Source: Laetmonice hystrix (lineage: Eukaryota). From it: a DNA stretch of 64,000 bases. Below are positions 1 to 64,000 of the stretch, piece after piece (positions within the stretch are counted from its first letter, which is position 1; each line of letters begins with the position of its first letter). The translations under genes and the position numbers were made by a program. Under the pieces are notes generated by a model. That model searched no databases and was not told the origin of the DNA. It saw only the letters and a program-made list of their open reading frames with translations. Location: positions 7,628,001 to 7,692,000 of the forward strand of contig OZ249436.1 of assembly GCA_965235115.1 (NCBI GenBank), read 5' to 3'.

Positions 1-785
1 ATAGCTAGATGGATACATATCATCTGATACATACATGCATATTACTAGTCTACCATTGGGGATTGTTTAGTCTCTCAGATAACGAGTTAACCCACAGACT
101 GGGTTAACCTCGAGGTTAAATACGTCCTTGCAACCGGCCATTAGAGTTTAGGTCAGGTAACCTTATTCTACGTCATTCCCAGTTATAAATTTTCCAAATA
201 TGGTAATTATGATCATAATAATGCTCACTTGCTGGCGGCTATCATTAATCCCAGTGAACATTAATTTTGTTATGCTCAGTAACTGTATTTCTATTTGATA
301 TTTTCGTCTTGCTCAAATGTCAATAAATAATACTTCACGTTGACGTGGTTCGGTGTGTGGATGATGGCTGGACAGTTGTGGTGTTGTCACTTGATGCTGG
401 GCCGTTGAGGAAGTGGGTGCATAGGCACATGACGGTGTGGGGGCAGGCCACAAATTATATGGGGGTAGCATTGGTAGCTCACCATCATCTCCACGAAGTT
501 TGGGAACAAAAACTGAAAGTTATTCCTAGCCCTAAACTTGCCCCTATATTCCTATATTTTGAGTGTATTTTGGGAGAGTCAGATCGACACTTATATCTAA
601 AGAACTTTTCGTGACCAACAGAATGCAGGTGAGTCCCCTACTCCCCCCCCCCAAAAAAAAAAACTTGTCTAGACTGCTACACCCGCTGGTTGATTTGATG
701 ATTTGAAGTTAATTCTGATGGCCCCAAAAGATTCGTATGCCGAGGCCTAATTATATACGAGATCTTCCACACAAAATCTTACATT

Positions 786-1690
786 ATCTCTGAATGTGTC
801 AATTAGGGTGTACGGACTACTTTATGGATCATTCTCCATTTCTCTGAATGTGTCAGACGACTTTATGGGTCATTCTCCCTATCTCTGAATGTGTCAATTA
901 GGGTGTAGGCTATACGGACTACTGGGTCATTCTCCATATCTCTGAATGTGTCAATTAGGGTGTACGGACTACGTTATGGGTCATTCTCCATATCTCTGAA
1001 TGTGCCAATTAGGGTGTACGGACTACTTTATGGGCCATTCTCCATATCTCTGAATGTGCCAATTAGGGTGTACGGACTACTTTATGGGTCATTCTCCCTA
1101 TCTCTGAATGTGTCAATTAGGGTGTACGGACTACTTTATGGGTCATTCTCCATATCTCTGAATGTGCCAATTAGGGTGTACGGACTACTTTATGGGTCAT
1201 TCTCCATATCTCTGAATGTGCCAATTAGGGTGTACGGACTACTTTATGGGTCATTCTCCCTATCTCTGAATGTGTCAATTAGGGTGTACGGACTACGTTA
1301 TGGGTCATTCTCCATATCTCTGAATGTGCCAATTAGGGTGTACGGACTACTTTATGGGTCATTCTCCATATCTATGAATGTGTCAATTAGGGTGTACGGA
1401 CTACTTTATGGGTCATTCTCCATATCTCTGAATGTGCCAATTAGGGTGTACGGACTACTTTATGGGTCATTCTCCATATCTATGAATGTGTCAATTAGGG
1501 TGTACGGACTACTTTATGGGTCATTCTCCATATCTCTGAATGTGCCAATTAGGGTGTACGGACTACTTTATGGGTCATTCTCCATATCTATGAATGTGTC
1601 AATTAGGGTGTACGGACTACTTTGTGGGTCATTCTCCATATCTCTGAATGTGTCAATTAGGGTGTACAGAATGACTACTGGGTCATTTTC
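786..1690. repeat. 54-bp minisatellite, about 17 copies
   Basis: Unit TCTCTGAATGTGYCAATTAGGGTGTACGGACTACTTTATGGGTCATTCTCCATA repeated head-to-tail; first copies carry indels. Explains the 18-aa periodic ORF 948-1835. Confidence 0.97.
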
Positions 1691-3439
1691 TGATCCTGTG
1701 TATACCATTTATATACACCAGCCTCCGCCCCCCCCCCCCCCCCCCCCCCAAACATCCCTGATTCGACGACCTCCTTCACTTGGACCGGTCAACAGTTTAG
1801 AGGCTGTACGACACCCTTACCAAGGGGCGCATTAAATGAAGGCCTTTTCAAAGTTGTAGATCCACGGCGCCATCCGTTTATTTATTTATGCCATGATACA
1901 ATAAGCGGATCCGTAACTCGTCCGCAGAGGCGGGCGGTCGCCGGTGATCAAACACGTGGACATGACGGGCGGGCAGGTCGGCAGGTTCCAGCTCCACCCG
2001 CCCGGCTAACGCTCGGTCAGCGGCCGTGTTTGCACGCACCCTGCCGGCGCGGCCGAACCATCCGTAAACAAGCCACCCGTCAGCTGCATGCTTGTCGACG
2101 GAGGCTTGTCTTCGACATTACGGTATCTAAACTTCTTAAAGAGCTCTTCATGGAAATCGTGTAGGCCTAAGGCGTAAAATATGTCATGTCATGTCAGGCC
2201 TAACAGTCATTGAAGGACAGAGCTCATGAGATAATCCTGCACGAAGGAAGGCTTTAGTTCTGATTAGATCTAAGCAGTGTTCCTCTCTGCATGTGCCTCT
2301 TATACGGTGTCAGGACAAGTCCAAGTCCTAAAACCACATGGAGTTAGGCCGAATCCTTTAATACTTGAGGATTATCTCTACTAAAAACTTGGTAAAAAAG
2401 GAATTACATGCGGAACATAAAGATTATTCAACTCATTAATAATTGCACAAGTTTATGTCTGTATACCTACAGGTGTAATAGGCATTCTCTAATTCCCTCT
2501 GACGATCTATATAGGCCTATAGCCTATAATAGGCCTAACCTGTTCTATCAAACTATATGTGACATGTCCCGTATCAGTGACAGATCCAACGGGGATTGGC
2601 GAGGGGGGGCACGTGCCCCAATCCCCCCGGCTCAATTTGGAATCCCTTCGTATTTCACAGGAAATTAGGCCCTTTGGCGCTCGTCCACCCCCCCACCCCC
2701 CCCGGCATAGCTCGGCGTCCCCCGGCATGCCCCCCGCAACGTAAATAGTAAATAGTAAATGTTATCAAGAATCATAAAGATATATTAAATATAATTTGGA
2801 AGAAGGCCGACAAGATGACAGGACGAGGTGAAAGTGCAGAGCTTGCAACAGAAGAATGTCCTCTCTAAAATAGCCGTAAGGACCGCAAGTTAGCCAATAT
2901 TTATCCAATCTTGGTTTTAAAAAAGTACATTGGCTATACTTGAACCAGAAATTGAATAGAGGTCTCTCAAATAACCTTGAAAGCAAACGCAAATATGTGA
3001 AAGTGAAGGCTGCAATGTGGCGGTATTTAGACGCACACATTCCGTTATAACAATATAGTCTGGTGAGAAAAACGGACCGAAGGAATGTTACACGGCTGAC
3101 TTGAAACACGTATAGGTCACTAAGGTTGGACCTATTGCTAGACGATTGGCTCTATCACAATATTACCACAATCTTCGTGGCGCCAAACAAGACCTATAGA
3201 TGAAAGGGGAGAGGGAAAAAGCAACTCCCATTCATGGCGTTAAAACGGGGATATATAGTGCATTCCGAAGGTCAATTTTCAAACATTATGTCTTTGTCGC
3301 GAGTAGTGTAGTGTAGCCTTTTTTACAGTCGCCCGAATATTCGAGTCGCCCGAATATCTTCGTACGATCTAGCCATGTTCGGCCGATTAATTATCGCCGA
3401 ACCTGGATGCTCCCATGGGTTCACTACGATTTGCGCGTG

Positions 3440-4230
3440 AATTTCGGTCATTTTGATCCGATATGGCGGAGATAGGAATCATTTTGATCCGATATGGCGG
3501 AGATAGAAATTTCCGTCGTTTTGATCAGATATGGCGAAGGAATTTCGGTCATTTTGATCAGATATGGCGAAGGAATATGGCGGGAGATAGGAATCATTTT
3601 GATCATATATGGCGGAGATAGGAATTTCGATCATTTTGATCAGATATGGCGGGAGATAGGAATCATTTTGATCAGATATGGCGGGAGATAGGAAGTTCAG
3701 TCATTTTGACCAGATATGGCGGGAGATAGGAAGTTCGGTCGTTTTCATCAGATATGGCGGAGATAGGAATCAGTTTGATCAGATATGGCGGAGATAGGAA
3801 TCAGTTTGATCAGATATGGCGGGAGATAGGAAGTTCAGTCATTTTGACCAGATATGGCGGGAGATAGGAAGTTCGGTCGTTTTCATCAGATATGGCGGAG
3901 ATAGGAATCAGTTTGATCAGATATGGCGGAGATAGGAATCAGTTTGATCAGATATGGCGGAGATAGGAATTTCGGTCGTTTTGATCAGATATGGCGGGAG
4001 ATAGTAAGTTCGGTCGTTTTGATCAGATATGGCGGGAGATAGGAAGTTCGGTCGTTTTGATCAGATATGGCGGGAGATAGGAATTTCGGTCATTTTGATC
4101 AGATATGGCGGGAGATAGGAAGTTCGGTCGTTTTGATCAGATATGGCGGGAGATAGGAAGTTCGGTCATTTTGATCAGATATGGCGGGAGATAGGAAGTT
4201 CGGTCGTTTTGATCAGATATGGCGGAGATA
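3440..4230. repeat. Minisatellite with mixed 38-bp and about 31-bp units
   Basis: GATCAGATATGGCGGGAGATAGGAAGTTCGGTCGTTTT (38 bp) interspersed with GATCAGATATGGCGGAGATAGGAATCAGTTT (31 bp). Confidence 0.95.
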
Positions 4231-7200
4231 TATGTGGCCGGCGAGACGCCCCTGGAATTTTGAGAATGGAGACCATTTTCATTAGGACTACCGTCGTTGC
4301 GGACTCTACGTATAGGAAAGACGCGATCTAGGCCTATAGACTTTGCCATATACCATGTTGGCAAGCCAGACACAATAAAACGTGATAGACCTATACAACC
4401 GACAAAAAGAGCGTAAGAAGGCTATATAGTACATTATGTTATGAATGTTACCCACAAAAAACTGTAGGTGGGCTCGATAATAAAATGATTTTGGCTCGTA
4501 GCCATAGAGGATGAGTGTGCAAAAACCTTCTCTGTAATCAGGTATTTCGCTTGTACGATTGAAAAAAGAAATTGTGAAATTTTAATGAGCAATAATGATG
4601 TGTTATCTTGAAAAGGACTGGACTGAGGGTTTTACCATACACAAAAGACAGATAATCAGAATACCGGTATAGGCTATTTTAAATCCCCGAGTTGACCCCT
4701 AAATTGGACAGCCTTTGTCATATTGTGTCACATGACACAATAACGTCTTTCTGTCCATTATTACAGTACACTACTAGTAATTTAGACTGTGACAGATGAA
4801 ATGCACAACGCCGGCCGTGTGACGGAGGAATGATAATGTTTCCAAGGGTATGAAAGGACGAGTAGGATACAATACGACGTTATGACTCGTCGGGTTTCGC
4901 CTGGCATTCGTTGAAATATGTCACGATACAATAAGCGAATTCACGATCGAGAAATGCGTTTTGGAGGTCAAAACTGGCGACAGCCAATTTCCGGTTCCGG
5001 CCCATTGAAAAACTTTGTCTTAACTTTAACCCGTGATAACTCTTCAATTCTTGGTTTCTTATCATACATACGGAAAATGTCTCAAAATCTGTGATTGGCA
5101 CATTTTTGGTAGTTGGGACATTTTTCGTTGCCACAAAGGTCGTCACAAACTCGTTGCAGCTTCGTCGCAAAGAATGAACATGTTCATTTTTTTGAACGAC
5201 GGTTGCAGCTGAATCGCACCGTTTTCCTGCTTGCTACAAGTGTAGCCATCGCCGTGTCCACTGGATCAACCAACCAGAAGTCGTTATAGCCTACTTGTCA
5301 GGTGATTATACGTACGAATATCAAAATGGCGGAGTTCAATGAGAATCGGTAGGCGGTCCACTGTTCGATCGCCAAGTGTAGCAGCATTACCGCGATGCGA
5401 CGAGCGAGAGACGAGCGACCGGCATCCCCCCCCCCCCCCGGTTGCGATGGGTCGTCGCAAGCAAATCGCCTGTTGAATCGCCTTGTGTAGCACCAGCGAC
5501 AGAGTTCTAGTCGCTGAACGCTCATGAACATACCGTCTGCACATATAGAACCTGTATCTTTACTCGTAATCATTCTTACCTTCCAGTAATGGGCCAGATA
5601 ATGTTACAGTGTTGGCACCTGTCCAGATCAACTTCCTGGCGCCATCTTTGGACTGTTTACAGGTCGTTACATGTGTCCATCTAGACAGTGTGCCAACGTG
5701 GCTAAAACATGTACAGATTATAGACTAAACGTGCGTCCAATTAGCCCTAAATGTGTAAGGCATTAAAGGGAGTATCTCACGAATTTCCATTAGGCCATAC
5801 ACGTGTGGCTTTTAACAAGTAATGTCTGCATTACAGTTTTCCGATATGACCCAACGCTCCTTTACCTTTTTATAGGGCCTATGTGGACTTGGCTGGTATT
5901 ATGTAAAATAAATTTATTTGAAAGTCGCCAAATCTTATTGTAGTCACTGAACTCTGGACCCGCCCCCCCCCCCCCGAGGCTGAGAGCATCCCTTTAACTG
6001 TGAACATCAAGGCTATGAAGGATTTTTGGAATCAGTGTAGTGGTATAGTCACTCACATGCTATACTATATCAATAAGAATGGGATTTTTAAAAAAAAGAG
6101 GAAAAAGGAGAGGAAGATAAAAAAAATACCCGAAATGGTTCATTGTCACGATGTTACGCACGGCTAACGCACCGTGGCGCTGGTGAGGGTGATTAACGGG
6201 CGTTTCAGATCAAAACAGCCCTGCTACACACTGGTACCAGGTGTTCACGGGCAAGGTGCGTCTAAAAATAAAGGCGTTCCATTTTTAACAAGAGTTAGGC
6301 CTACATACAAGCGGTAAGAAATGTGGCCGTTGACGGTTTCCTGTTAATTTCAAAACTTTTCTTACTTACATTGACAAAGACTTTAATGGCGTTCACATTT
6401 GTGATGTGTTTTTTTAAAACATCAGAGAAACACTATCTAGAACCATACCGAATTCAGTCTTTAGTAAAAATTATAATCTATGCCAGGCTCCTATAGTGAA
6501 TGTAAGTTATACAATTACGTAGGCCTACATTAAACCCACAGACAAAGGCTGGGCGCAACGTGAACGGATGAACACTTCGCAATAAGGCACTGTATGATTG
6601 CATTCAACAGGTCTGGATTATTTTAATGCCAGGTTTCGGCATGTTATTCACAAGAACAAGTCTCTCAAATTGCATTCTGTTGATCTACTTTTCTCTGAAA
6701 CAGGTGGTCAGTTTGAGAACTCTGACTCATCTTATCTTAGACTCATTACAGTCAGTCGATCCAGCCAAGTTTCTGGTCCCAGCGGAGGTCAGTACTCCAG
6801 GACCTCATTCATTGCTGGTTTATTGTCTTTATTATCTTTTTTATTATTTCTTTTCGTTTCTCCGAACTTGTGGTAATTCATTCCATGCAGTAGGGCGTCC
6901 GGTAGACACTATCTTTCGGCGATACAGTCACGCCAGAAACCCCCGCTAAGTGTGTTCTTCAAGTATACAAAATGGCAAATCTGTATGTTTTGAAGCATTA
7001 TGACGCGTTTGATTATTTTTAGTTATGAGTCAAGATTAGCCGGAGGTTTTTTTTCTGACGTCAGCCTAACCTGTTGGCCTATAGAGCAGGAGCCGGTGCT
7101 GTAACCCGCCGCAGGCGACGTCTATTTGTTCTCGAACATTTGTTCACGAACAAAACTTCGTGGGTTACCGCAGACGACGAAAATTTGTTCGGAAATATTA

Positions 7201-7321
7201 AGCATGTCGAATACCGGAGAAAAAAAATATTGTTCACGAAAAATAATTATTGGAAATCGGGCATAAGAGGTAGAATGTTTGGTGTGAGTGATGGTATGTG
7301 AACAAGCGGGCAAGAAGACAA

Positions 7322-7845
7322 TTTTAATGACGTCACTAAGTCATTATTTACGAGTTAATCGCGTTCGTTTCAGAGAAAAACACTTTGTGGTGATCTCGTA
7401 ATTACTACTTAGTGACGTCATTAACTCGTTATTACGACTTAATGATAACGACTTAGTGACGTCATTAACTCGTTATTACGACTTAATGACGACTTGGTGA
7501 CGTCTTTAACTCGTTATTACCACTTAATGACGTCACTAAGTCGTTATTACGAGATCACCACAATTTTTTTTCTCTGAAACGAACGCGATTAACTCATAAT
7601 AACGACTTAGTGACGTCATTAAGTCCTAATAACGAGTTGCTGACGTCACTAAGTCGTAATTACGAGATCACCACACATTTTCTTCATTGAAACGAACGCA
7701 ATTAACTCGTAATAACGACTTCGTGACGTCATTAAATCGTAATAACGACTTCGTGACGTCTTAAGTCGTAATAACGAGTTAATGACGTCATTAAGTGGTA
7801 ATTACGAGATCACCACAATTTTTTTTTTTTTTGTCTGAAACGAAT
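7322..7845. repeat. Palindromic/inverted repeat array built from TGACGTCA-containing subunits
   Basis: Subunits such as TAATGACGTCACTAAGTCGTTATTACGAG occur in both orientations; about 7325-7400 is the reverse complement of about 7535-7620; GAGATCACCACA...GAAACGAA recurs near 7551, 7664 and 7806. Confidence 0.9.
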
Positions 7846-8043
7846 TTTTTCTTCTAAATGTCCCCAACAGGGCTCCGTACCTGCTCCCCTGCATCTGTGA
7901 GGATGATAGGTCGTGGTGTGGACTGGTAAGCTCTGGTAGGGTGCGCTGCGGCAGGATGTGTACTGTCTGACAGGACTTTCTAGCGGCCACCCCAGTGTAA
8001 TTAAAGCCACAGGTACCACGACTGATGTAAACTGAAGCAACAT

Positions 8044-8185
8044 CAGGGCCGGATCCAGGGGGCCATGGGGGCCTTGTGCCCCCTCCTAAAAATCACCGCC
8101 CCCCCTGATATTCTGGATCGCCCTTTGCACCCCCTTTACTCAGAAATCTGGGCTCCTCCACTTGAAAATTCTGGACCCGGCCCTG
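8044..8185. mobile_element. Short MITE (hAT-like termini)
   Basis: TIRs CAGGGCCGGATCCAG / CTGGACCCGGCCCTG; no clear TSD. Confidence 0.6.
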
Positions 8186-8582
8186 GCTGAGATCAGTAGC
8201 ATCTGTATTCGTACTGCCAGCCAGGAGACATGCGAAAATTGTTCATCAGTTAGTCATGAGATAGGCCATGACCGTGGCAATAAAAGCATTGACTACTTCA
8301 CATAGAGCGCCAAAAGTTTTCTTTCGAAGTGAATCCATTAACGAAAATCCGCGGAGGCACGGGGGCAAGGTTGTAAATTATACACAAGAATAAACGGACC
8401 TATAATGTTACGTGGAGGCCACCAGCGAAGCGCATGAAAACGAAGAGGGTCATACGACGTGCGCCTAACGGAAATGAACAATTAGACGGTTTTTCTTCTT
8501 TAGAAAATAAGTCCTACTGTCTGAAAGCCATAAAAGTATATGTGCCTTATAGCCAACGGGTGGTTCTTGTTTGAAAGGTGTG

Positions 8583-8587
<5 letters not shown>

Positions 8588-8656
<69 letters not shown>

Positions 8657-8787
8657 CCTCTCTCTGTGTCTCCCTCTCTCTCACCCTCCCTCCCTCACTT
8701 TCTCGCTCCCTATCTCTCGCTCTCTCTATCTCCCTCTCTCTCTGTCTCTCTCTCCCTGTCTCTCTTGCCTCTCTATCCCTCTCTCTG

Positions 8788-8837
<50 letters not shown>
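8588..8837. repeat. (CT)n microsatellite with degenerate centre
   Basis: Pure CT runs at both ends with a pyrimidine-rich middle. Confidence 0.98.
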
Positions 8838-8838
<1 letters not shown>

Positions 8839-9692
8839 AACACCATGTGTCAGCTAACGGGAAGGGTGTATGGAGACGGAGAAAGTTATAGCCTCTGTGA
8901 TAACCTTAACGTGACAGGGCATTACAGACACGGCCAATTGAGGCGCAACTCATAGAATATTGCAAATAATGGGCACGTTTTGAAAGAGGGCATGTCAAAA
9001 CAGTGAAAAACTCAGATGCATAATATTCTTTGATCTTTTTATGATCTTAAATAATTGTGCATCTTTCAGTCTTTATTGCCACTGATATGTACCATTGTAT
9101 GACCTACCATTACGACCATTTCAACATTCCAGGCTAGAATAGCCAAGCCATACGCATAAAAGGTCATAATATTGCGCGACTGCTCCACAGACCTTGTATC
9201 GTCTTGTCGTTTAGGCCTATATCAGGATTTAGGAAGCCGTTGGGAGGGGGGGGGGGCGACCTCCTGTCCCCCTGCTTTCGGAGCCTATATGACTGTCAGC
9301 TCGCTGTCGAAGATGCATGAGAAATTTATAGAACAATTAGGCCAATACCATTTCTTTCCTGGCCCCTTTAGCGAACGTGGAACAACTAATTAATAAACCA
9401 TATATTAACCAAAATATCGATGGAGAAACATTTTCAACAGTTTTAGATCTAGTACAAGTCAGATATGATCTTTTCTCAAGTAGGCCTTCGGTCTGTATAA
9501 CTCAACAGATGGCGCTGTCTTACTCCGACATGGCGGACCTCTAGTATGAACAAAAACAGACTGTAAAGGGTTATTTGTTGGCGATTCGAACCTGTGAAAT
9601 GAACCTTATTTTATGTATTTGCTTAGGTCAGTTGGTCCACGAAGGGAGACGCAGTCGGGATGTAGCTGTGAACAGACGACGTTCTTGCCACC

Positions 9693-12600
9693 ATGCGGAG
9701 GTGGGCGCCCCCTAGCGGGGCGGGACGAACCACATGTCTTCTACTCCTCCACTTCTTGACGGTTCTACATGGTTAGTAACCTACATGTTGTTCTAACACC
9801 ACTATATATACTTGCAGTATAAATCTTTCCGTTAAAACCTCAATTCATTAGAAAATAAAGTGCATAATAAAGGACAGTTTAAAAAGAAGAGGCCTCGGCC
9901 AAGTTTTCTTATCGTTGAAGTCGAAACTATAACGGCAGAACCTGTGAGTTTTTGTGACATAAATCAGGGCATCTGCCTCTCTCAATTAGGCTCTGTCATG
10001 GACGAATGCAGGCATATTCTTTCTTTCAACTACTGATATAACGCCAGACCTCGTTTACTGTGAAGAAAGTTCATTCACAAAACTGCGTGTCGTTATATAT
10101 GTAACAGTACATAATCGAAAATTATTGCGTAATTAAAACCCAGTCTTAGGAAGGGAGCCCGTGGAATCCCGTATAGTGGTGACTTATAAGACATACATTT
10201 CCTTTGCGTGTTCTCATAATATCATGTTATAGACTCGTTACAAAGCTATCAGCAGTTGCTTTGCCAGAAAATGTAAACGTGTAGAGTCGCAGGCTCAGAG
10301 TGTGTGTGCTCCTGTTCTTTTTTTTCCTGTAACGACTGTGACTCTATTTCTTGACTATGTTCCAAAATGTTGCGATGTTCAACACTCTGATTTTCTATCA
10401 AGTGCATTATTTGCCAATCGGAAACTAGGCTTGGTGCAACGAGAGCACGCGAACAGGCCAAGCCTGTACTTTTCTTTCCTTATAACCGAATTCCAATGTT
10501 ATCTTTAATCCACATGCACGTATAGAGTACTATCGCGTGGTCTCTTGTCCTTGCAAACTCAAACAAACATGATTGTGTTGTTGGAGGTAAACACAAACCT
10601 GGACTACATCATACAAACAATGTTTTCCAAGCCCCCAGCCAAGTTTGTGTCAGGGCGGCATGCTCTGTACCTCATACTGCTAAATACCTTCTTAAAAAAA
10701 ACTAACAAACAAACAACACCTTGCGTTTGGACGTCCCTGAACTCCTCGGCATGATTCTTGCTGCTACTTATATTACGTTGAGGTGCGTTAACCATTTTTT
10801 TTGGCATATAATAACATGAAAATAAACATTCAAATCAGAATTATTTGTATTAGTGTACTGTTTTTGTTGTTCCCTGTGCTGTGCTGGGCAGGTGCGGCGG
10901 CCCAGGGCGAGCCACCTGACTGCAATGCCGGCTACCACTTGGCCAAGGACCAGTGCAGAGGCTGCCCCCAGGGAACCTATAAATCCACTGTTGGCCAGGG
11001 TCCCTGTGTTTTTTGTCCCAAAGATTCAAATGGTCGAAACGCCAGTACTCACGGCGAGGGCGCCACCAGTGTCACACAATGTTACTTCGTAAGTATCATG
11101 CTACAGGTAGCCTTTTTCTTAGGCCTACGATGGGGTTAGTCTTTCTACTTTTTCGGTTCTATCGCTGCTACTAAACTTGTGCTGCCAACTCAGGGCCGTA
11201 GTCTGGCCCAAATACGCAGGGCCCAGTGCCTCCTGAGCCAGTACCAAGTGTCAATTCCAGTGTCACGGTTGGGAATCCAGGCCCAATAATAATTTTTTAA
11301 ACTGCAAATCCCAGGGGGTTGCCCCCACCCTTGCCCCCTGCAGGCAAAGGCCCTGGAACCATGGATTGCTATAGTGCACTGTTTGGTAAGAGAGATCCAG
11401 TATTTTAGGCCCATACCAGTCGTAAGTTTATAGAGCCCCATGTTTTTACTGACCCCATTGTTAAACTTCGATTTTTTTTTATTGCCAGCGGCCGTTTCTG
11501 ATTTCGTTTGAACCACTACATGGACCAATAGCGGGAGGCACTCGGGTGAATCTAACGTTCGGCTATCTGGAAGAACGGATCTTCCAGAGGGCTCGTTTTG
11601 GGGACGCCATGACCACAAACTGCACACGGTAAGGTCAAAACACATATGAAAGTCAAGAAATGTTAGCTTCCTCGGGTTTCGATCCCCTACGCAAGATGTC
11701 AAATTCTCTACGCCACTTCAAATTCTCTACGCCACCTGTCCCTGCCCTGCCCAGCGGCACTATAGCGACTTTAAAAGGCCACCATACACTATGCAATTAT
11801 CATGCAAATTTGTTGTGCAACAAAAAGTCGCGAGTGATGTATGGTGGAAAATGCTGTTGCAGTAATGACGTTGCAGACGTGTACGTTGCAAAAGAATAGA
11901 GCTCTATTCTTTTGCACCTTGTTACAGCTTCTGTTATCTCCAGCCAATCAGCTAACGATAAAAGAAGGGGTTAACAAAATCGCGCACCTGTTGTATTGTG
12001 AATGGTGACCGTTACTTTGATAAATCAAGGGGTTAACAAAATTGCGCACCTCTTGTATTGTGAATGGTGACCGTTACTTTGATATATCAAGGGGTTAACA
12101 AAATTGCGCACCTGTTGTATTGTGAATGGTGCCCGTTACTTTAATATATTGGCAATTTACCTATAAAATGGTAATTTTGACATATTGAAGATTTTTAAAA
12201 GCGCCATATCTGGATAGGTCAGGATAACTAAAATGTGTTGGTGTACGTGGCAGGGAAGGGCCGTCGTTCATCTGTTACACACCGGATGTAGCTGAGCCTC
12301 AGGCCGCTCTCCTAAAGATGGAACTGACAGACAATGCCGGAGAGTACGTCCTGCGGGGACCGTCGAACTTCTCCTACCTACCAGACCCCGTCATCGACGA
12401 CGTCGACGACCCAAAGACATTCCTCAGGTTCATATAGCTTTACCTTGGATAAATTATGGCGCAGGGCTGTAGGAACAGTGGGGAGACACCCAATATTACA
12501 GGAGGACCCAGAGTACCATTTAGCCTTCCCCCCTAAATTAAACGATTTAATGTGATGTGACCACTTACGACCCTTGAAGTAATGCAGTGCACTGTTTTCG

Positions 12601-15600
12601 GTAAGGGCTGCCCCATATAGCATGACATCTGGTTGACCGGTTCAAAATTTGAAAAGCTGCCATGCGGCAATGAGAACAAGGATTGGAAATCATGTTAAGA
12701 CGGGCCGCTCTTAAATGACCTTGACCAGATTTCTTCATAGAAATGAAGTGACCAAATATTTCCTCATGTTAAGTCATAGCTCAATATTTGCGTACCTTTC
12801 CCCCCGTTCCCCATTGACGTAATTATGGTCCGTTCTCGTGGCAGTGGCGGCAAGGTCCTCACCATCTTTGGAGCCCACCTCGACTCCGTAGCGGCGCCAG
12901 GCATGTTTGTCACCAGCGTTGGAGAAAACGGACAGCGCCGCTTTCACTCGGTAGGTTGTGGGTTTTTTAAAAAAAGAAGTGACCTGTATAAGTATGGGAT
13001 ATAGTCCATAGGATAGTGCATAGGATGTAGGCTATTCATGATACTCGTGGCATAAATATAACGGCACTGTAGTGGTATAATAATGGGATCCGAGGGGATA
13101 GGAGTGGAACAGTTAAAGGAAATCTGTCCGAAAATTTAAATAAACGCAGTCAATTCAACAAAACTTGAATAAAAACAATTATTTTAAGGGGTTTCTAGCA
13201 GTCTGGTACCATGGCGCGTCCATATCGACAATGTTTTTAATTAATTAATTAAGCGTTTACCTATTTGGCTATACGAGAGCACGCGAATCAAATCATGCCC
13301 TTATTTGGATTATGGGGGGACGGCGGGCGGAGCAGTGCGGGGCAACGCATGCGCCCAATCCCGTTGCTTAGTAACAACCGCCCTAACAATGTTAACGCGG
13401 CCATGGCGGTCGTTCTCGGTTCTCAGTCCATTGAGATGAAAAACATGGGATGTATCGCCTCATTATGGCTCATAATCAACAAGAGACCTAGCACAACAAT
13501 GCTATGGATAGAATGTTTTATTAGTCCAGTGGGATAGATTATAGATCAGGTAAGCTTGAAATACGCGGATTCGTAGGAGGTGGGGACGAAACTCGGCGAC
13601 CGTAGGGTGATCGATTACCTTTAAAGGTTGTACATTTATTCTCGTTATTCTGATAGACTCAATGAGAAATCCAAAATTTTAAATCGTCAAGCAAGCATCC
13701 TGTCTAGAACATGATTGTAGGCCTACTGCCACCAGAGTGAACTGTTACCAAGCTACCCTACATAGGTACAAGTTAACAAACACAGAACAGAAAGAAGCGG
13801 ACGTTTTCCATTTTTGTTGGTAGGATTGCAGCCTTGTGAACAGCACGCAGATGATATGCCCGACTCCCAATCTGACTGAGAGTGTGCCACCGGAAGTAGC
13901 GGTAGGCCGACAGTCGGTGCAACCAGTGCGACGCGACAAACGCGACGCTGAGGTCGCCAAACCAATCAACAACGACGATCTCCAGTTCTTCCTCGGCTTT
14001 GAGCTGGACGGAGTGAAAGACTTCACGAATGTCACCGCCATCCACGTATATCGGGACCCTGTGTTCCACCGCTTTGATTCCACCAATAATGTTCATTATT
14101 ACATCCGCTCCAAAGATGCCTTCCTCAGGCTAAAGGTAGGTCCATAACAAGCAATTAAAACCTTCATGGACTAGGCTAGTCTACCCTCCCCTCGGTAAGG
14201 TTTAGTTGCAGCTCAGTTCGATAAGAACTTGGGAACATCTGTGGTTATGTAGTGCCAGATGTTGTTACGTCACTCGTTCTTTGCTGTAGACAGTCCCCAA
14301 ATAGATTAGGCCAATGTCATTCTTCATGATTTTGGTTTGTTCAAGCCTTGGGATATAGCCTACATTTTGTTATCATTATATAACCAATGTCGCCGCCAGG
14401 GAGAACGACTCGACTACAGCACAAGTATTAACGACTTCACGGTCCTGGTTGGTCGCGGGAGATGTGACGTCACAGACCTAGCAACCAATCAGCTCACCTG
14501 TAAACCCCCATTAATACGCCCAGGATTTTTGGACGAGTGGCGCGGGCCAGATGAGTCGCTTCCTGTCGTGGTAATTATAGGCCTAATTAGTGAATACGGG
14601 AGGGCATAAACCCCTATCTTACAAACTCAGGTCTTTAGCTTCAGGTCACAGTGTGGACGAGACATTGGGTGAGGTCAAATATGAGAGTTAACTATACGCC
14701 TGGATTATCCAGGTGTTATGTCAGGAAAAAGCGTTAACCTGGACCTTTAACACTAGGCTCCAGTTAACATTTTGACTACACCTTGTTAATACTTTGAAAA
14801 AACTCAGGTAACACTTTCCTGAGTTTTGACCTGTCTCAGGTGTTAACCCACAGGCGGTTAACACTTATGTATAGGTTTTCTGTGGTATTCCAAAGACACT
14901 TGGGACCTTACTGAGATTAAGGGGACACCTGAGTTATCTAGGTGTTTCCAAGGTGTGTTTTAGGTGTTAACACGTTGTTGAGACAGTGTTAACTCAGTGT
15001 TAAGTAAACACCCAGGACGAGGTCAAATGTCCGATTTATAGAACACTTTCTTAATACCTAGCGTTAACACCCATTTAACATTTAGATTTGACCTTACCCA
15101 TTGTAAGTGTTTCCAGGACCGAAAGCTCTTAATTGCCTGAGATATGGTCAATGATATTCTATCCACGCAACGATCGACACCGGAGTGCATGTCAGAAATG
15201 GAAGAATTGTGTGTGTTTTCACTTCTCCGCGGGGAATATGCCTATACTGATGGCTCGATGGCATGTCTTGAAATGAACTCTTTTGTGACCCTGCACCGAC
15301 CAAAACATTCCCTTTATGATTAGTCCTACCCGATGATGGCATCAATGATTAATTTTGTGCCGGGTTGGTATGTCGCATTCACATCAATCACAGTTTTAGC
15401 GTCCCCAAGTTGACAGCGACTAATTACAATGAATTATCATTGCAGGTGTTGGTCGGGTATTTGAAGTTCCACGTGGGTTTCGTGAAGTACACAGACTCTG
15501 ATGAGAAGGAACTCATACTATGGTTGTCTATTACCGCTATCCTCATGCTATGGGTGGTCACTCTATGCGCATGCATCGGCTGGAATCTGCGCAGGCGTAC

Positions 15601-18600
15601 TGGTACGTCCAACATCCTGGGTACCGGTACCGCCAACGTGAACGGCATCGGGCCCAGCAAGACTGGCGTGAGGGGAGTTGGCGAGTACCTCTACACGGGC
15701 GACAGCTCAGGTGAGAAAGTGCCCCTAACTAGGTATATATGCCCTAATAAGGGAATGACATAATGGGAGACTCGAGACGCATGCGCAAGGGGGCATTCCA
15801 GGCACAACCACGTGGCAGCAGCACTGTCGTGCCGGTGTGACAGGAATCCAAGTCCTCAGACTTATCAGATAACACCCGTTCATAATACATTTGTAGTTCT
15901 CAAGTATCCACTAGGTGGTTTATGGTGGGGGCAAGTCTATACATAAATCCTTTAAAATATAGACCTATCATACAATTTTCAATTCTGTTATAATATCAAG
16001 TGGCCGTCATAATATGCCATCGACCATTAGGCCCAAGAATTCCAGCATGCGTACGGTCCATAGGCCTATAGGCTAAATGTAGGCTGAATGTTTCAGACGA
16101 TACGGCTGTGACGATTGTCCCTCCGCTGGATGTAGAGGTCGCTCATATAGCAAGTGGCGACCTCTGGTCGGCGATTGAGGAACCTCTCCTGTCAAAGGTC
16201 AAAGAGCATCAAGTGGACTCAAGTCGGCTCAAACTCGGAGAATGTATTGGTGTCGGTTTGTATCGTCTATTAGTTGTCACCAAGTCACCCATTATAGGCC
16301 TAGGTGACCTGTTGGTCATGCAGGGGGGGGGGGGAAGATCGTCTATATCATCACCAAGTCACCCATAGGCCTAGGTCTAGGTGACCTGTTGGTCAGGGGG
16401 GAAGAAGCAGTGGGAACCATTTTTAAAACCGTCATATAGACCATCTATTGGTCCTCTATGATTATAGCTGACTATATATGAGAAAAATAAAACGCTAATC
16501 GTCAAAACCCGGAGGATTACAAATGCGACCTCTGACGGCTAGTAGGCCTATAGGCCTAGGCCTAATAAAGGCTCGTATCGGACCCGGCAGCGAGGTGGTC
16601 TGAAGACGCATTAAAAATGCATTTTAACCCCCCCGCCCCTTTCCGTATTTACATGCACTTTTCTCACTTGTGCAAATGTCTGCAGGAAGCTTTGGTCGTG
16701 TTTACAAGGGTGAGATGGAGGAGGCCGACGGTGGTGGTAATATGGAGGTTGCGGTCAAGACATTACGTGGTGAGTGAGCGTCCCACCGGCCCCCTGGTGG
16801 CATGGCGAGGAACTAGTCAGAACATCATTTTCTTTCAAAATTTTTAAAGGCAACTTTAGATGAACTTTGCATTTACGGACCCTTTAACTTACAAATTATC
16901 TTACATATTTACATCATTGATACGCTTGGAATACGCCCCTAATTTCTTTCAGAGTCAGGCGGGGAAAATAGTAGGCCTAGTCACACCTGAGGACTAGCGT
17001 ATCATTATAGCTGTTACGTAGTGGTGACGGGCGTGAAACTAGTCCATTATTTTACGTACAACAGATGGTTCCGTGTCAGGGAACGAATTGCCACAGTTCC
17101 TGGAGGAAGCCCTGGTAATGGCTGGCTTCGAGCATGAGCATATCCTGCCACTGTATGGCGTGGTGGTTAACGGCAGTATCCCATACGTTATATCGGAGTT
17201 CATGGATAAAGGTGACCTTCGCTCCTTCGTCAAACAAACCTCCAAGGTCAGTGCTGTAACGTTACTTGTATCAAGTTAGAATTTTGGATTAGTAGCCAAT
17301 TAGGTCGATGTCAAGGTCTTTTCTTTTTGACATAAAAAGTATGTCCCAATTAAAAACTCAAGAAGCCTCTTTTGTGTAAGCATAGAGATATAGGCTAAGC
17401 CTACGCTGTTGACCCCCTTCCCATCGAAAAAAAGCTCCATAGACTCAGTCAACGGTCTCAGATCAAAACTAGTATGTCAATGGCTTTCCAGATCAAAGAC
17501 AAAATGAAATATTTGACGTATTGAAACTTGACTCCTATCATTTCCAGGCTCAGACGGGCCCAGGGGAGCTTCTGAACTTCGCCCGCCAGGTGGCAGTAGG
17601 AATGGTATATTTATCCGCTAGGGGTTTCATACATCGCGATCTGGCAGCTCGCAATTGCCTGTAAGAGTCTTTTCTTTTTGCGAATATATTTTCGTCACGC
17701 GAGATAGTCATATGGGTCATTTTTATATGCAGTTTAATTACATTAAATGATATCACATGTAGATTCTAAGCATATTAGTTATGAGAAACCCGTACGGGGG
17801 GAGGCATAGGCCTACATCTAGGCTAACTGATGCCGTCTTGGCCAGAACCAAAAACAAATCAAAACAATTGGTTCTGATTTTACCTTCATATTTCCTTTCC
17901 AAAATATTTCCATTTCAGTGTAAATCACTCAAATTCGGTAAAGATTGGAGATTTTGGGTTGTCACGTGATCTTCATGGCGCAGATTACTACAAAGTTGGA
18001 GATATTGGCCGACCTCTCCCAGTAAAATGGATGTCCGTCGAGAGCCTCAACCTCGGAAAGTTTTCTTCCCGCTCCGACGTGGTAAGACTTCATTAATACA
18101 TGTGACGTAGATGATTAACCCTAGATCTTGCTTAAGCATAAACTTGATTCTTCTGATTGGTTCCACCAAACCGGGAACTCATTTAGCGGCGTTAAGCTTA
18201 GAGGTCTACGCCGAAGCTAGCGGGTTGAACTGCTGGACGTTTAAGGAACAGGACCTTGCATCCTGACCTAATTAGCAGGTCCCATAGCCATGCTTCATTC
18301 ATCTAGAATTTATTTAAATACGTGAGAGCAAGAAGACTTGATTGATACAGTTTAATGTGTAGCCTAACAAGACCTGATTCCTCACACCTTGCTTCTACTT
18401 CCAGTGGTCGTTCGGTGTCGTGATGTGGGAACTCCTAACCAGGGGGCGTACTCCGTATGACTCCGTCCCGAATGTGGACTTGAAAAATCACATTAACCTC
18501 GACAACCGGCTGCCACAGCCCGAAGAAGCTAGTGACGAAATGTAATTTCAGTGTCATTTTCTTGAAAAGTAAAGAAACATTTGCTAGAAAATATGGGCCT

Positions 18601-19185
18601 AAGTAATGCTGAATGGTAAAAATTAATGGTGTCTCGAATCGCAAAATATGCAAACCACCTCACTCTGGCATTTCGAACTTTCAGGCAATCTTTGATGGAA
18701 CGCTGCTGGCGTTGCCAGCCCGACGAAAGACCAACATTCGAAGACCTAGTGACTGCTTTGGAAGAACTCATTAACAATAATGTCAGTAGCGGCCCTGATT
18801 CACAGATACCCTGAATAGGTTACGGCCTCACATGACGTATTATAGGCAGGCCTTACTGGGCAAACACCCAGAACCTTTGATATTCTGTGGCTCACCCAGA
18901 GCGCGCAGATAGAAAGATACCTCAAGTTGGTGGTTCAAGGCGTTCAAGGTTCGGTTTTGTTGAAAGGTACCCCCGTACTACAGTATTACACAGGATACGT
19001 CGGTGTTTGTTGAAGATCGCCGCGACTGCTCGCCTGCCCGACGTGTGGACGCTGACGTATGGAGTAGGCAGACGACAGAATCAGTGGAAAGACGGAGCCA
19101 ATACTTTGCTACGTCCAAACAGAAGTTGTACAAACTTGAAGGTGTACGTATTGAACGCCAAGTGCTTATGTCTGATGTACTTTAA
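9693..19185 (+). CDS. Met/plexin-like receptor tyrosine kinase (signal peptide - ephrin-receptor-like Cys repeat - 3 IPT-like domains - TM - tyrosine kinase)
   Basis: Phase-consistent exons: 9693-9771 (GCCACCATG, upstream in-frame TGA, hydrophobic signal), 10892-11088 ([19 protein letters not shown]...GATSVTQC), 11489-11628 ([14 protein letters not shown]), 12254-12427, 12845-12950, 13824-14135, 14400-14570, 15446-15710 (TM then RRR), 16097-16255, 16686-16769 (GVGSFGRVY, VAVK), 17065-17246, 17548-17660 (HRDLAARN), 17919-18081 ([15 protein letters not shown]), 18405-18541 ([14 protein letters not shown]), then either 18685-18814 (stop; 803 aa) or 18685-18781 + 18967-19185 (865 aa). Confidence 0.9.
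11965..12148. repeat. 62-bp tandem repeat, 3 copies, in RTK intron
   Basis: AAGGGGTTAACAAAATTGCGCACCTGTTGTATTGTGAATGGTGACCGTTACTTT starts at 11965, 12027 and 12089. Confidence 0.92.
14662..15104. mobile_element. MITE with internal GTTAACAC-type subrepeats in RTK intron
   Basis: TIRs ACATTGGGTGAGGTCAAAT / ATTTGACCTTACCCATTGT. Confidence 0.65.
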
Positions 19186-20742
19186 TAAAGAAAGTGATCA
19201 TGGAAATCATAAACCACACAGAGAGCTGCTGTGAAGGTCTAGTTTCAGCATATAGGACATATTCTGATGTCATTTTACAATTTACTGGTAATTTCATTGA
19301 TACGGATATTCCGTGGCTCATGTCATGTATAAAGGCATCACAAAAGACAGACCAAAACATTTCTAAGTCGATTTTACTAACAGAACTACTACGGGAGTGG
19401 TCTGGAATTGACTTGACGTAATTTACGCTGTACAAACGCCTGTTCGTGTTAGGAGATCAGTGTATCTTCAGAACTGGGCGGGAAACCCATCAGTATTTTT
19501 TTACTGCCAAGTGTCTCAACTTTGAACCCTAGCAACCATTGCTACGTTACAGTGGGCCAGTCTGCTGCTGCTGTGAAACGTTTGTTCAAGGTCACTAATG
19601 TCACCGAGCCTGTAACGTATTCAGTAGACTTTTTAGGATTAGACCATACGGTATGGAACAATTTCAATACATGTTGCTGAAACTAATCCGCAATAAACGA
19701 TTCTTCACTGGATTCACAAATAAACAATTCGATCTGTATTTAGAAGTCCTTTCAGCACATGTATAAGAGATGGTCCTAACATCGCAGATCGTAGGCCCCG
19801 CATTTCTGAGGCAAAACTTAAAGATTCAAATGTAAAGAAAACCTGTAGATGTAAGAGTCAGGTAAAAATAAAATGTTCTCTTCAAAACGACTCAAGCGTT
19901 TAGCGTACCCGAATTGATCTTTAGACAAAGAAAAAACTAGTACTACTAAAAGAGTGAGTTAACTGTACATACATATACGGCATATCTGTATCCGACTCCA
20001 GTGTCATTCATTTGTCCAGTGATACTGTTAACGAAGACGTCATCACAGATCAAGACAGTATGCAATAAACTCAAAGAGTTTATCTTCTAGAAACGTAGGA
20101 GATAATGTCAGCGTCTGAGATCAACGGTGTTCAAGCTGTTCATAATATGACAACTGTAAAATTTCATGAAAATTCGTTGCTTTATTTTCAAGTTATGATA
20201 CTAAAGCATTATTATGTACATTATATACCTAAAATCGCATTTCTGCACAGCAGAAAGTTACCTAAGTAACCTTAATACAAATTGGCCACCACCATTTTCG
20301 GAATAGCTTCCGAACCCTCTATGAACGTATGGCAAGTATAACTTTCACTGTAGGTCTTCCTACCCCAAATTTGACCAAAATAAATACATGTATTAAGACA
20401 TTATTTTTTCTCAATATACTTTCTGAGAACATGACTCCTTGTCTAAAATACAAGCTTTAATAAGGGTGCAAAATGTCACATAATTATTTTGAAATGCTGT
20501 AATTTGCTTCAATGGATGGAAATGTATGAAGTCAACTCATAAAACTGTTAACTCTGCAACTCCTGTATAAAAAGTATGCTAATGTACAAGATATCTAATC
20601 GGAAAGGCAGTTTCCATGTATTCATAGTTTTAAACTGCTGAGCAGTTGAATGTACTTTCCATAAATTGTTAATGATGCTGGTATGAATGAGTTATTTTAC
20701 TCCCTAAGTAACAAAGTATTTCCACTGGATTTGGTCAATTGA

Positions 20743-23700
20743 CTACGCGGGTATAAGTGGGCACTTATTTTTCCGATGACCTGGAAACACAGAAAGAAAA
20801 TCCGTAAAGTGATAGGACAGAGCACAATATACCGAAAACTAAAGCATTATACATGTATTACATATAGCAATCACCTCTGAATTTGAGGGCCAAGTAAAGC
20901 CAACCAATTCGTTTCTAAGCTTGCCAGATATTGAAAATCCAATCATATTTAAGTTTTCTTAGAAACATTGCAGGAGAACACACCAGACAGGTCATTAAGT
21001 GTTAACTAATACACTGTATACATTTATTCCGTTAGTTTCCGTGATTTTGGATGAAATAAACCGATGTGTATACCTGGTTGTCGACAGTTACTGCATGTCA
21101 TTTTTCTCTTGGTGCCAGGCTGTTGATTTGCTCCCTGTCGAGCATTACTCGCAGCTTCGTTACCACCTCTGTATCCCCCACCTGTAAGGGGTTCATAGAA
21201 ATGTGATAGGGTCATTAGAATATCATCTTATATTATATTTCTGTAAAATAAAAGTCAAACGTGAAGATGAAGCCAAGCTAATTTATACACCGTCGGCCAC
21301 ATACCCTGGAATCCTCCTCCTCCTCCTCCCCCTCCTCCTCCTCCTCCCCCTCCAACACCTGCAGCCTCGTCACCCCACTGGAAGAAGTTACAACCTTCTC
21401 CACGTGGTTTGGGGCAACCGTAGAACTGACGACCTTTGTTGGGACCTTCCTTCTGTACTGTCAGCCTAAAACAGTCCATTTGTTCATCAATATACACATT
21501 TCTGGTGTTGACGGGGAATTTTTATATGAATCCTACTATTTATTTAGTGTGTATACCGTGTATACCGTAAGGTACAGGAGAGGAGCAAAGTTTACTCACT
21601 GTTTTGCAGCTTGACCACATTTACACATAACGTCATTGTTGCCGCCAACAGAAGTCCCTGCCCAACTCTGCCTCTGTGGTGGTGGAGGTCTATGATACAA
21701 AACCAGGACATTACTCGCAAAGGCCACTGAGTAAATTTATATAAATATATACAATACTGAACAACATGCCAACAATTCTACAAGAGACAATGCAGGCCTT
21801 TTCTCCATAGGAAGTTTAATATTCGAACAGAATTAAAAGCTATGTGGTAAAATCTTACCTATTATTGTTATAAGAATAATTTCCAGTCTGTCCCCCGCCG
21901 TATGTGCCCCTGCCTCCACCCCCGCCCCTGCCTCCATCCCCGCCCCCGCCCCCACCACCATCACCGCCTCCACCACTTTCATCTGCCCACAAGAAGAATG
22001 TGCATCTGTCGTCCTGTGATTTGGCACACACGTAAAAGGTACGTCCTGCAGAAGACAAAAATTTGACTCGTATTCTAGTACCAGTGTTCATAATAGGCGG
22101 CATTTTTCATGCACTTTTTTCATCGTCGAAGCCTATCTCATAACAAGCCTGTGCTATCATCTATCATCACCTTACCTCTAGAAATGTTTACTCACCTTTG
22201 TTTGGTCCCTCTTTTTTTACTGTCAGCAGCCTGCCATCCTCACCACAGTTGCAGACAATGGCACTTGCTTCATCATTAGCACCTGAACTTGGCTGGAAGT
22301 TCGCCCGGCTGCCTGGACCACCTCCATGACCTCCCCGACCACTTGGCAGCAAGTTAGGACGACTTGATTGTACTCCTACAATCAACCAGGAGAAAACTAT
22401 TCTCATACTTTGCAACAATAACGATTTTGAAATTTTTCAGCAGAGTGAAACTCTACAAATCTCACACCTGAGTCAAGTAAATGTCTCCATACCTTAATAG
22501 TGATTTATGAGTCTTTTTTTTTTATTTATGACTCTCTAAAGAGAAATATAAGCCTGAAAATATCCCATTTATATCCTTAGGAAGGTATGAACTTTGCAAT
22601 ATTTTGATCCTTGACGGAAGAGTTATACAGGCACCTGAAGATCCTAGCGGTGTTCTTCTGGTGTTCTGTGTTGAGAAGGAGCGAGTATTTTGTGATCCAA
22701 AACCAGTTGTACTCAAGTTGGAGTTACTGTTCAGGCTGCTTCCATATCCACTGTCATTACCACGGCGTGACGTCTGACTTACACCTGGGCCATCCACCAT
22801 GAGAAATAGGGTTAGCACCTTTTAAACGTTAAATAGCAATGATTGGGTAATTAAATTCTGTGTGTGAAGAGATCTTTTAGACTACCTGTTGGTCTTTGTG
22901 TTGGTGTCCATCTGATATTCAGAGCTTCTCGGAGCTCATTATCACAGCTTATACATGTTATATACCTAAAACACATCAGTCACAGATTACGATCCTTTCT
23001 AAGTACAGCTGCGGATAATCTAGATTCATCTGAAGGTGCTCTCCTGAATTAGTTAACTCTATATAAGGAGCCGAAGTAGGTCACGAGATGTTGCACTACA
23101 ATGCGATAAAAGTCAGTTCATTAGGCTCAAAAGACTCATAGGTGACACTTCATTATCGCTCAAGCTTGTTTAGCATTGCACCGGCCATAAGGAATGGCGA
23201 CTGTCAACTTCAACTTGTGATTTCTCTGTAATTATGCTGCTCTTAGTCATGAGCCTTCCCAGATATTTGTATCAACCTGTTTTATGTTTAAATAAATATT
23301 TTTGATACTTAAAAAATCAAAATTCTTAAAGACTAGGCTGATCTTTGGAACTATGTCTCTTCATCTTATGTTAAACCAGTGGGGAAATTTGTGACATAAC
23401 AATTGTGTGTCAACAGCGCTGCAGTTTTGACGCTCTATTTGTACCTCCTAACCAGAAAACCCATAATCGTGCCGCGAGACTTCAGTTCCCTATTGACTCA
23501 ATAATCCCTTTAAGAAAGACATCCATTTACCGACAACTTAACACCTGGTCACACTTACTCCAGTGGTATGTAAGGCGGAACTGATCCTCTTTTGAACTTA
23601 AACTTGATCTTACGCGGGTTTCCCGCACACTGAAAAGTATATGGTGAAAAGACATATCTGTCAAAGTCAATCAAACACAAGCCATACAGTCAGCTTTATA

Positions 23701-26700
23701 CATGTATACATACTTCTTGACTCAATATTTTCACATTTAGTTACAAATTAATGAATAAAAATTAAAGCAAAAGCTTGCACCCCCTACCTGAGCACATTTT
23801 TCCTCTTCAACAGTTGCATGTAGTACAGATTCTGGGAGCCAGATAGCATTCCGACAGTCTGGATAACCCATACAGGTCAGGAAGTACCTACATAATGTAC
23901 ATGTAAATATGACCAAGGTTTGTCTCATATCCTGGCATCACATTTCACATCATTTCCTGAATGGACTCGAACACATTTTTATTATCTTCAGGTTACTATT
24001 CTTGGTTAAATATGGCTGTCCCTTTTGTTAAAGCATCAGCTATGCGTATAATGGCGGGCTCAGACAGTGCGACGCGACTGCTTGCGACGCGACTCCATCG
24101 TCGCGTCGGCCTGTCTGAGCTACCTTGCAATGCGATTCTGGCCAGTTGCAGTTGCGTCGCAAGACATGTTTTATATTTTGCAACTGGTTGCTTTGTCTGA
24201 GCGGGCTGCCAACGCGACTGGACCGTTGCTAGCGCTAATAACCAATAAGAGACAATCATTTATTGTTCTTGTGACGATTACAACGTCACAAGCTAATTGT
24301 GACGTAATAGGGTCGCTGTAGCGCTAGCGATCACGTTGCTCTGTGTGAGCTCTCCCGTCTTTCAGTCGTGTGCAACTTGCGATTCACTGCAACTGTTGCC
24401 GTTGCAAGGAATCGCGTTGCATCGCTCTGTCTGAGCCTGCCATTAGCATCCTATCTTCAGAATTCATGTCCATATTTTGACTGTTTAATTGAAAATTAAA
24501 TGGAACATATTCAAAGATTATTTTCAAGTTATGTATAAGTTATTGAGCTTGTTGTAAATCAGGCTGAAAACAAAGAAACTAACGTACAGAAAGAAATCAG
24601 CAACATTTTTAACGCAATGTGTTTTTTTAATTAACTTGATTAAACCATACCCTTTTCCATCTTTCTTGGTCTTCATTACCATATCCTGACCACACTGGTC
24701 ACATTTCCGAGCAACCAGCGAAACCTGGGGCTCAACATCTGTGGGGGAAACAGATTTAAATTAAATTTAGTAAGCAATTTTTAAAATTACAGTTCAAATA
24801 GTGCAGGATCATGGCTGCTGGAATACAGCTATACTACCTGATTAAATACCAGTAAATCAGGGGTCAAATCTTTTCATCACATCATGTTTGTCATTAAATA
24901 ATGTCCTTCAAAGAAAGAATGTTCAGGGAAAGTATTTTTCTGTCAGCCTACTAGTAAACCTCTGGTAACGAAATATTGATTTGAAAAGTTTTATTCAATG
25001 AACTTGTCATGAGCTATATAAATTAAAGTTATGTTACTCACCCTGGGCCTGGTAAGGTGCAGCATTGCCAAAATACTCAGACAGAGCTGCATCTATTTTT
25101 TGAGCCTATAATCAAAAGTTCAAATACATTTTAAACATAAACGTTAAATATATTATTGTGTTATAATCACAGAAATGTGTGACCACTGCAAGACCAAGCA
25201 GCTATTTTCTTTACCAATGTCATTTCATTCAAGGATCGGTATACACAAGTATATAAATAAACACACACAGGAGTTTACCATGACAAATTTCTTTGATCTT
25301 ACCTGCTTGACTGCCTCTATAAATACCAATTTATAATTCTGTATCTGTTGCTGCAGTACATCTGAAAGACAGTAAGGCCACAACTCTGGATAAAAGTTAG
25401 AATGATAGAATGTAGCCTGTTACTATCCTACAACTAGCATATATACATGAGTACCGTATATATACCAAATAGATCACCACACTCTAAAACCAAGGTGATT
25501 TGGACCTCATGGTCAGGGAAAAAGGTTCTTACAATAGCTGAGCACCTCCCTGATCTGTTCCACCCAGCTTACCACATGTAACCGTAGGCCTACTAGACAA
25601 AACATACATAGTCACAATATAGCCTGAACGTTTTCTTTGCTTTTGCAAAACATCTTTTAAAGGGAACCCCCACCCCTACTTTTAAAGTCATCACAGATGG
25701 CCACATACAATGACCAGTCTAGTTTATACAGTAACCACTAGGTGTCTCACTGACTGAGCAGATTGTGCTGCCCTTGAACTAGCTACGCTCCTTGGCGACC
25801 ATCAGCGCCAAGGAGCGGAGCGGCGGGCAGGGGAACCAAACTACCCTTCAACTGCCATGTGTCAACACGGGAAATAGTAAACGTGACACCTGGTGGCTAG
25901 TGGGGGAACTATCCTGTGGTCTGTCTTTTCGATAGATGGCCACACCCCAAATTTCAGGTTGGGCTCCAGGGGGGAAAAATGTGTCGATCTATTATACGTA
26001 TATCCGTTTTTAAATACCTATAGAAACCACATGATAAAAAGAGCTATTATCTACATGTGAATTGGTCTGGCCTGAAAAGCAGATTGAATGTTATTCAATG
26101 GACAAACGGAAAATAATGACATACCATCCTTGTCCTTGTGACCCTCACATATCCTAAAGGAACAAAACAAGAAATGATTTAATGTATATAGTTGTGTTGT
26201 GTACTGTCAAGTTCACTGTGTGCACAATACTTCTGTTCAACTTCTCAATATCCAATACTCTTCAAAAACTGATATGAAAATTACACTGAAAGATCAGTTT
26301 GTTCCTGTACTCACAATTTTAAATCTGCTTCCAATTCTGCTCTCAAGTTGGGTTTGGACATCTCATACCCCATGGCATCATAACCTGAGAATATATAGTA
26401 AATATAGTCTATTTCATATTACAAACCAGCAAGCCACAGTTGGGTAAGTCTTGTATTACATTTCTGTGAACCCTCACATACATCAGATAATCACCATTCC
26501 AGAATGTGACCTCACCTTCAACAAGACCCATTCCAAGTTCACCAGGTACAAACTTGGAGTCTGGTCGAACTCCCACATAGAGCCGCGATTTGATGGTCTC
26601 AATATGATCAGCATGAGTGGCGTCAGTACCTGGGGTAAGAGAAACGTGGAAAACATATTAAACAAAATAATTTATACTTGTCCCAATTCAACAGTTAATG

Positions 26701-29700
26701 TTTTGATCACAATTATTCTGCAATTGGTATGGTAAGTGTTAATTTGTATATCATATAATAATACTATCTTTATTATATAATCATGACATAAGACTTTACA
26801 GATAAACTTCTTGCAAAACTGTATAGTGTAAATTTGAATCCTTCCCCATGGGAACACATGACTTACCAATGCCATGCTTGTCCATTAGGGCAATCAGATC
26901 AGCCTCGGTCAGAAGTGAAGGTGGCGAGGTTTCACCCTGGTTCATCTACAATGTTAACAACTAAAACGTTTCAAGTATGCACGACAGAACATCCTAGTCA
27001 TAATAAATCTTAGCACACGCCTGGCTGCTCCCAGCGTGTGTTATAGGCCCAAAACCGTGAAATTATTAGAGCCATAATTCACGGGTATGACGCGTCATGA
27101 ATTGACCAATCGGAGAGGGTGCTCATTCGAATTCATTGTGTTTGCCTGTCCTCGCTTCAAGGTTGTCAATAGGTAGAACTAGCAACTAATGGAGTGTTAA
27201 TGGCTGAGACTTCGCAGTTGTTATAGAATTACGAGAAGAAACCCGTCTGTATAGTTCAGTTGGGTCGTTTCGATTCGATATGCCCACAGCGAACTCTGTT
27301 TACATCGTTTAAATGACGCGCCGAGTCCATTTGCCTAGTAGAGGGGATGGCGCTATTGCTGAATGCATGGCCTTAATGTTCCGTCCAATCAGAAAGCTCC
27401 TTTTATAGGCGCGCTAAGTCAATGAAAGTCACGTGATAACGATCGACTAATAGTGAAGCGTGGTACAAATCGGCCGGTTCAAAGGTCATTGTGGGAGGCC
27501 CCCCGACCTCAGAATGTAAACAAGATGTGGTGGCCACAGTTGCTGAATGAAATCGCCGGTAAAAGCTCAACTGGGTGTAGTTTTGGCACTGTTTGAATTG
27601 TTTATAGTTATAGGTTGTGTGCTAAAGTAAATAAAGCACTGCCAGAGCCAGTCTCGACGTTGTTCTGGCGATATAATGCACTCGCCTTCGGCTCGTGCAT
27701 TATTTCGCCATAACAACGTCTCGACTGGCTCTGACAGTGCTTTATCCACTAAATAGCGTACGGCATTGGGGATTGGTTATCTTTCAGACATTTACATTAT
27801 GTAAGGTTAGGTTACCATCAGTCAATACTGCCTGGTAACTGGTAAGTATGTAGGTATGTAGGAGTATAAGGTTTACCTCAAGAACACTAGGTAGAAACAC
27901 CTGTTCTGGCTCAAACTGAGGGATAACCTGAAAGGTACACATAGGTTTGTCCATATTATCTGTGACATATCGGTAAGAATGTATCAAATGTATAAATAAT
28001 GTTGTGTTTTTTAAAATATTTAAAGTCTACAGACATTGCTACCCTAGATGGAAAAAACAAATCTTTCTGATCAGTATCCTAAAGTTTTTAAACAAAAAAT
28101 CTTTAAATATACTTACCTTGGCATTCCACTTGTCGTACGGGTACACGTCCAGGTAATTACGGGCAATGATCATCAATCCTGTGGCCGTGAACTGAAACAA
28201 ACCACCAGTAAAACATGTTGCTGCATTGGTAGGATTCAGTGAGGTAAGCAGTTCAACAAAACCTTACTTACATAGATAAAATGTCATCTTTACTCTTTCT
28301 CTATATATTGGGCCAGTGTTAAACTTACTGTCTCATCAGCGATATTTATCTCCACTGTAGTTTCCTTGCCTTGGGCATCCTGAGAACAGCATGCCAGAAA
28401 GTGGCGCACAACAAACTCATACACCCGAGCCTCATCTCCCTGTAAAATATAGACAACTTGTACAGCCATGTCTAAGATATGTAAGTGTCAACAATACTGA
28501 CTGGTAGATGACAAGGAAAGTTCTTGTAGCTTTCTGATACCTGTAAATTATTGGTGTACTTTAAAGGATGAATTGGAGGATGAGCCTTGTCAGTCTTGTT
28601 ACCATTCCTCGGGTTTGGACCGTGTTCTAGAATCCCCCCTGCAAACGCTGGAAAAACAGGAGCACTGGGAATTACTACCTAAAATTGTTTTGTCAAGAAA
28701 TCAATAATTTTGATTCCTTACCTCAATCTAGCCTTTTCGAGTTATTGAAAAGAGATATTTCTATGATTTCTATGTGACAGCCCTCACTTACCTCCCCACC
28801 GTTGGTCCTGTACCTGGTGCTGTACAAGGGTCACAAGATCGAGGTCAGGGGGGAAGATGTTGGTTTCAGTACGTGGATAACTTATGTAGCCTTGTGTGTA
28901 TAGCTTCTCTGCTATTTTCATGGTCTCTTTGGCATTGATTCGCAACTTACGCGAACTTAACTTTTCCAATTCCTGGAATGAAACAAAAAATCACAACATT
29001 TAAACAATGCGACAATCAGGTTTTGCCGTGCTGTACACTATATTAAATACAAGTATAGACTTGTATTGCTGCATATTAGGTTATACCTGAAAATATCAAT
29101 GTCAAGAATAACCCTCAAAGACCTTGAGTTTGAGCAAGGACTTACCACTGTGTCAAGGGCCTGAGGTCTCCATTTACTCTTTGGCCTGCTTTTTATGTCA
29201 ACTACTCTGGCCTCTGGGTTCTGTTAGAAACATCAACAATTTATGATTCTGTTTAAATTTCCTGTACTTCCTCTAATAAATCACATATATTAAAGGCAAT
29301 ATTGCTGTCCTCTGTAAAAAAATCAACTTACATTAAGTACCATAGTCCCCTATGTATATTAAATTTCTATAACATATAAAAAGATAAAGCTTAAAATGAG
29401 TGAAATTGAGAGAGATGCACAACTGATCAAAAAACAGTATCAAGGACACCACTATTGTATCATGGCCTTTGATTGCCTCTGTTCCATCCTATTAGATAAT
29501 GAAAGCCAAAGTGAGCTTTCTGCTAATACCATGCTGATGACTCCGCATGTTTAAATCTATATCACATTGATCTTTACCTCGAGGCAGTGTTGGTAGAGAA
29601 CTAAACATGCTGTATGATGGAATAATCGCACCCTGAAAATAACGATGAAAGTATCACCTTACAGGTAACAATGTACATTTGGTATGAAAAGCAACATTGA

Positions 29701-32700
29701 TGATAACATGTCAGTCCCTATGTTCATCAGATACCAAAAAAAACCTTGAATGTGTGTTCTATAATATTTATACAGATCTGTTTTGATGTTTAAACTCATA
29801 CAGACTTACCTTTTCCAAATAAAATCCACCTTCCCTTCATCAGTTTCATGTTGAACTGCATTAATTAAACAATGTGACATCAGAAAATTATATTAATCCT
29901 GTAGAAACAACCCTGAAAACTTAGACCCTTGAGCACTTTTAGAGTTGCAGACTGTATTTTTCTTTTTGAAATGCACGGGCATCAGGGGTAACCCAATTAC
30001 TTTGACAATGTCCCTAAAGAGAAAAGTTGTATAGTCCTCTACAGGAATCGAACCCAGGCCCTAAGATTACTGCACCCATTCGCATAGCATAAGGTGTCGA
30101 CATCCATGCCCACTAGGCCACCGCATTATTGGCTGCCACTATGTCTATACAAACAAATAATTTGGTGCTATCAGTTTCTATGCTGGTGCCATACTGTTAT
30201 AAATGCTGGTCATACACATACCTGAGATTTTCCAAAATGGCTCAGGAACGAATGCCTGAACTTGCTTATAGCGCTCAACCACAAACCCCAGTGTTGGAAA
30301 CTGACAGCTTCCATAGGACACGAGCTGTTCGGCCAATACAGCTGGGAAGACCTTTTGAAGGCGCAATGTTTGGAAACGTGTAAAGGCAGCACCTGTCAGA
30401 GAACCTTCAAACTGTCACACACAGGTCAATTTTTTCCCTGTCAAGGATTCTGTGTGTTTTACTTAGGCTTTGAAGAAATAAAATCCTGAAAGTTTGAGTC
30501 ACAGACCTGTAATATTTGTGGGAAAAAACACAGCTTGATCCTACACACAGCTTGGGGAGTGAGAAAATCAGCCTATGAATTTGTACTTTATAATTAACCA
30601 TAGATGCTCCTTTGAAGAATAATTATTTTAGTAATGAAGAATGGACAAGTTGAAGGATGGTAATCACCTATTCGCAAGTCTAACTCCTGACGGACATCGA
30701 CAGCATCACTTGTATTTTTGTCTGGTTCTATCAAATTGGCACATGCTCTCTGTACTGCACTGAACAATGAAAACACATTTTATTTCAATTAGATAATGAG
30801 AAAGTAATTTATGTAAATGTTAGACCATAAAATGTCTTTGTATTTTAAACTGCCATTAATTGTCCGATATTCATTTTGTTAGTCTTGCAACAGAAACTAT
30901 TTCATGCAGCCTTTAGCATATTCAGTCACTTCATATTCTGGAAGGATAGCAGCAACAGAATGAGAGCTGAAGAGGGTATTTTCTTGGTCGGCAAAAAATG
31001 CCTCTCTGTGACTAAGCTACTCCCTGATCTGTGTCCAGAATCCAGAATTTAATGAGAACATTTGTGACCGTAGCTTAGGTCAGTTTAGGTTTGAGGTAAA
31101 AAACTGCACTGCTAACATTGAGATAGGGCTCTGATGGAAAAAAATTCAGCTATCTTGCTGGGTTTTCGGGCCAGAAATTATTCTGCACCTGAAAATGGAG
31201 ATCTTCTACTTACTTTGGTGTAATCTCTGAGAATTTGGCCCTGTATACTCTCAGGTTGGCTTTAACTGTAAGTAACAAAAAACGTGAAAAACAAAATCTG
31301 GGATACTTTAGACAAAATTTTTTCTGTTCTAAACATCAGAAAATGCAACTTATCCACAGATACTAGCAGTTCTTCCAGAGCCTATGTTCTTCTCTTTCAA
31401 AACAGTCATGGTTGTGAAATAAAGTTCTACTCTGACATTTAAAAAACATTTACAGACAACGGTACTCAGGTCCATGTGTATATTTTTCTTCTCAACAAAC
31501 ACAAAGATATTGTAAGAGACTAACCTGCTTTGCAGACTTGTATGATTTCAAACCCAATATTTTCACCTTCACGATCACAATCTGTCCAAATGATCAGTGA
31601 TTGACACCCTCTCACCTCTCGCTCTAGAGTTCTCTGAAACATAACAATATCTGTCATGCTGTTTGGGTGTAGTAATAACTCTTAACAAAAAATTTAACTG
31701 GTAAATGTAGAGGTGATATGTATTGATTCACTTGAAAAAATTATAAACATAAAGTCATCTTAATAACGCATGAGACCTAATAGTAGATGGCTAATTAGTA
31801 AGGAAAATGTTATACCTTTATGTCATTGTAGTCTTGAGGACATAACTTTTGAACTGGAGCATCAAACAGAGCAACTGGATTGCAACCCTGCCTAGAATGG
31901 ATTACAAGAAACCAAACCTTGATTATGGTTTTCAACATGCACACAAAATGTCTTAATTAAAGCTGATTTTATTCTGCATTTTATATCACACCCTCACAGA
32001 TTGAACTTTACTTTAGTTTGAGCAGAAATCTGCAAAGACCAGCTCCTGGTTCAAACTTAAAATGCTCCATGAAATGTTGCAATATTTCAGTTTTTTTCAG
32101 GCTTTTATTACTGTTATATATACTGACCATTTGCGATACTGTCCCACAAATTCCAGACCAAGAAGATGGCCAGACACTGATGTCATTGTCATGGTAACAT
32201 TCTGCTGATTTAGAATGTTGTATTCAAACTCATAGATCTTATTGAACCTTGAAAAGCCCTCTCTCTGAAAGGACAAAAAATTACAAACATGTGTATCTAT
32301 AAGCACAGTGGCTGTGCCATATTACCACCGTATGGCACCCTGAACGGCACTGGCAGATGGCATGCGCATATAATAATGGTTGCAAGTCGTGAGTTCCCTC
32401 CGTCTATATACGCTCAGGATCTTAGAGATTGCATAGGGCAATGAGAATCGCTGCCGTGACCTGCCCCTGACACACATCCCCTAGAAGTGTGCATCTGAAC
32501 CGCAAGCAGACAATCATCGGGTAATGAGTTGCCGGGTACGGTTTTTAAATTTTTGTTATTTCTTTATTTAACCTGAATGGGCTACCCTGGGTGGGGTTTT
32601 TCCTGCCTTCCAGAGACAACTATCAGTCAATGACCGGCCCTTATCACTTTATAAATCACTTTATAAATTCAGATAGGATAACAACATATTGTAAGCTAGG

Positions 32701-35143
32701 CCGTGGGCATGGTTATTGTTAGTTTAGTCTTAATAGCGAGTGCAGCGAGCCGCAGAGCGGCTCGCGAAGCGAGCTCTATGACAACACACGTGAAAGGATG
32801 GCCAAGGTGACACATACTGTCTCACAAAAAAATTTCGTCATGTAAAACCGGAACCGGAAAAACCATGGAGCAAATCCATGGAGAAATCCATGGAGGGTCA
32901 TGTGACCCTTGCAGAGCATGTGTGATTTGTGACGTCACAGTGAACAAACAGTCGTGTGAGTGTTTGTTCACTGTGACGCCACAATATCCCGACGTCCGTG
33001 CTGCTAAGTGACCAGTCCTGACATTGTATATTGTTACCGTATATATATTGTAGGCCTCCCGTCGCTGCGCTCGCCCTCTAGGTAGCCCCTACATCATAGC
33101 GAGCGCAGCGAGCCGGCGAGCTCTATACCCAAGGAGAACTGCATACCGTGCAACGATCGGATATGGAAATCTGTGGAGGTTTTGGTGGTATTACGGAGCT
33201 GACAAAATCGGAGCAATCTGATTGGCTTAAAGAGACGTGTCACTATTCTCAGTGGCGCCACCTCGTGGCAATTGACGAACTCTATTTTTACACGTTGCAA
33301 CGTGTTTTTTACGTCACTCAATGCTGTCAACAACACGGCAATGCAGAGGCAGAGTCAAGTCTGGCCGCTTCACATCCCAGAAACAGTTTGACAAAAGGCT
33401 TCACGATGCCAGAAAAATGTACTTGACTATGTGTTTTAACATTGGAGTCTATGGGACCGATAAGACCCTTGGTAGTGAAAATGTTGATATCTCATGAATT
33501 TCCATGGTGACATATGATTTTTTTTAATCTAAAGTGTTCACAACAAGTCATGCAACAATTCTGAGAAGTATTTTCAGAATCTCTGGGTTAGAAATGTCTG
33601 AAAAAAATCTTCTCTCTTCTAATCCGAACCAAAAATTTCACGTATCTCTCTCTACTGTAGACTGTAGTAGTGCGAGTTGAAGGCCTATCTTCAAATGCTC
33701 ATAACTCAGGATCCGATATGGTGACCCGCCATTTTCTTTGCACCAAAATACTCGAAAAATGTAGAATTATTTTATGTGAAAGTAGCCTGAAAATCTCTGG
33801 GTCAGAAATTTTTGGCTTATTGGTGTCGAGTCCCTTTAAATTGCACTGCATCGAAATTCAAATTTCCCAAACGCATGGGAATCTACAAACCGCTTCCTTA
33901 TCTGCCACTTCTATAAACAGATTCCAAACATTTAGTGATTTTTCCATTTGATTCTACCTACTCTTCACGTCAAATCGCCTGTCGGAAACGTAACGGCCAA
34001 TCGCTCCCGTTTACGGTCGCTTGACCGAAGTGAAAATGGTGGAAAACGTAGCCTGCTAGACTGTGGATTTAGAACCCGATCTGTTGATTTCCACTGTGAC
34101 GTCACAATATCAACACATGCTTATTCCAAAGTCTACTGTGACGTAACAATATAACCATGGTCGTCTTATCATGGTCGTCATAAGACGACAATGGGCGTTG
34201 CTAAGTGACCTGTTACTCCCGGCGCTGACGTTTTCTCTAGATTCTTTGGCCTGACTTGGCAGACACCCGGGCTGGCGTATTATTATCAATGACTATACGG
34301 CTATGGAAAGCTGAAACAAAACTGTAGTAGCTAGGCTAAATAAAACTGCGCTCGCCCCTGGGTAGCACCCAAATCATATTAGGGTGTGTGGGCGAGTCAG
34401 TGAATAGTTAAGTTGCAGTTGGTGTTTGGGTAATATATATTATTGGGGGGGGGGGGGTATATATTGGGAGCTCGCCAGTCGTTTCGGCCGCCTGCCAGTT
34501 GGGCCGCCCGTATATTGTAGTGACCAGCTTCACCGCGGGTCACTGCCGCGGTGCTACTGGTCACTCAATCGGCCGCCGCTCGAAATCGGCCGCCCGTAAT
34601 AACCTACACGATCGGGCTTTGCACGCAGCACCCCCCGGCTCTGCCGTCGGAGCCGCCCGCGGGACTAAACTATCACTAACCCTAGGCCTCACCTTAACCT
34701 TAACTCTTCTGGTCGGGTACGGCCGCCCGTGATTTACGCGCGGCCGACTTCGAGCGGCGGCCGATTTCGATATAGGCCCCTACACCCTAATGTTAACCAT
34801 ACGGGCGGCCGAACCGGCAGGCGGCCGAAATGGACGCACACCTATTGGGAGGGGGGGGGGGGTGGCAGACACCCTTTCAGACAGCCTAGTTTGGGCCTTT
34901 CCCTTTCCTTTGGCTTGGGTAGGGCCTTCCTCACCCCAACACCCGACTTGTCTACACAGTTACTGAGTTACGGCGTGGCGGATCATGTACTGTGACCCTG
35001 TGCCGTGGACCTACCTTCCTGTACCGCCCCCGCGACATCAACTCGGACAGCGACTTTGCAGCATCGTTCTTCTCGGCAACATTCAGTACTCGAACCATGG
35101 CAGGTGGTCTGGAACATAACCACCTAACAAAAACTCGAATCAT
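20743..35143 (-). CDS. TOP3A: DNA topoisomerase III alpha, about 32 coding exons
   Basis: Exon 1 35143-35015 ([12 protein letters not shown]); TSVSGH (~32170); [21 protein letters not shown] (~31550-31590); [30 protein letters not shown]; catalytic [10 protein letters not shown] (~28865-28892); [29 protein letters not shown]4 zinc ribbon; two GRF zinc fingers (CNCG...GPNKGRTFYVC, CKCG...[11 protein letters not shown]); terminal CCHC knuckle [14 protein letters not shown]; stop at 20743-20745. GRF fingers indicate alpha rather than beta. Confidence 0.96.
24049..24445. mobile_element. MITE (PIF/Harbinger-like) in TOP3A intron
   Basis: TIRs TAATGGCGGGCTCAGACAG / CTGTCTGAGCCTGCCATTA, internal copies of TGTCTGAGC; CpG-rich within a CpG-poor gene. 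Confidence 0.75.
27010..27755. mobile_element. Non-autonomous hairpin-bearing DNA element in TOP3A intron
   Basis: TTAGCACAC (27010) / GTGTGCTAA (~27616) inverted pair, then a ~115-bp hairpin 27631-27745; CpG-rich insertion. Confidence 0.6.
29960..30124 (-). mobile_element. tRNA-derived SINE-like element
   Basis: On - strand: box A TGGCCTAGTGG and box B GGTTCGATTCC, then a unique body and an A-rich end (TCAAAAAGAAAAA); no convincing cloverleaf. Confidence 0.6.
32733..34378 (+). mobile_element. Two head-to-tail Helentron/DINE-like non-autonomous elements (about 32733-33097 and 33097-34378)
   Basis: Both begin TAGCGAG(T/C)GCAGCGAGCCG...GCGAGCTCTAT and end CTGCGCTCGCCC...GGTAGC...ATCATA; the subterminal CTGCGCTCGC is the reverse complement of the 5' end. 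Shared internal CACTGTGACGYCACAATAT and TGCTAAGTGACC. Confidence 0.65.
34478..34835. mobile_element. GC-rich MITE with about 33-bp TIRs and internal CCTAAC-like repeats
   Basis: TTTCGGCCGCCTGCCAGTTGGGCCGCCCGTAT / ATACGGGCGGCCGAACCGGCAGGCGGCCGAAA. Confidence 0.7.
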
Positions 35144-35701
35144 AGATAAACCACTGCCGTCAGTAGTAACTTACAATACGAATAAAGTAACACTGTAAAC
35201 AGCAGTGATGATAATCAGGATCACATCACGGTCAGCGACTTTTGTTTTTGGCGGCCCACGTTTAGTCCAGTTTACGGCAGCTACCCTCGGCTTACGACAA
35301 TGGCAGAAAGTCTATAGCAAAGGTCTGTTCTCATATTTTTAATCCTTTTAAACTAAAAGAAAAATATATTATTGTTACTGGATACCTTGTTTTTCGAACT
35401 TGAACATAAAGCTTGGTTCTTGTTGTCGCGCTGATGCCGTACTCTGGCTCTTAATGAGGCAGGGAACCAGCCAGATCCCGCACAGACTCCCAGCAGATGT
35501 GTTTCCTTCGTTTCTGGCGCTGAGATCGGGAACAGGTCTGATTGGAGTTTGCCATAGACTTCCGTCTGGTTCGCACAGGGTACCAGTATCATTTAGCTCC
35601 TCAGAAAACAACGCGGGGTGCTACTCGACAGCCCAGTAACCTTCATCGTATTGTTATGTTGTGGTGTAGTGCCCTGGGCCCCCATAGAGATTTGTGACAA
35701 A
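35144..35701. promoter_or_regulatory. Probable bidirectional promoter/5'UTR region TOP3A - UQCC4-like
   Basis: Divergent start codons only about 560 bp apart; CpG-containing; CCAAT box (ATTGG) near 35542. Confidence 0.6.
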
Positions 35702-36847
35702 ATGACACCAGCTACAGGTACCCTGATTGTAAGATCGTGGCCGAAATATATGAGGCGATTAAATGCATCGCTTTGGAGGTAAGGAACTTGTTATGACTTA
35801 TGACAGTATGACTATGTTAGTATGTATGAGTATGACTATGACGAGTATGAGTGACTTAGTTATGGCACAGCCTCAGCTCAGGGCCCGGTTTTAGAAAGAA
35901 GCCAACATCATGATCATAGAAGATAGGCAGTATTCGTAACTGAATCTATTCCATAGGCTCCTATCATCAATCATGGGTCTGTAACATAGTCAATAATTCT
36001 AATAAAAACAGGCTAGATCTACCTAGAGTCTACATGTATTTCTTTAGATGTGGCCATCCTTCTAAGGGGCCGTTCAAAAATTACGTAACGCTCGGGGGTG
36101 GGGGGGTGTATGTCCAAACGTTACGGACAGTGCTGAAGTACCATTGCAGAGCGTTACGGGGGGTGGGGGGGTGTCAGATTTGGCGAAAAATAGCGTTACG
36201 TAATTTTTGAACGGCCCCTAACGCGTGTAACGCAGTGAGTGGGTCGATATGGTGGATATATTGGCTAGTATTTCTTCTATTTTTTCTTTCTTTTTTATAA
36301 GAAATAACTACTCTAGTAGGTGTTATCATTATCAAAGCTTTGGTGTTATTCAATCTCCACTTCCTTTCATTTGGAGAGTTCAAATAGATATATTTGTACC
36401 ACAAACTTCATTGATCTGATGGAATCTGATTTCTGATGTTTCAGACCTTTATCAGCCAACATCCATACCTCTTGCAGATGTCTGAAGAAACAGCCTCCTC
36501 CTGAAGATTTTGATAAACCTATCCAGTTTACGAAAAGCAAAGCACATGACTGGCGAGCCATCGATACATTTACCACACCAGTGGACAACCATCCTCCATA
36601 CCAGCCTATGGTCCTTGTAACTAGCTTTGCAATTTTCTTAATCTATTTTCTAGTCCTGCGTGAAGAAAATGACATAGATGAAACCATGTCAACATCCCTG
36701 TATGAGAGGATACCTGGTTTGGAAGAACAGAATCTTTTGGCACGTATAGACTATGACAAAAAACAAGGAAATGACGTTACAGCTTTAGAGAGTAGACTGA
36801 AGGAAGTAAGAGAGAAGGAAAAGGCCAGAGTATCGAGTGACACTTAG
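35702..36847 (+). CDS. UQCC4: CCSMST1/C16orf91-family protein (complex III assembly factor UQCC4-like), 159 aa, 2 exons
   Basis: Exon 1 35702-35778 (MTPATGTLIVRSWPKYMRRLNASLWR, basic presequence-like, AG|GTAAG phase 2) + exon 2 36445-36847 (KPIQFTKSKAHDW...FAIFLIYFLVLREENDID...LYERIPGLEE), motifs recognised as CCSMST1-family; single TM. Confidence 0.8.
36066..36218. mobile_element. Tourist/PIF-Harbinger-like MITE
   Basis: Perfect 27-bp TIR GGGGCCGTTCAAAAATTACGTAACGCT, TAA target duplication on both sides. Confidence 0.9.
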
Positions 36848-39588
36848 ATACTGGCATGAGTCCAAGAATCTCATGGCAGAGCTCTGGTAGAAGAAACTAA
36901 AAGAACAGTGTTCCACAGTTGCTGAAAGGTGTTTCCATTGTTCCGAATGTGTTTAACTCCAAGGAGAAACATTGCCTACCTGGATTGCCAAGAACCATTT
37001 CTGATGTGGGAATGGATGCCAAGAAGTACATTGTACTTTTAAAATACGTATAGTGGAATAAAGGCCCTGCTGAGTTCACCCCTGGTAGATGAGCCTCGAG
37101 GACCAATGCCAAGAAATGAACAACATGGCATCAATCTCCATTAGTCTATGTGTTATTTCTTTTGAGTGTAATGAATCTAATGCCACAGGACATTCTATCA
37201 AGGCTTTTAAAAACAACTTGGGGACTACCATACAACATCTCTGACTGTGAAGAGATGAGAATATAATAAAGGGTAACGCTACCAATCCTGTCTGACAAAC
37301 GTAGATCTAAAAGGTCACAAAGTCCTGAATATTAACCCTGTTCCCATGACTTCTTCCTTTTCCAGGCCTGGATTTTGATAATGTGAAATTCCAGCACAAT
37401 TTAACATTACTGAACATGTATTGGGCAACAGATTTAACTGTACTTATCAGTGAGTTTCTTCATGACTCTTACGTGTTAACCTATTCTCTGAAAACGTCAA
37501 TATTTTTTTTTATATAATTCTTTTAAAGTGTCCCTCCTGCATAAATCTTTTAGATGATTCCTATCGACTAGATGAGGGAGCAAAAATAAATCATTTCGTT
37601 GCTAATCATTTTCTAAAAATGTTCAGTATAACTTAGTACTATCTCCAAATCAAACTTTTATTTTGATAGTCAAATTTTCTGGATTATTTTGCACATTGCG
37701 ATTAGCAGTTCTAATTATAGGCATACGAGCGGGGGGGCGAGAAAATTCGAGCAAAACCATGAGGAAAATACAGGCAAAACAAAAAGAAACCCCCCACCAG
37801 AATTTTCAAGCAGATCAACCCCTCTGCCCCCCTTAACCAGAGTCCCCATACGCCCGTGAGTTCTTTTATGAACAATGTAGGGTACATGTACTTTGATGTG
37901 GCCTTTCAGCACTTCACTTTCAAAATGACCGCATTTGGCTTTTTGCAAGGTTTGGTAGACCTGTCTGCAAGAATGGCTGCACTCAATGTGTTTTAGGGTA
38001 TGGGAGGGAAGGATAATTCCAGTGCTTGCCATCTGAAATTTGCAGGAGAGCGTTTCATCGCTCTCGCACTTTATTGTACTGGAGCTATTAGCTCTCCTGG
38101 AAAATGGAAACAGTCACTTCAATCTGAAATGGTATGAGCTCACACAAAACTAGTACAGGTGGAGGCCTGGCAACTGGCAGCGCTGCATTATACTTTATCT
38201 ATGCATTTTTGAGCAAGCACTGTAATTCTAGAGCCCAGTAGTTTCCGCAATGTGGAAACACAGACGGAACCGTGGAATAGAACTTTGCACAGAAAACTAT
38301 GATTTGGCAAATTTTTCCTATTTTCATGCATTTTTGTTAAAATTCAAACGGTTTTACTGGTTGGTGACACATCTTGGTCGTCAGTCATGTTCAGTTCATA
38401 ACAAGTCAAGAAAGCAGACAGCCCTTATCAAGCATACTTTTGATTTGTTCCGCCAGAAGTTAAAACGGAATTTTGTAATTTTGGGGGATTTTTGGACAAG
38501 GGAATTTGGCAAAATATAACGCAGAACCAGTTCAACCTGTGGGGCTCTATACTTTGTAAACCTCAAAATCCCCTAACTACTTTCCCAACAGCACACTACT
38601 TTAAGCAATGACGGACGGGACTGAATTGACACAAAGCCCCCCCCCCCCCCCTCCCCCATGATCAACGAATTTAATACCAGGTATTTACAAGCTGCAATGT
38701 TATCAGGCCAAACTGTTTGGAGATCAACAACCAAACACAAAGCTTCATTTTATTGTGTTTAATCCGAGTATATATTTGGTCTTTGATGATGCTACCCTTG
38801 GATGGATAATACAGCTGCCATTGTAGACCAGTGTTGCAAGAATTTAATTTTACAGTGCCATTTAATAAATACCATCCAGATTTTGTTGACACAAGAGATC
38901 CAATTGAACAGACTTTTGTATTGTCCTATTGTAATTTAGAATTTCACATACACTGCAGAAATGGTCACAGGCGCCAGCCCTGTGGACATGTAATCCAGAA
39001 TATTACAGGCAATGATCCAGTCTGTCTAAGCAACGAAACGGCTGAAATTATAAGTGGGCACAGCCCAAGTCACAGATCCTGATCTACTATCCTTGCATCA
39101 CTGATGTTTTGGAGGGGAGGTTCACAACCTACAACATTACATTTACACAAGTGAAGACAAAGACTTACTTAGACTAATCTACAATTTATTCTGACGCCAC
39201 AATAAAAGAAACTTACAAAATAAATGTTATGATAAGACAATGAGTCACATTTTGTTTACCATGATAAACTTGCCAGAGCAGGAATTACATGTAGATGATG
39301 ACTGAACCAGGAAATAGGTGTGATGTGCACGTTCTCTGTGACACCAGGACAGTCCCACATCAATAACTTACACAATGATGAATACCTCATATAAAATCAA
39401 ATGTCTACCTAAATAACGGGTCCACATTTATATAAAATCTCCCTCCTCGAATGTAGACTCATACGCTCTATGTATGAAAAAATGGATGTAACCACATTGG
39501 TCTTATAATGGTAGTGTCCACATCTCTGTTGTGCTAATCCAGTGCACACAATACAGTCACAAGTCAGTACATGCTGCTGATAAGATGA

Positions 39589-40767
<1,179 letters not shown>

Positions 40768-41589
40768 CTAAATAAAGGCGACTCGAAAATATTTATGATT
40801 CTTAACTATGACATGGGACTATAAAATCTAAACTAACGATCATGGGGGAGCCTAATTAGTGGTATAGTTAATCCGGAAGCAAATAAGTTCAAAGCCGGAA
40901 GGGACAGTATCATCAGTGGGGAGCGGCGGTCAGCGTGCAATTTTGGCGCCAAAATTCCAACAGTTTACTCTAACAATAACATCGGGTGTTTTCGTAGTAT
41001 CCCAACCACCCGAATTCGAAACATGATTTTGTTTTTATCAAAGAAAACACAGCGAGTTTCTGTGCATAATTTATGCACAATTTCCCCGTTTCGCGTTTGT
41101 AGAGTTGTTGGGCTTGCAGTTGCATGGGATGCAAGGCATTCGATTCGACCGCCAAACCCAGAGATTTCGAAATTGGAAGTGTTCTAGCGTGAATGGCACC
41201 ATAACATCTATATTTTCCGTGTCACCATAGTTCTGCTACAATACAACACCTGTTTAGAATCTTTCGAAATATTTTTAGGGCACCAATATCCGTTATTAAA
41301 TCCTTGGTTTGGAACATCATGAGAGTCGGTCACGATATCTAGGGCAAATCCAAAATGGCGCCTATAAACAAAGCCAATGCCGGGAAATGGCGGAACAATC
41401 CTCGGCATAAAACACCATTTTCTACCACATAAAATTGACACAGGTGTTCCAAACAACTACCGATCGGGTCTTACTACTCTAATCTCTGTGATCGTTCTTT
41501 TCATTTATTGTAAAACACTCTATTTACTTTATAAGACAGTCTTACCTTATCGGAGTTACGCTTTTCTCGTTCACGTATGGATTCTCGCA

Positions 41590-41780
41590 ACGAACTGTGG
41601 AAGTGCGCTCATTATGCAAAATTATATTTATACCTCGGTTCGACGTCACCTTGTACGAGATAAATTGATTGGTCCAGAAAAGAGCGCTGTGGTTGGACAG
41701 AAATCCTCCTCTCTGATTGGTTCTTTCGCAACGGTAACTCGAATTCTGATTGGACCATTTTTCTGTCTTCTGATTGGTCT
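41590..41780 (-). promoter_or_regulatory. H3.3 core promoter: TATA, CRE-like site, four CCAAT boxes
   Basis: TATAAATA 41632-41625, CGACGTCA 41641, CCAAT (ATTGG on +) at 41668, 41716, 41749, 41773; donor AG|GTAAG near 41546. Confidence 0.75.
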
Positions 41781-44700
41781 GCACTGACTCGCCGTTTTCC
41801 ACGTAGGCCTACATGCTGCCAAAACTGAATGCACAAAGTCGACGTCCTTCAGCACTATCGTCGGTGCAACACTGACAGTACTACAGCAGGTTATCAGTAA
41901 CGCTAAGCCATAGCAAAGGGGAGCGTATTAGATATCTTGGAGACTTAAACTAAGATAAAATGAAATAAAAGCAAGATATGCTCAATATACATGTATGTAG
42001 TCCCGATAAAGATGCAAAAGTATCTCTCCATCAGCAGCCCTCCCAGACGTCCTCTAAAACAGTCTAAATCCTCTCTAGACTAGTAATAGTATATTCCTCT
42101 ACGCAGGCCTATGTCCTCTCTTTTAAAAATAAGCTATTGTTTTCTTTTTGAAGAATTTGTCCTCTATGTCTACTACTAATTCAGTGACAATTCCGAAAAG
42201 GCAAATTGTAGTGATGGAAATAAGTGATTTTTTGTATAAATAACTCTTGTCCTTGAGGCATTTCCCAGGGAGGGTCAAATGATGCCTTTATTGGTTTTGG
42301 AGCACTTTTTCCGAATGCACTCGGTCAAAAATAAACCATCAATCATGTAAACACCAATACATGATGCGTAAACATATATCTCCTCCCAGATCCAAATATG
42401 CGGACCAAGTCATAAATAGTAAACAAAAACAAGCATCAAAAATATGCCTATAATAGGCTATTTGAGTAAAAAAAAAAAAAAGTATTAGGGCCTAGGCCAA
42501 ATGTTCTCCATTGTTCAGTTCAGTAAACTACTTTTATTTTTTGATGGTAATTGAGTCTAACAGACATTAGGCCTACTTATAAATGTATGTAGGCCTACAT
42601 TATGGAAGATATTTCATTCACTTTTATTTTGAAGTTGAATTCTTTTTAAATCATACATTGTAGGCTAGGCTTAAAGTGTCCTCTGAGTCCTCTTTTTTTT
42701 TTATTATTATTACTGTCCTCTAAAAAATGTACTATAATTGTCCTTTAAATTTTATAATGGAGCCTCCAGGGAAGGCCTGCGTTAGGACAATAGGCCTAGT
42801 TGCCATACCACCTATAGGTCTATAGATAGGCTACCGCATCAAGAGTTCTGATTACTAAAAATCTACCGCTTTTGTACTGTTGTTCCATATTTTATGCAAA
42901 AGTTAAGTAGGCCCACTTTTGCTTTTAGAGCCGGAAATCTTGAAGCTCAGCTCTTGAATTTTTTTTTTTTTAATTTGACTTTTTGACTAAATTCTGGGAA
43001 CTTGATTTTCATCCTATAGATTGCAGGAGAATGCATGATTTGCACATTGAAATAAATAGATAGGATATAAAAAAACAAACCTGTTCCGGACCTCACGCTC
43101 CAGTACACTGCCCTTACAAGTCCCAAAATCCCGAATCTGACCCTGCATATGATAGGGGCTACACAGGATCCAGCAGCAGTACGGTAGGCCTAGCCCTAAC
43201 GTTAGGGCTATAATTATAAGGGAGCGGCAAATTATCACCTGCCCTCCCCAGGGGCGGATGCAGAATTGTTTCTTAATTACTTTCTACTTTCTAATATATA
43301 TATATATGTTCCCCTAGAAAAGAATGAAAAATTGGAGTGCTTTATTGCGTTTTCGGCCGGATGATTACCCTGGCCGTTGGAACACTTCGCAGGGTTCCGA
43401 CAGGGGGCTTTGTTGCAGAAACAGGCTTTTAGACCTGTGCAAAGCTGTATGTAAAGAAAAGGCGGTCATATGGAGGCGTGACATGCTGTAGGCCTACATT
43501 ATCATGTTAATAAAAGCGTCAAACTTTCATCTACCAATATGTCTGGACGGATTTGCTGCACTTAATTAAACGTTCGTTTCTGGTCAACCTTTATGTGCAT
43601 ACTATATTTTTGATAGACCTATCGTTATATGCCCAGTTCATGACGTAGCGCTCTGCCCCTGTTGGGCGATTTTTTTACCAGTTTTTCTTAATCGACGTCC
43701 CTCCCCTTTTCTAGATTACTCCCACATTTTTTTTGCGGACTCCTAAATTTTGCAACTTGGGAGTCCTGCTGACTCCTAAAAAATCTACCCCTAGCTAGTA
43801 TAAAACACAACGGTGGATCTACAAACCCGAACAGAATTCTCTGGGGAAAAATAAATCAAGACGTCTCCTTGGTATGTATCAATTTATTATCATTTCCTGA
43901 TTTTAATACTTGTCATGCAAACGTATGCGTGATCGCATAATTTGATCCCATTATGAAATGATGTTCAGCCAGTCTAATACCTAGCTTGCCAGACAATTTC
44001 TCTCTCCATCACACAGTCAAATTCAGAATTCCTGACAACAAAGTAGGCTCAGTAAATGCTTTCTTTTTCAGCAAAACAAAATTGTCAGTTATATGGCCGA
44101 GACATCTGCCAATGAAATGACGAGGAAGAATAAGTTTGGGGCAAACCACTTAATGATGAAGTATACGATTAATCCCACAGCAGTAAGGATAGATATCTTC
44201 AAGATCCGATCCTGGAAAGTGTTTCAAGATAACCATACCATAATGGCGTATGAGCCAAGTCGTTCAGACTCTTCAATCTTTTCACACATATTAAACCCAC
44301 TACAGTTATATAGATATAAACTATACAATGGAATAAGAGTACAGGTGGAAGCAAAGAAAACTCCTCGTAAATTGTATGCAACTTTGACACGTGTCCACCC
44401 TTCTAATTTTACTTGTCAGGATTATCTTAAGCACAGCTACGATACACAGTGTGTACACTTAAAAGTAAACTTCCCGACTCTGATAAGCAACCTGGTGATG
44501 ACACTTACTATTTATAGTATTAGCGACGTAATCATAAATCCATAATTTTACTTCAATGGTACCACCAGTCATGATCAAGCGGGTGGGTGTCACCCATGCC
44601 AACCTGTTTCCACTACGAAAAATGAGGTCCCCACATTTCATTCCTCATAACACAGCATCTCTCAGAAAGTTTTTCTCATTATTTTGAAATGTTCCAAGCC

Positions 44701-45507
44701 AAATTTAAAATCCTCCGCATCCTCTAACCATCCTGTGATATGAACTGGATCTGGGATGGAAACCTTTGAAACGACATCAACGACCAGAACATGCCATAAT
44801 TCTAAAGGAACCATATGGCTACCAAATGCTAGTTATCTCTCCATCCAAAAACACGTATATAAATTTCTCCTGGAAACAATTTCACGCGTCTCTCTCGTTC
44901 TAACTCTTTCAGACATAAAATTTTGGAATCAATAGACTACAACTTGACACAAACATAACTAGCTGCCATATCTGTCGTATAAGAACATTTCGAGAAGTGC
45001 CGTGTCGTCTCTTGAATTGCACATACCTCATTCCTTCGTATTGTCTGTAGTAAAATCGGACTCAAGCCTTTCACTTACTACTTAAGCACCATTTTTCTTT
45101 TTCACTCAAATAAGCAGTTACTGGTAAGTCCCTCGGCTATGCAGGTCGGCAAAATTTCTTTCAAATCTAGGGTGCATTACATTTCAACCCAAGGTGTTGT
45201 TTTGGAATCCATTATACATCTACCGGATGCTACTAGTATAATGGTGTAATGAAGCATTCTTTCAGCAGAAATGTCAGAATATACGAAACTGTCACCAGGA
45301 CACAACGGCTAGCATAACTTGAAGAAACCTAGCAGTTACCCATGTGGAGAAAGGGTTCCTATGACCTTTGAGGATTGATGGAGTTCAAGAGTACAGGTTA
45401 CAGTGACGTTGCACTTTGCACGTCATTATACGTCATTATGCCACCTGGGCAACTACTGGGCCTCTGATAGTGCAATTTAAATCAGTTTGTGTTCTTGTCC
45501 TGCCAAG

Positions 45508-45898
45508 TTAAAACAATCACCGAGTGAATATCTCTCATTTAAATTCCAATCAATTTCAATGATTCCAAAATGCAGACATGGCTATGAGGTGAGATAATGC
45601 CTTAGACTACATAAATCAATAAATGTTTACCCACAGAAATGGAGAAATCTAATGAAATTCAACATTCCAGTTGCCTGTTGTCGCCTGGCTGTTCAAGTCA
45701 ATGCCAGGTCAACAACCTGCCATGAGACGTTCGCTTGATGGCGAAAACAGGCAACTGGAATGTTAACTTTTCTTAGATTTCTCCATTTCTGTGGGTAAAC
45801 ATTTACTGATTTATGAAGTCTAAGGCCTTATCTAACCTAACAGCCTATGTCTGTATTTTGGAGTCATTGAAATGAGAGTTACTCGGTGATTGTTTTAA
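45508..45898. repeat. Long inverted repeat (arms about 160-175 bp, spacer about 55 bp)
   Basis: TTAAAACAATCACCGAGT...CCAGTTGCCTGTTGTCGCC pairs with GGCGAAAACAGGCAACTGG...ACTCGGTGATTGTTTTAA. Confidence 0.92.
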
Positions 45899-46825
45899 TC
45901 TTCTACAGTCTGCTGGTCACTTTCTAAGGTCTACAAAGTCTTGTGATCATCCATGACCATCCAAGATCCACAATAGGTTCTACTCAGTCGTAACTGACAA
46001 CTGTTTTGATGAGCTCTTAGTTGTTTCATGCTATCTTGATCAGACTTGTTCACAAAGCTTCAATTTTTCAAAATTACCAGAAGAGCTCTTCACAAGATAT
46101 AAAGATATATGGCCCTTTTGGTCATGGATCTGATCGTCAGTGTAACTGATTGTTTGTCTATTTAATACCAAGACACGTTTTATTAAAAGATTGCAATCAA
46201 GCAATTGTCCTAATACCATTCTGTCTTGACAATAATTTGAAGTCATGCTATTGATTTCTAAAGCCATCAACATGAAAAGAAATGCACTAGAATATTTTCA
46301 TGAAAATCTACTGAGCCTGTTCATGATAATTAAGGAATTGCGTTTACCCATTCAATGCAGAAACTCGGTGTGGTAGGTAACAACTAAATACACAGTTATT
46401 ACAAGTAAGCTCAAAATAACATAGAAACTGCTCTTTTACATTTCACACCATCAGATACTAGAGGCAAGACGCCAAGTTAAGTATCCTAAATGTTTATCCA
46501 ATTTGTATTATATGACCTAGCAGAAATACATTGACCAAGTCAGATCTGATGCCCATTTAATTCTTTTTCCAAGTACTATCAGTCCATGTATACAAATTAC
46601 AATCTGAATCATCAAAATGCCTGTCTGTCGTAACGCCCAAGTTGTCAGTTCCACCTAAAATACATTAAGATTAGCACAAAGGTATACAATCAGGGTAATC
46701 CTTGCTATGCTATGGTCACCTAATCAATTTTTTGGATAATTTAAAACACTGTGTAAAAATAAACTTGATATCAGCATGCTATCTTGTAGCAACTAGTAAG
46801 GTGAAGATCCTAGGGATTGCCCTAA

Positions 46826-49800
46826 CTACATGGGCATTACTATGCTGGAACGGTGCTGAATCTGAGCATGGCAGTAAGGACAATCGCTCCGGTTGGCTGC
46901 ACACCCATCGCACAGGACATAGTGATTACACGGACGAATCATCACTGTGCGATTCTTGTCCTGACAAACTAAGCATTTCATTGCTGTATGTTGAAATATG
47001 ATCTGCAAAATCAAAGAGAAGAAATCTTTAAGCTTTACCAGTTTGACAAAAGGTTAAACACAGACACTTGACATACAGAAAAGTTACTTCCTTATTTACA
47101 GCAACAATGGGCAACTGGTTGGGGATTTCACGCCCCGTCAGCATTCGTGGGCCAACTAAAGGGTCAGAATGCATTCAAAGGCAAAATTAGCCTCGCACTA
47201 CTTGGCCTCGGTACATGTACTTACATTAGCTGAAGAATTCAAGAACTAGACTGCAAAACAAGTTCCCCTAACATACTGACCTTCTCTATTGTGTCACAAT
47301 CTACTCGAAGCTGTGTTTGAATTTGTTTCAACGCATTGATTGGAAGGTGTTCTAGTTCGCTGGTACGCTGAAGGCATCGCAAGAAGGGCCCTCCTCCACG
47401 CAGCATTTCAAGGTCCATCTTCAGTTTGTTCACCTGGGCAATGGCCTGGTGGGGGAGAAAAAGGAGACATATATACTCAATATTTGTTTCCAATTTAAAA
47501 ACATAAACCTCTCATTATTCATACAACTCCATTACTTGAATCTGTTTAAAAAGGCACCCATTACACCCCCGATCTAACGATCTAACTGCAATGAAAAGTC
47601 CTGGTTATCATCCATTCTAAATACTGAAGTGCAACAAAATCAATACTGTAAGTTGTAACAGTACTAATGGCACGAGTCGGACATCAGGTCCATCAACCTT
47701 TCAAATATAAAATATGACATTATATCATAAGGTTTTGCAGCAACAAGTTAACATGACAACACAAAACCACTGATTAGACTAACCTCATCTCTCTGTTTCA
47801 TATACTGCTGTTTATCCTCCTCGCAGCCCTTAGCTTTACGTGTTGCCTCCTCCGCCTCTTTTTTCCAAGCTTCACATGCCTGCATCACGAGAAATACAGG
47901 AAAATAGCAACTGTCTGCTACAAACATTTTATATACCCTCAACACATACCATCAGTTTCATGGCATCGTAACACACTTCTTCACGAAGACCAACTTACAA
48001 CAGCATGTTTATCATTGCCTTCTGTACTACCGGTAAATGCTAACAAATAAACTAAAAAGAAATGATCAACTCTAAAACCATTGCCATTCTATACTAGGTA
48101 ACTGTCCTCAGCAATGATTGTGTCTAAAGCAAATAAATCTTACATTTCTTGCCTGAGCTATGCCTTCTTCCCATTGGCTCAACTTGGCCTTGTTGGTGGT
48201 CAGTTCCTCCCTTAATCGATGGACTTCTCCAATCCCATTCATTGAATTGAACCCAGAGGAGGCCAGCATTGGTGACTGGGACATGCTGCTACTGCGCGGT
48301 GACATGGAGTTAAAGTCAGCATATCCCGGGGCTGAATACTTCCCTGGATTGGGCTGGCTGAGGAAAGCTGCTGCTGCCTGCAGGTCAAAACACAACAAAT
48401 CATGTCATACAAGTCTTCTCACTTTCTGCAGAGCATCTGACGATAAAAACTTCAGCAATTCTGAATCCTCTATTTTTATATTACTGAAGTAAAATTACGA
48501 GTTGTCATCTTACCTGTTCAAGTTGGAGTTCCTGTTTATGCTGCTCTTGAATATGCTGTGGTATGAACGGAGGCGGGAGGGATCCAATGGGTGATGCAAC
48601 TGGCGACTGTGAGAGACTGCCCAAACTGTTTCTCTGCATCCCTCCCGATGGGATAGTCACCGGCACTGATGTGGCAAAGTACGCTGTACACATTGCAAAC
48701 AGGTATATTACACTGAAAGTACTCAGCCATATCTAATCATGGCTCTTGTACATTGGTGAAAAGCTTCCCATTTTACAATAAGGATAAATAATTCACTTTG
48801 TATTCTATGATTAGCCTAATTTCCATCATCCTTTCATTCTAAGTGCTAAGCCCTCCATTAGCAAGAATTAAATTGCCTCAGCCTCAGACAATAAACTTAC
48901 ATGAGGATGCTGGAAAACCAGTGCTAAGTGAGCTGCACACCGAGTTGGTATCGTTATCATTGTCCTTCTGCAAGTCACGGTCAATGGATGACAAACTCAG
49001 CTCTCCTAGGTTCAAGTCCTCATCCAGAGCGTTCCCTGCAAGCATGTAATACTGACCTCAAGTATGGTAACCATATTTGCCGCCAGATGGCAGCACCTAT
49101 TCACTACCTGACCCAGATGACAAGGTGGGGGAGGGGGGCGGTGGAAGGGAATTCCCATGCTCTACCGCGATGGTGGATACGCATCACTGCCTTGCTACTG
49201 CATATTTCTAGCAATCATTTTGGACCATTACCGTATACAGAATATTGATACGCATAGAAAACCATGAACCTGATGAAAAACACATGGTTCTAACTTTTGC
49301 TGCAATGTTTAAATGGCTTTAGAATTATCTCATTTTTCTGAGTGTATCACCTGTATAAATCACTTGTAATGTACTGTTTGGCTATAAATACATAGAATTC
49401 TATAAATTAGTCCCTCGATGCCTCCCTTAGCACACAACACAAGGGAACAACAGTTTCCACTTTATTTCAAAGTTTTGTAGAACTGACCAGGTTGATAACT
49501 GGACATGCTTTCTGAATTTTTCTTTTCTTTGCGGGCAATAATTAAGTACTGACAAATCAATGACCTTTCCTTAGGAATCTACTGATTAAAGTACACTGTA
49601 TTTCACAAATTGTATAATGGGGAAAAAACAATTCTGATATTAAACTCCCTACAACTTGATTTGAATGTTTTTAGCGGTAAGGCCTGTTTGCACTGACCTA
49701 TGACACTCTCCACAGTGTCCAGTGGTGGGTAGAATGAGGGTGCATTGGGTGACATGGTAGATGATATGGTGGAGGTGGGTGTCGTGGGCGAGGAGCCAAG

Positions 49801-52800
49801 GGTGACACCAGCTCCGCCGCCTCCGCCGTTCGTACCGCCGTTGGTACCAGTTCCGTTACCACCTGTCAGGTTGTGAAGCAGTAGCAGGTTCTGCTTCCTT
49901 TTTTTCTTCTCTCCCTGATCAAGGCTTACGTCATCCTCAATAGCCTGCAGCTGAGCTCGGAGCTTGGCCTGGAAAACGTGCTGAAACAAGCAGCAATAGC
50001 ATGAGATTTAGGTCGTCTGATAGAGGTTAGGAACTGAGTGTTAACAATCTCAGTCCTGGTGACAGTTACCACACTATTTCTTTTTTTTTACGACACTGTA
50101 TTGTAAGGAAAGAAAAATCCAAAATCAAACCTTTAATTTTGTAATACCCCATGAAATTGCATTTTTTTTAAACCACTTGATTGTACCACTTTGTCCAAAA
50201 TAATAAGTCTTAAAGTCTTGAGTGTGAGAATGTCCAAAATAATAAATCTTAAAGTCTTGACTGCATTGTTTCTCGGTGGTAGTTTTTGTGTGGCTCTGCC
50301 CTGACATTACTACGTCAAGTTGTATCTGGAAGAGGCAACACCGAATCTACAGTATGGTTGCCAGTGTTCAGGCCCTGATTTTGGCCGTAGCTGATAATGT
50401 CACTATGTGCGCAGAGTGGACCTTGTGCCTATGCTCACCAGGTACGGATGTCTGAGCTGCTGCTGGTGGTGTATGCTGCTGGTGGAGATGACCCCTACCT
50501 GAGCGTCCTCCCTCTCTGACCCTGGAGCACGCCCGTAGGGAGACCCACCAAGGAACTCCTGACCGGCATTAGAATTCCCCCCACTACACCCTGAAGAGAA
50601 GCTGCCCGAGCGGCCCTTGCCAATGGGACCAAGTGGCTCAACGAGACCCATCAGTCCACTGTGGCCATCATGGCTGCTGCTGCCAGACGCCTGTAAAGGA
50701 ACAAAATGTTGAATAAAAAAGGATTTCTACTCCAGTCGCCAACTATTGCCAACTGGGAATTGTACAATGACTGATCGTTGGGGCATAAGGATGGGACATC
50801 GCCAGGAGAACTCAGTCAGTGTCAAGGTCTACTACATGTCCTGGGCTTACAGCCAAGTTGGTGACTTGACTGTGAAACAGGCCTTATACACTTAACATTT
50901 CCTAGTGCCAACTTTTTCTGTACAAACTAACCACAGAGGACAGGTACCCCTGGTCAGCATTCTCTACATGTATTTTAAAAACTTCCTGATCCTGTGTCTC
51001 TTCCCCACTTTCACATCAGTAAATGAGTTTTCTTGTACATAACACCTGTATTTACTCCCATGATGTTGTACATAACACCAGTAGTTACTCACATGATATT
51101 GTACATAAAACCCGTAGTTACTCATGTGATGTTGTACATAACACCTGTAGTTACTTACGTGATGTTCCCTTTTTTCGCCATTTGTTCTGAATCCTATATC
51201 ATTGTTATTCTTGAAGATGCTCTCTCCATTTTTTTGCACACTCAGAATATGGTCATCATCTTTTCCATTGTTACTGTCTCCATTTTGTTTAGATGGAAGA
51301 GCATTTGTGACGAAGGCCGCCAGAGAATTGTTGGCACATGCTGTTGCTAACTCACGTTGTGTTGTCATTTCCTCTGCAGAAAAGAAAATAATAAACCATG
51401 GCCATTCATTTAAAAAATCATCAACACTTTTACTGATCACAAGGAGTGACAAGGAATGCCGGAAACGTAGCCAATACCAATCTTGTATCAGAGAATTTCA
51501 CCATTGATGTACGTGTAATTACAATTTATGTGAATGAGTTATGGTTTTACACACTGTCGGCAGCATTTCAGTTATGTTCAGGGCGAGAGCAAAACCAACA
51601 AAACTTGTTGAGTCATGAGATCATTGTTACCTTGAGTGTAAAGGAGTACACATGATATTAGAGCAACAAAGAAGTGAGTCTTACGTTCAACATGAGCAAA
51701 AGCACAAAATGGCCCTCTTGGACAATAGCCTGTCTGCACCATGTCATTGCATTTGGTGGACTTGTAAATCTGAAATAAAAATCCAATTACAATTTACTGT
51801 TAATGAATAGCAAGACCCTCACTATTTGGTCGACTATGGCAACTAGTTTTTTAAGCTGAATACAAATATTTCAGGTTGGCAATCCTCAGGAGATTCCACT
51901 TTGGGCCAGATAGCCAGGTAAGCCTAGTTTTGGTTATATTTTGGCTAACAAGACTTGAAAGGCCAAACAAGGCCACTGAATACCATGGCGATCCCAGTAA
52001 CCTCCTACATGAAAACTAGACATATAAAACCACTTTTATTCTCTTGGTAGAACCATGAATGTAAACTCGAGCAACATACTTCAGGATGGAACTGCTGTTC
52101 TGTACGGGTGTGGCAGTAGGCGCAGGCATCACCACTGTCACATTGAGTTGGATCTCCCCAGTCATCGCCATGCTTGACATTGGGACACGGGGTGGACCTT
52201 AACAGAAATCATTGTAAACTCTAGCTCTACCAATATGACTGGGGGCTATAATAAACCGGATCTTCCTCTCTCAACATTAAACTGTATAAAAGATGCATAC
52301 AATGAAACATCATTTCAACAGTCAACTTGGATGTGACTTTTCTTATCAAACACAACGCACTGCAGGAATGAATGAATGACTGCAGGAATAAAGGACTACA
52401 GGAATGAATGAATGAATGAATGACTGCAGGAATAAAAGACTGCAGGAATGAATGAATGAATGATTGTGTTAACCTGCCAGTAGCTATAGGCCATGTTTAG
52501 GACATGTTTTTGTAATGCTCTGGTTGCCATACAGAGGTACTTATGTTACAATATGTTCCAAGGTTGCCAGATTCCTAGAACTTTCAGATTTTTTCTGTTA
52601 AGTGACAAAAATCCCATCTTCCAGTTATTTTATATAATACAGCCATGTTGGAATTTCGGGACGTATATATATTTTACATGGATTCTGACATTGAACAATG
52701 TCAAACTAAAAACATATTATTAAATCTAAGCCCTGAAAGGCATTGGAAGATGCACTCCCCAGTTTGCTTAGGTGAGTGTAACCAATGTCGGGACGAGTTC

Positions 52801-55800
52801 AGAGCCAAATATAATTTGTCTGCCTGGTGACTATCCTCGTAGAGCTGGTTTGAAGAACTTATATCCATACAACTGAATAGTGCTGGGACTAGCAGAACTT
52901 AGAATCTAGTGCAATATGAATTGTCCCCAGTCCTGTGAGCCAGTGGTTGTAAAATATCTTGTGATCCTGGCTTCATCAAATTACTCACCTATATTTGTAC
53001 TTATTTGGGCTACGTCTTCGATCTCTTGAGTTGTGATAGGAAGGGCAGGCATACCCTTGACGACATAATCTAGGTGGACGCTTGCACGGCTCAGTTTTAT
53101 AATTGGCCAAAACAAAATTTGTGTCTGAAATACGATAAAGCACCAAATTAGTAATACAAATTAGCTAAATTCCTACCATTATTATGTAGCATTCAAAAAG
53201 AGACTGAGACTTTGCATGATAATAGATATAGACCTTGACCTCTTTCTTTCCACTGGCAAGTGGCAAACTGTGATGCAGCCAGGTTTTCCAAAGTCCCTAT
53301 TACAAAAAGGGTTACCACAAAAACTCCTTTGTTTACAATGTAAAACCGTGTTGCCCCATTTTACGCTCACCCTTTCAATTATTGGTCGTTTCTAAATCTG
53401 CCAGAATCTATATCCTACAGATCCACACTTGCACCAACACTGTGCTGTCTTTTCCAAACTCATAGTACCAGGGTTATATGTGGCATTTAACATCCCCTCC
53501 CCCACCACCCTACACAAACTTGTGTTCACGGCTCTTACATTGTTCAGCCCTTCTAAAGTCTGAGCGGTAAAATGATTGATTAGATGTATCCTAGAACGTG
53601 ATATAAAATGGTTTCACTTTCACAAGTTTTGTCAACTGAAAAGCATCAGAAAATGTGTCAACGTTGATGTACATGGCAGACATTCCATACGGATTCAGGG
53701 TCATTCACTTATAGTGTAGTGACGGTGTCCCTTTCAACTAAGACACAAACATCAGTCAATGGTGCCAAATCCCCTCTGCCATTTCTTTCATCTTTAGAGG
53801 CGTCAGCACTGCAGGATCCCTGTCAACTATTGTCTTGGAGAAAGCCTTTCTTGGGTGGCCAGGGTCTCTGACCCAACAACCTAAATAAATTCCAATAATT
53901 GTACAGGGTGACCCGTCTCACCTTAGTGTTTGGTCCCCCAGGTGTAAGCTTGAAGAATATTATGTGGGCCAGGTCTCTAATTAACCTGCTTCAGAGGCAT
54001 TAAGCAGGCCTGCCCCTTATCATTATCGATTCAGATTGAAAGCCTCTCTTTAACTACACGACTGGGAAACTTCCAGTTGTTTCCAACCCTCCTTCCAATA
54101 CAAAAAAAAACATTGTTCATGGGCAGTGTTGAATACAATTAAATTACCCGTTTTGCAGGTAAGTACTCTGACTTTCCAAAGCCAGGTAACTAAACGCAAT
54201 TTATGCTGCACTAGACACTGCTAGAATCAGTGCCCCTATAGTCCAGTTGATGTCCAGTTGGCAATACCACCTGAACTGACACTGTCAAATGTAGGTCACG
54301 GCTTCACATTTGGTTCCTAAGTGTGAAAACACAATCATTAATGTCACCCAAATGATTTTAATTCTGCAGCTCAAAATCAGTGGTACAAAGTGGTGCATTT
54401 AATGTCTAAAGATTCCAGACTACACAAAATCCCTGTCATTCGAACTCCAGTTATTAAAGTCGTTGCTGATCTATGATTATCCACTATCTTGGTCGACTTA
54501 GAAAGGATGGTGTATTCAAAAACCCTTCCATTCCAAACAATTCGACCAGCTTTGCACCAGTACAGAGAGTAAAAAATGGCTACTGGTATTTGATATTTGG
54601 CTAAAACGTTGGTTATTATTGAAACTTTTCATATGGAACCTACACCAGTGATCAGTTACATTTATTTACCCCTGGTACCAGGGTATTTATATTATAAATT
54701 AATAATACCAGTACCAGTCACTAGGAGCCACATTATCTTTTTTTGTAGATCCTCTGGTATCTCATATAATTGTATGTGCTGAATGTAAATGTTAATTTTA
54801 TCATGGTTTAATTCAGTATTTCACTTTTTAAAAATTGATGTACCAATCATTAGCAATTACTGGGTTCTCGTTCCAACACAATGTATGTTTCTTCAAATTC
54901 AAACACCTTGGTCCTCAATGCAGTGGCCAGTGTTAAAGTTGCTCCTATTTGAGAATAATAAATTTTATGTATGCTGGAAGTTACCACTGGAAAAATGAAC
55001 CAGTTGCCACACAATATCAATTTTTCAAACTATATACTGCCTCAAAATTAAGTTATCCGTGATATAGTTCTAGGGAACCCTGCCAATGTGGCAAATTAAA
55101 TACCATACAAGTGCAGACCACATAGAATGTATGGCTTCACTCTCTCTGGTATTCTATAGCTGGCCAGCTGGAGCAGTGGCACCGACTACTATTGGTCTAC
55201 ATGAAAACAGGCCAGTGGGTCAGCCGACATATTATCAACAGGCCAGAAAAGTCTTAGGCTCACAAAAACTAAAACGTCACGTGTCATGTCACTCGGTGGT
55301 CATAGAAAGCATTTAAAGATTTTTTGGGCCAGCCTGCTACAATCCAGTAATAATAATGTTAGGCAGACTGTACCAGCCGAGATATTGGTGTGCCATTCAG
55401 TAACTCGGGCTAATCAGAGAAAAGTGATTTGCTTCCCATACAAAATACATAGTGTTGGGTTAGGGTTAGAGTTGGGGAAAACATGATCTATGGAATCAGA
55501 CCGTTGCTAACAGAAACATCAAAGGCACATCAGTGCTGCTCGAGAATCCAAATTATGGCAGGTCATGGTCTGCTTAATCAGAAGGTATTACAGTGTACCA
55601 ATTCAGATGTAACCCCCATTCAGTACCGGTATACCTCTGGTACCGGTACGTTGAAACCAACTTCAACACATCGAGGGTACGAGCTGAGAATAAATCATCT
55701 CTATCAAAGTTATGCAGTGGCCAGTTCTAGCTGTCAGATAATGATATCTGGATAATGAATTTGGGTGTGACTTTGCTGCACTAAAAATGGTATATACTTT

Positions 55801-58800
55801 TGATTCGCTTGACTGATTTTGATGAAATAAAGACTGTTTTTCATGTACATCGTAAGAAGATTACCCATCAGAATCTGGGGGAATATACATGTAGATTGTT
55901 AGGTTGCCTGGTGCGGCATGGACTTTTTTTTGGACACCTTTGTATATTGAAGAAATACATGACAGGAGTTATGAAGAAAAATAGGTATAGCAATAGATTG
56001 CGAAAACCAAACTGAGAATATCAGCAATATCAAGGTAGCGGAGAGTGATTGAAGGTTTAAAGAATAAGTGTGTGTGCAGGGGGGGGGGGGGGGCTGGTCG
56101 ACGTGGATGTAGCAGTTGATAGTTAGTATAGATGTATCTCTAAAGCTTCCTTATTTTATATTTGTGTCTTTTCTCAGTTTCTGACAAAGGTCATCATACA
56201 TCCAGCCTGGGGTATACCAGGTATGAAAGAAGACTTTGCCCTAGGTATAGATCCCTTGTCTGGATCCTAAAAAGTTTGCAATCAATTATGATTTCTATAG
56301 TAGTCTGAGTACTGTGCCATATTCAGATGAGAATCTATTCTGCTGATGGCTTGGCATGAAAACTGATATTGATTAACTGTAATTTTTTTTTAATTACAAA
56401 TCCTCATGAAACTATACAAATAGGTATCTGCATTTACATTGAGCTATGACATCAAGAAGCCAACATTTATGTCTGGAATAGTGGCCAATCTCGTTGTAAT
56501 TACAATTTTTTTTAGCCTTGTTCATAATTGTTTATTTCCACGGTTTTTTCGTCCAGCAGCTGGACAACATTATTCAACGGGGCCTCCTGGTTTTATAACA
56601 ATGAAGTGGGAACTTACCATTCCATCGAGGATCTTCTCCTACAATTCGTTCCTTTTCTAACTGAGCTGCAGCTGTGTTTTCTACTATGCCTTTTAAATCT
56701 CCATTTTCAATAAGTTGCAATTCTCTGATATCATACACTGGTGGGCGCATATCAGGTGCTCCATGTGCAAAAGCACAGTGAGGCCCATTTTTAACACAAT
56801 GTCCATGCGCATCCGTTTCGTGGACGCATGTTCCAGTTTTGTAGTATCTAAGGTGATATCTTCGCTCCGTATCTCCAGCTGTCCTATGCAAGTAGGGACA
56901 CCTAGAAAAGTAAACATGAACCACATTAACATTAACGATTTTCTGGTTGCAAACTTTGATAAAGTTTACCTTAACTATGCCTAGACACATATAACAGCGC
57001 AACACCACCAATATGTCACTATCCACTTCAGTACTAACTGCTTAATCTTGGAAACACATGAGTACCCTGACTGGGAACTGGAGACAAAGAGCAGTAATTA
57101 ATGACTGGCATGTTTTGACAAGGCTTGGGAAACATACCAAAATGGATGCAACTATGGAGAAATAAAGGCAGCTTTAGGGAGTCTGACCAATGAAATAAAT
57201 TACATGTACCCAGTATTTTATCATCATATTCCGGAACTCTCATAATTTTTTTACTGTGTTTTACTTGGTGATCACCTACTACTCTATCTTGATACTCTGT
57301 ATTATAATATTTGCGGTCTGCTTAGTGTCACCAAGTGCACACTAACTGTAACCTGATCCTATCCTGCGCAGAGAGACCTGCCCCGGCCATAGGATGTGGT
57401 CAAAGTTGACCATGTGACCCCTGCTGTGAGTGTGACCCTGCTGTGTGTGACCCCAGTCAACCTCAGGCAGCTGCTGACTCAGTGGTCAGCACTATCTGTT
57501 GACTCAATCTTCCCGTCCCAATAGAGCACGGGAAGGTTTCTGCCTTCTGTACCCACAGGGCTCTAATCCACACTAGGATACACATCTGGCAGTGCCCTAC
57601 CCTACCCTAAAAACCATCAGACCAGATACACAATCTTTAAAAAAAACTTTTCCCCAGAGATGATATCTTCAGTAAAGGCTATTTTACAAACATCATGGCT
57701 TTCCAGTTTCCTGTTGATAAAATCACCAGGCTAACACTAACAGCCTTCAAAATTACTGAAACACCGGGTTTGTTAATTGGTCTTCCTGTTTTAATTACCT
57801 TGAAATCAGTGGTTTTCAGAAGTGCAATTAATCAGATACCTTAGTTCAAACTTTACAACCGATACTTCTGATTTCTTTACAGGCACTCCTGGCATGCTTC
57901 AGTTTACAATAATTTTGAAGACTACGTGACATACACATCATCACTGCACTGAATAGCTTACCAGAACTTCTTCCTTCTAGGAAATGGCTCTGAAGTCATC
58001 AACTTTGTACAAAGCAACCTCATGTTCTTATTCTGATACTAATAAAGTAGAATTAGCCCAGTTAAAAACAGGTTGGCTGACACTTGTATGACAAACTTGA
58101 GCTGGAAATCTATCCAGAGGATTGGACTTTCATTTCCACGATCCTCAGTCAGGAACGCTCACATTACGTTTTATTCAAATTCACAGCGGGATCTTAATCA
58201 GGTCTCTTGATGATTCATAGGCACGAGTGATGTTAATAATGTGCGAAACAACAACAAATGCTGCTTTAAAAATATAAAATTTTAACAAGACCCTTCACAA
58301 TCACTTTTAGGCACAGGAAATGTTCTACATTATTATCAGGCACTTCTTATTGGATTGAAGATGACATCAGTTTATTTCTGCCCGTTTCGACCTATAAACA
58401 GCCAGCAGGTTCTGTGCTAGATGATGAATGGCAGGCCAAGGTCCACCTCACTGAACATCTTTCTTAGCTTGCAGACTGACTTTTACTAGTTAGCTTGTGC
58501 TACCAATGATTCTCACTTTAGACGTATGTGCAGGGTTCTCGCCACCTTTTTCAGCCGACTTGGCTGCCTTTGGAAGAGCTCAGAAAACCGGTCTAAATTC
58601 AACAGAAGCCAACAGTATTTCATGAAACAAAAGTCTAGTTAATAGCAAATCTTTCACTTGGGTGGGGTGGAGTTAAGATTCTATGCAGCACATTCTGACT
58701 CTATGATATCGTGGGAAGTTGAAGATTGAGTGGCCTCAAAACTGCTGGTTTACATCTTGCTTAAAAGTTCTGTCAAGAACACAGGATGTGTAGTACACAT

Positions 58801-61800
58801 TCACACATACCAAAGTTGGATAAATCTATAGGGTTGGAATGGGAACCAAATGTCCCTGTATAAACGGCGCTCTAAGACCGGTAGCCTATCTTTGTTCCCC
58901 TGTACATGCCAGCCTCTGTCGGTGGCCCAGCAGTGTGAAATGAGGACATGACCCCTCTCCAGTCTTCAGGCAGAGCACCCCTGTTTACTCTCCCGTGCAG
59001 GTTGCTGGCATACTACACCATTTTGGGATACATGTCACAAGCAGAGGAAATGGCAATTTACTTGAGTTGCTGCAAAAAGAACACTGGCCTAGTGAAAGTA
59101 GCATCGACCTTTCAAGACAACGGCATTGTACTTCTCACCCTTGATTCCCCCAAATTAATGCACAGTACTTTCTGTCCTTTCAGCTGCTTTGACATTGTAG
59201 CTTGACCTAAAAATACTGTGCTTTTGTGACCAAACCAAGTGAACCATTTCTAAATTCTATGTCATGTGAAAAAGTTGGTGAATGACTTATTTCTTCATGA
59301 GTATGGATTTTTTTGAGGGTATTAAGAACTTGATCTTTGAAATAATCTTTACACTGCTACAACAAAGCTACAGACACATCTGTCCCATCAGTTTACTTAT
59401 ATACAACCACATTATTTTTTCCCAATCATTTTGAAAAGCTCTAACATTACAAGTAAATGCTATTCTTTCTGCCAATCACACTTTTTAAACGCGATTAGCA
59501 ACTGTGCCCGTGTAATGAAAATTCAACAATTGGATCGTCAAACAGGAAGCCAGGCTATGGAAATGTATTTAAAAAAATGGAAAAAGAGCACAAAAGGGGG
59601 GGGGTTAGGACCCTAGAAGTTCTGACTCTGCTCATGGCCTACTCCAACAAGCCAGAATCTGATTGACTACCATATCAAGCCATGGTCAGCACCAGTCAGG
59701 CCCATGTGGCCGCAGTGTTCAGTCATTCCAGTACTGTTACCGTTTTGTTAGGATCACCCTGAGTGCTAAAACTTCCCAATTAATAATGCATATAACTCAC
59801 AATGTGTTGGGTTGCAGTCTTCACAAAGTATATGAAAGAATCTAGGCGGCAAAGGGAAATTTTACAAGGGTGGGGGGGGGGGTGAATTGATGACTTGTAC
59901 TTGTAATGATCGCAATGAAGGTGAGGCAGAAGTTTGAAATTGTTCTTTCTTTTCCCAGCACTTGGTGGGTTTTGGGCAAGAAAACAAAGGAATTTATCTT
60001 ACACTTACAGACAAAACTTATTTTGTCTCATGTATAACAAGACAAGACACCGGGGGGGGGGGGGGAAGAGAAAATCAGGGGGGGCCTAGCACCCCCCTGC
60101 CCCTGCCATGTTACGCCGCCTATGGAAAGGATCACCATTTCGCTTCCCCTCTTTCAAAACCATCACCAAACAGAAGTGCCACCATAATGGCTTGACCAAT
60201 GTATTTTGAACATGTATACGAATCATTATGCCGCCGTCAGACAGAATGGAGCATGGAAATGCATGAGGATCGCTCGAGGATTCCTGTTCTTCCCCAATTC
60301 CAATTAATTAATATCAAATTCCGTCTGGTGACGTCATGCTGGTGTCGTGGTCTCAGGGGTCCGTTCCACTAAGCCCGAAAGACCTCTTTGAAATGGTCGC
60401 TGAGCCCAAAGAGGTCTTTGCGGCGACGGCTGTTCCACTAAGATCCTATTCTTTAACATTGGCGCCGCAAAGACGTCTTTCCAAAGACGTCTTTGCCAAA
60501 GACGTCTTTCGTTAGTGGAACGGACCCCAGATCTCTGCAGTCTCAGATCTCTGGAAGGTTAGCTGCATAGCTGTGTGTTCTAGTCTAACTATCCGAAATA
60601 TCAGGTCTCAGTTGAGTCACACGCACAGAGTTGGACAAATCCACTAGCCCGAGGTCCGGGACTTGCCTATTATTGCTTCGGACTTGTGAAAATATATCAT
60701 TGGTAGTCCAACAGACTCTTGCCCAGTCTTGGTTAAACCTACTGTCATTGACAGGTGGTATCTCTCATGACCTGGTGCCAGGCATGTAGCAGGTCACAAA
60801 CCTCCATCCTCCAAGGATGCTGGAGGTCTGTGACCTGTAATGTCAATAATGATGGTAATCTTAACATTTCCATAAAGTTGATAAACACTCCATGAAATTG
60901 TGGAGATTTGGACCAGTGGACCCAAGAGCAGGACCAGCAAATATTCTGAGTTACTGGTCCTGGACCAGTGACTCATAAAATAATTTGTCCAACCCTGATG
61001 CAATAACTCTCATCTCCTCTGCGATATTTAGTTTACAATTTGCCTATCCAGACTGTCGTATTCTTGTTTGGAAAAAAACTTCACCGCCCATCAGGTAGCA
61101 GACGACCGGAGCTGTGTGAGCCCAAACAGCGACTCACACATGCTCAATTAGTCTGAGTCAATATATAAACAATAGGAAACCATGCTCCCGGAGATTTGAG
61201 ATCGGTGGAGATCTCAGTGCTCGACACTGGAAGATGATTAAATTAAAATGGCAGCCAGATTCACCCCAGATTTTGGAGACGGTCACACACAAGAGCTGCA
61301 CACAAACACTGTCAATCGACAGGCCCTAAATAATGGTTTAAAGAGAAAGAAAAAATGTCTATCATCACTGGTAGGAGTAAACAGAGTCATGGCCCTGAAG
61401 TACCCATCCCAGTAATTTTTAATAAAAAAGGGGTGTGTCTCATCTTTGATTTTGGCAATGCCCAGATGATCTCTCTACAAATATTTTAATGATTTCAAAT
61501 TAAATTCAAATTTAATCTTCTTCTCAATTCTAATGGACATTATCAACATAAGATAAGAATCTAATATTTATTTTTGACATTTTTTCTGTAAATTTCACTT
61601 TAAACTCAGTCATGATTATGGTTTTCTGAAGTCCCCCCTCCTTAAAAAATCTTCAAACAAAATTATTCTTATTTGGGGAGATCTTCTGACAAAGTCTACC
61701 TTTAGACTTAGAGGTAAATACAACCACATACATAAAAATGGCACCCAAACTGACATAACTACTGCTTCCAATCATTTCGTTCTTGGCCCCTGATTGAACA

Positions 61801-62969
61801 AGCGTGGGGTAGGCATGTCTGTATGTCCGCTGCCAGCTGGTAAAGTTCAAGGACGGTTGCACCGCTAGGTGACCTATTTTCACAATGCAATATGCAAAAC
61901 ATGCAGTACCCACGCTTATGCATCAGAACACCGAATCTATGAAGAAAGAACGGCAATATACGCTGCCATTCCGTTTTAAATTAACCTTTGCCACACAAAA
62001 TATGAGACTGATTGGTACTGATGGTCAGACACATTAGATTTGAGTGGAAACGGGTCAATTTCTCAGCCACCACGCGGTCTTTGTTGTCGCGAATGACCCG
62101 TGTTATAGAATCTAGGCCAGCGGCAGCAAATCCCATTGAGGCCCGCGACCACATCAACACTGCGTTACGGCTTCAGCTCTCTTCACGCAACCAAACACAA
62201 TTTCTCACCAGAAAGGACACGCCCCATGACAAACTTTCAATTCTACCATGTATATTCGACCAAAGTTGTTCAGGGACTTCCTCCATCGAGAACGTACGCC
62301 TGGCTAAATAGAATCGAAAATGAGTGTCCGCCATATTTGTTTACAAGATGTCAAACGGAGCATTCCCAACAAACTGAAGCAGAGGTTGAAGACGATTTTA
62401 GCGTTGACGTTCGGCGACTGTCATTAACCCAAATGTATATTCGAGTGTAACAGAACCTCCTTTAACCAGTTAGGCAAATAGTTTCTGCAAAAACACTGAA
62501 AACAAAGAATAACTGGGGAAAGACCCGTATGGGTTGTGCCAACTTCCCACCAAAATTTGAATATGGAGGGAAATTACTAGAAGTTGAAAGGAACACTCAC
62601 TCGTCTCCCTCGGGGCAAAGTCCTGTTGTCTCATCATATTTCGTACAGTATACATCCGGGCTATAATTAAACACACCATCCCTCTTCCGTACTGGCCTCC
62701 TTCGCCTTTGATTTAGAAAATGCCAATGAAAGCACGTGTAAGGCCTATGTTGGGTGCACTTGTGCTGGAGGAATTGCGGGCACTGCTGAGTGCGAAACTC
62801 CTTCAAATACCTGCAAAACAAATGACAAGGTCAGCATTGGGCATTTTTTGTGTGATCTGCCATATGTGTAGATCATGGAATTGTTAATACACGTGACAGT
62901 CGGTGCTACTTACGTGTAATGTTTAGGTTTTTCCGTTTGCGTGGGAAGCACAGGGGCCTCCGACGGCAT
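46826..62969 (-). CDS. unk: RING finger protein unkempt (tandem CCCH zinc fingers, coiled coil, RING), 15 coding exons
   Basis: Exon 1 62969-62914 (MPSE...TEKPKHYT), 62810-62601 (YLKEFRTQQC...HWHFLNQRRRRP), ~56901-56618, ~53125-52989 (YKTEPCKRPPRLCRQGYAC), ~52197-52080, ~51769-51685 (YKSTKCNDM), ~51374-51159, 50690-~50499, ~49968-49698, ~49035-48901, ~48685-48514, ~48377-48144, 47879-~47784 (ACEAWKKEAEE), ~47445-47281, ~47002-46826 (CLVC...PCNHYVLCDGC...CPYC, stop). Confidence 0.96.
51033..51168. repeat. 33-bp tandem repeat (about 4 copies) spanning an unkempt exon/intron junction
   Basis: TGATGTTGTACATAACACCTGTAGTTACTYACR-like unit; 11-aa periodicity in ORF 50964-51452. Confidence 0.85.
52360..52465. 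repeat. Compound (GAAT)n / GACTGCAGGAATAAAG repeat
   Basis: Directly visible in unkempt intron. Confidence 0.85.
60357..60527. mobile_element. PIF/Harbinger-like MITE
   Basis: TIR GGGTCCGTTCCACTAA / TTAGTGGAACGGACCC, CAG on both flanks, internal tandem palindromes AAAGACGTCTTT x3. Confidence 0.8.
60626..60997. mobile_element. hAT-like MITE
   Basis: TIRs CAGAGTTGGACAAAT / ATTTGTCCAACCCTG; TSD not evident. Confidence 0.55.
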
Positions 62970-64000
62970 CTTGGATGTCAATAAACGTCGAGTGCGCACC
63001 ACTTCATGCGCAAATCTGTCATCTCTGTTGGATCGACTGTGGATTGGCTCAAAACAGGTCACGTGGCCGGGCTTTCCCCTTTGTGTTTAATTTCGATCAT
63101 CCTGAGCCGGTAGATGTCGCTTCTTCTCAAACACTGCCCCAAGACGAAGCCCGAAAGCCGAGTATTGCATATTATGTAACAGCGCCTGATAATAAGTAGA
63201 ATCATCTAGATTTTGGTAGCCTAAGTCCCTTTCAGAAAACAAGAAAAATGTGTTCCTCGTGCAGTCGAAAAGATATGGAAACAAATATAAAAACCCATCT
63301 CTAAAATAAGTTATAAATAAAAATGCCACATGACATTTGAGCTTGCCCGGGGTATAGGCCTACCGGGTAACTTTTGATTTTCATTGTAAAAACGCTGCTG
63401 ACTGCAGTATTGTCCGGCCACAGGTTGAGTTATTGACACGTCATTATAGACTTAAATAGAGGGCCTACTAAATACCGTTCACATACATTCACTAAATGTA
63501 TGCAGGGCCGAATAACAAAAATCACTGGGACAGACGAGGCTGATAAAGACTGAACTGGCCCAGTAGACCTATAACCCTCCAAGAATCTGACTATGTCTAT
63601 AGCAAACTGAAAAAGTTTGTGGGGGGACGATCCCCCCTCCACCTCCCTGTCCCCTACTCTGAAGCCAGTGGGCAGATTTAAATCCTCTTTTTGGGGGCGC
63701 GGCCGGTTCTCCCCTGAAAAAAAAAGATTAAACGCATGCAATCTACGTGTATTTTGTGAAATAGTAGGCCTATATAGGCTTATATCTCTATTTAAATATT
63801 ACAAACATCTATTAGCAGGGAAGATTATTGTAAGATTATCGGCTAGGGCTCTCACAGATACAGGCCACGTGCGTGGATTGCTTCCAGTTGCCCCTCTTGT
63901 CCCGCTTTCATCCGTTAGTTCGGTCTAAATAATGTTCCTCTCATGCCGCAAACAAAACACGTTTCTCTTTTGGCTTAATTAAATTCCTACTGAAACATCA

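Follow-up and report, generated by a model that had tools for sequence, protein, structure and literature searches.

Predicted Met/plexin-type receptor tyrosine kinase of Laetmonice hystrix with a GCC2/GCC3 cysteine module in place of the Sema head

Introduction

A stretch of Laetmonice hystrix DNA (contig OZ249436.1, positions 7,628,001 to 7,692,000; 64,000 nucleotides, denoted the window) contains a gene predicted to encode a receptor tyrosine kinase in which one GCC2/GCC3 (Ephrin_rec_like) cysteine module is joined directly to a Met/plexin-type IPT stalk, a transmembrane (TM) helix and a kinase domain, with no Sema domain in the model. In a published survey, Met and the Met-LP receptors all retain the Sema head, which binds ligand and aids dimerization (PMC6374515). 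That survey used Sema queries and could not detect a Sema-less gene (Junqueira Alves et al., 2019; PMC6374515); surveys anchored on Sema would overlook part of the Met-type family.

Results

Gene structure

The predicted gene (9693-18814 of the window, + strand) comprises 15 exons that join into a single open frame of 803 residues; all 14 introns have GT-AG borders and each is 143-1120 nt long. Exon 1 (9693..9771, +) starts at an ATG in GCCACCATG context, encodes a signal-peptide-like sequence (residues 1-26, 11-residue hydropathy 2.58) and ends at a phase-1 donor. In-frame stops lie 5' of the ATG at 9669 and 9663, and the GC content of the exon is 0.61 vs 0.39 in intron 1. Exon 2 (10892..11088, +) runs from phase 1 to phase 0 and exon 3 begins in phase 0, so that skipping of exon 2 would shift the frame. 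The first-pass annotation had described a signal-peptide exon with an upstream in-frame stop, spliced in phase to one Cys-rich exon and followed by IPT-like exons, a TM segment and a kinase with all catalytic motifs, and the predicted frame agrees with it. Its argument that introns 1 and 2 leave no room for a Sema domain also holds, with sizes of exactly 1120 and 400 nt and longest open + frames of 91 and 49 codons. The span that it gave, 9693..15710, has the correct start but ends too early, 15710 being where the TM exon ends.

At the end of intron 1, a Met-led hydrophobic stretch of 26 codons (10816..10891, +) in frame with exon 2 is a candidate alternative start and a second signal-peptide candidate (hydropathy 3.31). 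It is unique among the 14 intron ends and may be a chance product of the T-rich acceptor tract. When scored by a coding-statistics model built from the rest of the gene's exons, exons 1 and 2 came out as non-coding (-5.9 and -2.9 bits); scores of >5 bits were reached by 10 of the 15 exons. Public DNA contigs are colinear across introns 1 and 2, except for 74 unbridged bases. Six of the 34 sequence differences listed for 9267-11739 are exonic (four silent, two missense, none nonsense), and all 12 of the indels listed against these contigs avoid coding exons, with 33 further indels beyond those listed.

The gene might instead be a normal Met or Met-LP in which a long intron separates Sema and PSI exons, upstream of the window, from exons 1 and 2, these being an alternative or internal start. 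The window holds only 9.7 kb upstream, an acceptor-like AG stands before 9627 and the Pfam test of upstream frames has little sensitivity for short exons. However, there are in-frame stops between 9627 and the ATG, and exon 1 therefore cannot be read through from upstream exons; all 14 introns are short, a signal-peptide candidate directly precedes the Cys exon from either of the two starts, and no upstream exon-like series was found within the window (top candidate 23.5; ten true exons, scored in-sample, reach 27.5-80). We regard hidden Sema exons as very unlikely and the Sema-less model as correct with high probability. A segment at 6633-6787 was rejected as an upstream exon, its score coming from splice sites only (coding 3.5 bits).

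The cysteine module

Exon 2 encodes one GCC2/GCC3 repeat (residues 27-92) with the full six-Cys pattern (Cys 37, 48, 51, 65, 68 and 90). Recognition of this motif in the first-pass annotation is confirmed by a match to PF07699 Ephrin_rec_like of 36.6 bits (cut-off 23.1, E = 3.8e-9, model positions 7-48 of 48). The top PDB sequence matches are to the Cys-rich region of EphA2 (E = 2.7e-4); the AlphaFold model of exon 2 is of poor quality (pLDDT 52). In a Pfam scan of 136 + frames of at least 30 residues (window 1-13,830), PF07699 was matched solely in the frame over exon 2 and there were no matches to Sema or PSI, the scan being an insensitive one that also missed IPT exons 3-5. A reading of exon 2 as a remnant of IPT1 was rejected; a 23-residue likeness to human RON IPT1 (E = 0.005) is far weaker than the six-Cys PF07699 match, and the IPT1 domains of human and Aplysia Met show no likeness by eye.

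The function of Ephrin_rec_like is stated as unknown in an excerpt of PMC6993872, and in Eph arrays contacts are made via the sushi and FNIII domains that adjoin the module (PMC10084454, excerpt). As a counterpoint to ligand binding by such modules, Ephrin_rec_like is not the ligand-binding domain in Eph.

The IPT stalk

The predicted ectodomain (~415 residues, 92 of them N-terminal to the first IPT) has three IPT-type domains, denoted IPT-a to IPT-c, that start at residues 93, 183 and 310, the first of which matches MET IPT2. After the signal peptide it contains 12 Cys, none left unpaired. Exon 3 (11489..11628, +) encodes the first half of IPT-a (equivalent to MET IPT2 or plexin IPT4); its four best PDB matches are all human MET 657-685 (best E = 4.5e-4), with plexin-A next, and its residue 2 aligns with Pro657 of MET, in which IPT2 spans residues 656-739 (PMC5344233, excerpt). 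Exon 4 (12254..12427, +) encodes the remainder of IPT-a (CYTP motif) and the start of IPT-b (DPVI), and exon 5 (12845..12950, +) the middle of IPT-b with the SGG..LTI.G..LDSV..P pattern of MET IPT3. Both were assigned by eye against human and Aplysia Met; neither has a Pfam match, and a PDB sequence search with the exon-5 frame gave nothing relevant. Exon 6 (13824..14135, +) encodes the last part of IPT-b, including an insert of ~30 residues, and the start of IPT-c (DPVF); it has weak matches to plexin-A IPT5-6, and to TIG clusters of the ESM Atlas at <0.9, which serve as leads only. Exon 7 (14400..14570, +) encodes IPT-c (equivalent to MET IPT4 or plexin IPT6) and matches PF01833 TIG with E = 0.004 and 17.5 bits, below the cut-off of 20.9, the IPT domains being split across exons. 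Exon 8 (15446..15710, +) completes IPT-c and adds the TM helix (15512-15577, +; residues 416-437, 19-residue hydropathy 2.47) and juxtamembrane sequence with Tyr474 and Tyr476. The exon 3 matches bear out the Met/plexin type first proposed for the stalk, and Met/plexin ancestry of these predicted domains is supported.

A furin-type basic site, RRDKR (13929..13943, +; residues 268-272), lies in the loop insert of IPT-b, with both IPT-b cysteines (234 and 244) N-terminal to it. R-x-[KR]-R occurs at the equivalent place in 19 of the 24 relatives of exon 6 described below, and the flanking insert varies widely; these relatives are exon fragments and may be ordinary plexins or Met-LPs. Activation by release of a cap is found in Notch and adhesion GPCRs. 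After a furin cut at RRDKR, the N-terminal piece (Cys module, IPT-a and most of IPT-b) could similarly be pulled off or shed, turning the kinase on; the position of the site beyond both cysteines and its retention despite a variable insert would fit. However, the fragments may be of those ordinary kinds, a basic stretch occurs within an IPT of Aplysia Met too (IPT2) and MET activation does not need cleavage (PMC5344233, excerpt), and we judge activation by loss of the N-terminal piece to be quite unlikely. This putative site inside the second IPT, together with the predicted loss of the Met docking tyrosines, goes beyond the first-pass annotation.

The kinase domain and C-terminal tail

Exon 9 (16097..16255, +) encodes juxtamembrane sequence and the start of the Gly loop. 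Exons 10-15 (16686-16769, 17065-17246, 17548-17660, 17919-18081, 18405-18541 and 18685-18814, +) encode the tyrosine kinase (located at ~16230-18770), a short Tyr-less tail and the stop codon. PF07714 was matched on all six of these exons, and the kinase motifs are intact (GxGxxG 533, VAVK 556, αC Glu, HRD 652, DFG 672 and SDVWS). The activation loop contains the tandem Tyr684/685. The last tyrosine is Tyr733, leaving the final 70 residues without Tyr, and the C-terminal two-tyrosine docking site of MET (Y1349/Y1356; described in PMC5344233, excerpt) is missing.

Exon 13 matches MET best (48 bits; Trk 46.7), the best single-domain matches of exon 14 are TYRO3/AXL/RON/MER, and for exon 11 a choanoflagellate RTK (RTKC8) and EphB rank above MET (35 vs 31 bits). 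The kinase domain is ~42% identical to that of Aplysia Met (hand count, ~109/262) and 40% identical (107/269) to that of a Frizzled-headed RTK (locus L002, animal DNA). This similar level of ~40% to both suggests a divergent Met/Axl-group kinase and not a Met orthologue, a soft placement. All six kinase introns are common to the Frizzled-headed RTK and must therefore be older than Met; their positions were rejected as proof of Met membership on the same count.

A tail free of docking tyrosines would suit a partner-dependent kinase. The receptor might work without ligand, self-dimerizing or paired as a co-receptor with a full-length Met, Met-LP or plexin, and the Cys module would be a spacer or folding cap. 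Spontaneous dimerization makes short-form RON, in which most of the ectodomain is missing, constitutively active, and auto-activity is seen with several IPT deletions in RON and MET (PMC12392513 and PMC4469304, excerpts). Against this, MET's Sema domain is reported as required for dimerization (PMC5344233, excerpt), the six Cys of the module are all intact in a match above the Pfam cut-off and no ectodomain Cys is left unpaired once the signal peptide is removed; we consider ligand-independent or co-receptor working unlikely.

Related sequences

Three word-index searches (exon 6, exon 13 and a profile) returned no full-length homologue, a weak test since the conserved kinase exon was also blank. 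A HMMER representative search gave 25 matches, 24 of them exon-like fragments without names and the other an unrelated repeat protein (P0023), which was removed before relatives were counted. The 24 fragments are 32-47% identical to exon 6, and a tree of their cores has no well-supported branch. Relative P0003 covers the exon 6-7 junction (42% identity, E = 6e-31); relative P0018 has a low-confidence AlphaFold model (pLDDT 50), and a PDB sequence search with it found nothing relevant. A fold search gave no match at E <= 0.001. One short locus (L001) came from a metagenome scan; one prokaryote-genome scan yielded none and another two, L002 and L003, the latter a bacterial kinase (29% identity) that was dropped as a relative.

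None of the word-index, HMMER representative, metagenome and prokaryote-genome searches turned up a relative that has this full architecture. We found no description of a GCC2/3 + IPT + kinase protein in the literature; the amphioxus kinome (D'Aniello 2008) and 'HGFR-like' database entries may contain one. Given no full-length relative, the Laetmonice hystrix architecture may be a one-off. It could even be a chimera, young or in decay, that serves no conserved function, made of a partial Met-like duplicate and a stray GCC2/3 exon, which would agree with the lack of a same-architecture homologue in these searches and with the two residue changes among six coding differences in exons 1-3. This we hold to be highly improbable: the frame is open over all 15 exons with complete catalytic motifs, the nearest exon-6 relative is only 34-48% identical, which implies long divergence under selection, and the indels listed avoid exons.

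Discussion

The ancestor was likely a Met/Met-LP-type gene. Its Sema-PSI-IPT1 head would have been swapped for one GCC2/3 module, likely near the IPT1/IPT2 boundary because exon 3 begins where human MET IPT2 begins. The precursor would be secreted, with furin cleavage after Arg272 likely; its two chains would be held together non-covalently, because the cut falls inside one IPT fold with both its cysteines on the N-terminal side. The stalk would keep the Cys module at a distance from the membrane. Dimerization, followed by trans-phosphorylation of Tyr684/685, would be brought about when the module is bound or clustered by some partner that is neither HGF nor semaphorin; a protein of the cell surface or matrix is the most likely candidate. 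Output would pass via juxtamembrane Tyr474/476 or a co-receptor and not via the Grb2/Gab1 docking tail of Met. Taken together, Met/Met-LP-type descent with a replaced head and this manner of working seem to us evenly balanced between right and wrong; given the predicted gene model, we lean towards activation via the Cys module. The predicted receptor is likely to answer to a different signal than Met. The first-pass annotation is supported in part, its different ligand-recognition mode and lineage-specific receptor class being hypothetical. A bolder proposal, of Sema-less receptors derived from Met that form a conserved, probably annelid class, with a furin-split IPT and a non-covalent GCC2/3 cap whose binding or removal by a non-HGF partner turns on a kinase devoid of a docking tail, is in our view quite doubtful.

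With Met and Ron (including Met of Aplysia and Capitella; PMC6374515) the protein has in common three membrane-proximal IPTs, the TM helix, the tandem activation-loop Tyr, LPVKWM, ELxTRG and exon layout. Met/Ron has Sema, PSI and IPT1 (four IPTs), whereas the Laetmonice hystrix protein lacks these and has the GCC2/3 module instead, in a total of 803 residues vs ~1400 in Met. The basic cleavage site is in Sema in Met but in the IPT3-equivalent here, and the C-terminal bidentate docking tyrosines of Met have no counterpart. Met-LP (Lophotrochozoa, Echinodermata; PMC6374515) is alike in its plexin-type IPT stalk on an invertebrate tyrosine kinase and in its orphan ligand, but has a complete plexin ectodomain (Sema, 3 PSI, 6 IPT), of which the Laetmonice hystrix protein keeps the last three IPTs only. 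Eph receptors also combine an Ephrin_rec_like Cys module with a tyrosine kinase; their ephrin-binding domain, two FN3 and SAM are absent here (Pfam, 15/15 exons; tail too short for SAM) and an IPT stalk is present instead. sf-RON and MET delta7-8 are Met-family kinases missing much or part of the ectodomain, but they arise from a full-length gene, as isoforms or by tumour deletion, whereas here a gene in its own right has its own signal peptide and, in addition, a new head. Aplysia LRRTK (ApLRRTK; PMC4200351, excerpt), another lophotrochozoan RTK, also has a shuffled ectodomain that includes a GCC2_GCC3 region; it differs in having LRRs flanked by that region, an FGFR-type kinase and no IPT. 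Swapped heads are common on invertebrate RTKs, and GCC2/3 modules are already known among them, which lowers the surprise.

An HGF site in IPT3-4 has been reported (cited in PMC5344233, excerpt). A natural gene that has exchanged the head and dropped the docking tail, yet keeps the kinase and the last three IPTs, would be a test of the role of the IPT stalk in Met-type activation, and the receptor would allow the GCC2/3 module to be studied in a minimal setting; the weight of this is limited by the commonness of head swapping in invertebrate RTKs and by an architecture predicted from the DNA of one gene.

The parallel exon layout with MET draws in part on full MET exon sizes. The 18-residue insertion of the human MET long isoform falls at the position of intron 4 in the Laetmonice hystrix gene; in MET it reflects an alternative splice site. 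RON exon 11 (49 residues, IPT4) resembles the phase 0-0 exon 7, and RON exon 19 (46 residues), skipping of which causes a frameshift, resembles the 137-nt exon 14 (PMC12392513, excerpt).

Predicted gene structure and the apparent lack of a Sema domain

On its predicted splicing, the window gene is a real, intact-looking, Sema-less receptor gene of Met derivation whose head has been swapped. Joining exons by splice sites after reading positions 8500-24000 gave 15 exons on the + strand, from 9693 to 18814, with an open frame of 803 codons; the first-pass annotation had ended the gene at what is only its TM exon, leaving the kinase exons outside. All 14 introns are GT-AG and measure 143-1120 nt, and the GC content is 47-61% in exons and 35-47% in introns. 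The start ATG (context GCCACCATG) is preceded, at 24 and 30 nt, by stops in the same frame. Exon 2 takes over from exon 1 in phase 1 and hands on to exon 3 in phase 0, so that exon 2 is required for the reading frame. Intron 1 closes (10816-10891, +) with another hydrophobic stretch led by Met, which is signal-peptide-like and in frame with exon 2, and from its sequence the ATG at 10816 is a possible alternative start; with either start, 9693 or 10816, the signal peptide directly precedes the Cys module, a single GCC2/GCC3 repeat in exon 2. In a leave-one-out codon model exons 1 and 2 score as non-coding (-5.9 and -2.9 bits), which weighs against the gene model; both signal peptides and Cys modules, however, have an unusual composition. 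Among the listed sequence differences, 34 were tested, and the six in exons 1-3 comprise four silent changes, H20P and V60L; the listed indels (12 of 12) fall outside the exons. We consider it highly improbable that the gene is a chimera without function.

Only 92 residues stand ahead of the first IPT. The sizes of introns 1 and 2 had been given exactly at first pass (1120 and 400 nt). Public DNA contigs (one sample) track the window through intron 1 save at 10669-10742, where depth is normal and no listed contig piece bridges, and intron 2 is covered by two public contig pieces with a 28-letter overlap. Neither Sema nor PSI was matched in 136 + strand frames of at least 30 aa across 1-13,830, in a scan that also missed three true IPT exons. 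A splice-plus-codon scan upstream found no series of exon-like segments, the best scoring 23.5 vs 27.5-80 for ten true exons (in-sample). The Sema-less Met/plexin-type anatomy proposed at first pass stands for the predicted splicing, and an incomplete gene model, with Sema exons far off beyond the window, is very unlikely.

Extracellular region

Exon 2 encodes a PF07699 Ephrin_rec_like (GCC2/3) repeat (E 3.8e-9, over the curated cut-off), with the EphA2 cysteine-rich region as its best PDB sequence matches. A 23-residue likeness to human RON IPT1 (10,963-11,031, +; E 0.005) was judged coincidental. Exons 3-8 encode three IPT-type domains starting at aa 93, 183 and 310, whose motifs can be aligned by eye with those annotated as IPT2, IPT3 and IPT4 in human and Aplysia Met (PMC6374515, supplement). 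In PDB the top four matches of exon 3 are to human MET 657-685 (lowest E 4.5e-4), with plexin-A ranking below them; MET IPT2 spans aa 656-739 (PMC5344233, available text). Pfam TIG was detected on exon 7 only, under cut-off, because the IPT domains are split by introns and exons were scanned singly. The exon 2/exon 3 junction falls right where the counterpart of MET IPT2 begins, and MET exon 8 presumably begins at the same codon as exon 3. MET exons 7-8, 240 nt together, span IPT1/IPT2 (PMC4469304, available text). By sequence, then, the three-IPT stalk is Met/plexin-derived.

The insert of the second IPT contains RRDKR (aa 268-272). Searching exon 6 against 1.84 billion representatives returned 25 matches, 24 of them related exon-like fragments, 19 of which carry R-x-[KR]-R at the equivalent place. 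These fragments, which lack names and context, may be plexins, Met-LPs (invertebrate RTKs with a complete plexin ectodomain) or true relatives. One, P0003, crosses the exon 6-7 junction (42% identity, E 6e-31); for two others, P0002 and P0009, the cluster members sit on contigs of the same two sizes, a pattern suggestive of paralogues lying side by side in another genome. A 1.2-kb metagenome contig (L001:139-1011, +) holds related IPT exons with borders as in exons 6-7, and relative to the window gene has one additional intron and two basic sites.

Kinase domain and tail

A TM segment (aa 416-437) is followed by the kinase, for which PF07714 is matched by all six exons; every catalytic motif is there, plus tandem Tyr684/685. 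For exon 13 the top match is MET; for exon 14, among single-domain matches, the top ones are TYRO3, AXL, RON and MER; for exon 11 they are a choanoflagellate RTK and EphB. Counted by hand, the identity of the kinase to Aplysia Met is about 42%, while Lottia and Aplysia Met, in the sequences available, are by eye far more alike. A second receptor kinase (L002), a chance find that serves as control, is 40% identical (107/269) and has all six kinase introns in common with the window gene: five fall at identical codons, the sixth no more than one codon away. Because of this control, the split exon matches and the identity to Aplysia Met, we place the kinase by sequence as a loose Met/Axl group member, not a Met orthologue, in a group whose kinases elsewhere carry other heads, such as the Frizzled-like head of L002. 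That spliced gene comprises a Frizzled-like exon (PF01392, E 2e-5, under cut-off), a TM and a Met/Axl-type kinase; it lies in animal DNA (L002:1519-4200, +) filed in a Dehalococcoidia MAG, likely host contamination. Exon 14 (137 nt) parallels RON exon 19, which encodes 46 aa, in size and in the frameshift caused by skipping (PMC12392513, available text).

The last tyrosine is residue 733. The final 70 residues are Tyr-free, so the Met-type two-tyrosine docking site, which carries Met signalling (PMC5344233, available text), is absent; juxtamembrane Tyr474/476 are likely docking candidates. The first-pass domain account was right about the Cys module, IPTs, TM and kinase and overlooked both this tail and RRDKR.

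Proposed working and relation to known receptors

Our analysis establishes the anatomy of the gene, from which we infer its working throughout, as that of a Met-type RTK. Furin processing would yield two chains held non-covalently, the IPT stalk would present the Cys module, a non-HGF partner would cluster it, the kinase would trans-phosphorylate Tyr684/685, and output would pass via the juxtamembrane tyrosines or a co-receptor. We give this joint reading, of a furin-processed two-chain receptor with a non-HGF partner and juxtamembrane or co-receptor output, an even chance. That release of the N-terminal chain switches the receptor on is distinctly unlikely; a ligand-independent or co-receptor kinase in the manner of short-form RON is unlikely.

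The first-pass annotation had named a match to a characterised RTK family as grounds for refutation. Comparison with Met/Ron, Met-LP and Eph gave no such match: the gene falls outside all three, departing from Met/Ron in having no Sema-PSI, three IPTs and no docking tail. The Met/Met-LP survey, in its available text, used Sema queries (PMC6374515) and was therefore blind to this gene. ApLRRTK, a shuffled lophotrochozoan RTK with a GCC2_GCC3 region, is already published (PMC4200351, available text). We found no report of a GCC2/3, IPT and kinase combination in the literature searched, outside which lay subscription papers, e.g. the amphioxus kinome survey.

Neighbourhood

Tail-to-tail with the kinase gene lies a TOP3A-like gene (about 21,250-30,400, -) with Topoisom_bac, a Top1 zinc ribbon and three GRF zinc-finger exons. 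Ordinary neighbours are a CCSMST1-family exon (36,437-36,847, +), an intron-containing histone H3 gene (40,369-40,767, -) and an unkempt-like gene with CCCH fingers and RING (46,826-62,830, -). Tandem arrays occupy 923-1667 (54 bp unit), 3594-4230 (38 bp), 7399-7807 (30-41 bp), 8587-8837 (2 bp, TC; ~850 bp ahead of the ATG) and 11,965-12,149 (62 bp). Very high-copy repeats lie in intron 5 (13,064-13,757) and intron 7 (14,662-15,099); 14,663-15,098 is missing from the contigs of all three runs and is a presence/absence insertion.
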